IMG/VR virus record: IMGVR_UViG_2513237361_000013
Length of the DNA: 36,955 bases
Direction: 5' to 3' (one strand)
Origin: a virus
Lineage: Duplodnaviria; Heunggongvirae; Uroviricota; Caudoviricetes
Part shown: piece by piece, positions 1 through 36,955 of the stretch
How the letters are laid out: every line of letters begins with the position of its first letter
Numbering within the stretch: the first letter of the stretch is position 1
Program-made: the position numbers and the translations under genes
Notes under the pieces: generated by a model
The model's database searches: none
The model's input: only the letters and a program-made list of their open reading frames with translations
What the model was told of the DNA's origin: nothing

Positions 1-262
1 ATGGCACCGGACATTATCCTGCTGCGTACCGGGATCGACGTGAGGGCTGTCAAACAGGGAGATAATGCGTGGCACAAATTACGGCTCAGCGTCATTACCG
101 CTTCTGAAATTCACAACGTGATAGCAAAACCCCGTTCAGGAAATAAGTAGCCTGACATGAGAAGTACATGCCGAGTTTTGACGAGATGGTGCCGGAGTTC
201 ATCGAAAAAATGGACGAGACATTGGCTGAAATTGGTTTTGTATTTGGGGAGCAATGGCGATG
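1..262 (+). pseudogene. exo: lambda Exo-like 5-prime-3-prime exonuclease remnant (premature stop plus large internal deletion)
   Basis: Codons 1-48 ([48 protein letters not shown]) match the lambda Exo N-terminus as I recall it, then TAG at 148-150. From ~170 a different frame reads [33 protein letters not shown], the Exo C-terminus. About 140 internal codons are absent. Confidence 0.8.
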
Positions 263-537
263 AAGCATACTCACGATAATATCCGCGTAGGCGCGATCAC
301 TTTCGTCAAACCGATCGTTATCATGATAATTGAGGTAAAGAATGGCGCAAAGTAGCGTTGTGAAAATTTAAACGTCTCAACGCCTCCTTGAATTTCTCAC
401 CCCACATGAAAAAGAACCAAACAGCCCGCTTTGAGCGAAAAACGAACTATGATATTAGCAAGAAAGCATCACTGTTAATATTCGAACAATTAATGCTCAG
501 CTATTTCTCTATTATTTACAATCAGAAAGGACGTGTA

Positions 538-948
538 ATGGGTAAGGTTGATGAACTAAAGATGAAATATCCGGACGCGAATGCCTGGCAAATGGGCGAC
601 AGCCCTGAACTGGCTAACGAGCTTGCAGCACTTATAGAAAAAGGGATTAAAACGGCCTCCTGTGGCTCTTATGCCTCTTATCAGAAGGAAGAATTTGCCC
701 CAAGGATTGGGAGCTATAACATCATCCTTGACGGCCAGGATGTACCGGTATGCGTGACCAGGCTGGTGTCGATGCAACTGGTGTGTTTTTGTGATGTTAC
801 TGCCGAGTTAGCTCGCAAGGAAGGTGAAGGCGATTTGAGCCTTGAATATTGGCAGAGAGAGCATCAACGATTTTTCACCCAGGAAGGTCATTTTTCTGAA
901 GATATGGAGTTGATTATGGAAGAGTTTGAAGTTGTTGAGGTTCTGTAA
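538..948 (+). CDS. ASCH/PUA-like domain protein (hypothetical)
   Basis: ORF 388..948; preferred start is ATG 538 with AAAGGA 6 nt upstream. G.KTAS and ELARKEGEGDLSLEYW motifs resemble ASCH domains (YqfB-like). Function is inferred from motif memory only. Confidence 0.5.
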   Translation: MGKVDELKMKYPDANAWQMGDSPELANELAALIEKGIKTASCGSYASYQKEEFAPRIGSYNIILDGQDVPVCVTRLVSMQLVCFCDVTAELARKEGEGDLSLEYWQREHQRFFTQEGHFSEDMELIMEEFEVVEVL

Positions 949-1155
949 GATGAGATAAACGAGCTGACGTTATATCAATTGGCATTTATAACAATGTCCG
1001 CACCTGACACATAGCGGATCTAAATATTAACGAGCGTCCACCAAATAGAGGAATGTCTAATAGGAACCTGGCAGTAGAACTGTCATCTGACTGACCAACC
1101 GACCCCAAACAACTAAGAGGTTTTGATAACTTATTTTGATAACCGTTAGCAAACT

Positions 1156-1188
1156 AACATAAAACAACGGGCGTGTTATACGCCCGTT
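1156..1188 (-). terminator. intrinsic terminator downstream of the icd fragment
   Basis: Perfect 9-bp stem AACGGGCGT / ACGCCCGTT (1166-1174 and 1180-1188) with a 5-nt loop, followed on the minus strand by GTTTTATGTT. Confidence 0.5.
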
Positions 1189-1211
1189 ACAATATTTAAC
1201 ACATGTAGTAA

Positions 1212-1373
1212 TTACATGTTCTTGATGATCGTATCACCAAACTCTGAACATTTCAGCAGCTTAGCGCCTTCCATCAGACGTTCGAAGTCATAGGTTACGG
1301 TCTTAGCGTTAATTGCGCCTTCCATACCTTTAACAATCAGGTCTGCGGCTTCAGTCCAGCCCATATGGCGCAG
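1212..1373 (-). pseudogene. icd: orphan 3-prime-terminal fragment of isocitrate dehydrogenase gene (prophage attachment-site duplication, icdC-like)
   Basis: Minus strand translates [54 protein letters not shown], the Icd C-terminus. Homology stops abruptly near 1373, where the sequence becomes AT-rich non-coding. e14 and phage 21 are known to integrate in icd. Confidence 0.85.
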
Positions 1374-1565
1374 CAGTATATAAAAACATTAAGTTCAATT
1401 CATTGATATTTAATGATAAAAATTATTTTATTGTCTTTTTATTAGCCAAAATCAACTTTATTCAACCGTTTGATTTCATTGACGTTCGTTTTTATTTTGG
1501 GGAAAGGTTTTATCTACCATTTATATCAAAATTACAAGCCTACATTTTATTAACATCTCAATACA

Positions 1566-1596
1566 TGTGAGGCCTTGCAGACCTTTGTGAGGCCTT
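1566..1596. repeat. 11-bp direct repeat TGTGAGGCCTT x2 (20-bp period) near the att boundary
   Basis: Identical copies at 1566-1576 and 1586-1596, about 200 bp from the icd-fragment junction. Confidence 0.4.
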
Positions 1597-1914
1597 ATGT
1601 GTCTCAGTTTTGTCCCTCTTTTTTGTACTAAAAAACATAGTAATTGAGGATAAACCTCATGCTATTTTCGCTTATATGCCTCTAAAGGCATGGCACTTAA
1701 ATAGATAAAAGCACCACAAAATCATAAAAAAACCACACAGTAAAACCGCAATATGAAACAATAACAGATAATTAAACCAAAAACAGATAGCGCATTGTGA
1801 TAATCATTCAATACTAAACAAAATATAAACAGTGGAGCAATATGTAATTGACTCATTAAGTTAGATATAAAAAATACATATTCAATCATTAAAACGATTG
1901 AATGGAGAACTTTT

Positions 1915-2868
1915 ATGCGGGCGAAACTTCTGGGAATAGTCCTGACAACCCCTATTGCGATCAACTCTTTTGCTTCTACCGAGACTTTATCGTTTACTCC
2001 TGACAACATAAATGCGGACATTAGTCTTGGAACTCTGAGCGGAAAAACAAAAGAGCGTGTTTATCTAGCCGAAGAAGGAAGCCGAAAAGTCAGTCAACTT
2101 GACTGGAAATTCAATAACGCTGCAATTATTAAAGGTGCAATTAATTGGGATTTGATGCCTCAGATATCTATCGGGGCTGCTGGTTGGACAACACTCGGCA
2201 GCCGAGGTGGCAATATGGTCGATCAGGACTGGATGGATTCCAGTAACCCCGGAACCTGGACGGATGAAAGTAGACATCCTGATACACAACTCAATTATGC
2301 CAACGAATTTGATCTGAATATCAAAGGCTGGCTCCTCAACGAACCCAATTACCGCCTGGGACTCATGGCCGGATATCAGGAAAGCCGTTATAGCTTTACA
2401 GCCAGAGGTGGTTCCTATATCTACAGTTCTGAGGAGGGATTCAGAGATGATATCGGCTCCTTCCCGAATGGAGAAAGAGCAATCGGCTACAAACAACGTT
2501 TTAAAATGCCCTACATTGGCTTGACTGGAAGTTATCGTTATGAAGATTTTGAGCTAGGTGGCACATTTAAATACAGCGGCTGGGTGGAATCATCTGATAA
2601 CGATGAACACTATGACCCGGGAAAAAGAATCACTTATCGCAGTAAGGTCAAAGACCAAAATTACTATTCTGTTGCAGTCAATGCAGGTTATTACGTCACA
2701 CCTAACGCAAAAGTTTATGTTGAAGGCGCATGGAATCGGGTTACGAATAAAAAAGGTAATACTTCACTTTATGATCACAATAATAACACTTCAGACTACA
2801 GCAAAAATGGAGCAGGCATAGAAAACTATAACTTCATCACTACTGCTGGTCTTAAGTACACATTTTAA
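1915..2868 (+). CDS. ompT: outer membrane protease OmpT (omptin)
   Basis: 317-aa ORF matching E. coli OmpT essentially end to end from memory (MRAKLLGIVLTTPIA...AGLKYTF). GGAG Shine-Dalgarno 8 nt upstream of the ATG. Confidence 0.95.
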   Translation: MRAKLLGIVLTTPIAINSFASTETLSFTPDNINADISLGTLSGKTKERVYLAEEGSRKVSQLDWKFNNAAIIKGAINWDLMPQISIGAAGWTTLGSRGGNMVDQDWMDSSNPGTWTDESRHPDTQLNYANEFDLNIKGWLLNEPNYRLGLMAGYQESRYSFTARGGSYIYSSEEGFRDDIGSFPNGERAIGYKQRFKMPYIGLTGSYRYEDFELGGTFKYSGWVESSDNDEHYDPGKRITYRSKVKDQNYYSVAVNAGYYVTPNAKVYVEGAWNRVTNKKGNTSLYDHNNNTSDYSKNGAGIENYNFITTAGLKYTF

Positions 2869-2886
2869 GAACGCCAACTAAAATTT

Positions 2887-2911
2887 CCCCGAGGTGAAAA
2901 TCGCCCCGGGG
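2887..2911 (-). terminator. possible weak terminator between convergent ompT and appY
   Basis: CCCCG (2887-2891) pairs with CGGGG (2907-2911) around a long loop. On the minus strand it is followed by AAATTTTAG. The structure is weak. Confidence 0.25.
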
Positions 2912-3117
2912 AATAACTAGCCATTTCAATGTAACAATTAACCCTTAAAATAAACCCAGAAGGTTATTAACTAAATCACATAGAAAACCATCAATTATAG
3001 TGTGTATAAAATAGGCGACAGCAACCCAATTACAAATTAATGGTTCCAGAATATCACATCAAAAAACACGCTATATAATATTATAATTAACATGTAGACA
3101 ACTTGTAATAAATATTA

Positions 3118-3867
3118 TCAGTCAATTGTTTTGTTTATTCCATCTGTGACGCCGATTATTTTCTCAAAATAATGAGATGGCGTGACACCATAATAATCTT
3201 TAAATGCACATATGAAATATGAAGTACTGTTATAGCCACATTTCTGGGCTACGACATTGATAGAATAAGAGTTTGAAGTTATGAGTTTTTTTGCATACCT
3301 CATCCTAGTATCTCTCAATATTTCAGTAAATGACGTTCCTTCATCCCTTAATCTTTTTTTTATTAAACTTTCACTCGTATAAATCAATTCCGCAATATCT
3401 TTTAAATGCCATTGCCGCTCAATATTAAAACTGATTATTCCAGTAATTTTACAGGTAAATGTATTTATATTTGTTAGTATAAATGAATTTACACTTTCGC
3501 GTTTTTTGAACATGGCAAGTAAGGATATACATAGTCTTTCTTTTAACCAAAGGGAGTGTGAGTCTGCTATTTTAATCCCTTCAAACAGAGAAAAAACAAG
3601 CGATAATGGAGGTTCCTCTTCAGCAATATAGCCATTCTTATCAAGAGTAAATTTGCCAGGCAACTCATTATTCACGTCGATAAAAAAGGATAAACATGTT
3701 TTCTTATCTATATCAACAATTCTTAGTTTAGAGGGGCATACTGGTAACTCTCTTCTAATTTTGTCGCTTACAATAAACAATGAATTTTTTTTGAACGAGA
3801 TAACTCTCCTGTTTATAATTAAATCAAATGATTGACAGATGAAAACTACGGAGCAAACATAATCCAT
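3118..3867 (-). CDS. appY: AraC-family transcriptional regulator AppY
   Basis: 249-aa ORF with a C-terminal AraC helix-turn-helix ([28 protein letters not shown]). N-terminus [14 protein letters not shown] and the convergent position next to ompT match the K-12 appY/ompT arrangement. EnvY cannot be fully excluded without a search. Confidence 0.75.
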
Positions 3868-4443
3868 CTTGCACCTATCATAAAATTAAAACAAGTTGAT
3901 AGTAGTCAAATAACAACCAATTAAATACACAATCATAATCAGGATGATGTGCATTTATATTTTTATACACAAAATTATAGTTTGCAAATTTTAATAAATT
4001 TCATTTAAGATTAAATTATTATATGTATATTGTTTTTTATTTTAACGTATTTCAAAGTTACATTTTTTCAACGATTACCATGCTTTTTATTAACATAAAC
4101 TCACTACAACGCACCTGAAACCTCTTGCTATATATATGTCAACCGTTTGAATTTAAAATAAAAAGAGTATCATTTTTACTTGCATTTCTTATCAAGTCAC
4201 ATTCAACAACAGTAAAAAAACATTATTAGAACCATTCAATTAACAAAAAACCAACATTCAGCTTGCTTAATTTTTCTTTATTAAACGATATTGAAAATCA
4301 ATTGATAAAATACATCTAAACAACCTTTTGGGGCGCAAAAGCATAACATCAAACAAACAAATAACACACCGAAAAAACTCACAATTAATAACCTATGATA
4401 TACATACTGTTTATTATGGTTGAATAAGCCACTCGATATCTGG
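3868..4443 (-). promoter_or_regulatory. AT-rich upstream regulatory region of appY (likely nucleoid-protein-bound)
   Basis: About 570 bp of strongly AT-rich non-coding DNA immediately 5-prime of the appY start, with no credible ORF. Confidence 0.4.
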
Positions 4444-4543
4444 TGCTACGGAAGTGTCCACACGGTTTAGCAACACCCGATACTTTTTCCTGGCTTCCAG
4501 CAACGGGGTTTCTTCCTCCGTTGCATATACAGCTCACCTTTTT

Positions 4544-4837
4544 TCACCCACGATTAACCAACAGCCAGACCAGCAGACACGCCACCACCGGCACAGCAAA
4601 ATCCATCAGGCTTGCCACATCCCAAGCTCGCGGATCAAAACCGCCCCACCACGGCATATTCATACGCTTGCCATGTCCGAACATTTCAATCCAGCGATAT
4701 TCTGCCTGGGTGTGTTCACGCGCAATGAAGAACGTACAACCAGCTATCGCTCCGTAAGCCCAGTTTCCGGTAAAAAGACCAACCAGTATCTGCGCAGCCA
4801 CAGCACAAAGTGCATGAAGTAAGGGGCTTATATCCAT
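4544..4837 (-). CDS. small two-TM membrane protein (hypothetical; distal gene of stf operon)
   Basis: 97 aa with hydrophobic helices LLHALCAVAAQILVGLFTG and FAVPVVACLLVWLLV. AAGGAGG sits 5 nt upstream of the ATG and 12 nt after the stop of the preceding gene. Confidence 0.55.
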   Translation of the reverse strand: MDISPLLHALCAVAAQILVGLFTGNWAYGAIAGCTFFIAREHTQAEYRWIEMFGHGKRMNMPWWGGFDPRAWDVASLMDFAVPVVACLLVWLLVNRG

Positions 4838-4849
4838 TATTTCCTCCTT

Positions 4850-5128
4850 TCAGCTCCATTCCCGAAGCGGTGTTTCCAGCTCCACGACATAATCAGAGAA
4901 TACAGAAACATCAAACAAGTCATCAAGAATGCGAATGTTGACAAAATAACCGTCATTCCGGATACAGACAGGTTCTCCCTCTTCAGTTACCCCTGTTTCT
5001 GTGTAGGTGAAACCAATTTCATCGACTAACAGTTTATTCTGGAGGTCTTCATCTTCCTCCCAGTCAAGAGATGACAGGAAGGATTTAAACTCTCTGTTTC
5101 CAGGAAATTTCAAAGTTAAATCTTTCAT
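4850..5128 (-). CDS. small acidic protein translationally coupled to stf (possible tail-fibre accessory/chaperone)
   Basis: 92 aa. Its ATG overlaps the stf stop as ATGA, and an AAGGAGG Shine-Dalgarno lies inside the stf 3-prime end. Confidence 0.5.
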   Translation of the reverse strand: MKDLTLKFPGNREFKSFLSSLDWEEDEDLQNKLLVDEIGFTYTETGVTEEGEPVCIRNDGYFVNIRILDDLFDVSVFSDYVVELETPLREWS

Positions 5129-7146
5129 ACTGCCTCCTTGATTTGCCTGTCATTTAATTCTTTAAACCAGACTCTGAAATTTCTGATGTGTCCAAACAAA
5201 TGACGCGTTCCTGCTGCGGTCTGCCCACCAAACCGGTACGATGTTGCTGTAACTCCAAATATTTTACCATTAAGGTTTGTTGTATAATTACCATTGCATA
5301 TTGCATTTACTGATAAATCAGATTTAGCTCTCACACCCACAATGAACCTTTCTCCATCTGAGGCAATTTGTGGCTGAACCATTCCTACGTTGGCGCTTAT
5401 CTTTCCTGTTGAAACAAACCCCAGCGATAAATAATTATCATCAATACTGTGCCCTCCAACATCAAATATCCTTGGCGCAACATTGGGCGGTGTACTCCAG
5501 TTCCTGCTTACTTCGCACAATACCGTAAAAGGCCGTGTTGACAGGTTATTCTGCGATGGGATAGTAACCACATCACTTGCGCGTGTTGTTGGCATTGTAG
5601 TTACAATAAATGACGATGCCGTATTGCCCAGTTCAATTTGCGGCGTCGTCATGGTTAATGTTGAGTCATCATAGAATGGCTCATTACTTATTTTATTTGT
5701 CATATAAAAAGCACAGTTAACGGTATCAATGTCCGTATTAGCTGTATAAGTGGCCTCATAGTAGGTCCACTCGCCCTGTTGTTCAGCTTTGGCTGTTATA
5801 AGGGATGTATTACCGCTTACTGTTGCGATCCGGGTATCCAGATCAAGATAAGAGTCAGCAGAGAAGGTATCTGTTCCACCAATAATAACTGAAACTCTTA
5901 ACCTGCATCGTGCTTTAGCGCCTTTAACCCGGCACGAAAAAGTGAAACATTCACCACTTGCCAGCGGGAATCTGTCTGCTGCAACCACACCATGCACAGT
6001 ATAGCCACCTGTTGTTCCCACTATACTTTCCGTGGGTGTCACCGTGGCATAATTGAACCCCTGTTTATCAGTGCCAAATGTTTTATTCAGTGCGGAATGA
6101 ACAGTCCATGAGTCTGGTTTATTTGAGTTCCTCAGATAATTTGTCCTCTGTCCTTCAATCAATAAGCCATCGCGCTCAAATCGCGGTTCATCAACTTCAG
6201 CAAGCTTGAGTTGGCCGGACTTATTAATATACGTTGCTGTTGAAGCACGTTTAAACTTAACAATCTTGTCGCCTGGCATTGTTATTTCATCGTCACCAAT
6301 AACAATCTTTTTATATGATGGCGAAAACCCCGTAATCATATCCAGTGTATCGTTAAACGGTATCCATACATCAGGCAGCGGCGGCACTATATTCGCATAG
6401 GGCTCTGCAGTCACTTCCGCTGCGGCTTCTGCGCGGTCTGCCGCCTTTTCTGCTCGTGTCGCTGCCGACAGAGCCTCATCCTTTTTCTGCCCGGCCTTTG
6501 TTGCGTCTGCTGCGGCCTCCCGCGCTTTTGTGGTGGCGATTCCGGCATTTTCAGCGGCTGACTCTGCATTACGGCGGGAAGCCTCTTCACTGTCTGCGGA
6601 GGCTTCCTCTGACGCACGGGCATTTGTCTCTGAATGTTCTGCCGCTGTTGCTGCATTTTGTGCGGCTGTTTTTGAAGAAGCTGCCGCTTTCGCGCTGTTA
6701 CCTGCATTCGTCTCTGATGTTTTCGCCGCGTTCCTGGACGATGCCGCTGCTGTTTCTGATTTCTTTGCTGCCGCTGCGCTCTGAGAGGCGGCTTCAGCGT
6801 TGCGTGCCGCCTCTTCCACCATCTTTTCAAAACGATACAGTGCCTCCGGACGAACATCATCTTCTGTTGCAGCGCCCAGAAAATCATTCAATGTCCCCGG
6901 CTTAGAATCCTCATACACGGTGATGGTCCCGGCATGTGAAGGCGGAAAACCTTCAACCAGCAGGGCGACGCTGTACTGGCCATACTCAACATCCATGCTG
7001 TAACGTCCGGCTTCATCCGGATTTTCTGAGGCCACCGTGTTCACCACAACTGTGGTGCTGTTACGTTTTGCTTTGAGCTGAATGGTGCAGTTCTGTATCG
7101 GTTTTCCTGCACCGTCTTTCAGCACACCTGAAATCTGTACTGCCAT
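5125..7146 (-). CDS. stf: side tail fibre protein (Stf-like) with Ala/Ser-rich repeat linker and distinct C-terminal domain
   Basis: N-terminal domain MAVQISGVLKDGAGKPIQNCTIQLKAKRNSTTVVVNTVASENPDEAGRYSMDVEYGQYSV matches the lambda-type Stf N-terminus. Start is taken at ATG 7144-7146 (GGAG 6 nt upstream); the longer ORF-track start at 7209 overlaps J. Confidence 0.85.
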   Translation of the reverse strand: MAVQISGVLKDGAGKPIQNCTIQLKAKRNSTTVVVNTVASENPDEAGRYSMDVEYGQYSVALLVEGFPPSHAGTITVYEDSKPGTLNDFLGAATEDDVRPEALYRFEKMVEEAARNAEAASQSAAAAKKSETAAASSRNAAKTSETNAGNSAKAAASSKTAAQNAATAAEHSETNARASEEASADSEEASRRNAESAAENAGIATTKAREAAADATKAGQKKDEALSAATRAEKAADRAEAAAEVTAEPYANIVPPLPDVWIPFNDTLDMITGFSPSYKKIVIGDDEITMPGDKIVKFKRASTATYINKSGQLKLAEVDEPRFERDGLLIEGQRTNYLRNSNKPDSWTVHSALNKTFGTDKQGFNYATVTPTESIVGTTGGYTVHGVVAADRFPLASGECFTFSCRVKGAKARCRLRVSVIIGGTDTFSADSYLDLDTRIATVSGNTSLITAKAEQQGEWTYYEATYTANTDIDTVNCAFYMTNKISNEPFYDDSTLTMTTPQIELGNTASSFIVTTMPTTRASDVVTIPSQNNLSTRPFTVLCEVSRNWSTPPNVAPRIFDVGGHSIDDNYLSLGFVSTGKISANVGMVQPQIASDGERFIVGVRAKSDLSVNAICNGNYTTNLNGKIFGVTATSYRFGGQTAAGTRHLFGHIRNFRVWFKELNDRQIKEAV

Positions 7147-7150
7147 ATTC

Positions 7151-7180
7151 ACTCCACAAATAAAAAAGGCACCATTTCTG
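7151..7180 (-). terminator. intrinsic terminator between J and stf
   Basis: Stem GGCACC (7163-7168) / GGTGCC (7175-7180) with a 6-nt loop, followed on the minus strand by TTTTTTATTTGT, just before the stf Shine-Dalgarno. Confidence 0.55.
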
Positions 7181-7205
7181 GTGCCCGAATTTGGGGTTTT
7201 AAAAT

Positions 7206-8816
7206 TCAACTGATACTGATGCCGGCTGTTGATTTCTTCATCACGACAACAAGAAGGTCGCTGATACTGGTCGTTGGCGTCCAGTTATTTGCACCATATG
7301 AAGAAACATTGAAAGTCAGGGTGACATGGCCGTGTCCGGCAGGCATATCAATGACTGATGAAAATACCCTGCTGACATCCGTCGCGGGTTGCTGAAAGAT
7401 TTCCTGTCCGTTCTTCAGCACCTGCAGCTTACAGGTTGAATACCAGTATGACTGTTGGTTGTTGCTGTTGAAGTTTTCATGCTTACCACCGCGAAACAGA
7501 ACGGGGGGGATTACTATCTGACGGTCAAAAGCCTGGTCATCGTACACCGTGACCGTTATTGTACCGCTGGCATAACTGCTATTTCTCGGAAAGGCTTTTC
7601 CCACCGTTTTAACAATATCGCCTTCAATCTGGTTGGCTGACAGTTTTCCCAGAATCCGGCAGTTCTGATTAATCGTGACATTGTTGAGCGTCCCGGAGTT
7701 CGCGTTCACGTTACCGCTGATATCCGCATTTTTCGCCGTCAGCCGCCCGTCCGGTGTCAGGGAAAATGCCGGAGGATTACCGCCGCTGGTAATGGTGGGA
7801 GCCGTCAGATATTTCAGGAACACTTCATTCATAAATATCTGATCGCCCTGACCAACAAACATCGGCTTTGTATTGCCATTCGCAGGATTAATCATCGCAA
7901 TCCTGTCCGCCGCCAGCAGCACCTGACTCTGCATACCGTCAGGGGTATTCTCAATACCGGCACCAATACCCGCGATATAAAGGCGTCCGTCCTGCATCTG
8001 CTGCAGCTTCACAGCCCACATGCTGTTCAGGTTATTATTTGTATCAACCTGAACCTTCTGTATCTGCTGGATCGCTGCACTCTGGTCTTCCAGTTTCTTA
8101 TTGACGGTCTGCGTGATTTCATTGCTGACATCCGTAATGGACGTCCTGATTTCAGCCAGGTCAGGCGCAAGCTGACCGTTATCAATCTGCGTCCACAACT
8201 CCTGAGCCAGATGGGTTTTCCCTATCTCTCCTTTGAAAAAATCCAGATAGCCGGATGCATCATCACTCGGCTGGCCAACAGCCTCCACAAATGCCGATTT
8301 GCCAACGGTGTTCACACTGCGAATGTAAAAATAATAATCATGGCCCGGTTTGATATTGATACTAGCGGCTATCCAGTACAGCGCCGTACCAAGATAACGC
8401 GCGCTGGCTTCAACCTGCCTGATATCCGCAATCCGCTTTTCCGAGAACCAGAACTCAAACTGTACCGTCGGATCATAAACGGCAAGATGCGGCGTTGCGG
8501 TTATCTGAAAATAGCCCGGCGTCAGCTCAATCCGCGATGGCGCTGCCGGTGCGGCAATCCGGAACGATACCGACGCCGGATCCCCCTGCTGCCCCCACGC
8601 ATTTACCGCCCGGACTGTCAGCCTGTAGTTCCCCAGCGCCAGTTGCCTGAAGCGGTATGTGGTTTCCGTCGTCCTGGCCGTGCTGACCAGAAGAAATGTC
8701 CGGTGAAATGCTGGTTCTGGTGCCGGAAAGGCTGGAGATGCTGAAGGTGTTGCGAAATACCTGCCCGGTGTACAGCGGATGCATACCTCTGTCGGACCTG
8801 GAAAGAACAGTCCGTA
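7206..8816 (-). pseudogene. J: tail tip/host-specificity protein J, C-terminal portion only (5-prime truncated)
   Basis: Open frame of 537 codons closed upstream by TAA at 8817-8819. Contains lambda-J-like segments ([32 protein letters not shown]..., [40 protein letters not shown]). Full J is about 1100 aa; there is no start codon in frame between 8316 and 8816. Confidence 0.85.
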
Positions 8817-9935
8817 TTACACTGAACAGAAACACAGCCCGTACCGGTAAATTCTGCCTGACGTCCGGACAACGACTGGCACTGAAGCGTCTTTCTGAGA
8901 GAGGAAGAGATCGTCCCCTGAACCTGAAACAAAGTGAGCGGGGGCTGTACTGGCATTATGCCCGGCTGGCAGAGAATGTGGGCGTCAGGGATTTCAGGAT
9001 GCTGTTGATGACCGGGCTGGACCGGGAGGTTCATAAAATGGAAGACCGACAGTATGGACAGTGATTTTTTATCCGCAGAGAGACAGATGCATGCGTTCAG
9101 TAAGGGGAGCGTGGACCGTATTTTCTGTTGCTCTGTTGTTGTCTCTGACGAAAAAAACTCTGAACCGTGCGGTGATAGGGCGGGCTTTCGGAAGTTAAAG
9201 CTATGCTGCCTCGTGATTTCCGGTTTGCAGTGAACGTGACGATGGCCCTGCTGTCTGGATGTGATGGTACAACAACTATTTTACATGGGGAGTCAGACTG
9301 AAAGGATACTGAACCAGTTGATTGATACCGGTGCTGGATTTGACCAGGATGATTCTGGATCCGGATATTCTGTGTTGTTGTTCCTGAAGTGCTTCCCGAA
9401 CAGTTATATAAAAATGGACAACAGTTTCACACAGGGCATTCTGAATAAAGATACACCCTGGTTGTTGTCGGACTGGCAGAGATGCAGGGTGTTACTATGG
9501 TAGGTGAAAGTGCGAAAATACAGGAATCAGTGAATTGTTTGTGTTTTCTGAAGGGAGATTGTCTGCAGGAATTTGAGAGAAGTCCGGAGAGGGGGAGTCC
9601 ATTTTGTTGTAAATATAATTAAAGTCGATCATGTAATTAGTTGGTTATTGCTGAAAAAACGAAACTTGGTGTGTCTGGGTGATTCTTTGATTGCTATCAG
9701 TTAGTGTCATTTTTTCAAAAAAATATGAATTCATGTTGGCCGGGGCATAACGATAATATCCGGAGGCAGTGATGTAATCTTTGACGAGTGCATACATCAG
9801 GTTGTGTAAAATTGACAGAAAGATCGTTTGTTATACATGCCAGTCAGCACTCCTGATAATCCACTGACGTTGTTAGCGGATGATTTCTTACTGTGATAAA
9901 GTAAAATCAATTTTATTCTAAGGAGGAGCACTGGC

Positions 9936-20053: not shown

Positions 20054-20515
20054 CTATGGCTTTTTTATCGTATCCTGCTTCTGCTGCTCTTTACCCTGGG
20101 CGATGCTGGCTGCTTCTGCAAGGATCTGCCAGTACAAATCTGGATTCTGCTTAAGCAGCGCGATCCCTCGTTCTGCCGTATATTCCAGTGCAACCTCAAC
20201 ACCATTAACCAGTTCACCAACCCCTTTCCAGTCTTTCAGCAGATAACGAGCGGCATTATCAATGAGTAAATCATCAACAGAATCCACCTCGGAAACCTTT
20301 GAAATATCAAACTCCTTCGTTCCGACGTGCAAACTGGCATCCATTTTCTCAATGTGGCGACGGATTAATGCATTACGGGAGCGATACTGATCGTTATCGC
20401 TGCTTGCCACCAACAGTTTTAACCCGTCTACAGGTTTTAAGTCCTTCATTGGCGTAAACCAGCGTTCTCCACCAATGAGAATTTTCTGATTAAGAATAAA
20501 CATCCATAACCTCAT
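20054..20515 (-). CDS. tail assembly chaperone (gpG-like)
   Basis: 153 aa, acidic, in the position between the major tail protein and the tape measure. An A-AAA-AAG heptamer lies immediately before its stop. Confidence 0.6.
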   Translation of the reverse strand: MRLWMFILNQKILIGGERWFTPMKDLKPVDGLKLLVASSDNDQYRSRNALIRRHIEKMDASLHVGTKEFDISKVSEVDSVDDLLIDNAARYLLKDWKGVGELVNGVEVALEYTAERGIALLKQNPDLYWQILAEAASIAQGKEQQKQDTIKKP

Positions 20516-20563
20516 TCAATGCGTCCCCCTGTAGGGCAGTACCACAGGAGGAATAACGGAAAA

Positions 20564-21526
20564 TCAACTAATCGCCTCAGCACTGGCTTTTGCGATCACG
20601 GCAGCCGGGGAATTTTTTTTTCTGGTTATCGTAGGTGCTTCATCTGCTGCGGTAATGCTCAATTGAACCTGGATAATGTCGCTATTACCCCCATCAGGCC
20701 ATTCACCTGACACCTGAACCTTCGGGAAACTGAAAGTGTATGCCCCCTCTCCATTCGAAAGCGTGAAGCTGAACGGAACTGTTTCTCCAGTCAGTGTTTT
20801 ACTCCAGATTTCCCACGCGGCTTTAGACCATGAAAGCGTCACCGTACCGGACGGTGTAAAAGTAGTCGGAATATTTGCTCCTGCATAAGGCGAGCCAGTC
20901 CCGATACAACGCTGTGTCTGGAGTTTGTTATCGAACTGAATATCAAAACTGTCGATACAAAAACCGTTACCTCCGGCAACACCATTCAGGCTTACTGCTG
21001 AAACCTCCTTAAACGAATAACGTAGCTTTCCTGCACTATCCACAGGTTCGCCTTTGATAAAATTCGTATCATCGGCCTTTGATTCCCAGTCCAGTCCGGC
21101 AAAGGTTACGGTCGCTGTAATATCGCCGTCGTTAGGGATCTGCATTTTCCATGAGCCAACCTGCGCTCCTCTGACGACAGAGGCAATTCCGACATCGGAC
21201 GCATAGGTCGCCAGAGAAAATGTTATTCGCTCATTCCCCATTGTCAGAGAATCGCCTGACCATTCCGCGCCGAAACAGGATGCAAGAAAATCATCATGTT
21301 GACCCCAGCGAAATTTGGTACCAACATCACCGCCGACATCCACAGTGCCAGGCGTCGCCCCCTGAGCCATCCGGGAGCCACCAATCTCATTATTTTCGCC
21401 TTTATTCTGGGTGGGTTTTACTCCCCAGCTTGTGCGTTTTAATAAACTCCAGTCACCACTTGCTGGCGTAGTGCCTGCAACCGTCTCCCGGATAAATGCC
21501 GAGATAACCTTTGCACCTGAACTCAC
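20564..21526 (-). CDS. major tail (tube) protein
   Basis: 320 aa, Gly/Thr/Ser-rich beta-type sequence in the conserved position. Confidence 0.7.
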   Translation of the reverse strand: MSSGAKVISAFIRETVAGTTPASGDWSLLKRTSWGVKPTQNKGENNEIGGSRMAQGATPGTVDVGGDVGTKFRWGQHDDFLASCFGAEWSGDSLTMGNERITFSLATYASDVGIASVVRGAQVGSWKMQIPNDGDITATVTFAGLDWESKADDTNFIKGEPVDSAGKLRYSFKEVSAVSLNGVAGGNGFCIDSFDIQFDNKLQTQRCIGTGSPYAGANIPTTFTPSGTVTLSWSKAAWEIWSKTLTGETVPFSFTLSNGEGAYTFSFPKVQVSGEWPDGGNSDIIQVQLSITAADEAPTITRKKNSPAAVIAKASAEAIS

Positions 21527-21552
21527 AGGAGCCTCCTATGTCATTAATTGCG

Positions 21553-21945
21553 CTAGAGCGCGCGATATGGAATTTGAAGATTAAGCTGGAACCAGCCATT
21601 CTTTTCGCCAACGGCTATTGAGGAAACAGCCTGGTAACTGAGACGATCGTCATCCTGAAACTCAAACAGTTCCCGCAATTTATCGGCTGTCTCAGTAATG
21701 AGTTTTGAACCAGAACCTGCGGGGACAAATAACTGAATAATGATTATCCCCGTGCGATAAACAACCGGCCCCGCGCCAATTTCATTAACTCCAGCCTGCC
21801 CGGGAATATTACTTAACCGCGCCCAGATTAACTTACCGGAAGGATCGAACGTTGGCCCGTTCGGATACAATACATCTTTTCCATCAATAATCGTCTGTGC
21901 CGTCATTCTGGAAATAACCGTATTTCTGATTTCAGTAAACTTCAT
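21553..21945 (-). CDS. tail terminator/completion protein (gpU-like)
   Basis: 130 aa, assigned by position and size. Confidence 0.55.
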   Translation of the reverse strand: MKFTEIRNTVISRMTAQTIIDGKDVLYPNGPTFDPSGKLIWARLSNIPGQAGVNEIGAGPVVYRTGIIIIQLFVPAGSGSKLITETADKLRELFEFQDDDRLSYQAVSSIAVGEKNGWFQLNLQIPYRAL

Positions 21946-22322
21946 TTGTAAGCCTGTAAAACACCATGAAAAGCGTTGGCATACACGCCAGTTGGCGCTT
22001 GTTGTGAATGACCGTTTTCAAGAGCCTCTGCATAAGGAAGGTTATTCTGGATATAAATAACCCCGTAATTTGCAGCTTTCGAAATAACCCCGATCCCACG
22101 CTGAACAGCAATCGTACCATTCGGATCCACGTTATCAGATATACCAAAATCGGGATGCTGTAACGACACCAGGTTGTTATTTCTGAAACGTCCGGTATCA
22201 ACCGGAGCAGCAATATCAATAACAGTAAGAATCTGCATAGCGATGTAGCGAATCTTCAGCCCTACATCTTCCTCAATCATCCCGGCAAATATTGACGGTT
22301 CTATATCCCATGCCTTTGCCAT
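21942..22322 (-). CDS. head-tail joining protein (HK97 gp10-like)
   Basis: 126 aa; overlaps the downstream gene by 4 nt and abuts the upstream gene. Assigned by position. Confidence 0.55.
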   Translation of the reverse strand: MAKAWDIEPSIFAGMIEEDVGLKIRYIAMQILTVIDIAAPVDTGRFRNNNLVSLQHPDFGISDNVDPNGTIAVQRGIGVISKAANYGVIYIQNNLPYAEALENGHSQQAPTGVYANAFHGVLQAYK

Positions 22323-23102
22323 TTACGCTCTCCTTAACTGGATAGAGTAAACTGATGCTGAAGGATCTACACTTGCTGTAATTACCTCGTATCGTTGTAA
22401 CTGCCTTGATACAGGATCATAAATCTCAATAATATGGTCGACAGCTGGTTTATCCGTAACCTCGCATACCAGAGCGGTTAATTTAAGGTCACCATGCAAA
22501 ATATTAATCCCATCAATTCTGCCCAGCTTATAACGTGTCAACACGCCTCGCCCGGTATAGATTGCGGTGGATTCGCCGCCAGTTTCCGTCACAGGATCCC
22601 AGTGCCGGTGCGTAACGTAAGAACCAGAAAAATCACTCACGGCGTCCGCTAAATCCTCATCAAAAGCAGCGGCAACCTCTGACTGAATCTCTTCACGAAG
22701 CCCCATTATCCCCCCCCTCACAACCCTGACTTGTGAGCGACTAAGTCCGTACGGTTTCAGCAGTGCTATCGCAAGCTGTAAATCGGGTTCAAGCAATGCA
22801 GTGCTGTTTGCTGGCAACTCAGAAAATGATTTCGATACACTGACCCCGTCAGCCGACACGGCTTTACTGATAACAACGCCAGAATCATTTTTCTGCTGAA
22901 ACAACTTACCGAATGAGGCAATTCTGGCTGCATATGCTCCCGCAAGTTTTACCTCTTCCGGAATACGGGATGGGTTAATTTTCAGGTTGAAGCCATTAAG
23001 CCAGGCATTAGCCATTAAAACAGCTTTATTTTTAGCGTTCTCACTCGTCCAGGCGTTCCCAAACGCATTATCAACGTCATCACAGGTCACGTAAGTGATC
23101 AT
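22323..23102 (-). CDS. head-tail connector/adaptor protein (two-domain)
   Basis: 259 aa; the N-terminal part resembles gp6-like connector proteins. Lies between capsid and tail genes. Confidence 0.6.
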   Translation of the reverse strand: MITYVTCDDVDNAFGNAWTSENAKNKAVLMANAWLNGFNLKINPSRIPEEVKLAGAYAARIASFGKLFQQKNDSGVVISKAVSADGVSVSKSFSELPANSTALLEPDLQLAIALLKPYGLSRSQVRVVRGGIMGLREEIQSEVAAAFDEDLADAVSDFSGSYVTHRHWDPVTETGGESTAIYTGRGVLTRYKLGRIDGINILHGDLKLTALVCEVTDKPAVDHIIEIYDPVSRQLQRYEVITASVDPSASVYSIQLRRA

Positions 23103-23105
23103 GTG

Positions 23106-23282
23106 TTACTCCTGAGTTTTCCAGCCCATAGCCTTCCAGTTGTCAACTTCATCAGGATGAACATTAGCGATAGTTGGTGCGCCGGGAAACATCTGATAAT
23201 CGGTCACCATAACCACTAACTCAATTTGCGTTTTTTGTGCGGCTTCACGCTGTGCTCTTTGCTCTTTAGTTAATCCGGCCAT
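23106..23282 (-). CDS. small hypothetical protein (possible head accessory)
   Basis: 58-codon ORF not in the supplied track (MAGLTKEQRAQREAAQKTQIELVVMVTDYQ...), with GGGGGG 3 nt upstream of the ATG. It fills the gap between capsid and connector genes. Confidence 0.3.
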   Translation of the reverse strand: MAGLTKEQRAQREAAQKTQIELVVMVTDYQMFPGAPTIANVHPDEVDNWKAMGWKTQE

Positions 23283-23292
23283 ATGCCCCCCA

Positions 23293-23314
23293 TTAAAAAT
23301 GGGGCCGAAGCCCC
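23293..23314 (-). terminator. intrinsic terminator downstream of major capsid gene
   Basis: GGGGC / GCCCC stem (23301-23314) with a 4-nt loop, followed on the minus strand by ATTTTTAAT, 11 nt after the capsid stop. Confidence 0.5.
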
Positions 23315-23324
23315 GTTTGAATGT

Positions 23325-24464
23325 TTAACCAAGAATCAGACAACCATGTGCCGGCTTCACTGATGAAACACCCCATGCCAGTCCAACTTCATAGCGCACC
23401 TGGCGATACTGACGATACAGTGCAATCTGGAACGTAATCCCTGAAATCGGGTCCGTAACATTCATTACATCATCAGCATTATCGCCACCTTCCGGCATTG
23501 CCGGAGTACGGGATGCCAGCAGAAACGCGTTGCGATCAAACGCCATATTTGCAGTAAAGGCCCCAACAACTGTGATGGCAGTATCATCGGCCAGATCCTG
23601 ACGCAGTCCGGGCGCTGCAAGAGTAATCAGATTGCTGGTCGCTGCTGCCACAACATACTGATTCGGATCACCAGCGAACGTAACAATCTGACCTGCAGAA
23701 ATACTCCCCGAACCAGTATCAATGGAAATAAGAACATCGCCTTCTTTTTTCTCTCCATTCACGAGATAACCAGTTGCAGCAACCTTTGGCGCTCGTTTCA
23801 CACCTGCCGAACTGTGAATATTGAATCCCTCCAGACGCCCCAACACGCCCTCACGCAGTAGCTGTTCAGTGCCGGATTCATTCACTTTAAACAATACAGA
23901 CTGTTTTCCGCGCAAATTAGCAATGGCAGTGGAGCCAAGCACCATCTGCAGATCGGTTGTCGGTGCGCCGTTATCCTCCAGAACCTGACGAGCCAGAGCA
24001 GCATCAGAAAGATCATCTTTAACACCAAACGGCGTTGTCCCTGCGGTTCCCACGGCGCGGGAAGCACCGAAATACAACGCACCAAGATCAGCCTCAACCT
24101 CGTTTGCAAGGGCGCGAAAAGCCTGCTTGAACTGATCAGCCAGAATGGTGTTGTAAGTCCCTGAAGGGCCAAGAGCCAGTTGTTCTTCACCATTCCATTT
24201 AACCGGTGCCATTTTGGATTTAGTAATTTTTACATCAACAGTGCCAATATTTTGATCACCGGTATTCGGAGCTGACGGCCCCGGTACGATATCTTCGGTT
24301 TTCGCCTCAGGCGCAACTGGCGCGGTTACCGTCTGATCTTTTGCTGCGGCGTCAGCTTTTGCGTTTTTTGCTACCGCAGGGATAAAACCTACCTGCTCAC
24401 GGGATACAACATCCAGGGCGGTATAAATAGTCGGGATCAACCCGGTCAGGGTATTTCCAGCCAT
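23325..24464 (-). CDS. major capsid protein
   Basis: ORF 23325..24557; preferred start is ATG 24462-24464 (MAGNTLTGLIP) with AAGGA upstream. Assigned by size and position between scaffold and connector. Confidence 0.8.
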   Translation of the reverse strand: MAGNTLTGLIPTIYTALDVVSREQVGFIPAVAKNAKADAAAKDQTVTAPVAPEAKTEDIVPGPSAPNTGDQNIGTVDVKITKSKMAPVKWNGEEQLALGPSGTYNTILADQFKQAFRALANEVEADLGALYFGASRAVGTAGTTPFGVKDDLSDAALARQVLEDNGAPTTDLQMVLGSTAIANLRGKQSVLFKVNESGTEQLLREGVLGRLEGFNIHSSAGVKRAPKVAATGYLVNGEKKEGDVLISIDTGSGSISAGQIVTFAGDPNQYVVAAATSNLITLAAPGLRQDLADDTAITVVGAFTANMAFDRNAFLLASRTPAMPEGGDNADDVMNVTDPISGITFQIALYRQYRQVRYEVGLAWGVSSVKPAHGCLILG

Positions 24465-24562
24465 AATTAAATATTCCTTAAAAATTTGCGTAATTGTGAA
24501 TAGATGGAGTAATGAGCTATCCAGCCCTGACACCAGCTCCCATCCGGAAGCTGACAAATGTG

Positions 24563-25399
24563 TTAATCAACGATTGTGATACCGTCTTTCAATGCGTTTT
24601 GCTTACCTGCAACATCCAGTGCATCAAAAGCAGAGCGTTTCATCGTTTTCTGACCAATATCATGCTGTGTCGGACGGGAGCCGCCGCCATTGTTGCCACT
24701 GGCTTTCAGGATGTAGTCTTTCTGAGGGTAATTTTCGACAAGGAACTCCAGCGCCTCATCAAACTGCGCCAGTTCGCCAGGCTTCGCGCGGGAATAAATT
24801 TTGTTGCCGGAAGCGTCATAAGCAACGATCCTCCCTTCTTCCACTTTGAATGCCTGCCCGAAGCGGGCTTGTAATAAATCTGCCGGGATCGCAATTTTAT
24901 CGGCAATATATTTTGAACCCGCAAAACTACCGCCAATCATAGAATCGTAAAGCTGCTTCTCCAGCATCTGAGAGCGTTGCTTTTCTTCATCTAATTGCTG
25001 CTGAAAATTTTTCGTAATTTCTGCCTTAACCTGGTCAACCTGTCCCGCATCGAGCAGCTTTTTCTGGTCGATTTTTGACAGCATTTCCAGTGCCTCGATC
25101 GCCTTCTTCGGGTCTTCGATAGCGGCAAACTTAGCCAGTTTTTCCTCTGCAGCTTCTTTAGCCAGGCGATGATTTTTTGCCTCGCCATTAAGCTCTGTAA
25201 TTTTTTTTGTCGCCAGCGGTGCATCGAAGCCAATTTCTTTACCATCGTCGTGCACATAAACTGGCAGGCCAGCAGTATCAATTTCTGCGTATTGTTTTCC
25301 GTTAATCTCGACCGTTTTCAGTTTCATATTAGTACCTGGTTTAAGTCTTCCGACAGTTACGCTGCTCACCATCCGGATCGCAGCAATAAAAAAGGCCAC
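24563..25399 (-). CDS. capsid scaffolding protein (start uncertain, possibly ATG at 25327)
   Basis: Coiled-coil, charged sequence (EAKNHRLAKEAAEEKLAKFAAIEDPKKAIEALEMLSKIDQKKL) immediately upstream of the capsid gene. Confidence 0.6.
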   Translation of the reverse strand: MAFFIAAIRMVSSVTVGRLKPGTNMKLKTVEINGKQYAEIDTAGLPVYVHDDGKEIGFDAPLATKKITELNGEAKNHRLAKEAAEEKLAKFAAIEDPKKAIEALEMLSKIDQKKLLDAGQVDQVKAEITKNFQQQLDEEKQRSQMLEKQLYDSMIGGSFAGSKYIADKIAIPADLLQARFGQAFKVEEGRIVAYDASGNKIYSRAKPGELAQFDEALEFLVENYPQKDYILKASGNNGGGSRPTQHDIGQKTMKRSAFDALDVAGKQNALKDGITIVD

Positions 25400-25431
25400 C
25401 CGAAGGTAGCCTGTTGTAATAAATGATTTAT

Positions 25432-26547
25432 TTAAATCCCTGCTTTTCTGAATACCTGTGCATCACGCTCACGGAGCTGCTTCAGCGTCAGCCATTCGCC
25501 TTTATCGGTGTAAAATTCATCTGGCGACATACCACCATCCCGAATCAGCTTTGCTCGGGTTTCCCCCACAATCTGTTTTTGTCTGGTGTAAGGCTGACGC
25601 AAAAACCATTCCCTGTAGGTTGTATCTCCGGCCACCACGCCATCCATGCTGGCCCGCTCAGCCGGGGAAATATCGCGAACATCAATACCCAGTTCCTTCG
25701 CTGATTTCAGAATGAACGTTTCCGTTGAGCGGCAGCAGAAATGAATTTTTCCCGGCCCCTGCAAATAAGGCACGCTGTGATCTACAGGTTTATTATTCAG
25801 CGTATATTTGAGGCGATCCCTGATTCGACATTGTGGCGTAGTACGATTATCAAGCGTTGATAACCATTGCTTACCCTTAATCAAATCATTATTCGCGCTG
25901 GCAAAACTCTCACGGGCAGTAGCAGCAAGATGTCCAACCGCTGTTTTTGCAATGCTGGCCGCATTAGCCCGGCTCATCTGCAATGCACCATCCTGAAATC
26001 CCTTACTGACATGTCCCCGAATTTTTCTTGCGATCTGCTCATTGGTATCCCCCAGCAAAAAACCCTGACGCACTGTATTTGTTATGCGTCTGAGCCGATC
26101 CGCCTCAAGATCTGAGGCCCACTCACTGAGCAGTCGTCCCTGGAATGGTCGCGCCATTGCAGCGGCATAAAGTGCATCAGGAGAGATACCAACCAGAGGG
26201 TGAACATCAGCAACAAAATCAGGTAGCATAGAATCAAACAGACTTAACTGATAACCAGCCTCATAAATTGCCAGCTCGTTCAGCTCTCCGGAGAGACTGG
26301 TAAACATGCTGTTAATAGCAGTGCGGTTAACCTTTCTGACGCTCGCCAGAAGTGACTCCAGGCGCTTAACGGTAAAATTACCTGGATCGAGGCTGTCCAG
26401 TGCTATCAGCAGGCGAGCAGTAAGTTCCGCATCGCTGTCATTCAGTATTTTCACCATTCTGGCAGCCACGCCAGTGCTATAGCGGGATATCCAGACTGCA
26501 TGAGCAATTGATTCATCACGCAGCCGTTCATTCACGGTTTGCATCAT
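25432..26547 (-). CDS. head morphogenesis protein (SPP1 gp7 / Mu F-like minor capsid protein)
   Basis: 371 aa immediately after the portal gene, overlapping it by 20 nt. Assigned by position and family resemblance. Confidence 0.75.
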   Translation of the reverse strand: MMQTVNERLRDESIAHAVWISRYSTGVAARMVKILNDSDAELTARLLIALDSLDPGNFTVKRLESLLASVRKVNRTAINSMFTSLSGELNELAIYEAGYQLSLFDSMLPDFVADVHPLVGISPDALYAAAMARPFQGRLLSEWASDLEADRLRRITNTVRQGFLLGDTNEQIARKIRGHVSKGFQDGALQMSRANAASIAKTAVGHLAATARESFASANNDLIKGKQWLSTLDNRTTPQCRIRDRLKYTLNNKPVDHSVPYLQGPGKIHFCCRSTETFILKSAKELGIDVRDISPAERASMDGVVAGDTTYREWFLRQPYTRQKQIVGETRAKLIRDGGMSPDEFYTDKGEWLTLKQLRERDAQVFRKAGI

Positions 26548-27934
26548 TGATTTCCATCAGCATTACACTCTGATTTTTTAATTCATCGATCACTTCCTCT
26601 GGACGGGAATCCTGATCGATAAATTTCAACGCCTGCAACACCCGAACCGCATCAATCTGACGTATATCACCGCCCTGACGCAATGACTGAACAGCCAGCG
26701 CGGAGGATGAGTCAAACACCTGGGCAGATACATCCAGTTCAGTGCGCACATCCACATTGCCACCGCAACTCTCTCCGATCCATTCCGCCATTATCTGGAG
26801 AATATTATCGAGGGCATCTTCGAGGGAGTTCGCCATTGTATAAAGCGGCGAGTTTTCCTGCATTCGCTCTTCATTAGTCTGATCAACAGATTTGGTGGAT
26901 GTATTTTCAGCACGCAGAAGTTTAGCGCCGGCATGACGCATCTGATTTTCCAGCTTCTCAAGTGATGTTTCGCCAGATTCTATCGCTGCGCCACTATGTT
27001 CAACATATTCGAGGCCATTTTTTGTTCTGTCCTCAAAAATCGTAGCGGTGGATGCACCAACCGTCAGTTCTTCATTCCTGTCCAGCCCGTAGGCCACCAG
27101 CAATGGAACGCGGGTAACATGAAGAATATTGTCCTGCTCGCTCTGGCTTTGCCAGTGCTTGATATTCAGCAAGCCAAGATTAAGCAATGGCGGTGTACCA
27201 CGCATAAATCCTGTTTTCTTCGTGTACAGTGTTACCAGAGGAATATCATCACGGCTGGTATTCCATGACTCATGAAGCGTCCAGACAGATTCGCCATTAG
27301 TGCCTTCGCTACGTCGATAAATTTCAACTCGACGGGGCATAATATGGCGGATCTGCTCCACCTTCTTCTGCCCGAAATCATCACCATCAATAATGATGAC
27401 CTCTTTTATACGCAAATCAGTGAGAACAACTTTCCCTTTTTCAACTTTCGATTTCCATCCAATAACCTGGCGTGGATTCAGCATCGTAACGTACGGACGA
27501 CCACCGGTCGCGTTTTCATCGGCTTTTGTCCGAATCTCTTTCATATCCGTTCGTGGATAGTCCACCAGCGCATGTGCCACACCATACTGAAATGCGAGGC
27601 TGAAAAATTGCTGCGCCCACACATCCAGTCGGCTCCCCTCCATGTCGATATTTTCTGCATATTCCCTGATTTTTGCCGGCGTTTCCTCACTCAATACTGT
27701 CGGCTCTGCAAATATGCGCCCAATATTTTGCTTGATGCTTTCTTCATACACAGGAAGTAGCGTAGCCACAGACAGGCGTTTTTTATAAGCGTCTTCATCT
27801 TCGTTAGGCCATTTTGGGAGATAATTTTCCCCCTGCCTGCGCATTTCAAGCGTACCGCCCATCAGTGCGTCGTTAATATCCCACGCCTCCAGCATATCGT
27901 TATAGTCGAGGTTGGGTGTTGATATATCAGCCAT
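26528..27934 (-). CDS. portal protein
   Basis: 468 aa directly downstream of the large terminase, with an acidic C-terminus. Confidence 0.85.
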   Translation of the reverse strand: MADISTPNLDYNDMLEAWDINDALMGGTLEMRRQGENYLPKWPNEDEDAYKKRLSVATLLPVYEESIKQNIGRIFAEPTVLSEETPAKIREYAENIDMEGSRLDVWAQQFFSLAFQYGVAHALVDYPRTDMKEIRTKADENATGGRPYVTMLNPRQVIGWKSKVEKGKVVLTDLRIKEVIIIDGDDFGQKKVEQIRHIMPRRVEIYRRSEGTNGESVWTLHESWNTSRDDIPLVTLYTKKTGFMRGTPPLLNLGLLNIKHWQSQSEQDNILHVTRVPLLVAYGLDRNEELTVGASTATIFEDRTKNGLEYVEHSGAAIESGETSLEKLENQMRHAGAKLLRAENTSTKSVDQTNEERMQENSPLYTMANSLEDALDNILQIMAEWIGESCGGNVDVRTELDVSAQVFDSSSALAVQSLRQGGDIRQIDAVRVLQALKFIDQDSRPEEVIDELKNQSVMLMEINDANRE

Positions 27935-27936
27935 AA

Positions 27937-29247
27937 TTAAATCCGAAGTGATGTGACTCTTCCGGTCGGTTTGACAATAGGGAATTGCTTAACGATGAAA
28001 TAACCTCCGGCATCATTCGGGTGATCATTGCCAGATTTTTTATCAGGCTCCCCCTTCTCATCCCAGACCTGTTGCTCCAGAGATTCGGCATATAACGGGC
28101 AACGCTTCACATTAACTTTATAGCGACGCTCACCATTGGCATTGCAGAACATTGCATTCATTGAGTTAACGCGATCTTTTACTGGCGGGTTCGAGCTGTT
28201 CACCACAACGTTAAAACCAGCCTGCTTAAGCTGGGCTATATCCGTCGTACTTGCGTTACTTGATTTTCTGGAATCCCCGGAAGCATCTGGATAAATATAA
28301 ATTTCCCTCACTTTCCGGTAATCATTCCCATCATACAGCCAGAAGCGTTCTTTAATGATGCGGATCATATCCGGCGTATCGTAGGCATTGATGATTTCAG
28401 TTACCGCACATGGAAGCCCCAAACGCAGCACATGGACGATTCCCGCCATCTTTCCAACGTTAAAATCCATCCCAATATAAATCGGCTCCCCTGGCTGCTC
28501 CACTTCTTCGCAATTATTCAGTTTCCGGTCAAACTGATGGTAAACAGTACCACTTGTCAGGTTAGTAAACTGTCCTCGAAGATAGGCTTTAATCAGCTCT
28601 GGAGGGTATGATTCAAGAAGCGAAGGAATGTAATCTGCTGGCAGGTTCTTTTCATTATCGAAAGTAGATGCCTGCACCAGACCATACAGTGAGGCCAGCT
28701 CTGTTTTTTCACGCACGGCTTTAACAAACTGCTCGTAGACAAATTTGAATCCTTCCGGCGTGGTTGTAACGTCAATACCGTTGCGAAGTCCATCAATCTT
28801 ATAACGCATACGTGCAATTATCTTGCGCCACGCCGTTCTGGCTTTTTCCTTCGGCAAAATGTCCAGTTCATCCACCAACGCATTACCAATTTTGAAACCG
28901 ACGATCGTTTGTGGCTTCTCCATCGATCTGCAGATAGTGGTTCCCCGATACTGGCGTCCGTAATAAAAGTGAACCTCTTTATTTCCCTCATTAATTTTTA
29001 CGTTCAATCCCCAGTCAGCAGCAACTTCTTCCACTGTAGGGTAAAAAATATCGCGAATTTGGGGATACGTTGGCGCAAAATATCCCTGATTTATACCTGG
29101 ATGCTCCCAAATCCCCTTGCATATGCCGCCACACCCAACCCATGTTTTGCCCGAGCCAAAACCAGCAATATAGGCTTTAAATTTATGGGGCATTGAAAGA
29201 AATCGCGCCTGAGGCACATTAAGCGTCGGAGAGATCATCTTCATCAC
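27937..29247 (-). CDS. terminase large subunit
   Basis: 436 aa with Walker A-like GFGSGKT near the N-terminus and a nuclease-type C-terminal region. Confidence 0.9.
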   Translation of the reverse strand: MMKMISPTLNVPQARFLSMPHKFKAYIAGFGSGKTWVGCGGICKGIWEHPGINQGYFAPTYPQIRDIFYPTVEEVAADWGLNVKINEGNKEVHFYYGRQYRGTTICRSMEKPQTIVGFKIGNALVDELDILPKEKARTAWRKIIARMRYKIDGLRNGIDVTTTPEGFKFVYEQFVKAVREKTELASLYGLVQASTFDNEKNLPADYIPSLLESYPPELIKAYLRGQFTNLTSGTVYHQFDRKLNNCEEVEQPGEPIYIGMDFNVGKMAGIVHVLRLGLPCAVTEIINAYDTPDMIRIIKERFWLYDGNDYRKVREIYIYPDASGDSRKSSNASTTDIAQLKQAGFNVVVNSSNPPVKDRVNSMNAMFCNANGERRYKVNVKRCPLYAESLEQQVWDEKGEPDKKSGNDHPNDAGGYFIVKQFPIVKPTGRVTSLRI

Positions 29248-30313
29248 TCCTTACTCTGGCATCAACCACATTAATATTGATCGCCACAGGCTGGGGATGT
29301 TCATTATCTTCCACCGTTTCGATCTCTTTGCGCAGCTTCTGGTTTTCCATTCTGCGCCGTTCAATTTCCAGTTCCTGTAGCCGTTTATCTGCACATAAAG
29401 CCCCGCCAGCAGAAAACAAACGCAACAATTCACGCCGGGCGGCAGCCTTATCCTCCAGCAGGATCTCAACGCCGAATTTTCCGAATTTTGCCCCTGCATA
29501 TAATTGCCGCGCATCCCCATCAAGCAGAGTGGTATCAGCCATATAAAGCTGTCCCGTTCCCTCACCGCAGCACTTCGGGCAGTCCGGATTGGGTATGGCG
29601 TTATCAACAAAGCCGAGGCCTCCATATTCCGGTTCGGGTTTGCCATCTCTGGAAGCCTGCGCCGCTGCCTTGTCGAATTCTGCTATATCGCGCCACTGGT
29701 AGAGATGATTCTCGCCCCAGCAATAACGGCAGTTAACACGGCGAAATTGTGCAAGCTGATTGGGGTCGGCCAGGACAATAGCCATCAACTGACTCACTAG
29801 TAAATCCAGGTCTGCGGTATAGCGTTTCTGGTACTGATTGCGGAAGTAGCTGATAGCGCGAAAAACCCTGGCATTTCTAAGCATACGACTGGCGTTGCTG
29901 TTAGCTGTCGCACCTTGCCCCTCATAACCGGCTAGTCGGTACGCCTCTGTCGGCTTTTTACCCTGAGCAACAAGCATCGCAAACTTAGCCTGCTGGTCAG
30001 AAATGCCGAATTCATCGGGACAGAACGAAAATTCCTCCGCGTCGCCCTCATTCAGGCCCGCATCGAATACTGGCTTTTTTTCCTGAGATTTTTCGTTCCG
30101 CTTTTGTGCAGTCTGCGCAGATTTTTTCTGCGCACTTTTTTGCGCAGTTTTGCACATTTCTGTCTGCGCATTTTTCGGAGTTTTTTTGATGTAACGACGG
30201 GCTGTTGCGTAATTCAGTCCCCTTGCTTCACACCATGCCACCGGAGATATACCGGAGCGGGTGTATTCAGCAATATACTCCTGCTGCAACGCCCCCCAGT
30301 CCGGTCTGCTCAT
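29219..30313 (-). CDS. terminase small subunit (P27-family-like) with N-terminal HTH and two CxxC motifs
   Basis: 364 aa. Core resembles P27-type TerS (QQAKFAMLVAQGKKPTEAYRLAGYEG...ANSNASRMLRNARV). N-terminal HTH-like VAWCEARGLNYATARRYI. CRYC and CPKCC motifs. Overlaps TerL start by 29 nt. Confidence 0.8.
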   Translation of the reverse strand: MSRPDWGALQQEYIAEYTRSGISPVAWCEARGLNYATARRYIKKTPKNAQTEMCKTAQKSAQKKSAQTAQKRNEKSQEKKPVFDAGLNEGDAEEFSFCPDEFGISDQQAKFAMLVAQGKKPTEAYRLAGYEGQGATANSNASRMLRNARVFRAISYFRNQYQKRYTADLDLLVSQLMAIVLADPNQLAQFRRVNCRYCWGENHLYQWRDIAEFDKAAAQASRDGKPEPEYGGLGFVDNAIPNPDCPKCCGEGTGQLYMADTTLLDGDARQLYAGAKFGKFGVEILLEDKAAARRELLRLFSAGGALCADKRLQELEIERRRMENQKLRKEIETVEDNEHPQPVAININVVDARVRSDEDDLSDA

Positions 30314-30316
30314 CAG

Positions 30317-30568
30317 TTAGTCCTGATTTTTATCCACCCTGAGTAGTTCGCGCAGAGCAAAGGCATCCCCTTTTCTGGCAAGCTTAAACAATGCCGCTCG
30401 TAACTCGGCTTCACCTTTCGCTCTGCCCTTACGGATGGCCGCATAAAAATCTGTCATTGCTTCCCGATTTTCTTTCAGTCGGTTCAGATCAACATCCAGA
30501 ACGTCAGCGATTTGTTGTGCAGTCATCCGGCACGCTGCCAGAGACTCGACTTTCGAATACGGAATCAT
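30317..30568 (-). CDS. small putative DNA-binding protein
   Basis: 83 aa, basic and helical (AAIRKGRAKGEAELRAALFKLARKGDAFALRELL), 3 nt upstream of TerS. Overlaps the upstream gene by 65 nt in another frame. Confidence 0.45.
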   Translation of the reverse strand: MIPYSKVESLAACRMTAQQIADVLDVDLNRLKENREAMTDFYAAIRKGRAKGEAELRAALFKLARKGDAFALRELLRVDKNQD

Positions 30569-31436
30569 TTGTCACCCCCATTGATATGCAGGGTGTCTTC
30601 TTCCTGTATTTTTCGTGAAGGATTTTTACTGCAGCGTTGTTCCAGGTGACCTGATGGTGAATGCGTTTATGGCTGGCACCCATCAGTGAGATTTTTACGC
30701 ACGACGGCGCATACATGACGGAGTAAAAACTTTTAACGTAGGTTCCGGAATCCAGATACAGCTCGGTCATTCCGCCGCTGTTTTTCTGCGTCTGTTTCTG
30801 CCCTAACTGGACAGCACCGATCGTCATAAACAATTCACCACAGCGACCGAGATTCGTGTACGTATTCACATCCTCGTTAATGCGCCCCATGAATGAGAAC
30901 GGTCGATCAACCGAACAGATAAAGCTGTTCATTGCCTTGCGTTTCACCCACGAAGCATGGCCGCCATTGTCACCAAGAAAATCCCCGCCCTGCGACATAG
31001 CGATGGAAAGAGCAGGTATTGATTCGTAGTACGCCAGCATTTCAGAAAGGATCGCATCCAGTTTCCTTATCGGAAAATAGGCCTGGTCATAGTTGCGATC
31101 CACCCGAAACTGGAACTCGTGATAATCATCATCGAGCTGAATGAAGTATTTACACCCGACCAGTTTTGCCAGGTCGAAACAGGCATTACGGGCGTAAAAA
31201 ATTGAGCGGCGGTCACAGAAATTATCGGCTTCGTCAAAACGACTGGCGATATCGGCTTTGGAAAACACCAGCACCTGTTCACCAAATTCAGCCATGTACT
31301 GATGCCGTGTCTTATCTTCATCATCAACAACGATAAAAATTTTCCCGGTATAGCCAGCACGACGCAACGTCCGGTAAGTCAGAACTTTGTCCGGTCGCCC
31401 GTGAGTCAGAATAAAGGCGCAAAAATCATCACGCAT
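30504..31436 (-). CDS. GT-A-fold glycosyltransferase-like protein (putative), translationally coupled to ParB-like gene
   Basis: Start at ATG 31434-31436 (MRDDFCAFILTHGRPDK), overlapping the ParB-like stop by 8 nt with GAGGAGGAGGAA as Shine-Dalgarno. Motifs FIVVDDEDK and IQLDDDYHEF (DxD-like). No transmembrane segment. Confidence 0.55.
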   Translation of the reverse strand: MRDDFCAFILTHGRPDKVLTYRTLRRAGYTGKIFIVVDDEDKTRHQYMAEFGEQVLVFSKADIASRFDEADNFCDRRSIFYARNACFDLAKLVGCKYFIQLDDDYHEFQFRVDRNYDQAYFPIRKLDAILSEMLAYYESIPALSIAMSQGGDFLGDNGGHASWVKRKAMNSFICSVDRPFSFMGRINEDVNTYTNLGRCGELFMTIGAVQLGQKQTQKNSGGMTELYLDSGTYVKSFYSVMYAPSCVKISLMGASHKRIHHQVTWNNAAVKILHEKYRKKTPCISMGVTNDSVFESRVSGSVPDDCTTNR

Positions 31437-32220
31437 ATTCCTCCTCCTCACCACCATGCATGATCTCCACCATGCGCTGCGTCATCCGGACAAATCCATT
31501 TTCAATAGCCTGCTGATAATCAATGATCACCAGCGCCGACTCCTCGAAAAAACACTGAATTTCAGAGGGGGCGTGAGCGTAATAGTCCGCAATTCTGCTG
31601 AAATTAAACACCGTGTGACGTTCTGCCGCACACAGGAGGAATTTCTCAATATCAGGCTCAAGGGACGCCGAACGTATCCGGCTGATCAGCTCCTGAGTTT
31701 TCGTATCGTCGTACAGTTCACTGATATCCGGTTTACCGCCCGACGGCTCATAAACAGGCGTATCAATTTTCGTCGTATACGGCTCCTCCTCATTTCCTGT
31801 ACCGGGCAAAACATCCGTCAACAGTTCATCAATTTCTGTCGGGATGAAGCCTGTCAGGGAGACATCAAAATCAGCATTGATTAGGTCCGACAGCTCCATC
31901 CGCAACAGATCTTCATCCCAGCCAGCATTCATCGGCAGGCGATTATCTGCCAGGCGGTACGCCTTTTTCTGCTCATCCGTCAGGCCAGACAGAACAATGA
32001 CCGGAACAGAATCCATTTTGAGCATTTCAGCCGCCATAACACGACCGTGACCCGCAATAATTTCGCCCTTTTCGTCAATCAGCACCGGATTAGTCCAGCC
32101 GAATTGCTTAATACTTTCTACCAGTTGTGCCACCTGCTCAGTACTGTGCGTCCTGGCGTTGTGCGCATACGGTGACAATTCTTGTAATGGGCGATAGACT
32201 ATCTTTAATTTCTCGCTCAT
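31429..32220 (-). CDS. ParB N-terminal-domain (ParB/Srx-fold) protein, phage-type
   Basis: 263 aa with YRPLQELSPYAHNARTHS...ESIKQFGWTNPVLID...IIAGHGRVMAA, typical of the ParB N-terminal nuclease/NTPase fold. Confidence 0.85.
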   Translation of the reverse strand: MSEKLKIVYRPLQELSPYAHNARTHSTEQVAQLVESIKQFGWTNPVLIDEKGEIIAGHGRVMAAEMLKMDSVPVIVLSGLTDEQKKAYRLADNRLPMNAGWDEDLLRMELSDLINADFDVSLTGFIPTEIDELLTDVLPGTGNEEEPYTTKIDTPVYEPSGGKPDISELYDDTKTQELISRIRSASLEPDIEKFLLCAAERHTVFNFSRIADYYAHAPSEIQCFFEESALVIIDYQQAIENGFVRMTQRMVEIMHGGEEEEYA

Positions 32221-32357
32221 ACAGCCTTGCTTTATGAATAAAACGCACCCCAGCAGCCAGTGCTACTGGGGACGGAGGTGTTGCTGGTAAAGTTAGGTAT
32301 TGGATCAATGAGTGAGTCAACATAATATTAAACTCACAATTATAAATCAGCCATATA

Positions 32358-33814
32358 TTAGGAGCGCCAAAAAAAACCTGAAAACAATATAATAACAGGA
32401 TAAATTTCAAGGCGACCAAGAATCATAGCTATGCACATTAAACATTTTGCAATGTCATTAAGTACTCCGAATGACGATGCAGTAGCCCCAAAACCTAATC
32501 CCATATTATTAATACATGCAGCCACTGTTGCAAATGATGTAAGAAAATCATATCCCATACCATTTAACACCAGTATAAAAAACACCGTAAAGAGAGTATA
32601 AAGAAAAAAGAAACTCCATACAGACCTCATTACACGATCTGTAACTATCTTCCCTCCTACATTTACACTCAACAACGCTCTGGGATGAGAAAGCTGATTT
32701 ATCTCGTGTTTGCTTTGTTTGAAAAGTATAAGAAATCGAAGTGACTTAATTCCACCACAAGTTGAACCTATACATCCCCCAAAGAAACTTGACAACAGCA
32801 AAAATACTATCGTGTGCGTGGGCCAACTTGCATAATCCTGCGTAGCTAAACCATTATCAGTGAGCATGGAGCTGGCAAGAAAAAACGAATGAATAAAACT
32901 TCCATGCAAGTCATACATACCTATATGCCAGACCTGGAAAGAGGTAACAATGATCACCCCTAAGGCTATTAACAGAAAGAAACGAAGTTCAATATCTCTG
33001 ATTAAAGGTTTTATCGTTTTCCTGCTAATAACAATATACCAAAGAGTGAAGTTGAAAGCCGATAGCAGGGAAAAAGAACCAGCCACCAGCTCAACCAAAT
33101 AGTTATTAAAATATCCGATACTCTCGCTATGAGTTGAGAAACCACCAAGCGAAACTGTGGAAATCCCGTGACAAATAGCATCAAACAAAGGCATTCCTGC
33201 AAGTCTATAACAGACAATACAAGCAATACCTAATAAAGAATAAGTTATCCACAGTGTCCGTGACGTATCGGCCAGGCGGGGAGTGAGTTTGTCATCCTTA
33301 AATGGCCCCGGCATTTCTGACTGATAAAGCTTTGCACCACCAATACCCAATAATGGCAATACAGCAACCGCCAGAACAATAACTCCTAAACCACCTATAA
33401 AATTTAACTGTGACCGATAGTACAAATATGCCCGAGGTAATGAACTAACATCATCAATTACAGTTGCTCCTGTTGTTGTTATTCCAGAAACCCCTTCAAA
33501 CAGAGCATCAATGAACGTTAAATTAAGTTCTGAGTCAATCCATAAAGGGAATGCACTAATAACAGAAAACAAAATCCAAAACATTACAATTATAATAAAC
33601 CCATCACGGGTACGTAATTGAATGCCAGATTTCTTAGTTGTATACCACGCTCCGCCACCAATGCAAAAAAAATAACGAAAGTTATAAAGAAAACGAACAG
33701 GCTTTTTTCTTTATAAAACAATGCTACAACCATTGGTGGCAACATTGAAAGACTATAGAGCCAAACCAGGAACCCACACATATGAGTAACAACTCTTACA
33801 TGAGATGTATTCAT
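32358..33814 (-). pseudogene. trkG: Trk potassium uptake protein TrkG (TrkH family), interrupted by -1 frameshift
   Basis: N-terminal ORF (33590..33832, MNTSHVRVVTHMCGFLVWLYSLSMLPP) and C-terminal ORF (32358..33584) are joined if the 8-A run at 33665-33672 had 9 bases; the alternate frame reads CIGGGAWYTTKKSGIQLRTRDGFIIIVMFWILF into the downstream ORF. AT-rich moron, as in the Rac prophage. Confidence 0.85.
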
Positions 33815-33951
33815 ATCTAAATATTCTTTCAATTATAACCACCTTGCTGCAATATTATGATTATACTGTATAAAATTTAACTCCTCTTAGATCTTACTTC
33901 ACTGTTCCTTATGAAACAATCATCAAAATGAATCATATTGTAGTTAAGATT

Positions 33952-34380
33952 TTACTTTAAACACTGCTCGGTTATGTATTGCTGAGCACCTTCAAGTTGG
34001 GCCTGCATCATTACCAGTCGTTCCCGGAGGGTGAAATAATCCCGTTCAGCGGTGTCTGCCAGTCGGGGGGAGGCTGCATTATCCACGCCGGAGGCGGTGG
34101 TGGCTTCACGCACTGACTGACAGACTGCTTTGATGTGCAACCGACGACGACCAGCGGCAACATCATCACGCAGAGCATCATTTTCAGCTTTCGCATCAGC
34201 TAACTCCTTCGTGTATTTTGCATCGAGCGCAGCAACATCACGCTGACGCATCTGCATGTCAGTAATTGCCGCGTTCGCCAGCTTCAGTTCTCTGGCATTT
34301 TTGTCGCGCTGTTCTTTGTAGGCGATGGCGTTATCACGGTAATGATTAACACCCCATGACAGGCAGACGACCGGTTCCAT
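33952..34380 (-). pseudogene. Rz: Rz i-spanin, N-terminally truncated (transmembrane segment and RBS lost)
   Basis: 142 aa, near-identical from memory to lambda Rz from CLSW(A/G)VNHYRDNA onward, but beginning MEPVV in place of the N-terminal transmembrane segment. No Shine-Dalgarno upstream. Confidence 0.7.
34011..34196 (-). CDS. Rz1: Rz1 o-spanin lipoprotein (embedded in Rz, alternative frame)
   Basis: 61 aa with lipobox VVGC and proline-rich [15 protein letters not shown], nested in the Rz frame. Confidence 0.85.
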
Positions 34381-34405
34381 TCAACAGTCATAAGGAGTTT
34401 CATTT

Positions 34406-34636
34406 ATGACAGTCAGTATTGTTTCACCTTCCGCAGCGACTGTAAAGCCCCGCCGTCATCCCCGTTTCAGACGCGAAGACATCCCCGCGCCGGAAATTGA
34501 CCCCGTACTGAAAGCCTTCGGGCGACACATAGCCCGGAGTTTTCACCGGGGGCGTGGTGTACACATCCCCGCCATGAAAAACACGGCCTTCGGGCAGGTG
34601 CTCCGCACACTCGAACTGAAACGCGCTTTTAACTGA
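34406..34636 (+). CDS. small basic hypothetical protein (first gene of plus-strand operon)
   Basis: 76 aa with AAGGAG 8 nt upstream of the ATG. Shares an IPxPEIDPVLK motif with the small ORF at 19748..20002. Confidence 0.5.
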   Translation: MTVSIVSPSAATVKPRRHPRFRREDIPAPEIDPVLKAFGRHIARSFHRGRGVHIPAMKNTAFGQVLRTLELKRAFN

Positions 34637-34687
34637 TGAGGTGAGCCGCCCCGCGAGGGGCGGCAACAGACGGAAGGAGAACATTTT

Positions 34688-36049
34688 ATGACATTAGCAG
34701 CAATCACCATGACCGCCCCGGAAGCCGCCAGTCCTGTGCAGATGTACCGCGCGACCTACTCACCGGATGATAACAAACTGCGCCTGTATGCCGCGTCACG
34801 TCTTGACCAGGAAACGTATAAAAAAGTGCATGATGCCGGTTTCCGCTGGGCACCCAAACAGGCGCTGTTTGTCGCGCCGGCCTGGACACCGGGCCGGGAA
34901 GACGTGCTCCTCTCACTTGCCGGAGAGATTGAGGATGAAGACAGCACGCTCGCTGAACGTCAGGAAGCACGGGCGGAGCGGTTTACCGGATACAGCGGAA
35001 AGCGGGCCAGTGAATCCGCACAGGCACTTGATGAAGTGGAAAGACTGGCCGCGATGATCCCGCCCGGTCAACCCATTCTTGTGGGGCATCACAGCGAACG
35101 CCGCGCCCGTCGTGATGCGCAGCGTATTGAAAACGGCATGAAACGTGCCGTGATGCTCTTTGAACGTGCGGAATACTGGGAAGAACGCGCGCGGTCGGCA
35201 CTGCTTCACGCGAAGTATAAAGAACGTCCGGACGTTCGCTGGCGTCGTATCAAAAAAATCGAAGCTGATTTGCGCAAGGCTGAAAAGACCATCGCACAGT
35301 CGCAGAAATATCTGACGATGTGGCGGGCTGAATCGCTGGATCTGAATATGGCAAAACTCATCAGCAGTCATGACCATATCAGCGCCTGTTTCCCGCTGGA
35401 TACGTATCCGCGCCCGGCAGAAAAAAGCCAGTATGAAGGAAGTCGATCGTTATGGTCGGCCCTGGATGATGACATCATCACCACGGAGCAGGCCCGCGAA
35501 ATTGCGATCCGCTGTCATGAACGGCAGATCCAGCGTCAGCAACGCTGGGTTAACCACTATCAGAACCGCCTGATCTATGAGCGTGCCATGCTGGACGAAA
35601 GCGGCGGCGTGGTTACCCGGACACAGGATTTTGAGCCGGGCGGACAGGTTTTCAGCCGGGGCGAGTGGCTGACCATCATCCGTGTGAACAAAAGCAACGG
35701 GGCGGTGAGTTCAGTCACAACGCCAAATTACAGTTTTCTCGGGTACAGCGGCACGATGAAAGTGACGCCCGATCGCATCACGGACTACAAAGCACCATCG
35801 GCAGAAGAGGCTGCCGTCGCCAGTCAGGCCGCGAAGCGTCCGCCGGTAGTCAACTATCCGGGGGAAGGTTTCCGGGAAATGACAAAGGCACAGTGGGCCG
35901 CCCTGCCCCGGGACTGTAAGGCCGTGCGCAGTGTGGCAGAAGCAGAAGACCACGGGGCATACCGCTACCGCCGCACAATGGACAATAATTTCCGCCTGGT
36001 GAATGTGTATATCACCGACATGAAAATCACGGAAATCCCACAGAAATAA
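34688..36049 (+). CDS. large conserved hypothetical protein (plasmid/phage-associated, DUF3560-like by recollection)
   Basis: 453-aa GC-rich ORF with a coherent charged/helical sequence and no internal stops. The family assignment is from memory only. Confidence 0.65.
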   Translation: MTLAAITMTAPEAASPVQMYRATYSPDDNKLRLYAASRLDQETYKKVHDAGFRWAPKQALFVAPAWTPGREDVLLSLAGEIEDEDSTLAERQEARAERFTGYSGKRASESAQALDEVERLAAMIPPGQPILVGHHSERRARRDAQRIENGMKRAVMLFERAEYWEERARSALLHAKYKERPDVRWRRIKKIEADLRKAEKTIAQSQKYLTMWRAESLDLNMAKLISSHDHISACFPLDTYPRPAEKSQYEGSRSLWSALDDDIITTEQAREIAIRCHERQIQRQQRWVNHYQNRLIYERAMLDESGGVVTRTQDFEPGGQVFSRGEWLTIIRVNKSNGAVSSVTTPNYSFLGYSGTMKVTPDRITDYKAPSAEEAAVASQAAKRPPVVNYPGEGFREMTKAQWAALPRDCKAVRSVAEAEDHGAYRYRRTMDNNFRLVNVYITDMKITEIPQK

Positions 36050-36096
36050 GGTATATCCCCCCGGGAAAATCCCCGGGGGATGACGGAGATAATGAC

Positions 36097-36660
36097 ATGC
36101 ACAGTCAGTTAAGAGAACGTATCCGGCTGATGCGCGCAAGGCTGGATAACGCCGCGCCGGTTGCTGAAATCCGGGCTGAATCTCAGCTTTTTGTGACTCC
36201 TGCCCCGGTCTGTGATCGCCTGGTGACGCTGGCGGAGATCAGCAACCGTGATCACATTCTGGAACCCTCTGCCGGCACCGGGGCCATACTGCGGGCGATT
36301 CGGGATACCGCACCGGGGGCCATGTGTGATGCGGTGGAGATTAACAGCGGGCTGGTCCGGTATCTGCGGGACAATTTTAACGGTGTCAGGGTACAGTGTT
36401 GCGACTTCATGGAATGGCAGCCGGTGCAGTATTACAGCCGGATTATCATGAATCCGCCGTTCAGTCACGGGCAGGATATCCGGCATATCCTGCGGGCTTT
36501 TTCCCTGTTGCGTCCGGGGGGCGTGCTGGTTGCCGTCTGTCTGAACGGGCCGCGCCAGCAGGAGAAGCTGTTACCGTTTTCTGACGTCCGCGAGGAGCTG
36601 CCACGCGGCACGTTTGCTTATACCAGTGTTCCGACGATGATTATTCGTCTGCGTGCCTGA
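36097..36660 (+). CDS. small class I SAM-dependent methyltransferase with NPPF motif
   Basis: 187 aa with motif I LEPSAGTGA and motif IV NPPF, typical of amino-group (N6-A/N4-C or RsmD-like) methyltransferases. Confidence 0.8.
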   Translation: MHSQLRERIRLMRARLDNAAPVAEIRAESQLFVTPAPVCDRLVTLAEISNRDHILEPSAGTGAILRAIRDTAPGAMCDAVEINSGLVRYLRDNFNGVRVQCCDFMEWQPVQYYSRIIMNPPFSHGQDIRHILRAFSLLRPGGVLVAVCLNGPRQQEKLLPFSDVREELPRGTFAYTSVPTMIIRLRA

Positions 36661-36666
36661 TGACGC

Positions 36667-36700
36667 CGGGCAGGCGGGAGGATAAATGCCCGTCTGCCCG
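36667..36700 (+). other. GC-rich 12-bp-stem hairpin immediately after methyltransferase stop
   Basis: CGGGCAGGCGGG (36667-36678) pairs with CCCGTCTGCCCG (36689-36700) with one mismatch and a 10-nt loop. No U-run follows. Confidence 0.4.
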
Positions 36701-36789
36701 CGCCGGGAAAAACCGCGCGCCGGTGGCGCTGAAAGGGGCCGCGCTGACGCGCCGCCCCTTCCATTACGCGGATATTCTGATGGGGACTT

Positions 36790-36932
36790 CTGTCTTTTCA
36801 GACCTGTCATTTGTCTGTTACTGATGATGTTGTTGTTCCTGCTACTGCTACTGTTCTTCTTTTTTCTGATGCTCTCATTACTGTTTGTTTTGTTGTTCTC
36901 CTGCTTATGCCTTTTCCGGGCGCTCTTTAAAA
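36790..36932 (+). repeat. A-poor (CTG/TTG/TTC)n-like low-complexity tract
   Basis: About 140 nt almost devoid of A on the plus strand. It reads as Leu/Phe/Met codon repeats in the frame of ORF 36686..36955. Confidence 0.5.
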
Positions 36933-36955
36933 ATCTGGATCAAGCTGAAAATTGA

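Follow-up and report, generated by a model that had tools for sequence, protein, structure and literature searches.

The orphan icd 3′ end and its surroundings

The window, by which we mean the whole stretch of 36,955 nucleotides that was analyzed, carries near its left end an orphan icd 3′ end (icd′) on the minus strand at 1212-1375. It consists of 53 codons plus 2 nt and a stop codon, the latter at 1212-1214. The 54 residues translated from 1215-1376 (minus strand) match residues 363 to 416 of the intact Icd of a related genome with 52 of 54 identities (E = 7e-36), and a tblastn search with full-length Icd against the 36,955-base window revealed no icd sequence besides this fragment. A preliminary description of this DNA had reported a 54-codon C-terminal Icd fragment with no upstream icd sequence. 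Our data agree on both points, with small corrections to the coordinates.

The icd′ fragment is followed on its 3′ side by a perfect 9-bp inverted repeat, AACGGGCGT/ACGCCCGTT, with arms at 1166-1174 and 1180-1188. A terminator scan identified here an 11-pair stem running from 1190 to 1164 on the minus strand and then TTTATGTTAG, and the same GC-rich hairpin with its U-rich tail forms the dominant helix in the RNA fold. Thus, the strong hairpin terminator that had been described downstream of the fragment was recovered by scan, inverted repeat and fold alike. We assign 1164-1190 (minus strand) as the icd intrinsic terminator hairpin, which is kept in attB, attL, attR and attP.

Alignment of attB, attR, attL and attP sequences showed that homology with intact icd ends abruptly at 1375/1376; the window tracks intact icd to ...GGCGCAGCA (1375) and reads TATATAAAAAC... 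thereafter. This break point is identical in the window, phage 21, 4A7, A37, E. coli strain 582 and K-12 icdC. The segment 1158-1616, which spans the junction, aligns with the attP region of phage 21 (M61865, OL657228) at 92.8% identity and, over 1158-1616/1623, with phages 4A7, 1W and 3W at 95.7% identity. On the basis of this homology to the phage 21 and 4A7 attP, positions 1376-1557 are assigned as the phage-21-type P arm of an attR. Matches to the IHF consensus are located at 1396-1408 and 1463-1475 (minus strand) and are pattern matches only. Beyond the P arm lie a conserved 59-bp block (1558-1616) and the prophage cargo genes ompT (1915-2868, plus strand) and appY (3118-3867, minus strand), both annotated in matching E. 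coli records.

The prophage boundary in related genomes

The genome neighborhoods of the gene at 538-948, to the left of icd′, show what this locus looks like in the absence of the insertion. Its product, an ASCH-domain protein, was found residue for residue in many Escherichia assemblies. At six of the eight loci shown (L006-L009, L011 and L013), a left flank identical to that of the window (exo′, DUF1317′ and ASCH) leads into an intact 416-residue icd, and then rluE, nudJ and mnmA; in these genomes icd is uninterrupted and attB is empty. At the other two, L010 (closed genome CP099351.1) and L012, ASCH is followed by a 50-residue icd stub and then by ompT, appY and lambdoid tail genes, as in the window. 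L010 differs from window positions 1-7195 by 3 mismatches. L012 provides a sister attR in which a different icd allele (7 SNPs) extends to ∼16 bp from the junction, next to the same P arm. This allele switch places the strand exchange within roughly 1359-1376, the interval bound to contain the core site. Thus, comparison of the att junctions fixes the break at 1375/1376 and confines the core to 1359-1376.

No intact integrase was found within the 36,955-base window, which also lacks early genes. A complete version of the arrangement is provided by E. coli strain 582, which has the same icd′-ompT-appY junction, with 99.3% identity over 1155-4000. About 50 kb from that junction, strain 582 harbors xis, int, an intact icd and rluE, and its Int is 99% identical to that of phage 21. 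The attL of strain 582 contains three P′ dodecamers. At least 80% of window 1100-1650 is carried by 1,461 of 5,426 complete E. coli genomes.

Because the same left flank leads into intact icd in the empty-site genomes, because the sequence at the junction matches the phage 21 attP and because strain 582 carries the same junction with int and intact icd at the far end, we conclude that the preliminary description was correct in its main interpretation, namely, that icd′ is the displaced 3′ end of the gene and marks the boundary of an icd-targeting prophage that lies to its right. Its assignment to an e14/phage 21 type holds in part: the phage 21 type is confirmed and the e14 type is not, as the e14 P arm is unrelated to the window past the junction. 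A phage-21-type attR in icd is an already known kind of feature, and this is a textbook case. Indeed, the window shares with phage 21 the insertion point at icd codon 363, ∼218 bp of icd and terminator homology and a P arm that is 93 to 96% identical. It differs from phage 21 in the cargo beside the arm, which is sitABCD in the phage and ompT-appY, as in DLP12, in the window, and in its host, which appears to be a non-coli Escherichia.

The incoming phage brought with it the terminal ∼165 nt of icd together with the terminator, and at the far (attL) end this phage-borne copy would now be expected to complete the gene. The icd 3′ end that had been there before, with its terminator, was displaced to 1164-1375, and the prophage begins at 1376 with the 21-type P arm, which includes one dodecamer, TTTTGGGGAAAG, at 1495-1506, ∼120 bp from the junction.

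The source assembly itself could raise the suspicion that the icd fragment is an artefact, or else a piece of a contiguous, diverged icd, rather than a true att junction. The last 10.9 kb of the window are an exact match to GCA_000208565.2 (AEME01000001.1); genes of the F-plasmid leading region come after Rz; a 23S rRNA gene begins immediately beyond the end of the window; and a 7-kb ibrAB-like island separates the C-terminal third of gpJ from tail gene L. From the F-plasmid genes, the 23S rRNA gene and the ibrAB-like island, the source record looks like concatenated contigs. However, these signs lie elsewhere in the window, and the junction itself recurs in the closed genome L010, in the separate assembly L012 and in the closed genome of E. 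coli strain 582. Moreover, the sequence to the right of 1375 is phage 21 attP and not icd, and the window holds no further icd sequence. An artefact or a contiguous diverged gene, the outcome that would have undone the preliminary description, is therefore extremely improbable. For the annotation of this attR, the prophage boundary is thus fixed to the base (1375/1376), the phage 21 attachment family is assigned and an arm-type site, described below, is placed.

An e14-type relic and the arm-type sites of two elements

The DNA on the other side of icd′ is itself of phage origin. Directly beside the icd′ terminator, the window contains two copies of TTTTGATAAC, at 1121-1130 and 1134-1143, and the empty-site relatives contain three copies beside their icd terminator. 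In 19.5 kb of K-12, TTTTGATAAM, the word of which the window has these two copies, was found four times where 0.17 would be expected: three times beside the icd terminator (attL) and once 118 to 127 bp from the icdC junction, with the same orientation throughout. The K-12 e14 attL aligns with window 1021-1375 at 79% identity. On the basis of this identity and the two TTTTGATAAC sites, we assign 1021-1157 as the relic P′ arm of an e14-type attL.

Further to the left, the 3′ end of the K-12 e14 intE gene and its downstream flank align with window 307-438 at 86% identity. A tblastn search with IntE residues 357 to 375 gave a match with 74% identity, and the alignment ends at the same ...KVAL stop. 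Thus, 304-363 (plus strand) is the relic of an e14-type integrase gene, of which the 3′-terminal 19 codons persist, interrupted by one in-frame stop, and the e14 homology continues to 438. At the extreme left, the ORFs at 1-150 and 168-263 correspond to the N- and C-terminal ends of an exonuclease, and the exo DNA of the window matches a “lambda exonuclease family protein” of E. coli prophages in two pieces; the ORF ends presumably also match lambda Exo itself. We designate 1-263 (plus strand) as a lambda-type exo gene that has lost a large part of its interior and that belongs to an older, decayed prophage; the same relic adjoins intact icd in the empty-site genomes. Between the int relic and the relic P′ arm lies the ASCH-domain gene (538-948, plus strand; Pfam ASCH match on the record), which we regard as cargo. 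A 92% identical E. coli homologue of its product is encoded in a prophage that carries P2-like genes, within the variable region, and a 94% identical E. ruysiae homologue does not adjoin icd in the genome representatives scanned.

Taken together, the TTTTGATAAC repeats, the homology to e14 attL and intE, the int stub and exo′ show that the native downstream flank of icd in this lineage is an e14-type prophage relic. The window and the K-12 e14 element (intE, icd/icdC) have in common an attB inside icd and the position of the junction. The differences are equally clear: the prophage arm to the right of the window junction is active-looking and not e14-like; of the older element only remnants persist, among them 19 codons of int and a gutted exo, and xis is missing; and K-12 e14 has ymfD-ymfE-lit where the window relic has the ASCH gene. 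Thus, two icd-targeting elements of different specificity were inserted one after the other, and the displaced icd end is itself phage-borne rather than pristine chromosome. This is also a difference from phage 21, in that the B′ side of the window is an e14-type relic and not plain chromosome. The 21-type phage later entered the icd copy that had been completed by the e14-type element. The icd 3′ end is known for its hypervariability, with which a phage-derived end is in line. For this lineage, it means that the “chromosomal” icd 3′ end is phage-derived and that icd has been struck at least two times, by elements with different specificities. In work by Wang and colleagues from 1997, the phage 21 and e14 systems are said to differ in both arm and core specificity.

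The arm-type sites of the younger element can be placed by reference to phage 21. The OL657228 annotation lists three attP subsites, P1, P2 and P3, with the consensus YYTTCCCCAAAA, between int and the icd terminator. On the strand shown here they read TTTTGGGGAAGG, TTTTGGGGAAAG and TTTTGGGGAAGA, and these annotated arm sites are the TTTTGGGGAARR dodecamers. The three dodecamers at the attL of strain 582 are identical to them. The window contains a single exact match to YYTTCCCCAAAA, the dodecamer CTTTCCCCAAAA at 1495-1506 (minus strand), 119 to 130 bp into the P arm. It is kept in every 21-type sequence aligned, and phage 21 likewise has a TTTTGGGGAARR dodecamer ∼120 bp into its P arm. The distance and orientation of this site are those of the single P-arm copy of the e14 motif. 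Hence, the 21 and e14 elements both have three sites beside the terminator and one ∼120 bp into the P arm, in a single orientation, and this parallel geometry favors the assignment of each word as the arm site of its integrase. From the GenBank annotation and the geometry, 1495-1506 is the predicted 21-type arm site of this prophage. The minimal phage 21 attP (366 to 418 bp), as reported in the 1997 study by Wang and colleagues, is said to end at the outermost dodecamers.

Two other candidates in this region were rejected. An e14-like inverted motif at 1524-1532 was judged to be a chance occurrence. An e14-type attR was also considered; the e14 arm diverges from the window immediately past the junction, and no copy of TTTTGATAAM was found in the window to the right of 1376.

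The 11-bp repeats, the stem-loop and the 59-bp block

The preliminary description had drawn attention to two exact 11-bp direct repeats on the prophage side of the junction. These are indeed present: the window has exactly two copies of TGTGAGGCCTT, located at 1566-1576 and 1586-1596, 20 bp apart from start to start and 190 to 220 bp from the junction. When one mismatch is allowed, 0.49 matches are expected per window and at least two were obtained in 8 of 100 shuffles, so the pair is notable for its adjacency and not for its length. The counterparts in phage 21 differ from each other (TGTGTGGCCTT and TTGCGAGGCCTT). Among 103 occurrences of the block in the loci compared, about 90 of them from viral contigs, the common form is TGTAAAGCCTT ... 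TTGYGAGGCCTT, and the exact duplicate is a minority form. The exactness of the pair is a lineage-specific trait.

The terminator scan of the plus strand revealed that 1563-1602 can form a stem-loop with 18 pairs, a 4-nt loop and the tail CTCAGTTTTG; on the plus strand it is followed by CUCAGUUUUG. The two 11-mers lie in its arms and pair with each other through six G·U (or U·G) pairs. The predicted RNA fold has a free energy of −24.6 kcal/mol with a z score of −4.8 for the plus strand, compared to −1.0 for the minus strand. We infer that the two repeats are the arms of an 18-bp stem-loop, which, because of its reliance on G·U pairs, is predicted to be confined to RNA of the int-sense (plus) strand. 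Phage 21, K-12 DLP12, 4A7 and A37 likewise yield this hairpin as their minimum-energy fold. In 4A7 it is weakened (z = −1.0), and some of the natural variants weaken the stem, several of them by adding mismatches; the stem arms of phage 21 are imperfect, whereas those of the window hold exact 11-mers. Covariation within the hairpin was no better than in shuffles, with 13 distinct variants showing little variation and 93.6% of cells paired. The U-tract is separated from the stem by CUCAG, an offset of 5 nt. A search of Rfam with the hairpin gave no match, and nearby there were only subthreshold matches.

The position of the stem-loop relative to int is consistent among loci that carry an integrase gene. 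The hairpin lies downstream of int on the same strand, 150 to 225 nt away where the Int is of the tRNA type (these Ints share 50 to 100% identity) and ∼500 nt away where it is of the 21 type. OL657228 annotates CII boxes at the position of the stem-loop in phage 21, and the window keeps one of these, TTGCAGACCTTTGT, at 1575-1588 within the stem-loop. Campbell described a stem-loop downstream of phage 21 int, which was likened to sib and contained several CII recognition sequences; phage 21 was noted to have no CII recognition sequence upstream of int, and the mechanism by which int is controlled from downstream was still undefined (PMC3530522). The structure at 1563-1602 most likely corresponds to this sib-like stem-loop with embedded CII-type boxes, as it has the same position and the same type of boxes as in phage 21.

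The stem-loop resides in the 59-bp block at 1558-1616, which is conserved in phages with different integrases and in our alignment forms the join between the 21-type arm and a DLP12-type ompT module. Homology to K-12 DLP12 begins at 1557, and homology to the 21-type arms ends at 1616-1623. The tRNA-type Int phages Kati, 2G7b and DLP12 also have the block; in K-12 it lies ∼67 to 125 bp inside the annotated right end of DLP12. In lambda, a recognizable homologue of the block directly follows the tI/sib hairpin and is a hairpin as well; the tI/sib hairpin in turn adjoins P1, the outermost Int site. The lambda sequence homologous to the block is the segment after tI and not the sib hairpin, to which the window stem-loop has no sequence similarity. 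Two further features set the window structure apart from lambda sib/tI, its G·U-rich stem and the 5-nt offset of its U-tract. The likeness to lambda lies in the arrangement: in both cases an int-sense stem-loop is located just past the outermost P-arm Int site and is separated from int by integration.

The preliminary description had taken the repeats for arm-type sites of the integrase that targets icd. In favor of this view are their exactness, their close spacing and their location to the prophage side of the junction, and heterobivalent integrases do use repeated arm sites. Nevertheless, the 11-mers bear no resemblance to the TTTTGGGGAARR dodecamers and do not match the consensus YYTTCCCCAAAA of the annotated phage 21 arm sites, whose P-arm copy is at 1495-1506, 60 bp nearer the core. 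They are absent from the P′ arm of both phage 21 and strain 582. The two copies are not identical in phage 21 or in the form that is commonest elsewhere. In addition, the block that contains them also occurs beside unrelated tRNA-type integrases and, in lambda, outside attP. The minimal attP limits reportedly established in 1997 by Wang and colleagues would put the repeats ∼60 bp outside the site. For these reasons we consider an arm-site role for the repeats very unlikely and do not retain that part of the preliminary description. Assignment of the repeats as Xis/Int sites of a DLP12-type system was likewise rejected, as the block lies outside attP in lambda and in phage 21.

Two further explanations accept that the block is conserved and dispense with an RNA structure. 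The block could be the 3′ end of a small minus-strand gene of the b region, truncated in the window and kept only as a patch of homology for recombination between cargo and attachment modules, with the hairpin incidental. Indeed, phage 21 gene CPT_21_32, which encodes a putative membrane protein of 51 aa (51 codons), ends inside the block; the window (26 codons, 1558-1638) and K-12 both retain the frame and stop of this ORF; some of the differences among blocks are synonymous (CCT/CCA, TCA/TCG); both block edges are recombination joints; and the covariation is not significant. However, the block is nearly invariant even in the ompT-type modules, whose ORF lacks the N-terminal two-thirds and with them the hydrophobic segment, and the lambda record has no gene annotated over the homologous segment. 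Neither the strong strand asymmetry of folding nor the constant position downstream of int would be expected from coding alone. We regard this explanation as a serious but less likely alternative. Less probable again, and distinctly unlikely, is that the block acts purely as a DNA site for the CII activator (TTGC-N6-TTGT, 1575-1588), as a CII-dependent promoter or roadblock. In its favor, the phage 21 annotators put CII boxes exactly at the block, Campbell placed several CII recognition sequences in the downstream segment and none upstream of int (PMC3530522), and the box is kept in 11 of 13 variants. On the other hand, the CII-box pattern occurs in the window at chance frequency (9 found compared to 9.65 expected), and the window lacks the second box of phage 21, the ompT module being in its place from 1617 onward. 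There is no convincing −10 element after the box, and a promoter scan found none on the plus strand here. Moreover, a promoter at this position would read away from int.

The reading that best accommodates these data, to which we assign a probability of about 0.8, is that window 1021-1620 is the attR (P arm, core and B′) of a phage-21-type lambdoid prophage in the 3′ end of icd, with the repeats being likely parts of a sib-like stem-loop. In this attR, the stem-loop is predicted to be a terminator or retroregulatory element for int transcripts, and in the prophage state it would be uncoupled from int by integration, as is the case for lambda sib. It is possible, if doubtful, that the 59-bp block as a whole is a portable, integrase-independent regulatory cassette composed of the G·U-rich sib-like stem-loop and a CII box. 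If so, such a cassette would move with the attP-proximal end of many lambdoid phages, including the icd type, several tRNA types and, as a diverged copy, lambda, and it would imply CII- and/or RNase III-dependent control of int from downstream. The stem-loop blocks collected here provide natural variants for studying the downstream regulation of phage 21 int.

The block also marks a change in the ancestry of the prophage. Window 1557-4000, including the stem-loop block, is 99% identical to K-12 DLP12, in which ompT-appY lies beside the attR at argU. In contrast, the attachment arm, the target gene and (by proxy) the integrase of the window prophage are of the phage 21 type. We infer that the 59-bp block may have served as the recombination joint at which a 21-type attachment arm acquired the DLP12-type ompT-appY module. 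A 21-type arm can thus carry this virulence-associated module, a combination that is rare in E. coli, with 2 occurrences among the 5,426 complete genomes.

Spread of the icd'-ompT-appY junction

The junction that joins icd', the displaced 3' end of icd, to ompT and appY (window positions 1155-4000) is rare in E. coli, being found in only 2 of 5,426 complete genomes, those of strains 582 and 7CC, whereas ompT-appY at the position of the cryptic prophage DLP12 is common in that species. Between an E. coli and this non-coli Escherichia, the 1155-4000 stretch is 99.3% identical. This near-identity across the two suggests that one recombinant phage has recently spread between species.

Origin of the icd downstream flank

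In E. coli K-12, the icd terminator together with TTTTGATA-like repeats occurs once more, in degenerate form, near ymgL (positions 17945-18031 of the K-12 locus). This copy, which is 79% identical to window 1121-1207, lies ∼0.9 kb beyond icdC, the displaced icd end at e14, with iraM in between. Strain A37 has no iraM, and there the same degenerate sequence directly follows icd'. This comparison suggests an ancient e14-type arm as the source of the E. coli icd downstream flank too, with iraM inserted later. Our alignment of attB, attR, attL and attP sequences revealed three TTTTGATAA repeats in empty-site relatives (for example, L006). One of these is missing from the window and from two sister attR loci (L010 and L012), an 11-bp deletion between direct repeats at window 1130-1134.

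Candidate RNAs

A full-length but subthreshold Rfam match to STnc150, an Hfq-binding sRNA of Salmonella, was obtained at 968-1198 on the plus strand (35 bits against a gathering score of 60, E = 7e-5). The match is on the other strand from icd' and stops at the icd terminator hairpin. It may represent a diverged sRNA within the relic e14-type arm; K-12 carries an annotated sRNA, C0293, in a comparable place near the e14 attL. A partial Rfam match to IS009 at 4448-4500 on the minus strand (36.8 bits against a gathering score of 117, E = 4e-6) runs off the end of the searched stretch.

Nonphage segment, late-region cargo and the right end of the window

A nonphage segment (8316-15300) separates tail gene L (15320-16018) from a fragment encoding the C-terminal part of tail-tip protein J (7206-8315). 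It encodes an AraC-type regulator, an ibrAB-like pair made up of a PAPS-reductase/DUF3440 gene and its IbrB-like neighbor, a ModA-like binding protein and two ORFs with no family assignment. Either J, I and K were destroyed by insertion of this segment, or the segment reflects the joining of contigs during assembly. The late region carries cargo at 30504-33584, flanked by Rz and the terminase genes: a TrkH-family potassium transporter similar to trkG of Rac, a TET-associated glycosyltransferase (TAGT) and a protein with a ParB-N domain. This cargo possibly includes a DNA-modification module. F-plasmid leading-region genes (DUF3560 and a methyltransferase) directly follow the prophage Rz/Rz1 at 34400-36955. 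A 23S rRNA gene begins immediately past the window end in the source record, and csrA, alaS, recX and recA come after it; neither 34400-36955 nor the sequence just beyond contains N runs. This order, from Rz/Rz1 through F-plasmid genes to 23S rRNA, looks like concatenated contigs, not real synteny.

Follow-up and report, generated by a model that had tools for sequence, protein, structure and literature searches.

A lectin-tipped side tail fibre cassette of a phage-21-type prophage ends in a predicted inner-membrane protein whose family accompanies receptor-binding proteins

The window, a stretch of 36,955 nucleotides of viral DNA (IMGVR_UViG_2513237361_000013), carries three minus-strand genes between positions 4,544 and 7,146: stf (7146-5125), a gene encoding an acidic 92-aa protein (5128-4850), and a gene encoding a 97-aa predicted inner-membrane protein (4837-4544). 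The late operon of a lambdoid prophage of the phage 21 type, located at the ompT/appY (DLP12) site, has its distal end in this interval, with the 97-aa gene as its last gene. Immediately upstream of stf is a truncated J gene (8690-7209, minus strand) for the central fibre or tip attachment protein, identified by Pfam families Ig_GpJ_C and Phage_Tail_Tip and by tblastn with a full-length J protein. Only residues ~667-1159 of J remain, with an intact reading frame from 8315 to 7206 only, and because of this truncation the prophage is now defective. On the other side of the three genes, frame translation revealed a 39-codon 3' remnant of a lambda-type tfa gene (~4533-4417, minus strand). The equivalent stretches in NZ_OY754421 and UPEC132 were annotated by PGAP as 'tail fiber assembly protein, incomplete', missing the N-terminus.

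The three genes are closely packed. The stf gene encodes 673 aa from the ATG at 7146 to the stop at 5125, the ATG of the 92-aa gene overlaps the stf stop as ATGA, and the 97-aa gene starts 12 nt past the stop of the 92-aa gene. AAGGAGG motifs are located at 5139-5133, 4 nt ahead of the 92-aa ATG, and at 4849-4843, 5 nt ahead of the 97-aa ATG; the stf ribosome site is GGAG only. The motif is not above chance in the 36.9 kb (5 copies, 4.0 expected), and two of the five copies fall exactly at these two start codons. Such junctions support that stf and the two small genes form one translationally coupled unit, in agreement with what had been proposed from the letters of the window, including the motifs at both junctions. 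Among E. coli copies, the dN/dS of the 97-aa gene was 0.13 and that of the 92/93-aa gene 0.29-0.35, and both ORFs are real genes.

An intrinsic terminator, GGGCACCAGAAATGGTGCC followed by a T-run, lies between the J remnant and stf (7186-7167, minus strand), 20 nt before the stf ribosome site. It was found by a terminator scan and is visible in the sequence, and the phage 21 record annotates the same terminator ahead of stf, which confirms the earlier placement of a terminator there. In a consensus scan, which is weak evidence, the ~1.2 kb ahead of the 97-aa start had no promoter-like site on the minus strand, the closest one lying inside stf (6077-6049), and no terminator was detected after 4544. 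The 97-aa gene has a GC content of 52.4%, versus 41.2% for the 92-aa gene and 42.5% for the stf tip; this difference suggests a separate origin, to which contrast the amino-acid composition of a membrane protein may contribute. Its base composition is thus unlike that of its neighbours, as in morons in the sense of Hendrix and Juhala, and the flanking promoter and terminator that also define a moron were not found for this gene, so the moron architecture suggested by the sequence-only reading was not borne out.

Stf is built of an N-terminal anchor of lambda type (aa 1-131), an Ala-rich coiled region and a lectin-like tip. The anchor matched Pfam phage_tail_N (PF08400) over residues 1-131 (E=2.3e-68), and since the match begins from the ATG at 7146, that start is supported. 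The tip is a GTA head-spike-fibre domain (aa 329-523) with a LamG-like end, and its match to NCBIfam NF048003 GTA_spike_fiber (E=3.5e-18) exceeds the curated cutoff. In PHROGs, Stf matched phrog_1419 (E=8e-294) and phrog_5939 (E=4e-56), and a weak CBM_4_9 match was seen in Pfam. The N-terminal anchor and the position directly after the J remnant are both those of a lambda-type side fibre, and the phage 21 orthologue, CPT_21_22, is annotated 'side tail fiber'. The tip domain belongs to the same lectin-like family as the RcGTA head spike fibre (NF048003) and the phrog_5939 and phrog_1419 tail proteins; unlike in the RcGTA head spike fibre, the domain here is grafted onto a lambda-type side-fibre shaft. 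These results show that Stf combines a lambda-type N-terminal anchor with a lectin-like tip of the GTA head-spike/LamG type. Homologous tips occur in phages of Comamonas, Pantoea, Chelativorans and Leclercia and in metagenome phages, in which a member of the 97-aa family likewise comes after the fibre.

The 92-aa protein is cytoplasmic and, as had been noted, acidic (22 D+E versus 8 K+R), and matched phrog_1361 at full length (E=1.4e-39, residues 1-91 of the 92-position profile). Its AlphaFold2 model (pLDDT 90) is alpha/beta, and no informative structural neighbour was found for the predicted fold. No match was obtained in Pfam (best LUD_dom, E=0.11) or NCBIfam, including the Tfa and Caudo_TAP families, a PADLOC scan returned nothing usable, and DUF4376, considered in longer 92-like proteins, was absent on testing. 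As in the lambda Stf/Tfa pair, the gene is located directly after stf, coupled to it and co-varying with the tip; compared with lambda Tfa and the Mu/P2-type tail fibre assembly proteins, its product has no sequence or family match and is half their size. Wherever the 92/93-aa gene occurred in E. coli, it was directly 3' of stf, including 43 loci arranged as here and 40 in which an extra S74 fibre gene separated the 93-aa and 97-aa genes. In Leclercia P1-like elements, 92-aa homologues (E about 1e-16) followed each LamG-type fibre, and one such element carried two pairs of fibre and small-protein genes. Comamonas and a metagenome siphovirus have remote homologues (hhalign probability 96%). Outside Escherichia, the triad of fibre tip, 92-like gene and 97-family gene was present in 10 loci, among them loci of Comamonas, Pantoea and Leclercia and of metagenome contigs. 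The GC content of the 92-aa gene is also close to that of the stf tip (41% and 42.5%). All these show that the 92-aa protein is the cognate partner of the tip, co-inherited with it across distant phages and standing in the place of Tfa. Its role is most likely in folding or assembly of the tip, or in an accessory function bound to the tip.

No Tfa-sized ORF is present downstream of stf, and only the 39-codon tfa remnant is left, consistent with the earlier remark that a canonical Tfa chaperone is missing. This remnant is a recombination scar left by a cassette swap, and stf together with the 92-aa and 97-aa genes is the receptor-binding cassette that was swapped in. The same three genes in the same order were found in phage 21 (OL657228; CPT_21_22, CPT_21_23 and CPT_21_24, annotated as side tail fibre, hypothetical protein and putative membrane protein), where the 12-nt junction, the ribosome sites and the terminator ahead of stf are the same too. 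The region of the small genes (4469-5198 in the window) is 95.5% identical in DNA to phage 21, the 97-aa proteins are 100% identical, and the phage 21 record gives no function to either small protein. The phage 21 prophage is complete and carries sitABCD after the module, whereas here J is truncated and an appY-like gene and ompT adjoin. Other cargo observed around the same module comprises sitABCD and lom. Phage 21 and about 50 sequenced lambdoid phages share the module order with DNA identity above 95%, and of 5426 complete E. coli genomes, 1918 had a DNA match to the pair of small genes (query coverage of at least 80% in 1127). Retention in decayed prophages, considered as a possible sign of benefit to the host, gave a mixed and anecdotal picture, the 97-aa gene being intact beside a pseudogenised stf in 118UI and interrupted by an internal stop in A1_181.

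The 97-aa protein, named 'Ybl63' in UniRef, matched phrog_1443 over the full length of the profile (E=2.4e-58). It contains three hydrophobic stretches, the middle one of only 14 residues, and its AlphaFold2 model (pLDDT 91) has three helices (4-23, 26-52 and 74-96), versus two TMDs predicted by TMHMM as quoted in the phage 21 record. The sequence-only reading had described a two-helix membrane protein; the membrane assignment stands and the protein looks non-structural, but with three modelled helices set against two predicted TMDs, the helix count may be three or two and the topology is provisional. Residues H8, G29, R40, E41, Q44, A45, E46, W72 and P83 are conserved across the family in a close and a broad alignment (A1 and A4), and 26 positions are invariant across Escherichia, Aeromonas and Comamonas (A1). 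The residues of the H8...RE..QAE...W...P core are all present in the 97-aa protein, and the RE..QAE..W..P part is invariant from alpha- to gamma-proteobacteria. The loop carrying RE..QAE is predicted to be cytoplasmic by the positive-inside rule. An exhaustive profile search collected 438 cluster representatives, each of them a stand-alone protein of about 60-150 aa, and found no domain fusions. Profile searches of PDB sequences with both alignments found nothing, the best Pfam match was a PhoR match below cutoff (E=0.037), the NCBIfam scan gave nothing usable, and PADLOC gave no match at E<=1. None of the 438 clusters has a Pfam, NCBIfam, PADLOC or literature annotation, and literature searches on accessions, on topic and on the name Ybl63 found nothing on either small protein. 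These analyses show that the 97-aa protein belongs to a widespread family of ~95-aa proteins, predicted to be three-helix inner-membrane proteins.

Homologues of the 97-aa protein were located directly 3' of receptor-binding protein (RBP) genes in lambda-, P2-, P22-, P1- and SSU5-like phages. A family gene follows the S74 fibre of a Leclercia P2-like phage with a gap of 0, lies between two pectate-lyase tailspikes in Salmonella, adjoins J and a tailspike in Citrobacter and a giant J in Comamonas, and is next to the RBP gene of the phage-plasmid PhiR41_1. In the P22-like JEP4 the order is tailspike, ATGA overlap, family gene and int, and in phiHAP-1 the gene is between a fibre-assembly gene and a sheath gene. 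The gap to the preceding RBP or chaperone gene was -4 to +12 nt in most loci. Among distinct environmental viral loci, the family was directly 3' of an RBP gene in 45 of 52, compared with 30% for control small ORFs (Fisher p=4e-12), and sampled neighbours had PHROG tail matches. The family extends over phages of alpha-, beta-, gamma- and delta-proteobacteria, with conclusions for loci in high-GC genomes drawn from precomputed gene calls and PHROG or Pfam matches. These comparisons show that the 97-aa family moves together with RBP cassettes whatever their kind, its gene standing right behind that of the final fibre or spike, and because it adjoins RBP genes across phage types, the 97-aa protein is an RBP-linked accessory protein.

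The family is probably not confined to temperate phages, and it is not confined to phages. Jumbo phages of Aeromonas, presumably virulent ones, carry intact relatives, and so does the left-end region of Aeromonas phage 62AhydR11PP. In HC6-type phages, which we take from their genome size and gene content to be T1-like virulent phages, only a decayed 51-codon remnant follows the tailspike. Chromosomal orthologues were identified in Aeromonas, beside pirin and lipid A acyltransferase genes, and in sphingomonads, beside ligA, with synteny conserved in at least five Aeromonas species and several sphingomonads. No conserved chromosomal partner emerged, the neighbours being heterogeneous (ligA, pirin, peptidase M3 and others). 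An origin in phages only does not fit these orthologues. The sequence-only reading had named a clear Tfa homologue and a housekeeping membrane protein as the outcome that would count against it, and the result is in spirit half of this: the 92-aa protein is not a Tfa homologue, yet behaves as a tip-specific substitute would, and the 97-aa family includes chromosomal members.

Under the suggested analogy with cor-type genes, the 97-aa protein, expressed from the prophage, would inactivate the specific outer-membrane receptor of the fibre and thereby exclude phages sharing it, in the manner of Cor or Llp. The genes cor (phi80, N15 and T1) and llp (T5) are likewise small, non-structural and adjacent to an RBP gene, so that a link to adsorption is plausible; the HC6-type remnant lies after the last tail fibre gene, by oppositely oriented replication genes, presumably the slot of cor in T1; and the family gene of JEP4 occupies the slot between tailspike and int in which P22 and Sf6 carry conversion genes. 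However, Cor and Llp are outer-membrane lipoproteins matched to one receptor, FhuA, whereas the 97-aa protein is modelled by AlphaFold2 as a polytopic inner-membrane protein and has no lipoprotein signal. It contains no L-x-x-C lipobox or signal-peptidase-II site, its first cysteines (11 and 34) being within predicted membrane helices. The surface that would do the masking is not evident either, since the conserved loop is predicted to be cytoplasmic. No promoter of its own was found, and chromosomal orthologues exist. The RBPs encoded ahead of the protein are of no fewer than four unrelated types (LamG-tip fibres, S74 fibres, pectate-lyase tailspikes and giant J proteins), whereas the protein itself remains 60-100% identical and does not co-vary with one receptor specificity; it therefore cannot be matched to one receptor. 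The link to RBP genes, supported by the 45 of 52 loci, and the membrane character hold, the features specific to Cor are not supported, and a receptor mask is very unlikely.

The same coupling to RBP and chaperone genes could indicate a helper anchored in the membrane that assists the maturation of RBPs or the completion of virions; it would be produced late, along with fibres and spikes, and be required or useful for assembling or attaching them. The 97-aa gene occupies the usual slot of Tfa-type chaperones, its conserved loop may be exposed to the cytoplasm, the site of fibre folding, and in environmental podovirus-like contigs the family gene is inside structural modules, between the tailspike gene and adaptor or head-closure genes. 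However, the preceding RBP folds have no domain in common, many fibres of the same types are without a family member, viable HC6-type phages keep only the decayed remnant, and chromosomal orthologues occur without nearby phage genes. We regard such a helper as quite unlikely.

A small membrane protein at the end of a late operon may also be related to lysis, as a holin-like protein, an antiholin or a lysis-timing factor. Class I holins such as lambda S105 and P1 LydA/LydC are likewise about 100 aa with three hydrophobic helices, the T7 gp17.5 holin follows a fibre gene, and family genes are located before a GH108 endolysin in one metagenome contig and just before lydA/lydB in a Leclercia P1-like element; a similar gene-length pattern was seen in a Comamonas locus, in which PHROGs confirmed no lysis gene. 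In contrast to class I holins, the family has no charged C-terminal tail (mean of 4 residues, 0.7 K+R), carries a 34-residue invariant loop that is atypical of holins, and is usually remote from endolysin genes; at the locus studied here, there is no neighbouring lysis gene. In phages of the lambda, P22 and P2 types the family gene and the lysis genes are far apart, elsewhere the gene is a stable single chromosomal one, and phage 21 has its own pinholin and SAR endolysin. Identity with the P1 holins, considered for the member in the lydC slot of the P1-like element, was rejected, as the proteins are unrelated: the 97-aa protein is dissimilar to LydA and LydC and coexists with LydA/LydB there. 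A role in lysis is highly improbable.

The chromosomal orthologues raise a further alternative, that a bacterial housekeeping or stress membrane protein was acquired by phages as host-physiology cargo, the RBP slot being a permissive insertion hotspot. Synteny with ordinary neighbours is conserved in Aeromonas and sphingomonads, the invariant polar residues H8, R40, E41, Q44, E46 and D79 resemble a binding or catalytic site, the GC content is unlike the rest of the cassette, and sitABCD and lom are carried around the same module. However, the site of insertion varies extremely little across all morphotypes and four proteobacterial classes, in most cases with an overlap of the RBP stop, for which reason a hotspot alone is hard to accept, and no own promoter was found in the weak consensus scan. 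We consider this explanation unlikely.

Our best guess is instead a generic exclusion or conversion role at the inner membrane. Since the RBP folds that precede it are unrelated, since it is conserved far more strongly than any RBP, and since it is a stable chromosomal gene in some bacteria, the 97-aa protein probably touches neither the fibre nor a specific receptor. It may act at the inner membrane on a conserved host component behind adsorption. One candidate is the lipid-carrier-based supply of the surface glycans used by lectin, spike and depolymerase RBPs; another is the membrane step of genome entry. With either target, the outcome would be exclusion or conversion of a generic kind, accompanying any RBP that the phage happens to have. 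A role specific to LPS is unlikely for the family because sphingomonads are not known to make LPS. The gene appears to be accessory rather than essential, being a decayed remnant in HC6-type phages and carrying an internal stop in a decayed prophage.

The proposed role resembles that of T4 Imm, P22 SieA and HK97 gp15, and of tailspike-adjacent conversion genes (epsilon15, phiV10, P22 gtr and Sf6 oac), whose products are small inner-membrane proteins acting on entry or surface glycans, some encoded in or beside tail modules. Unlike these, the 97-aa protein matched no known defence, exclusion or O-antigen conversion family in PADLOC, in Pfam (Imm, GtrA and acyltransferase-3) or in PHROGs. The Tai tail-assembly-interference systems were also considered and set aside, as they differ in location and protein type. 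Imm, SieA, gp15 and the conversion genes are expressed early or from the prophage, whereas the 97-aa gene has only late-operon signals; the terminator ahead of the operon and the lack of a lysogen promoter-like site in the weak consensus scan speak against an exclusion role, as they suggest that the gene is expressed late in the lytic cycle, a stage at which exclusion would be odd. The orthologues in stable non-phage contexts also show a cell-autonomous function that need not concern phages. The model as a whole, in which a swapped module brings a 92-aa tip partner and a 97-aa protein with a generic inner-membrane exclusion or conversion role, is therefore put forward tentatively, as a possibility short of probable. 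The broader proposal, that the family is a new and near-universal RBP companion, a tiny inner-membrane protein with an enzyme-like invariant site forming a receptor-independent class of exclusion or conversion proteins, seems to us somewhat unlikely. If so, temperate phages of all morphotypes and some bacteria would act through it on one conserved envelope step, for example the supply of glycans linked to undecaprenyl phosphate or the step of DNA entry at the inner membrane, and about a third of E. coli genomes would contain such a protein.

RBP cassettes are the most often swapped parts of phages, both in nature and in engineered delivery particles. The lectin-tipped Stf brings its own 92-aa partner, not Tfa, which is of importance wherever lambda-type particles are to be fitted with tips of this sort. 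RBP genes of whatever kind are accompanied by a strongly conserved membrane protein, and if the 97-aa protein alters entry or glycan supply, it would be a common and overlooked determinant of the phage susceptibility of lysogens.

The fibre operon of the window lies on the minus strand and consists of stf followed by two small genes. The stf gene (673 aa) runs from the ATG at 7146 to a stop at 5125, and this start is supported by the Pfam phage_tail_N domain, which aligned to Stf residues 1-131 counting from that ATG. The ATG of the 92-aa ORF (5128-4850) overlaps the stf stop (ATGA) and has AAGGAGG 4 nt upstream; the 97-aa ORF (4837-4544) starts 12 nt past the 92-aa stop, also behind AAGGAGG. 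This motif occurs five times in the window, about the number expected by chance, and two of the five copies lie at the starts of these small genes. A terminator scan located a hairpin with a T-run at 7186-7167 (minus strand), between a remnant of J and stf, and the phage 21 record carries an annotation of the same terminator. The close linkage of the three genes and the terminator ahead of stf, both proposed in the sequence-only reading, were thus confirmed, as was the acidic character of the 92-aa protein, in which acidic residues number 22 and basic ones 8. Again in agreement with that reading, the window has no gene of Tfa size downstream of the 97-aa gene. What follows the 97-aa stop, after 10 bases, is the 3' end of a lambda-type tfa, 39 codons long (4417-4533, minus strand); in other genomes with the module, PGAP labels this stretch an incomplete gene for tail fibre assembly. 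This remnant is the scar of a recombination that swapped an Stf-tip/Tfa cassette for a cassette of lectin tip, 92-aa gene and 97-aa gene.

The module of the window is the side-fibre module of coliphage 21, whose genes 22-24 were already annotated in GenBank as fibre, hypothetical protein and putative membrane protein. It was found in about 50 sequenced lambdoid phages, with 94-99% DNA identity over the small-gene region in the best-matching records. The interval from stf to the 97-aa gene (4400-7250) was matched over at least 80% of its length in 513 complete Escherichia coli genomes, and the two small genes had a DNA match in 1918 of 5426 such genomes, 1127 of which reached a coverage of at least 80%. 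The prophage itself is defective, only J residues ~667-1159 being left: the C-terminal ~490 residues of J lie at 7209-8690 (minus strand) with a further frame break at ~8316, and upstream of them the place of the lost part is taken by an island on the plus strand (9936-13611) with genes for a YdeO-like AraC regulator, a 103-aa ORF, an IbrA-like PAPS-reductase-family protein, an IbrB-like protein and a 222-aa ORF. This arrangement of truncated J and island was absent, over at least 80% of its length, from the complete E. coli genomes in the collection. The prophage end is flanked by an AppY/YdeO/GadX-like AraC regulator gene (3118-3867, minus strand, GC 31%) and an omptin (OmpT-type) protease gene (1915-2868, plus strand), surroundings that we take, from K-12, to be the DLP12 attachment region. 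In other strains, sitABCD takes the spot beside the 97-aa gene.

In Stf, a lambda-type anchor is followed by an alanine-rich shaft, and the tip matches NF048003 (GTA head-spike-fibre domain) and phrog_1419/5939 and is a lectin-like jelly-roll of the LamG type; an S74 intramolecular chaperone domain is absent from Stf. For the 92-aa protein (phrog_1361), as for the 97-aa protein, no Pfam, NCBIfam or PADLOC family, solved structure or paper was found. AlphaFold2 modelled the 92-aa protein as a small alpha/beta domain (pLDDT 90), for which no informative structural neighbour was found. Its close homologues in a sequence search (45 clusters) came from Escherichia and Shigella only. A Leclercia P1-like element has two LamG-type fibres, each with a more distant relative behind it (E ~1e-16), and in Comamonas, Pantoea and a metagenomic siphovirus homologous tips are followed by remote relatives (hhalign probability 96%, E=2e-9). 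With 41.2% GC, the 92-aa gene matches the stf tip, which has 42.5%. The homologues behind such tips, the GC match, the ATGA coupling and the tfa scar together identify the 92-aa protein as the cognate partner of the Stf tip and the functional replacement of Tfa, with a putative chaperone or assembly role. A few fibres with the same tip type have no 92-aa-like partner. The pairing of LamG tip and 92-aa protein is a Tfa-independent fibre cassette, which is new.

In the Leclercia element (locus L240, 1892-6288), each of the two tandem LamG-type fibre genes (700 and 437 aa) has behind it its own homologue of the 92-aa protein, 94 or 95 aa long. After these pairs come a member of the 97-aa family, a LydA-type holin, LydB, Hdf and DarA. 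It seems that the invertible S/U fibre region of P1 has here been replaced by fixed pairs of fibre and partner.

The GC content of the 97-aa gene is 52.4%, that of the 92-aa gene and the stf tip 41-42%; the difference suggests that the 97-aa gene has a separate origin, and the pattern would fit a cassette made up of two evolutionary units (4544-6366). The protein belongs to phrog_1443 (E=2e-58), and the sole name for the family in any source is 'Ybl63'. Beyond E. coli, a word-indexed search returned 577 clusters, and an exhaustive profile search gave 438 representatives at 50% identity, about 60-150 aa long and all stand-alone, with no domain fusion among them. Twenty-six positions are invariant across Escherichia, Aeromonas, Comamonas and Leclercia, a core of H8, G29, R40-E41, Q44-A45-E46, W72 and P83 is kept in 46 far more diverged members, and dN/dS among the E. 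coli copies is 0.13. The protein had been described as a two-helix membrane protein; the membrane assignment held, and the helix count was amended, since the AlphaFold2 model (pLDDT 91) has three helices (4-23, 26-52 and 74-96), whereas TMHMM, as quoted in the phage 21 record, gives two TMDs. Mean counts of K+R are 0.5 in the N-tail, 0.0 in the first turn, 5.2 in the conserved loop and 0.7 in the C-tail. By the positive-inside rule, the three-helix model would favour an N-in, C-out topology with the conserved loop in the cytoplasm, in conflict with the TMHMM quote.

Our main new result is that the gene of this family directly follows the last receptor-binding gene, of whatever type. In the window it follows a lambda-type Stf and its 92-aa partner, and in Leclercia a P2-like fibre with an S74 domain, with a gap of 0. 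It is flanked by two pectate-lyase tailspikes in Salmonella, and follows J and a tailspike in Citrobacter and a 2520-aa J-like protein in Comamonas. In the P22-like phage JEP4 it overlaps the tailspike gene (ATGA) and is directly followed by int; in the P1-like element it stands between the fibre pairs and lydA/lydB; in Halomonas phage phiHAP-1 it lies between a fibre-assembly gene and a sheath gene; and the phage-plasmid PhiR41_1 also carries a member. In 80 environmental viral contigs, retrieved by a search with remote members of the family, the family gene was immediately 3' of an ORF of at least 350 aa in 45 of the 52 distinct loci with enough upstream sequence. Among the remaining small ORFs of these loci the share was 30% (Fisher p=4e-12, the loci not being phylogenetically independent). 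Sampled neighbours were tail spike or fibre proteins by PHROGs. The 97-aa protein is a member of a broad family, newly recognized as the systematic post-RBP gene in phages of every tail type.

In a common variant of the module, seen in 40 E. coli viral loci and likewise in E. ruysiae (L007, 4918-5958) and another Escherichia sp. (L009, 5286-5990), the 93-aa and 97-aa genes are separated by an extra short fibre-like gene of 234 or 346 aa, which encodes a coiled coil and an intramolecular chaperone domain (Peptidase_S74), and the 97-aa gene is still last. In Escherichia phage HC6 (L250, 3465-3620), an 859-aa S74-type tailspike is directly followed by a remnant of a family gene, unannotated and decayed to 51 codons (...RRRANIPWWGGFDWRAWDLPSLLD), as is also the case in ST1UNAM, ZCEC08 and PBM-2/3; from genome size and gene content, we take the HC6-type phages to be T1-like and virulent. 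The remnant seems to have arrived together with the 3' part of the spike gene.

The RBPs ahead of the family share no fold, and the conservation of the 97-aa protein far exceeds that of every one of them, which speaks strongly against a fibre-specific chaperone and equally against a receptor-specific mask. The Cor-type receptor mask that had been proposed by analogy is likewise not supported; the 97-aa protein is not a lipoprotein, and we regard such a mask as improbable. A membrane-anchored helper of RBP maturation is somewhat less doubtful, yet still unlikely. A lysis-timing protein is as improbable as the mask, since the 97-aa protein is unrelated to the P1 holins, coexists with them and has no charged C-terminal tail such as holins possess. 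The gene had also been interpreted as a moron; a scan of the window revealed around it no promoter and terminator of the kind that frame a classical moron.

Aeromonas and sphingomonads carry orthologues as ordinary genes of the chromosome, with conserved synteny, and the existence of these orthologues is new. On the chromosome of Aeromonas rivipollensis (L004, 6001-9645), the orthologue has pirin on one side and, on the other, a convergent RIO1/kinase-like gene with two lipid A acyltransferase genes after it, and four further loci (L010, L012, L016 and L017) have the same layout; this neighbourhood is a possible hint of an envelope-related role. In sphingomonads the orthologue follows ligA. 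Across the family, upstream neighbours pooled with one genome per species were mostly housekeeping genes. A host-physiology gene captured in an insertion hotspot is the least unlikely of the alternatives to the reading that we tentatively prefer.

In that preferred reading, the 97-aa protein would be an accessory inner-membrane protein, a passenger of RBP cassettes, acting on a conserved host membrane component behind adsorption. RBPs of the lectin, spike and depolymerase types bind surface glycans, and the lipid-carrier-linked supply of these glycans is one candidate target; another is the membrane step of genome entry; either could lead to a generic exclusion or conversion effect. The gene looks dispensable for virion production, because it is a broken remnant in HC6-type phages and has an internal stop in one decayed prophage. 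As far as can be judged from the DNA, the protein would be made late, and the operon is preceded by a terminator. The module belongs to a known kind, the RBP-adjacent accessory genes, and the 97-aa protein is common, conserved, unstudied and easy to test.

Follow-up and report, generated by a model that had tools for sequence, protein, structure and literature searches.

A conserved pair of a ParB-like protein and a TAGT-family glycosyltransferase beside phage terminase genes, a candidate DNA glycosylation cassette

The locus described here raises the question why a ParB-like protein should be encoded together with a glycosyltransferase, and to which acceptor this enzyme may transfer its sugar. 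Both genes (30504-32220, minus strand) belong to a Caudoviricetes sequence of 36,955 nucleotides (IMG/VR record IMGVR_UViG_2513237361_000013), which is referred to as the window in its whole length. The glycosyltransferase family concerned (TAGT) was reportedly defined by Iyer et al. in 2013 (NAR), and has become known for adding sugars to hydroxymethylated bases of phage and trypanosome DNA.

In the original prediction a pairing of ParB with a glycosyltransferase was not known as characterized. This holds for the pair itself, as we found no published experiments on it in the searchable literature (ynaK, "TET-associated glycosyltransferase", HHTV-2). The cassette is therefore uncharacterized, but it is not without precedents. 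Besides the TAGT family, ParB genes have already been noted beside phage TET/glycosyltransferase clusters (PMC8256090; bioRxiv 10.1101/2023.12.21.572611), and a ParB-like protein activates a phage DNA dioxygenase (see below).

Organization of the locus

As predicted, the pair occupies the slot between trkG and the terminase, with a 69-aa ORF, TerS and TerL located downstream (Table 1). The 69-aa ORF resembles a part of a terminase small subunit. The C-terminal tail of the glycosyltransferase (GT), which comprises about 23 aa and is missing in most homologues, runs into the gene of this ORF. Upstream of the pair lies trkG (32358-33832), which is frameshifted in this window. The GC content is 33-41% across trkG vs. 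48-50% in the ynaK/GT pair, the latter being that of the late operon. A terminator-like hairpin between trkG and ynaK probably closes the AT-rich trkG insert.

Mechanically delimited, the GT ORF covers 30504-31457 (-). Since the N-terminus is MRDDF in 32 of 32 aligned GT homologues and the PGAP call comprises 310 aa, we place the start at the ATG 31434-31436. The stop codon TGA of ynaK (31429-31431) lies inside the GT gene, and the common stretch ATGCGTGA amounts to the 8 nt of overlap that had been predicted for these genes and can be read directly from the letters. The stretch GAGGAGGAGGAA (31438-31449) represents Glu codons of ynaK and stops 1 nt before the ATG of GT, so that a GGAGG within it is found 3 or 6 nt 5' of this start codon. 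The suggestion that the poly-Glu codons double as Shine-Dalgarno sequence is therefore plausible. Furthermore, overlaps of 4-29 nt were seen between the two genes in each of the 11 annotated relatives that we inspected, which fits a translational coupling.

Table 1. Features of the ynaK/GT locus and its surroundings (positions in the window)
Feature	Position	Strand	Basis and remarks
Terminator-like hairpin between trkG and ynaK	32248..32271	-	Consensus scan; 10-bp stem, 7 G-C pairs, T-rich tail
ynaK-type gene, 263 aa, ParB-like	31429..32220	-	Ends ...HGGEEEEYA*
ParB/Srx N-domain, aa 1-135	31816..32220	-	Alignment to Noc/ParB structures; pLDDT 80-93
Acidic linker with motif PYTTKIDTPVYEPSG	31711..31815	-	Alignment of relatives; predicted disordered, pLDDT <50
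C-terminal helical module, aa 171-263	31432..31710	-	FLLxAAERHTVFNF...IADYYAHA...SALVIIDY...AIENGF
Coupling junction	31429..31449	-	Direct sequence reading; overlaps of annotated relatives
GT gene, TAGT-family GT-A glycosyltransferase, 310 aa, "GREB1-related protein"	30504..31436	-	Homologue starts and PGAP
DxD metal/NDP-sugar motif, codons of D102-D103-D104 (LDDDY)	31125..31133	-	Invariant in 32 close homologues
69-aa ORF between GT and TerS	30317..30526	-	PHROG 309 "terminase small subunit", E 8e-23; PGAP CDS
TerS (29219-30313) and TerL (27937-29247)	27937..30313	-	Pfam Terminase_2, PHROG 51, PGAP; same order in relatives

The glycosyltransferase

GT matches the Pfam family PF20691 (TAGT) with 122.1 bits (cutoff 27.5) over profile positions 4-205 of 205, and all listed GT homologues carry this domain. 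The E. coli protein is named "GREB1-related protein" in RefSeq and UniRef. The GT-A fold had been proposed subject to structure prediction, and the predicted model indeed exhibits this (Rossmann-like, Fringe-like) fold. The C-terminal halves of the AF2 models of both YnaK and GT are of low confidence.

The DxD-like motifs mentioned in the original prediction were located at D102-D104 and are conserved. In distant homologues the first two Asp residues do not vary, and the third is almost as constant. R14, D102-D104, E188-D189 and H260-H261 are kept in alignments down to 21-27% identity, with R14, D102-D104 and E188-D189 showing little or no variation. Phage GT-A 5hmC DNA glycosyltransferases and JGT share the motif R...DDD...ED(Y/F) (bioRxiv 10.1101/2023.12.21.572611); the pattern R...DDD...ED is present in GT, with E188-D189 followed by V. 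GT contains no hydrophobic segment (maximal 19-residue Kyte-Doolittle mean 1.1), consistent with the assumed cytoplasmic location. The C-terminal half of GT is basic (+8) and YnaK is acidic (-25), which would suit the formation of a complex and/or DNA binding by GT.

GT exhibits a remote structural match to the beta-glucosyl-HMC-alpha-glucosyltransferase of the T-even type (BFVD E 5e-5, TM about 0.45) and belongs to the same PHROG cluster, 842. This cluster as well as many RefSeq phage annotations of the GT family bear the name of that enzyme. The T-even enzyme extends glucosyl-5hmC, whereas a 5hmC pathway was found neither in the Rac-type prophage nor in phage c5, and the transferred name is for this reason very probably wrong as a description of function here. 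Clarifying the role of the cassette would correct a name that is spreading through phage annotations. None of the PADLOC or anti-defence families match GT. A catalogued defence or anti-defence system was rejected, PADLOC being empty for GT and matching YnaK only with the ParB domain of a methyltransferase model.

The YnaK-type protein

YnaK consists of a ParB/Srx-fold N-domain, an acidic linker containing a motif, and a helical C-terminal module. The protein has a net charge of about -25 and a pI of 4.5, each of its three parts being strongly acidic. Both the profile match (PF02195) and the fold assign the N-domain to the ParB/Srx group, but its box II reads IIAGHGR vs. IIAGERR in Noc (His-Gly replaces Glu-Arg). 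PHROG 498 ("DNA methyltransferase") matches aa 3-141 of YnaK with 174 bits, and PADLOC MTase_II matches aa 10-144 with 131 bits, covering only the ParB domain of that model. According to these profile matches, the N-domain is of the subtype fused to phage DNA methyltransferases.

In the linker motif PYTTKIDTPVYEPSG, the residues Y148, T149, K151, P155, Y157 and P159 are invariant among close relatives. HHTV-2, c5, jlb1 and NTR1 have also retained the motif, as have the ParB-less partners from Vibrio and metagenomes. For the C-module we detected no Pfam match (ParB_N is the only one in the protein) and no PDB relative by sequence or fold. This acidic C-terminal part, composed of the YTxKIxxPxYEP motif and the helical domain, is a previously unmodelled module.

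YnaK was considered as a canonical partition ParB (ParABS) and rejected, as it reaches only 38 bits against TIGR00180 (cutoff 58), has a divergent box II and is acidic. Neither a DNA-binding nor an HTH domain was detected in YnaK by Pfam, and there is no parA in the annotated prophage, which also argues against a partition protein or nuclease.

Conservation of the gene pair

A YnaK-type gene is located just upstream of GT in 55 of 56 dereplicated viral clusters, in 78 of 78 assessable species genomes belonging to many phyla, and in all 80 close viral loci (80/80). On one contig (L120) both proteins are fused in a single ORF. The pairing is thus close to obligate within the sampled subfamily, and the adjacency is far beyond chance. 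The original prediction, which was to stand or fall with the two genes being conserved neighbours, is upheld by these numbers. Among the long GT homologues we expected ParB fusions, but the ones tested carried a methyltransferase, a sulfotransferase or a second, tandem TAGT domain instead.

The pair was found in the haloarchaeal virus HHTV-2 and in phages of Lactobacillus, Nocardia and Porphyromonas. About 16% of the complete E. coli genomes contain the cassette. It usually lies ahead of TerS/TerL, independent of which of four TerL families the phage encodes. In large phages a stand-alone YnaK C-module without ParB domain is encoded upstream of the TAGT, and this pair is surrounded by genes for DNA polymerase B, gyrase/topoisomerase, ThyA/DHFR and ThyX. 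Several lineages can do without the ParB N-domain. Judged by these comparisons, the constant partner of this TAGT subfamily is the C-terminal module of YnaK and not the ParB domain. In contrast, no such partner accompanies the TAGT of Aeromonas phage 65, which is more distantly related.

In some relatives the pair is adjoined by sugar-nucleotide enzymes (epimerase/dehydratase, UDP-Glc dehydrogenase), and a radical-SAM gene was seen within the pair. Together with the methyltransferase, sulfotransferase and second-TAGT fusions, these enzymes recall the "diverse glycan" DNA hypermodification clusters, an analogy that may point to DNA.

Search for a modified base

PF20691 membership, the GT-A fold, the R...DDD...ED pattern, the phage origin and the sugar epimerases and tailoring enzymes near some relatives all liken GT to TAGT/JGT enzymes. 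In contrast to these, GT occurs in small temperate phages in which we found neither TET/JBP (5mYOX) nor hydroxymethylase or C5-methyltransferase. No gene for 5mYOX/TET, a thymidylate-synthase-like hydroxymethylase or a C5-methyltransferase was found in the fully annotated ETEC H10407 prophage or in the complete 31.8-kb phage c5, and none was detected within 10 kb of the pair in six Pfam-labelled contexts. The association with TET/JBP or another 5-hydroxymethylpyrimidine source that is typical of TAGT is thus missing, a statement resting on annotations and sampled rather than exhaustive Pfam scans. ThyA or ThyX lies a few kb from the pair in two large-phage contexts only. As no enzyme making them was found, 5hmC and 5hmU, the only known DNA acceptors of the TAGT family, are not expected in these phages. 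The TAGT branch concerned is large and very widespread; it resides in small phages where no base-making enzyme was found, and is always accompanied by one specific partner.

Proposed function and alternative acceptors

A close parallel to the pair is 5mYOX176/ParB176. ParB176 was shown experimentally to be a required activator of the phage thymine dioxygenase 5mYOX176, being needed on dsDNA only; it consists of an NBD and a CTD, both needed for activation, and has no DNA-binding domain (PMC13229309). YnaK has the same architecture of an N-domain and a C-terminal domain with no recognizable DNA-binding domain, and is likewise encoded beside its putative cognate enzyme. This enzyme is a glycosyltransferase here and an Fe/2OG dioxygenase there, and the ParB N-domain of YnaK is dispensable in some lineages. 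The ParB-methyltransferase fusions (PHROG 498; PADLOC MTase_II; PMC12704722) resemble YnaK in the N-domain (aa 3-144, 174 and 131 bits), but they contain a fused methyltransferase domain instead of a separate, coupled glycosyltransferase and the proposed adaptor module.

By analogy to the ParB-dependent thymine dioxygenase we propose, with even prospects of being right, that the genes form a late-expressed, ParB-assisted DNA glycosylation cassette. It would be a portable two-gene unit adjoining the packaging genes, mostly just upstream of them. The soluble GT, of the TAGT/base-J-glucosyltransferase type, would bind an NDP-sugar via its DDD (Mn2+) site, in concert with R14 and E188/D189, and transfer the sugar to a macromolecular acceptor, most likely the phage's own dsDNA. 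The modification might take place after replication, before or during packaging. As a dedicated partner, YnaK may dock GT by its C-module, while the ParB/Srx N-domain might activate or target GT on dsDNA in a nucleotide-dependent manner, a role like that of ParB176 towards 5mYOX176. We infer from the features described above that the two proteins form a complex, that they target DNA and that the ParB domain is an activator. Arguments against DNA as the acceptor are the missing source of 5hmC or 5hmU in the annotations and sampled scans, the acidity of YnaK and its lack of a recognizable DNA-binding domain, and the protein substrate of the animal homologue GREB1. The benefit would be a DNA that, on entering the next host, withstands restriction or other defences directed against DNA. 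If the acceptor is DNA, the cassette would represent a new DNA modification with bearing on restriction evasion, sequencing artefacts and enzyme tools. Identification of the acceptor would also provide a second case, tractable in E. coli, of a ParB-fold protein that serves a modifying enzyme as cofactor.

Alternatively, it is possible, if doubtful, that GT glycosylates a protein, either YnaK itself (at Tyr/Thr of YTxKIxxPxYEP, in a glycogenin-like manner) or a virion or packaging protein of the late operon. The animal protein GREB1 (1949 aa, multidomain, cytoplasmic), which shares the homologous TAGT domain, reportedly O-GlcNAcylates the oestrogen receptor (PMC7968844), although GREB1 has neither a ParB partner nor a phage context. 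A protein acceptor would also agree with the missing hydroxymethylpyrimidine source in the annotations and sampled Pfam scans. YnaK is the only universally co-occurring protein, and its most conserved short motif offers hydroxyl residues in an acidic linker predicted to be disordered, as is typical of substrate or docking peptides. The cassette adjoins head and packaging genes, one relative has four more GT2 genes after the capsid gene, and tailoring by methyl- and sulfotransferase domains is typical also of glycans on proteins and cell surfaces. However, the terminase, portal and capsid genes downstream belong to widely differing families; YnaK is the only conserved candidate among proteins, none being found in the virion or the packaging machinery. 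For a glycosylated ParB-like protein there is no apparent purpose. Furthermore, the large-phage pair is located among replication and nucleotide-metabolism genes and not structural genes, and the ParB N-domain is of the subtype fused to DNA methyltransferases. If proteins are nevertheless the acceptor, a family of "DNA glycosyltransferases" would in phages have protein substrates too, like GREB1 in animals.

DNA glycosylation could also be independent of TET, with the sugar put directly on a canonical base, the backbone or a DNA end at packaging; we regard this as unlikely. In this case a nucleotide switch of ParB fold, acting through a dedicated adaptor domain, would turn on or position the GT-A enzyme. 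To our knowledge there is no precedent for direct glycosylation of canonical DNA. If true, it would be an undescribed DNA chemistry occurring in temperate phages of haloarchaea and many bacterial phyla, and in about 1 in 6 sequenced E. coli strains.

It is improbable that GT acts on a small molecule or RNA (a nucleotide, a defence signal or a tRNA base) with YnaK as nucleotide-binding regulatory subunit, in the service of counter-defence or metabolic takeover. ParB folds do bind ATP, CTP or GTP and are fused to RNA-related domains (PMC12704722), and the acceptor otherwise lacks an explanation. Against this, no characterized member of the TAGT family uses small molecules, the N-domain of YnaK is dispensable in several lineages and therefore cannot supply essential chemistry, and GT matches no PADLOC or anti-defence family.

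That the two genes have no functional connection, one encoding a ParB-like partition protein or nuclease and the other a "moron" glycosyltransferase altering the host surface (Gtr-type seroconversion), is hardly credible: prophage glycosyltransferases often modify the O-antigen and the post-lysis slot is a known moron site, adjoined here by trkG as a clearly AT-rich moron with its own terminator, but this reading is already contradicted by the comparative data, namely by the essentially universal adjacency in the sampled subfamily with its conserved overlap and one fusion, by the occurrence of the pair in the cos phage c5, whose annotation lists neither integrase nor lysogeny repressor, and in archaeal viruses and Gram-positive phages, by the solubility of GT, which is no membrane GT2 and has no flippase or membrane partner among its neighbours, by the lack of a ParA, HTH or parS-type architecture (TIGR00180 38 vs. 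58 bits), and by the GC content shared with the late operon.

Related genes in E. coli K-12 and in the window

Of the two K-12 Rac genes suggested as remnants of the pair, ynaK is confirmed as an 87-aa remnant of the ParB gene. This does not apply to ydaY, which was rejected as a GT remnant because it is located between the tail tube and tape-measure genes in intact relatives.

A second, different pair of an enzyme and a ParB-fold protein had been noticed in the same element and is present in the window, comprising a PAPS-reductase/DUF3440 gene (11063-12289) and a ParB-like gene (12274-12927, PHROG 2159).

Organization of the gene pair

The gene layout (see table) confirmed the original prediction of a ParB-like gene coupled to a GT-A-like gene between trkG and the terminase. 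The MRDDF start of the glycosyltransferase (GT) was present in 32 of 32 aligned homologues and the RefSeq product has 310 aa; the start was therefore placed there and not at the mechanical ORF start at 31457. The TGA of ynaK (31429-31431) falls within the GT gene, so that the 8 nt ATGCGTGA are common to both genes, as had been predicted. The Glu codons of ynaK (GAGGAGGAGGAA, 31438-31449) stop 1 nt ahead of the GT ATG and form a GGAGG that resembles a Shine-Dalgarno element and lies 3 or 6 nt 5' of it, in agreement with the double role proposed for them.

The pair is followed 3' by a 69-aa ORF, the terminase small (TerS) and large (TerL) subunit genes, the portal gene and the head genes. The C-terminal tail of about 23 aa of the E. 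coli GT, missing in most homologues, overlaps the 69-aa ORF by 23 nt. With a GC content of 33-41% compared to 48-50% for the pair, the upstream trkG is an AT-rich insert. It is 99.7% identical to trkG of ETEC H10407; one base is missing from the window where an A7 run ends (about 33671), and the resulting frameshift, reflecting either a pseudogene or a sequencing error, breaks the gene into ORFs of 408 and 80 aa.

Features of the window
Feature	Position	Strand	Remark
ASCH-domain protein	388-948		left end, beside tail-fibre fragments
ompT	1915-2868		left end
AraC-type regulator	3118-3867	minus	left end
Tail-tip J gene	7206-8315		truncated
AraC-type regulator	9936-10667	plus	before second pair
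Second ParB-fold/enzyme pair	11063-12927	plus	408-aa PAPS-reductase/PP-loop + DUF3440 protein overlapping 217-aa ParB-like protein (PHROG 2159)
222-aa ORF	12943-13611	plus	after second pair; no family match
Tail gene L	15320-16018		
69-aa ORF	30317-30526	minus	between GT and 364-aa TerS; matches middle of PHROG 309 terminase-small-subunit profile
GT gene	30504-31436	minus	310 aa; start set by homologue alignment and RefSeq
ynaK-type gene	31429-32220	minus	263 aa; upstream member of pair
Strong terminator-like hairpin	32248-32271		between trkG and ynaK-type gene
trkG	32358-33832	minus	
Rz	33952-34380		
DUF3560 protein and small class-I methyltransferase	34688-36660	plus	453 and 187 aa; 55-60% GC

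Conservation and genomic position

Of 5426 complete E. coli genomes, 867 contain the 2.1-kb region at nearly full length, and the ParB gene lies directly upstream of GT in all 80 closest viral loci. A broader query yielded 57 GT clusters at 85% identity, 56 of them with usable upstream sequence. The proposed co-occurrence held in 55 of these, a YnaK-type gene lying on the same strand at most 1 kb upstream of GT, the sole exception being the distant TAGT (TET/JBP-associated glycosyltransferase) of Aeromonas phage 65. It likewise held in 78 of 78 assessable loci (one genome per species) from Firmicutes, Bacteroidota, several proteobacterial classes, Planctomycetota, Kiritimatiellae, Acidobacteriota, Chlorobi, Saccharibacteria and others. 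The pair also occurs in the Lactobacillus phages phi jlb1 and c5, Nocardia phage NTR1 and the haloarchaeal virus HHTV-2, whose gp21 matches YnaK end to end (267 bits). Identity to the query goes down to about 38% in these samples (and to 27% in a Porphyromonas phage also carrying the pair); within the subfamily thus sampled, the two genes are a true pair to an unusual degree. They overlap by 4-29 nt in 11 of 11 annotated relatives examined. In one metagenomic contig (IMGVR_UViG_3300045988_163343, L120:5296-6873) both are joined at ...KRFLK-MRDDF... in a single 526-codon ORF, either a natural fusion or the result of a lost stop codon.

The usual place of the cassette in small phages is immediately 5' of the terminase genes. 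Seven TerL queries detected a downstream TerL in 24 of the 57 viral clusters, and Pfam did so in 9 of 10 additional cases, with at least four different TerL families represented. The order ParB-TAGT-(epimerase)-TerS-TerL-portal was seen in four of five distinct Pfam-labelled loci; in the fifth, L090, the pair adjoins the portal gene instead. In phage c5 it comes first after cos.

Domain structure of YnaK

YnaK consists of three parts, a ParB/Srx N-domain, an acidic linker with predicted disorder and an invariant PYTxKIDTPVYEPS motif, and a helical C-terminal module (C-module) for which we found neither a Pfam model nor a PDB relative. Box II of the N-domain (IIAGHGR, compared to IIAGERR in Noc) has His-Gly instead of the canonical Glu-Arg. 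The N-domain most resembles the ParB domain of phage DNA methyltransferase fusions (PHROG 498, 174 bits; PADLOC MTase_II, 131 bits). The protein is acidic throughout (pI 4.5, net charge about -25). This acidity, a TIGR00180 score below threshold and the failure to find an HTH or ParA led us to reject a partition ParB.

The gene preceding GT encodes the motif and C-module alone in four viral clusters and four genome loci. A query with such a 139-aa protein retrieved dozens of free-standing 120-200-aa copies that have no Pfam domain; several of them come from contigs 50-300 kb long. In large phages, module-plus-TAGT pairs neighbour genes for DNA polymerase B, gyrase/topoisomerase, ThyA/DHFR or ThyX, as well as UDP-glucose dehydrogenase, epimerases, deacetylases or cytidylyltransferase. 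The constant partner of GT is thus the C-module and not the ParB domain, which is frequent but dispensable and therefore cannot supply chemistry essential to the reaction.

The glycosyltransferase and its missing acceptor

GT matches Pfam PF20691 (TAGT, 122 bits) and PHROG 842 (348 bits), and is labelled 'GREB1-related protein' in RefSeq and UniRef. Its AlphaFold2 model has a pLDDT above 90 across the N-terminal half; much of the C-terminal half is poor, possibly due to a shallow alignment. The predicted structure supports the GT-A-like assignment. The top matches among predicted viral structures were TAGT-domain phage proteins (E 4e-23); T-even-type beta-glucosyl-HMC-alpha-glucosyltransferase is more remote (E 5e-5). 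The predicted DxD-like motif corresponds to D102-D103-D104 (LDDDY), kept together with R14, E188-D189 and H260-H261 down to 21-27% identity. The absence of a hydrophobic segment fits the cytoplasmic location suggested previously. Known acceptors of the family are 5hmC and 5hmU. The R...DDD...ED pattern is that of 5hmC-glycosylating phage GT-A enzymes and the base-J glucosyltransferase (bioRxiv 10.1101/2023.12.21.572611).

Neither the fully annotated ETEC H10407 prophage, which carries a pair identical to that of the window, nor the complete 31.8-kb phage c5 nor, within 10 kb, the Pfam-labelled contexts yielded a TET/JBP dioxygenase, thymidylate-synthase-like hydroxymethylase or C5-methyltransferase. 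For this branch, 'TET-associated' and 'beta-glucosyl-HMC-alpha-glucosyltransferase' thus denote a family or a transferred annotation, not a function. About 65% of the GT-containing contigs in a phage survey lacked such a neighbour and were set aside by its authors (bioRxiv 10.1101/2023.12.21.572611). A very large phage contig, a 303-kb ENA scaffold, bears a ParB-less module-plus-TAGT pair and, some 4 kb away, a DHFR gene and a 319-aa Thymidylat_synt-family gene (L255:14955-15914) that may encode a thymidylate synthase or a dNMP hydroxymethylase; in the latter case this lineage would have the classical acceptor.

Possible function of the cassette

The most likely reading, which we hold with about even confidence, is a late-expressed, two-subunit DNA glycosylation system. 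Both genes would be translated together and the C-module would dock GT, the acidic YnaK being complementary to the basic C-half of GT (net charge +8). GT would take an NDP-sugar at the DDD site, and the ParB/Srx domain may act on dsDNA to activate or target the enzyme in a nucleotide-dependent manner. The closest experimental precedent is the phage thymine dioxygenase 5mYOX176, which requires a ParB-like neighbour specifically on dsDNA; like YnaK, this neighbour combines an N-terminal nucleotide-binding domain with a C-terminal domain and has no DNA-binding domain (PMC13229309).

Weak points of DNA as target are the missing acceptor, the acidic YnaK and the animal homologue GREB1, which glycosylates a protein (PMC7968844). 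Protein glycosylation, the main rival, is rather unlikely; its most attractive target would be the invariant Tyr/Thr motif of YnaK, the only conserved protein candidate, since terminase, portal and capsid families vary. Less likely than either are a small-molecule or RNA target, which we regard as improbable, and unrelated neighbours or seroconversion, which is very improbable.

NDP-sugar epimerase/dehydratase, class-I methyltransferase or radical-SAM genes lie beside or within the pair in relatives, and GT is sometimes fused to a methyltransferase, sulfotransferase or second TAGT domain, which points to a tailored glycan. Examples (L135:924-1901; L091:3506-5454; L253:3418-4380; L249:17837-20316) include a radical-SAM gene between the two genes, GDP-mannose-4,6-dehydratase-like and methyltransferase genes upstream, an epimerase between GT and TerS, and four GT2 genes after the capsid gene of one phage.

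The GT family itself is already known; TAGT was reportedly defined by Iyer et al. in 2013, where TET-less ParB-TAGT pairs may already have been noted. ParB genes near phage TET/GT clusters are known, too (PMC8256090; bioRxiv 10.1101/2023.12.21.572611), and so is the idea that ParB-fold proteins assist DNA-modifying enzymes, for which there is one demonstration (PMC13229309). Neither glycosyltransferases nor terminases are mentioned in a 2025 survey of the ParB-CTPase fold (PMC12704722), and our literature search found no experimental work on the YnaK/GT pair. The near-obligate pairing reaching archaeal viruses, the unmodelled, also independently existing C-module as the true GT partner, and a branch without any findable encoded hydroxymethylpyrimidine source appear to be new.

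Further features of the window and K-12 Rac

The predicted second ParB-fold/enzyme pair does exist. It lies within a stretch of about 7 kb between the truncated J gene and tail gene L, so it may have been inserted and not belong to the same phage. The 408-aa protein shows weak BrxP/DndC similarity, and the pair may resemble E. coli IbrA/IbrB. The DUF3560 and methyltransferase genes occupy the expected holin/endolysin place just past Rz and have the appearance of foreign DNA inserted into the lysis region.

Comparison with K-12 Rac (L168), where GT, terminase and head genes are deleted, bore out ynaK as a remnant of the ParB gene, an 87-aa N-terminal stub abutting ydaY (NC_000913.3 1425377-1425980). 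This did not apply to ydaY, which in intact relatives is located between the tail tube and tape-measure genes.

Follow-up and report, generated by a model that had tools for sequence, protein, structure and literature searches.

A one-base deficit splits the prophage gene trkG in a draft genome of Escherichia marmotae and is probably an indel error of the draft

The Trk potassium transporter gene trkG is carried by Rac-type prophages, and its product is an accessory transporter – weaker than TrkH and down-regulated by H-NS (PMC9898762). The closest described counterparts of the locus considered here are trkG in the Rac prophage of Escherichia coli K-12 and trkG in the Rac-like lambdoid prophages of strains SE11 and E275a. 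We analyzed trkG within a 36,955-nucleotide virus record from IMG/VR (the whole of this stretch is hereafter 'the window'). Once its reading frame is restored, this trkG encodes the same protein as its counterparts, and it shares their position within the prophage and their low G+C content. It differs from them in being one base short, in having E. marmotae rather than E. coli as its host and in lying on a prophage segment that is cut at both ends.

Several described kinds of single-base change resemble this deficit. Homopolymer errors in early pyrosequencing and draft assemblies likewise take the form of single-base indels in or beside mononucleotide runs, with several per 20 kb, no accompanying substitutions and an essential gene broken – though in two of the events here a lone base is lost, which is not the same as miscounting a long run. 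The frameshifted trkG of E. coli NMBU_W05E18 is broken at the same tract (codons 48–51), but by a true homopolymer expansion (A7 to A8, with the neighboring T kept), whereas the window lacks the interrupting T. In the human DMD variant c.2281delG (A4GA5 to A9; PMC12946587), loss of an interrupting base fuses short runs into one that is capable of slippage, and the frame is restored; the apoB run of eight As, cited in PMC1088944, is likewise a slippage-supporting run. The likeness to DMD and apoB would hold only if the trkG deletion is real, and with eight bases the trkG run is barely long enough for E. coli RNA polymerase to slip on.

The split trkG gene and its prophage

The window contains a segment of a Rac-like lambdoid prophage (positions 15286–34371, minus strand) that extends from the tail gene L to a truncated Rz, and each of its cut ends falls within a gene of which lambdoid prophages usually supply several copies. 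Within this segment trkG is cargo between the lysis and packaging modules, with the Rz lysis gene on one side and ParB-like and terminase genes on the other, and it has a G+C content of 38% versus 47.5% in the remaining prophage. The segment is 99.6–99.8% identical to prophages of many E. coli strains, whereas the neighboring host DNA (8690–15286) is only 88–93% identical to E. coli. Because the prophage is nearly identical to a copy from an unrelated sequencing run while its flanking host DNA reaches only this lower identity, the comparison points to a Rac-like phage having entered E. marmotae very recently. The host DNA also includes, at positions 11063–12927, a PAPS-reductase/DUF3440 gene followed by a 217-aa ORF, with about 90% identity to E. 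coli loci annotated as IbrA-like and IbrB-like.

trkG itself occupies positions 32358–33814 on the minus strand and measures 1457 nt, compared with 1458 nt for the intact gene. The reading frame is lost after residue 50, and two ORFs cover the gene. The N-terminal fragment (33590–33814, minus strand) starts at an ATG at 33814 and encodes 74 aa, comprising 50 native residues and 24 out-of-frame residues that end at a TAA; in the ORF listing it starts from a TTG at 33832 (33590–33832) and encodes 80 aa. The C-terminal ORF (32358–33584, minus strand; 408 aa) starts at native Met78, 5 bases past the TAA of the first fragment. A preliminary description of the window had counted eight A at plus-strand positions 33665–33672 and had proposed that the 80-aa and 408-aa ORFs belong to one TrkH-family protein. 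Direct reading of the sequence confirms exactly eight A, and the proposed join is borne out: when one base is added at this run, the product is a 485-aa protein identical (100%) to E. coli TrkG WP_001097895.1 from strain E275a.

Consistent with membership of the TrkH/TrkG family, the restored protein is similar to characterized members over its full length. Its residues 7–485 align with the Vibrio parahaemolyticus TrkH structures 3PJZ and 4J9U (E=1.2e-120), and PF02386 (TrkH) is among the precomputed Pfam matches of the 408-aa ORF. The deposited gene, in contrast, is interrupted between its 74-aa and 408-aa ORFs and so lacks a single frame for all membrane segments; this deposited frame break is probably an artefact. 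On our reading of the TrkH structure, the Met78 start falls past two TrkH-specific N-terminal helices, which are without counterpart in KtrB, and within the next helix. TrkG residue 83–84 marks the beginning of the alignment with KtrB. We considered whether translation could re-initiate at the ATG 5 nt past the TAA to give a 408-aa protein without the first two helices, and rejected this route on the grounds that the start lies within a transmembrane helix and is preceded by no evident ribosome-binding site. As a separate observation, the out-of-frame tail of the 74-aa fragment (33590–33664, minus strand) contains the sequence GIQLR, which is identical to native TrkG residues 64–68, encoded 27 nt further on; this repeat looks like a coincidence.

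The missing base and its distribution

The comparators read GCAAAAAAATATAAC on the plus strand at the trkG site (A7-T-A), which corresponds to GTT ATA TTT TTT TGC on the coding strand – an ATA followed by T7. The window instead reads GCAAAAAAAATAAC, an A8 run (33665–33672 on the plus strand; T8 on the coding strand) without the interrupting T, and the missing base falls between 33671 and 33672. The lost base is a single plus-strand T, which is the coding-strand A at nucleotide 144 of the CDS and the third base of the Ile48 codon ATA. Since this T separates A7 from A1 in the comparators, its loss leaves a run of eight.

These data revise the earlier view of the lesion as a 1-nt deficit in a homopolymer run, with nine A expected in an intact trkG. 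A deficit of one base is indeed present, but it does not lie within a pre-existing homopolymer, the comparators having A7-T-A and not A9. Although nine A would likewise put the gene back in frame and give the same TrkG protein, the 9-A (T9) allele was found in 0 of 1530 E. coli records, and A7-T-A is the expected true sequence. A two-step route, in which a synonymous ATA to ATT change gives T9 and slippage then yields T8, was dropped on the same count. Runs of A8 or T8 number 10 in the window, compared with 6.2 ± 3.3 in shuffles. Such a run is therefore not unusual as such; its location at the frame break of a conserved gene is the part that exceeds chance.

Allele counts in E. coli records were made with 90- and 91-nt queries across the tract. 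The window allele (90-nt query) had no exact match in 1530 complete E. coli records carrying the region, and the exact wild-type 91-mer was present in 827 of them. Among the other 703 records, 28 were sampled, and all but one had the same length with one mismatch. The wild-type length was found in 59 of 60 sampled complete genomes, and each of the 1555 E. coli records that contain trkG is one base longer than the window over its match. The window allele was also absent from GTDB representatives (one genome per species) and from JGI metagenome contigs; a gapped pattern recovered 72 loci from these two collections, of which 70 carried A7-T-A, one A8-T-A and one A7-TT-A. The window trkG allele is thus unique among more than 1,600 sequences. 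The preliminary description had pointed to trkG of other strains as a comparison, and the outcome is that nearly all of the others are one base longer, in the form A7-T-A, and that the window allele is private.

Other frameshifting alleles do occur at this tract. The finished genome NMBU_W05E18 (NZ_CP042878.1) carries A8-T-A, and its trkG is annotated as 'frameshifted'; a second complete genome, judged only from match length, probably also carries A8-T-A. The 74-aa product was called on 15 Logan contigs, which we considered as possible recurrences of the window allele and rejected: in all 10 of the contigs that were read the lesion is another one, A6-T-A, which happens to yield an identical translation. 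Several of these appear to be noisy assemblies because they contain further homopolymer indels in trkG. Based on the allele counts across these collections, the native T7 tract is a weak hot spot for change or error rather than a variable tract.

Independent copies of the prophage and the quality of the source record

We compared the window with independent copies of the prophage. Logan contig L102 (SRR3989615) aligns with window positions 15950–34371 over 18,425 columns (18.4 kb) with 0 mismatches and four one-base gaps, located at 19993/4, 20017, 22717 and, within trkG, 33671/2. An independent sequence of the same element thus differs from the window by indels only. A second copy, L098 (GCA_002965395.1), has the same four gaps together with six clustered SNPs. 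Indels account for about one tenth of spontaneous mutations in E. coli, so the probability that four of four differences are indels is approximately 1e-4. Four indels with zero substitutions between two copies of an element would not be the normal product of mutation. An earlier panel of seven complete genomes had given four private SNPs and two private deletions in the window; closer relatives share the SNPs, and only the indels remain. A substitution in the window's minor head protein was also considered as private and was ruled out, as it is present in other assemblies.

At 19993–19994, where a second one-base deficit is located, the window reads TTTTTCCGC and all comparators read TTTTTCTCGC; as in trkG, a lone base between two identical bases is lost, and every comparator disagrees with the window at both of these sites. 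The C5 run at 20013–20017 is C6 in the closest prophage copies (L102 and L098), and the C8 run at 22710–22717 is C7 in those copies and in the E. coli records read. The C5 at 20017 is not private to the window, being found in some members of the seven-genome panel, and the C8 allele has an exact match in 3 of 737 E. coli records (734 lack one), where PGAP annotates a partial pseudogene. Because these two alleles occur elsewhere, not every gap need be an error.

With respect to coding content, the additional C at 22710–22717 makes a single 259-aa ORF (22323–23102) out of two head-tail genes (131 and 127 aa). The deficits at 19993–19994 and 20013–20017 are 20 nt apart and lie between YdaY-like and tape-measure genes, where a 66-aa ORF becomes an 84-aa ORF; in lambdoid phages this interval usually holds the tail-chaperone frameshift region.

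Gaps are also seen in the first part of the window. Relative to window positions 1–8690, the assembly L097 (GCA_964257785.1) has homopolymer gaps at 3354, 7193 and 7503; its appY encodes 172 aa, compared with 249 aa for appY of the window, and its J has a shorter C-terminus. These three gaps seem better explained by errors in L097 than by errors in the window. Disagreement between two assemblies does not by itself identify the one that errs.

To locate the origin of the window we relied on the truncated Rz ORF that is specific to its junction. This ORF was found in one record only, GCA_000208565.2 AEME01000001.1, a 4.81-Mb 'contig' that is the draft of TW09308 – a Michigan freshwater strain of cryptic clade V, which is now Escherichia marmotae – and the sequence taken from that record (L101) is 100% identical to the window. 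The same record contains a frameshifted indispensable gene. About 10 kb beyond trkG, outside the window, alaS (positions 589–3220 of L090) is split into ORFs of 133 and 704 aa. Its DNA reads GAAAAATTGG, with one additional T, and the frame switches after ...LLTSEK, the next frame reading WFALPKERLWV.... With one T removed, the product and residues 1–202 of E. coli AlaRS (3HXU) form a gap-free alignment. Because no cell survives this lesion in essential alaS, AEME01000001.1 contains single-base indel errors.

Given the zero substitutions and four gaps relative to L102, the broken alaS and an allele found in none of the other sequences searched, we consider it very probable that the trkG frameshift is a base-calling or assembly indel error of the AEME01000001.1 draft and that trkG is intact in TW09308. 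The true TW09308 sequence would then be expected to read GCAAAAAAATATAAC and to encode an intact 485-aa TrkG. The five indels (a lone base lost between identical neighbors twice, C6 to C5, C7 to C8, and T to TT) all look like flows that 454-type pyrosequencing, a platform that we infer, has called too high or too low, and the trkG gap would belong to the same error class as the record's other single-base indels. Three origins had been offered for the split – a slippage-generated pseudogene, a phase-variable gene or a homopolymer sequencing error – and error is the one that the evidence supports best, while phase variation finds no support. Against an artefact, trkG is dispensable prophage cargo, so a real inactivating deletion would be tolerated, and finished genomes with a frameshifted trkG do exist, NMBU_W05E18 with its A8-T-A being an example.

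The joins in the window bear on the same record. The first (8690/8691) interrupts J, the second (15285/15286) lies where K meets L and the third (34371/34372) interrupts Rz; none has an N spacer, and J, K/L and Rz are usually common to several lambdoid prophages of one genome. The sequences L102, L098 and L001 all run on in Rz beyond 34371, where the window switches to plasmid-like DNA. L102 ends 30 nt beyond this position, as would be expected, in our reading, if its assembly graph had a repeat boundary there. The 34371 join is spanned by no E. coli record or chromosome and by no PLSDB plasmid. The DNA that abuts the truncated prophage Rz (34372–36955) is ~98% identical to a region of large conjugative E. 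coli and Klebsiella plasmids that encodes a DUF3560 protein and a SAM-methyltransferase, and it may be a plasmid contig placed within a chromosome record. The only tRNA genes adjoining csrA are one tRNA-Ser and one tRNA-Arg. Overall, AEME01000001.1 looks like a set of contigs concatenated end to end into a pseudo-chromosome.

AEME01000001.1 widely serves as the reference sequence of cryptic clade V and E. marmotae, and its single-base indels amount to roughly one per 5–10 kb in checkable stretches. Because of these indels and the spacerless joins, pseudogene counts, 'gene loss' calls and synteny drawn from this record are untrustworthy without re-sequencing. Caution about the quality of a commonly used reference record is thus the main use of the present result, which is of little biological consequence – a known gene, a known kind of prophage and a probable artefact.

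Alternative accounts of the frame break

The alternative that survives best is that a genuine single-base deletion of coding-strand A144, in the Ile48 codon ATA, inactivated trkG as a pseudogene after the Rac-like prophage had recently been acquired. Loss of the gene would be tolerated since trkH, kup and kdp, which are presumed present, would supply potassium uptake. The deletion is present in the deposited sequence, TrkG is an accessory transporter, weaker than TrkH and down-regulated by H-NS (PMC9898762), and other frameshifted alleles are on record – A8-T-A in NMBU_W05E18 and A6-T-A, with the same 74-aa product, in at least 10 Logan contigs. We nonetheless consider a genuine deletion unlikely, as the window differs from the otherwise identical prophage L102 by four indels and 0 substitutions, the record that contains it has a broken copy of essential alaS as well, none of the more than 1,600 other sequences shares the allele and no intermediate T9 allele was found in the 1530 E. 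coli records.

A genuine deletion would have a further consequence. Because it creates a T8 on the sense strand (U8 in the mRNA), the allele would be leaky: RNA polymerase could slip and insert one U, or the ribosome could slip by -1 on U_UUU_UUU, and either event would yield V-I-F-F-C-I-G-G, exactly as in wild-type TrkG. Consistent with such rescue, a T9 reading gives wild-type TrkG, and E. coli RNA polymerase has been found to rescue -1 gfp reporters containing a sense-strand T7 to ~5%, and those containing T8 to ~10%, of an in-frame control (PMC6260861). Slippage-prone runs for this polymerase are sense-strand T of at least 7–8 or A of at least 8–9 (PMC6260861), a range that includes the coding-strand T8 of the window trkG. 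No stable structure follows the run, since the 88 nt that begin with it do not outperform shuffles in folding (z = 0.34), and no Shine-Dalgarno-like stimulator was seen upstream by eye, so any ribosomal slip at T8 would be unprogrammed and weak. That the deletion is real and that TW09308 still makes a few percent of wild-type TrkG by U insertion or a -1 slip, trkG being in effect a natural frameshift allele that rescues itself in a horizontally acquired transporter gene, strikes us as a slim prospect. Were the deletion real, it would be one more ordinary inactivation of dispensable prophage cargo, the minor twist being that the lesion creates a slippage-capable run.

A second alternative is phase variation, with the tract as a reversible on/off switch of trkG driven by slipped-strand mispairing. 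In keeping with this idea, a mononucleotide tract is located early in the CDS (codons 48–51), and both T8 variants (NMBU_W05E18, probably the second complete genome and one metagenome contig) and T6 variants (the Logan contigs) are found, if rarely. Contingency loci, however, normally vary widely in tract length across strains, whereas the native trkG tract, of just 7 bases, hardly varies at all (A7-T-A at 70 of 72 loci; wild-type length in 59 of the 60 complete genomes sampled), which leaves phase variation unsupported. Moreover, the window allele arises by loss of a flanking base rather than by a change in the length of the native tract, so that no gain or loss of a repeat unit accompanies the change between on and off, and several of the variant Logan contigs are noisy, with further homopolymer indels in trkG. 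We therefore regard phase variation as very improbable.

The weakest alternative, a programmed recoding site at which frameshifting evolved for trkG expression, has next to no chance of being correct. U_UUU_UUU does have the formal heptamer pattern X_XXY_YYZ when read in the zero frame, and shifting by -1 there restores TrkG. But no other trkG has the two-frame arrangement (those examined are in one frame or have a different lesion), the closest prophage copy, L102, has an ordinary in-frame trkG, no stimulatory structure is found downstream of the heptamer, and the non-conservation of the shifted arrangement refutes recoding in practice. Conservation thus counts against both phase variation and programmed recoding, through the invariance of the tract in the one case and the lack of a two-frame arrangement elsewhere in the other.

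trkG also contains a native run of eight T on the coding strand near its 3' end (32369–32376), which is present in all comparators and is the site of indels in several of the noisy Logan contigs. If judged like the split site, this run is a potential transcriptional-slippage site of wild-type trkG.

Follow-up and report, generated by a model that had tools for sequence, protein, structure and literature searches.

Why would a three-gene operon stand beside a truncated phage Rz gene, in the place of Q, holin and endolysin? This is how a preliminary description, made from the letters, had read one end of the IMG/VR record IMGVR_UViG_2513237361_000013, a Caudoviricetes sequence of 36,955 nucleotides (hereafter the window). 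The three plus-strand open reading frames (ORFs) that it reported are present at 34406–34636 (ydaB), 34688–36049 (ydbA, 453 aa) and 36097–36660 (ydcA, with an NPPF motif); the gene names follow PMC10912980 and PMC3438092. The window itself is part of the whole-genome shotgun record AEME01000001.1 (GCA_000208565.2) of Escherichia sp. TW09308 (PMC3850674, PMC3466228), which is deposited as one "contig" of 4,809,826 bp.

The Rz remnant and the joins around the module

The Rz remnant (33952–34371, minus strand; Pfam Phage_lysis, E = 4e-53) is 99.8% identical to E. coli E275a and to the Rac prophage of K-12, and it ends at 34371, where the Rac-like prophage contig ends. The first 45 nt of Rz are missing from it. 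The ORF as listed extends to 34380, its final 9 nt, including the ATG, being plasmid-derived; this chance ATG makes the cut Rz resemble a gene, and the resulting chimeric Rz protein occurs in the source record only. Nested within Rz lies an Rz1/RzoR lipoprotein gene (34011–34196, minus strand), a 61-aa ORF with a lipobox-like VVVGC and with rzoR of K-12 Rac as its counterpart. In E275a, Rz encodes 154 aa, continues as GATGCAGATAACC... past the window's break, and is followed directly by a GH24 endolysin and a lambda-family holin gene, with no ydaB-ydbA-ydcA module. Intact Q-S-R genes directly to the right of the module in relatives had been named in advance as an observation that would speak against a replacement, and E275a in essence supplies it. 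The window has neither holin (S) nor endolysin (R) and its Rz is incomplete, so it holds no complete S-R-Rz/Rz1 cassette.

The rzpR pseudogene of K-12 Rac resembles the window in being a 5'-truncated Rz beside rzoR and trkG, with 99.8% identity over 33900–34371. It differs in that K-12 keeps 25 more nucleotides of Rz and then passes through a real deletion joint to ydaW, whereas the break in the window is a contig end. We therefore rejected the K-12 rzpR deletion as the origin of the truncated Rz.

At 34371/34372 the homology switches bluntly, with zero overlap: prophage homology ends at 34371 and plasmid homology begins at 34372. We found no insertion sequence (IS), att site, duplication or microhomology at this position, and no recurrence of the join elsewhere. 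The Rz/plasmid junction is spanned in none of 5,426 complete E. coli genomes, and exact searches did not find it in 185,579 species-representative genomes, in IMG/VR or in JGI metagenomes. The operon does abut the truncated Rz as described, with 25 nt between the start of the Rz ORF (34380) and the ydaB ATG (34406), but this join exists only in the source pseudomolecule.

The remainder of the record follows the same pattern of unrelated pieces, bounded for the most part by repeats. Without any Ns, it runs from the Rac-like prophage (to 34371) into a 2.55-kb IncF plasmid fragment (34372–36922), then into a 23S-5S block lacking a 16S gene, and on to argV-serV-csrA-alaS. A second blunt homology switch lies at 36921/36922, and further abrupt joins inside the window lie at 8690/8691 and 15285/15286. 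The last letters of the window (36922–36955, plus strand) are the start of an rrn spacer/23S leader with a boxA-like GCTCTTTAAAAATC..., which has multiple matches in every E. coli genome and begins the next concatenated contig; in the source record it continues through the spacer, StyR-44, a full 23S and 5S into argV-serV-csrA-alaS-recX. The joins carry neither Ns nor linker, and the record is labelled a contig. Compared with E275a, 19 kb of the sequence contains four 1-nt indels, and three fall within homopolymer runs. One of the four splits trkG; the essential gene alaS is likewise split in the source record.

In 30 of the 57 collection blocks with the exact YdbA allele, the allele sits on contigs of just 2–5 kb. 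Among the longer contigs listed, the source record excepted, a klcA-type antirestriction gene flanks the module in all, and ssb adjoins it wherever the contig reaches far enough, with one place showing an IS110-family transposase downstream instead. The right end of the fragment lies 25–65 nt into a repeat found two to three times per plasmid. The left end (34372) falls ~200 nt beyond the nearest repeat copy of the plasmids, on its downstream side, and no known repeat explains this break. The prophage piece terminates in K and Rz, genes that are typically common to lambdoid prophages.

Judged from these homology breaks, the abutment of Rz and ydaB, and with it the apparent operon replacing Q-S-R, is an assembly artefact caused by the gapless pasting of draft contigs. 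The fragment at 34372–36922 is very probably a stand-alone short-read contig from an F-like (IncF) plasmid of Escherichia sp. TW09308. In the making of the single 4.8-Mb pseudomolecule from the draft, it would have been pasted without a gap marker between a prophage contig ending in Rz and a collapsed 23S-5S rRNA contig. A genuine event, in which illegitimate recombination placed the 2.55-kb leading-region piece into the TW09308 Rac-like prophage as a cargo operon, with the loss of Q, S and R and of the beginning of Rz, is in our estimation highly improbable. The deposited sequence is contiguous and bears no gap marker, all three ORFs are intact, the left breakpoint is away from known plasmid repeats, and K-12 Rac proves that genuine deletions ending in Rz exist; yet on its other side the fragment runs into an rrn spacer, a 23S-5S block without a 16S gene, and then argV-csrA-alaS, an arrangement that would not be viable as an actual chromosome. 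The same reading would have to accommodate a junction seen in no other genome or metagenome searched, a join devoid of microhomology, IS element or att site, a fragment lacking its own promoter, two additional abrupt joins in the window, and indel errors in the record, one of them in the essential alaS. We consider it very probable that the best explanation is a misjoined IncF leading-region contig with a candidate split YdbA-YdcA methylase that would act at conjugative entry. The idea that the module stands where Q, holin and endolysin should be thus gives way to a blunt draft-contig join, the Rz-endolysin-holin order of E275a being intact and module-free. Pseudomolecules pasted from draft contigs can yield gene neighbourhoods that are persuasive yet false; in this case an anti-defence module of a plasmid gave the impression of having replaced prophage lysis and late-control genes.

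A leading-region fragment from an IncF plasmid

The plus-strand fragment is 97.7–98.5% identical to thousands of plasmids and is colinear over its 2.55 kb with NZ_CP024864, NR1 and pEC571_3; the plasmid records that match it number at least 4,823. The module is also present, again at about 98% identity, in 2,699 of the 5,426 complete E. coli genomes. The earlier suggestion of a likeness to gene pairs of plasmid leading regions was correct: this is an IncF leading-region fragment, which more than 4,800 plasmids match at about 98% identity. Leading-region genes of this sort are generally viewed as serving anti-restriction or establishment (PMC11541004).

In its plasmid setting, the module lies between a klcA-type antirestriction gene upstream and ssb downstream. 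It belongs to the leading region, shares its orientation with ssb and psiB, and is located downstream of a copy of an Frpo-type repeat. In NR1 the transferred (T) strand of this upstream repeat (L008, 8050–8478) folds into a long hairpin, with z = −10.4. The window instead flanks the module with Rz/trkG and the rrn spacer, and neither klcA/ardB upstream nor ssb-ParB-psiB downstream is present; the upstream Frpo/ssi-type repeat is also missing, as the fragment begins 34 nt before the ydaB ATG. These absences follow from the ends of the contig fragment and are no evidence against the identity of the module. On the right, the fragment includes the first ~66 nt (36857–36922, plus strand) of a 430–600-bp direct repeat of the Frpo/ssi type, which in plasmids lies ahead of ssb; the stretch matches two repeat copies in NZ_CP024864, and the contig breaks inside it. 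Such repeats occur in two to three copies per leading region.

The modules of R100/NR1, pS88, pMccB17 and thousands of antimicrobial-resistance and virulence plasmids have the same three genes as the window, in the same order and with the same spacing and intergenic hairpins. The ydaB-ydbA-ydcA module is an ordinary and very common plasmid piece. The F plasmid itself lacks it and passes from its antirestriction gene cluster through the repeat directly to ssb; the module is therefore dispensable for conjugation as such.

The first gene, ydaB, is intact and encodes a very basic protein (76 aa, pI 11.9). All three ORFs have Shine-Dalgarno sites, and the one claimed for ydaB is indeed there, as AAGGAG 8 nt ahead of the ATG at 34406. 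The 7-bp inverted repeat described around it (GTCATAA, 34387–34393; TTATGAC, 34404–34410) is also real as a sequence, but with it 2.6 kb contains 24 inverted repeats of 7 nt or longer, and the Klebsiella-type module does not conserve it; its frequency is at chance level, and we rejected it as a regulatory element. A promoter inside the Rz remnant, which had been proposed as something to look for, is irrelevant here: we found no plus-strand sigma-70-like site near the junction, and the native promoter, a hairpin repeat of the Frpo type that acts on ssDNA, lies upstream of the part that was kept. The two intergenic gaps contain GC-rich hairpins on the plus strand, a perfect one between ydaB and ydbA (GCCGCCCC/GGGGCGGC, 34645–34664; no T-run) and one between ydbA and ydcA (ATCCCCCCGGGA/TCCCCGGGGGAT, 36055–36081). 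YdaB is 80% identical at the amino acid level to its Klebsiella-type counterpart, with third-position-biased substitutions (11:10:30 over the three codon positions), and has a weak match to Pfam HU-CCDC81 (E = 7e-4, under the cut-off).

YdbA, YdcA and their fused relatives

The 453-aa YdbA is a DUF3560 protein (Pfam E = 5e-37), a member of a leading-region-enriched, uncharacterised family (PMC11541004, supplementary file 3). Among 133 distant relatives, 97 (73%) carry a YdcA-like methyltransferase (MTase) domain in the same polypeptide, a fusion frequency that is new in this analysis. The correspondence is colinear: YdbA residues 19–451 align with the N-terminal ~430 aa of the fused proteins at 45–55% identity, and YdcA aligns with their C-terminal ~190 aa at about 41% identity, as in two of them (P0132 and P0137; 41%, E = 5e-36 and 2e-38). 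The fused proteins (~650–700 aa) come from proteobacterial conjugative plasmids and integrative and conjugative elements, where they adjoin a T4CP/TrwC relaxase or MOB relaxase. They are single chains with a Pro/Ala-rich linker, whereas ydbA and ydcA are two genes split at that linker. By homology, YdbA and YdcA are thus two halves of what most relatives make as one protein of ~670 aa, and the presence of the MTase domain in the same chain in 73% of distant relatives identifies ydbA/ydcA as the split form of one predicted enzyme. The small ORF upstream of a fused relative (74 aa) showed no similarity to YdaB, so we rejected YdaB as a conserved third partner.

The predicted structure of YdbA is confident (AlphaFold2 pLDDT 89), and its fold gave no informative match in the PDB; its sequence found no match in PDB sequences, NCBIfam or PADLOC. 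A GHHSE-R-R motif at residues 133–141 is nearly invariant.

YdcA (187 aa) is a predicted minimal gamma-class N6-adenine MTase core, with EPSAGTG at residues 56–62 and NPPF at 119–122. Both motifs are invariant in 85 relatives, and motif I precedes motif IV, the gamma order, on a predicted Rossmann fold like that of M.TaqI. Its profile matches include PADLOC mad2 (3e-20), Type II MTases and PHROG DNA-MTase domains of polyvalent proteins (1e-26 to 2e-33). The best solved structure is M.TaqI, both by sequence (E = 1e-6) and by Foldseek (E = 1e-10, TM 0.70, 26% identity). M.TaqI has the same motif order and a catalytic NPPF/Y but also a C-terminal DNA-recognition domain of ~180 aa, whereas YdcA stops after the catalytic domain: it aligns to M.TaqI residues ~22–122 by sequence and to the N-terminal domain by fold, and has no target-recognition domain of its own. 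From sequence and modelled fold, YdcA is an M.TaqI-like N6-adenine catalytic core without a target-recognition domain.

Single-strand-specific orphan m6A MTases of plasmid leading regions are represented by M.EcoGIX and M.BceJIII, and a protective role on entry was shown for M.EcoGIX (PMC7736820). YdcA resembles this type as a predicted orphan adenine MTase in an early-transferred region, oriented with ssb and psiB. M.EcoGIX, however, is a beta-class enzyme with a DPPY motif in a single polypeptide, whereas YdcA is gamma-class and apparently needs a separate partner. We found neither N6_N4_Mtase (PF01555) nor DPPY in YdcA, its motif being NPPF in gamma order; the IncF homologue of M.EcoGIX is a separate 224–227-aa PF01555 "DNA methylase" gene further upstream.

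A proposed split methylase at conjugative entry

The ydaB-ydbA-ydcA genes probably encode a DNA adenine methylase in two parts, with plasmid DNA protected by it on arrival. In such a scheme, transcription of the module would use the entering single strand, immediately upon conjugative transfer. YdbA would be a non-catalytic or target-binding partner of the MTase: its basic DUF3560 helical region and basic C-terminal beta domains would provide nucleic-acid binding or target selection, and the YdbA-YdcA complex would methylate the entering plasmid DNA, blunting restriction in the recipient. We lean slightly towards this division of labour, in which YdbA supplies binding or target selection and the complex methylates entering DNA and blunts restriction. 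The fuller version is put forward more tentatively, as a possibility slightly less likely than not: YdbA would be the nucleic-acid-binding or target-selecting subunit of a split N6-adenine MTase whose expression starts on the entering single strand and which marks the plasmid's DNA ahead of the action of restriction enzymes.

Two other readings bear on the partners separately. YdcA might modify RNA (as an rRNA or tRNA adenine MTase) or protein (as a HemK-like glutamine MTase), acting on host translation components during plasmid establishment; some annotation pipelines name it rsmA (PMC10912980), TrmN, KsgA/Dim1 and Erm/ErmE, which are RNA adenine MTases, come close behind M.TaqI in Foldseek, and there are weak Pfam and NCBIfam matches to RrnaAD, Erm, KsgA and PrmC. 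All these family matches, however, fall well under the curated cut-offs (for example Erm, 34 bits vs 212), the strongest profiles are the DNA MTases cited above, M.TaqI tops the solved structures by sequence and fold, and the genomic setting is one of antirestriction genes of conjugative elements, which makes this reading quite improbable. For YdbA, we hold it unlikely, albeit worth more weight than an RNA or protein target for YdcA, that it acts alone, for instance as a hydrolase or, in the style of polyvalent-protein domains, as an anti-defence effector, the MTase fusion then being a co-delivery of independent activities. DUF3560 does occur MTase-free, by itself in PHROG families, and in differently built proteins (one of them a 1,394-aa chain with LPD29), and the near-invariant GHHSE-R-R motif would suit such a role. 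Between lineages (Klebsiella-type copy) the MTase has diverged faster (59% vs 76% amino acid identity for YdbA), and many database names say "hydrolase". That label, though, is backed by no Pfam, NCBIfam or PDB domain match. Against independent activities stand the colinear fusions in 73% of distant representatives, split precisely at the linker, the missing target-recognition domain of YdcA, and the joint carriage of the two genes by more than 4,800 plasmids.

The module belongs to one of the larger uncharacterised gene families of leading regions. The fusion evidence gives its two hypothetical genes a specific hypothesis, that of a DNA adenine methylase split in two, whose partner subunit would be of a novel sort; it bears on how resistance plasmids evade restriction at entry. 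More than 4,800 plasmids, including many resistance plasmids, carry the module, as does roughly half of the complete E. coli genomes. If the hypothesis is true, IncF leading regions would have, beside the M.EcoGIX type, a second protective methylase that works by a distinct mechanism.

Composition of the window and its joins

The window is a mosaic of unlike DNA pieces. Positions 15286-34371 belong to a Rac-like lambdoid prophage that is 99.8% identical to that of E. coli E275a and ends there; homology to the K-12 Rac prophage likewise reaches exactly 34371. The following stretch (34372-36922) shows 97.7-98.5% identity to IncF plasmids and is carried by at least 4,823 plasmid records and by 2,699 of 5,426 complete E. 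coli genomes, and the final 34 bases (36922-36955) are a boxA-like piece of rrn spacer with many matches in every E. coli genome. Neither the 34371/34372 nor the 36921/36922 join is spanned by any of the complete E. coli genomes searched, and the 41-nt junction had no match in 185,579 species-representative genomes, IMG/VR or JGI metagenomes. Past 34371, both prophage references go on into the missing start of Rz ('GATGCAGATAACC...'), and upstream of 'CGGTTCCATTCAAC' the plasmids carry unrelated sequence. The Rz homologue (33952-34380, minus strand; Pfam Phage_lysis, E = 4e-53) contains an embedded Rz1/RzoR ORF (34011-34196). Because homology switches at the 34371/34372 join, the ATG of this "truncated Rz" sits in plasmid-derived bases and is fortuitous.

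The window contains two further abrupt joins. At 8690/8691 the match to tail gene J breaks off after 8690, leaving only the C-terminal part of J, and at 15285/15286 prophage sequence starts again, 29 nt into gene K. The intervening 6.6 kb (8691-15285) are unrelated DNA with an IbrB-like gene and genes for an AraC-type regulator, an IbrA-like PAPS reductase/DUF3440 protein and a periplasmic binding protein. What is missing, J-I-K, is a stretch that typically recurs from one lambdoid prophage to another, in keeping with more contig concatenation. Elsewhere in the prophage, between trkG and the terminase genes (30504-32220, minus strand), a ParB/Srx-like gene (263 aa) overlaps a gene whose product is listed with a hit to Pfam TAGT (PF20691) in the precomputed annotation of the source record; the two are a possible DNA-modification pair.

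Source record and origin of the Rz junction

An exact-protein look-up with the chimeric Rz protein returned AEME01000001.1 (GCA_000208565.2) as the sole record, a single WGS sequence of 4,809,826 bp. PMC3850674 and PMC3466228 give the strain as Escherichia sp. TW09308, which was isolated from freshwater and belongs to a cryptic clade. Beyond the plasmid fragment this record continues with an rrn spacer remnant, StyR-44, a full-length 23S and a 5S gene (4226-7456 of the extracted stretch, L004), and no 16S gene is found in the rrn block. About 95 nt past this block lie tRNA-Arg, tRNA-Ser, csrA, alaS and recX, with the essential alaS broken into 133 and 704 aa (L004 589-3220). This order of plasmid piece, 16S-less 23S-5S and tRNA-Arg-csrA-alaS is not a viable chromosome arrangement. 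Compared with E275a, the prophage has four single-base indels in 19 kb (33671, 19993, 20012 and 22710), three of them in homopolymer runs; that at 33671 splits trkG into ORFs of 408 and 80 aa. Together with the split alaS, these are probably draft sequencing errors.

The arrangement is what repeat-bounded draft contigs give when they are joined end to end without Ns: here a 23S-5S repeat collapsed into one, a contig that stops at the first tandem tRNA-Arg gene, and a piece of prophage that breaks off in Rz. The plasmid fragment's right end falls within a 430-600-bp repeat, 25-65 nt into it; leading regions have two to three copies of this repeat. The exact YdbA allele lies on contigs of only 2-5 kb in 30 of 57 collection blocks, so that assembly commonly yields the module as a short contig by itself. 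Except for the source record, the longer contigs among the matches listed carry a klcA-type antirestriction gene upstream and, where the contig reaches, ssb downstream. The left break is about 200 nt away from any known plasmid repeat and is thus not accounted for by one. The preliminary description had the module occupying the place of Q, holin and endolysin; this is contradicted by the relative E275a, in which a GH24 endolysin and then a lambda-family holin come directly after a 154-aa Rz, in essence the observation that the preliminary description had named as refuting its reading. We regard the Rz/plasmid junction as almost certainly an assembly artefact. The prophage juxtaposition of the module is not a real feature, and 34372-36922 is ordinary plasmid DNA placed in a context that is an artefact.

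The ydaB-ydbA-ydcA module in IncF leading regions

The three plus-strand ORFs were found as first described, each with a Shine-Dalgarno-like site ahead: ydaB (34406-34636, 76 aa), ydbA (34688-36049, 453 aa) and ydcA (36097-36660, 187 aa). The 7-bp inverted repeat noted with them (GTCATAA, 34387-34393; TTATGAC, 34404-34410) does bracket AAGGAG, but carries no weight and was dropped, being one of 24 inverted repeats of at least 7 nt within 2.6 kb and not retained in the Klebsiella-type copy. GC-rich hairpins without T-runs occur between each pair of adjacent module genes and again past ydcA (34645-34664, 36055-36081, 36667-36700 and 36730-36763); they may act in mRNA stability or in ssDNA structure. 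The first ORF, ydaB, is a genuine gene: its product shows 80% identity from one plasmid lineage to the other, and the substitutions cluster at third codon positions. No clear homology was found for YdaB.

On plasmids (NZ_CP024864, NR1/R100, a Klebsiella IncF plasmid and others) the module lies between a klcA-type antirestriction cluster and ssb-ParB-psiB-psiA-hok, in the same orientation as these neighbours. The module is absent from the classic F plasmid, relative to which NR1 has one extra unit, a copy of the repeat together with the module, so that the module is bracketed by direct repeats. These Frpo/ssi-type copies lie at 8050-8478 and 11218-11805 in NR1 (L008) and at 8255-8795, 11570-12111 and 19594-20190 in a leading-region record with three copies (L001); with F lacking exactly one such copy plus the module, this suggests module gain or loss through recombination between them. 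The upstream repeat shares 94% identity with the stretch ahead of ssb in F, where the Frpo2 single-strand promoter is located (PMC12672017). On the transferred strand it is predicted to form an imperfect hairpin of about 300 nt (z = -10.4). A further paper reportedly likewise puts Frpo2 upstream of F ssb. The palindrome at the hairpin centre is one noted for pMccB17 (PMC10912980). Given the Frpo2 promoter in the corresponding F sequence and the hairpin fold, it is reasonable to infer that the module would be expressed early from the entering strand. The window's fragment begins 34 nt before ydaB and thus lacks the upstream repeat promoter.

YdbA, YdcA and their fused relatives

YdbA carries a DUF3560 domain (E = 5e-37) and has 3,899 relatives in a full HMMER scan. 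Among the 133 representatives listed with <70% identity, 97 carry a C-terminal YdcA-like domain in the same chain (median length 675 aa). YdcA is 41% identical to the C-termini of two fused relatives (E = 5e-36 and 2e-38), and the ydbA/ydcA split point corresponds to the Pro/Ala-rich linker of the fusion proteins, which are located in conjugative elements adjoining TrwB/TrwC or a MOB relaxase. The homology of both genes to these fusions, like their gene context, is a direct observation. YdbA was modelled with confidence (pLDDT 89, pTM 0.76), and the model had no informative match among solved structures. Both the DUF3560 segment (pI 10.2) and the beta-rich part at the C-terminus (pI 9.3) are basic, with many invariant arginines. 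Nine viral-collection contigs (L023-L031) also hold YdbA relatives, eight at 44-49% identity plus a partial 84% match and one at 34%. PHROG families 6744 and 17519 contain DUF3560 as well, so members of the family may also be present in phages or phage-plasmids.

YdcA has motif I (EPSAGTG) followed by motif IV (NPPF), both invariant in 85 relatives. Its top profile matches are DNA methyltransferases: PADLOC mad2 (3e-20), Type II MTases and, at best 2e-33, the PHROG DNA-MTase domains of giant polyvalent proteins. The closest solved relative is M.TaqI, by sequence (1e-6) and by Foldseek with the AlphaFold2 model (pLDDT 90; E = 1e-10, TM 0.70); unlike M.TaqI, YdcA spans the catalytic domain only, without a recognition domain. 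The RNA adenine methyltransferases TrmN, Dim1 and Erm follow close behind in the fold ranking, and YdcA falls short of the curated families for such enzymes by wide margins. Between E. coli-type and Klebsiella-type IncF plasmids, amino acid identity is 59% for YdcA (36097-36660 versus L015 3907-4470), 76% for YdbA and 80% for YdaB; the greater divergence of YdcA might reflect changing specificity or relaxed constraint.

YdbA and YdcA may form a split DNA adenine methylase, with YdbA as the substrate-binding part, that would act protectively at DNA entry; the proposed activity, complex and substrate are about even to slightly more likely than not. The module itself is already annotated in thousands of plasmids, and an entry in the supplement of PMC11541004 places DUF3560 among uncharacterised families enriched in leading regions, with the structural note "methyltransferase domain protein". 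It is distinct from the characterised leading-region methylase M.EcoGIX, a beta-class enzyme with a DPPY motif (PMC7736820). The sole useful addition made here is the quantified fusion evidence tying ydbA to ydcA.

Follow-up and report, generated by a model that had tools for sequence, protein, structure and literature searches.

Frpo/ssi single-stranded-DNA promoters were reportedly described by Masai and Arai in 1997. [quoted passage not shown] 2023) and make up class 1 among three classes of single-stranded-DNA promoters (Wen et al. 2025); in published descriptions of the leading region, the leading genes are transcribed from the transferred strand. A fragment carrying Frpo2 has been used to express an anti-CRISPR, and was functional (Samuel et al. 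2024). Promoters of this class, as found in F and ColIb-P9, are recognized by their Frpo homology and by an imperfect stem-loop of about 290–330 nt that rebuilds the −35 and −10 boxes. The Frpo borders used in this work were taken from later papers and a supplement. At operon ends in E. coli, Rho-dependent 3′ ends have been mapped to stable, protective stem-loops that lack a U tract; rut sites and an enrichment of C over G follow immediately downstream of them (Dar & Sorek 2018; PMC6061677).

Here, we analysed the DNA that follows a methyltransferase gene at the right-hand end of a 36,955-nt stretch, the whole of which is referred to as the window. Like the Rho-dependent operon ends, this locus has GC-rich stem-loops after the stop codon and no U tract; the untranslated stretch that follows is probably weakly structured and, in part, richer in C than in G. 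It differs from them in that the tract is unusually long, T-rich, A-free and built of variable hexamers, with a modest C/G ratio, and Rho would be assigned to it by analogy. The class-1 promoters share the same plasmid region with the locus, and the tract flanks, on its 5′ side, the repeat unit that contains Frpo2, with which it travels; the tract itself, however, has neither a promoter stem-loop nor −35 and −10 elements, and the promoter is missing from the window. When the Frpo unit of F was compared with the window by BLAST, there was no match to the Frpo core, the window switching to rRNA spacer at position 36,922. The region is the untranslated 3′ end of an operon in the leading region of an F-like plasmid, comprising a 76-aa gene, a DUF3560 gene and the methyltransferase gene, and we consider that there is roughly an even chance (about 50%) that it works as an operon-end terminator or insulator of the Rho-dependent type.

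The plasmid origin of the segment was clear from several comparisons. Positions 34,372–36,922 (+ strand) shared 96–98% identity with the leading region of conjugative, F-like plasmids of the IncF/pO157 type, exactly over that span and with sharp joins at both ends. A megablast search of complete E. coli genomes with positions 36,400–36,955 gave long matches on plasmids (94% coverage, 96–98% identity), annotated there as “methyltransferase” and “hypothetical protein”. Matches to the spacer numbered at least 5000 among plasmid records; most of these plasmids are conjugative, and their hosts are Escherichia, Klebsiella, Salmonella and Shigella. A search of the phage collection with the segment returned no match. 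The fragment contains the 76-aa gene, the DUF3560 gene, the class I SAM methyltransferase gene and the 3′ spacer, in the same order as in the loci L001, L002, L010 and L023–L032, and Pfam searches of it returned DUF3560 and MTS. The methyltransferase gene (36,097–36,660, + strand), which is the last of the operon, was identified from its open reading frame, its methyltransferase domains in Pfam, and the plasmid annotation “class I SAM-dependent methyltransferase”. On the minus strand of L002 (3911–4012), Rfam also returned AS-pc01 (RF02875, “antisense to pHK01_035”), with a score that just reached the gathering threshold. This site directly precedes the 76-aa gene, with the upstream Frpo copy on its other side, and the window retains no more than about 34 nt of it (34,372–34,405).

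On both sides of the fragment, the window is of other origin. To the left of 34,372, homology to a chromosomal Rac-like prophage (trkG and the Rz lysis gene) ends at 34,371, and the remainder of the window consists of lambdoid structural genes. To the right, the last 34 nt (36,922–36,955, + strand) are foreign DNA from the 16S–23S spacer of an rRNA operon, with a 100% match that occurs some seven times per E. coli chromosome, at sites without annotation between tRNA-Ala and the 23S gene, 86 nt before the latter. Both joins (34,371/34,372 and 36,922/36,923) were absent from all 5,426 complete E. coli genomes searched. The window is contained, letter for letter, in AEME01000001.1 (GCA_000208565.2), a 4.81-Mb draft record that continues past the window into the rest of the spacer (StyR-44), the 23S and 5S genes, minus-strand tRNAs, csrA and alaS. 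Around the joins, this record has no Ns, and its rRNA operon is partial, lacking the 16S gene. The joins are probably the result of a gap-free concatenation of draft contigs, one of prophage DNA, one of plasmid DNA (2.55 kb) and one of collapsed rRNA sequence, placed end to end. The plasmid piece ends exactly where a repeated Frpo unit starts, and it is at such a place that a short-read assembly would break.

As judged from the sequence, it is only by way of the sharp join at 34,371/34,372 that the plasmid fragment lies next to prophage DNA. The framing of the segment as prophage DNA had to be abandoned, since it consists of plasmid leading-region DNA that has no phage match and is joined to its neighbours in none of the complete genomes. 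The original prediction had also offered a recombination site as one reading of the hairpins. Nothing points to such a site, or to an attachment site: at the abrupt ends there are a partial rRNA operon and a truncated Rz gene, in a draft record without gaps, and contig joins are the best explanation for them. The first three codons of the Rz gene (33,952–34,380), in which an Rz1-like lipoprotein ORF is embedded (34,011–34,196), fall beyond the join at 34,371/34,372, inside the plasmid-derived segment. The last 31 nt of the window (36,925–36,955) correspond to the start of the StyR-44 family (RF01830; 6829–6937 in L028, the source record), located in the rRNA spacer just before the 23S gene.

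The methyltransferase stop codon is followed by GC-rich hairpins without U-runs, as the original prediction had stated, and we found three of them. RNA folding of positions 36,655–36,790 gave three stem-loops with a total energy of −69.9 kcal/mol (z = −3.15), and none of 200 shuffled sequences was as stable. A stable stem-loop structure without a U tract stands right after the gene. The complementary strand, folded as DNA, gave z = −3.44. Hairpin 1 (36,665–36,703, + strand) has a GC-rich stem of 12–14 bp, a 10-nt loop and one conserved G·T(U) wobble. Hairpin 2 (36,717–36,729, + strand; GCGCC-GGT-GGCGC) and hairpin 3 (36,733–36,760, + strand; AAGGGGC.GCGC-UGAC-GCGC.GCCCCUU) were likewise found in the RNA fold. 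A consensus scan of the equivalent plasmid site for an intrinsic terminator after the methyltransferase gene returned no match on the + strand, nor was there a U-run. On the minus strand, hairpin 2 is followed by a T-run, and a weak terminator-like match was found on that strand at the equivalent site of pO157. A search of the pO157 spacer with Rfam 15 gave no match at E ≤ 1, apart from chance miRNA matches inside Frpo.

REP/BIME palindromes, too, form clusters of GC-rich hairpins between genes, lie at the ends of operons and are repeated at several sites. The hairpins described here differ from these in having no sequence similarity to them and no Rfam match, and in being plasmid-borne and tied to one cassette. 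Terminators associated with REP elements, said to have been described by Peters et al., are a further example of Rho-dependent operon ends that have protective stem-loops at the 3′ side.

Conservation of the hairpins was assessed in an alignment of ten cassette copies, taken from six plasmids plus the window, which are related by descent. In this alignment, 92.4% of the cells paired, compared to 41–52% when the partners were slid. Double changes were present at seven pairs, and the covariation score was higher than that of all 500 shuffles; in related sequences such covariation is best taken as supportive rather than decisive. The pairs of hairpin 1 were kept in all ten copies, with G·U at the wobble position in nine. 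Hairpin 3 had undergone a compensatory change from G-C to A-U in F-type copies, and at the position of hairpin 2, cassettes of the F/ColIb type have another, different hairpin instead. There were 25 G·U pairs among the paired cells, all of which would be C·A mismatches on the other, transferred strand. As a G·U pair can form only in RNA or on the + strand, the structure is more likely to be one of the sense RNA (or of the + DNA strand). The suggestion that the region is a structured RNA is therefore plausible as far as the hairpins are concerned.

An A-depleted tract of about 140 nt had been predicted after the hairpins, and it is indeed present. The pyrimidine-rich, non-coding tract at 36,783–36,922 (+ strand) consists of 9% A, 49% T, 22% C and 20% G, with 13 A and 68 T in its 140 nt. 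Its (T−A)/(T+A) skew of 0.68 was above that of all 200 shuffles (maximum 0.576) and ranked second among the 140-nt stretches of the window on either strand. The earlier descriptions of the tract as compositionally aberrant and as non-coding simple sequence were thus both correct: the skew is extreme, the tract contains hexamer repeats, and it has no conserved frame. The most A-poor and T-over-A-skewed stretch of the window, at 6369–6834, lies inside a minus-strand prophage tail-fibre gene (5125–7209, Pfam phage_tail_N), and is thus an effect of coding composition that is unrelated to the tract. A general mutation bias of the strand was considered and rejected, because the neighbouring genes have opposite A/T skews with no common excess of T over A. 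H-DNA or triplex formation was rejected as a general explanation as well, since the long homopyrimidine runs of the F-type tract are absent here, and it is the depletion of A that is conserved instead.

Since the transferred strand corresponds to the minus strand of the window, the mRNA carries the pyrimidine-rich version of the tract, and the strand that enters the recipient has the version that is purine-rich and poor in T. For the best 78 nt of the tract, the C/G ratio was 1.73 in the window copy, above the 95th percentile of the leading-region background (1.47), compared to 1.92 in pO157 and about 2.1 in Klebsiella and Salmonella; the two copies of F reached 6.0 and 4.5. Over the whole tract, however, the ratio was only 1.11 in the window copy, and below 1 in the Citrobacter copy. 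In the RNA, the tract had a moderate predicted probability of being unpaired (0.32–0.63). Folding predicts it to be less paired than its flanks. In minimum free energy folds, the 3′ end of the tract (CTCC) was predicted to pair with the Shine–Dalgarno region of the downstream gene in a helix that closes a Frpo super-hairpin. The duplex energies were not clearly better than those of shuffled tracts (z = −3.2 to +0.6), and this predicted helix is probably driven by composition.

The tract contains a hexamer microsatellite, detected by TRF at 36,839–36,853 (+ strand) as 2.5 copies of CTGCTA. Close relatives had 11.5 (L001), 6.5 (pO157) and 3.5 (L027) copies, and the lengths of the BLAST matches differed in 6-nt steps. 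With a perfect hexamer repeat whose copy number varies among near-identical plasmids, the tract is similar to microsatellite or VNTR contingency tracts, but the repeat lies outside coding regions and promoter spacers, and no switchable phenotype is known for it. The 3′ end of the tract, GTTTTGTTGTTCTCCTGCTTATGCCTTTTCCGGGCG (36,880–36,922, + strand), is common to several cassette types. In the plasmids it abuts a conserved GC-rich domain, which is followed by the Frpo stem-loop, whereas the plasmid continuation TCCCCCTGGCGGGG... is absent from the window.

In pO157 and other F-like plasmids, the DUF3560 and methyltransferase genes are followed by a spacer of about 840 bp and then by ssb, a DUF905 gene, a parB-like gene, psiB, psiA and hok. 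Downstream of the tract, the plasmids contain a repeated unit about 535 nt long. F has two copies of it, with 77–95% identity between them; these units include Frpo2, before ssb, and Frpo1, before ygeA. The 3′ part of the tract belongs to the direct repeat that is common to Frpo1 and Frpo2, and all plasmid relatives of the window continue past the spacer into Frpo and ssb. Between the tract and the functional Frpo hairpin there is a conserved, GC-rich and strongly structured domain of about 260 nt (L003, 10,096–10,356 and 15,484–15,745; L002, 6554–6815). This domain lies outside the published working Frpo2 construct, and a different domain takes its place in the IncI1 and Klebsiella FIB(K) cassettes. 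Group II introns (ltrA) were observed in or next to Frpo/ssb units in L001 (7088–9830), L010 (14,398–16,065) and L029 (8029–9930), in one case splitting ssb; structured promoter repeats may be preferred targets for these introns. A scan of genome contigs with a 21-nt motif from the Frpo boundary yielded six loci, mostly short contaminant contigs in unrelated MAGs. Among the short contigs (L004–L009) were Frpo-bearing E. coli plasmid fragments in assemblies labelled Streptomyces, Collinsella, Oscillibacter and Ferruginibacter, which are likely to result from contamination or mis-binning.

In most of the plasmid lineages examined, class-1 Frpo copies have such a tract on their 5′ side. F, pO157 and AR_0015 each have two Frpo copies, and all of these show the combination of a stop codon, hairpins, a pyrimidine-rich tract and Frpo homology. 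The cassette of hairpins, tract and Frpo also occurred in two Klebsiella IncFII copies, in Citrobacter, in Klebsiella FIB(K) and in E. hormaechei, and, in a short form, in ColIb-P9. As the copies are related by descent, this recurrence does not constitute independent evidence. In a pSLT-like plasmid from Salmonella, the hairpins are missing and the tract consists of about 30 CCTGTT units. In plasmids from Yersinia, Serratia and Salmonella Bareilly, the tract amounts to no more than about 50 nt, and the Frpo–ssb unit of an Atlantibacter plasmid has neither hairpins nor tract. The tract is thus dispensable, since some lineages lack it or lack a long version. Between cassette types, the sequence of the tract is not conserved, and the repeats differ, being (CTGCTA)n, (TCTTCC)n or (CCTGTT)n depending on the type. 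The composition, in contrast, is kept, with 4–12% A, 40–51% T and a C/G ratio usually above 1.

The lack of sequence conservation, together with a length that ranges from 0 to about 265 nt across lineages and with repeat numbers of 2.5–11.5 among near-identical plasmids, is what would be expected if the tract were a functionless, slippage-prone simple-sequence spacer in which hexamers expand and contract neutrally and only the hairpins matter. We regard this as a possibility that deserves some weight, albeit one that is doubtful. The three different hexamer repeats and the non-repetitive parts of the tract all hold A at a low level (4–12%) on the same strand, which fits less well with neutral drift, and the neighbouring genes show no sign of a mutation pressure that would produce it.

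The same persistence of the strand asymmetry across independent repeat expansions would fit a role for the tract on the transferred single strand during conjugation, either as a non-pairing spacer, purine-rich and poor in T, that would allow the large promoter stem-loops to fold correctly, or by altering the loading of SSB or RecA or the release of RNA. Consistent with such a role, the tract is tied to the Frpo repeat unit, with its 3′ part in the Frpo1/Frpo2 direct repeat, and in folds of the transferred strand it was the least paired zone, situated between the Frpo domains and the hairpins, with a probability of being unpaired of 0.43–0.85, compared to about 0.30 in Frpo. However, the functional Frpo2 fragment (Samuel et al. 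2024) begins some 260 nt past the downstream end of the tract. As this fragment works without the tract, the tract is not part of the functional promoter. Its absence from some lineages and the conserved G·T wobbles of the adjacent hairpins, which favour the + strand over the transferred strand, also speak against this role, and we consider it unlikely. More speculatively, the hairpin cluster and the A-free tract might together form a dedicated insulator of single-stranded-DNA-promoter cassettes that acts in the single-stranded phase of conjugation. For example, an unfolded, T-poor purine strand and a weak, rU:dA-rich hybrid might release upstream transcripts before the next promoter hairpin melts, and the hexamer repeat might tune spacing or efficiency between lineages. 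To this idea we attach little probability.

The original prediction had also described a Leu/Phe-rich ORF that ends at the edge of the window, and had suggested that it could encode a small, hydrophobic, toxin-like peptide. The ORF exists as letters (36,686–36,955, + strand), starting with ATG and encoding 89 aa with a Leu/Phe-rich core. Its stop at the edge is coincidental, since the source record continues into the 23S gene, and its last 11 codons and stop codon consist of the rRNA spacer DNA that was joined at 36,922. Furthermore, the full length is found only in the window and its source record. An A-run at 36,708–36,712 (+ strand) is one base shorter than in the aligned relatives, and it is this private deletion, which may be a homopolymer sequencing error, that opens the long frame. 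Starting from this ATG, the frame runs for only 15 codons, MPVCPRREK..RRWR, before a stop in all 12 relatives examined, which are pO157, AR_0015 and ten contigs or plasmids whose methyltransferase protein is identical. There is also an in-frame TGA in the Leu/Phe frame of pO157, and Pfam gave no family match for the 89-aa ORF. For practical purposes, the toxin-like peptide is refuted.

The original prediction had named a longer Gln/Asn-rich gene on the minus strand of the tract as one outcome that would refute it, and RefSeq does annotate a Ser/Asn/Lys-rich “hypothetical protein” there in many plasmids, with 151 aa in pO157 (WP_001358896.1) and 118 aa in F (WP_000388237.1). Although the length of the repeat unit, a multiple of three, would be compatible with a real gene for such a protein, the ORF is unconvincing. 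Its boundaries are inconsistent, gene callers disagreeing between products of 151–255 aa and none at all, and no such ORF is present in the Frpo1 cassettes. The N-terminal halves are Arg/Pro/Gly-rich read-outs of GC-rich promoter DNA, the sole Pfam match was far below threshold, and T-poor DNA stays open in several frames through its composition alone. In eleven cassette copies, two to three frames per strand were open at once, with the open frames varying by cassette type, and no reading frame was conserved across cassette types on either strand. The lack of A on the + strand, and of T on the minus strand, removes stop codons, and the long ORFs are thus by-products of composition. A genuine minus-strand gene is accordingly very improbable, and the annotation of the tract as a hypothetical protein in thousands of RefSeq plasmids is probably wrong.

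Returning to the reading that we prefer, an operon end of the Rho-dependent type, the three GC-rich stem-loops past the stop codon would form in the sense RNA and shield the 3′ end of the mRNA from exonucleases. The following 140–260 nt of untranslated, weakly structured, A-poor sequence with more C than G would allow Rho to load on read-through transcripts and to halt them before the ssb–psiB operon. The tract is made largely of unstable hexamer repeats, so that its length and sequence drift while its composition stays the same. In the window, the segment breaks off, probably at an assembly join, just where the plasmid would go on with the GC-rich domain, followed by Frpo2 and ssb. Sequence comparison shows the plasmid identity of the segment, its truncation, the conservation of the hairpins, the recurrence and repeat polymorphism of the tract and the lack of a conserved reading frame, whereas the action at the RNA level and the part played by Rho are inferred.

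Insulation is suggested by other operon boundaries in the leading region of F, which carry terminators before the next single-stranded-DNA promoter. In F, a canonical intrinsic terminator, made up of a hairpin followed by T7 (L003, 8347–8365), closes the operon that precedes the class-2 promoter, and in the Frpo1 cassette, the hairpin at the start of the tract is followed by a T-rich run. An equivalent flank was also sought at the class-2 promoters, where the C-rich stretch upstream of klcA turned out to be inside the promoter stem-loop and was rejected as not equivalent. Several features count against this reading. The tract of the window is T-rich rather than C-rich, with the low overall C/G ratio given above; its RNA is predicted to be only moderately unpaired; it is A, and not G, that is persistently avoided, which is not what a pure rut site requires; and the long tract is dispensable, being missing in some lineages.

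The compositional observations that drew attention to this locus are real, but the object itself is ordinary: a known plasmid region that was cut off and misplaced by assembly, with artefactual ORFs. The main value of the analysis thus lies in the correction of a plasmid fragment in a concatenated draft “chromosome” that had been read as prophage, and of a composition-driven ORF that had been read as a toxin candidate. A minor new point is that a recurring module of hairpins and an A-poor spacer appears to separate operons in the leading region of F-like plasmids; the literature that we searched contained no description of a recurring hairpin and A-poor repeat spacer before class-1 single-stranded-DNA promoter units. 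The hexamer repeat provides a ready marker for plasmid typing. The leading-region operons of F-like plasmids are of current interest for anti-defence functions and early expression, and if the module does act as a terminator or insulator, this would help to explain how operons driven by single-stranded-DNA promoters are kept independent of each other, and silent once the plasmid has become double-stranded.
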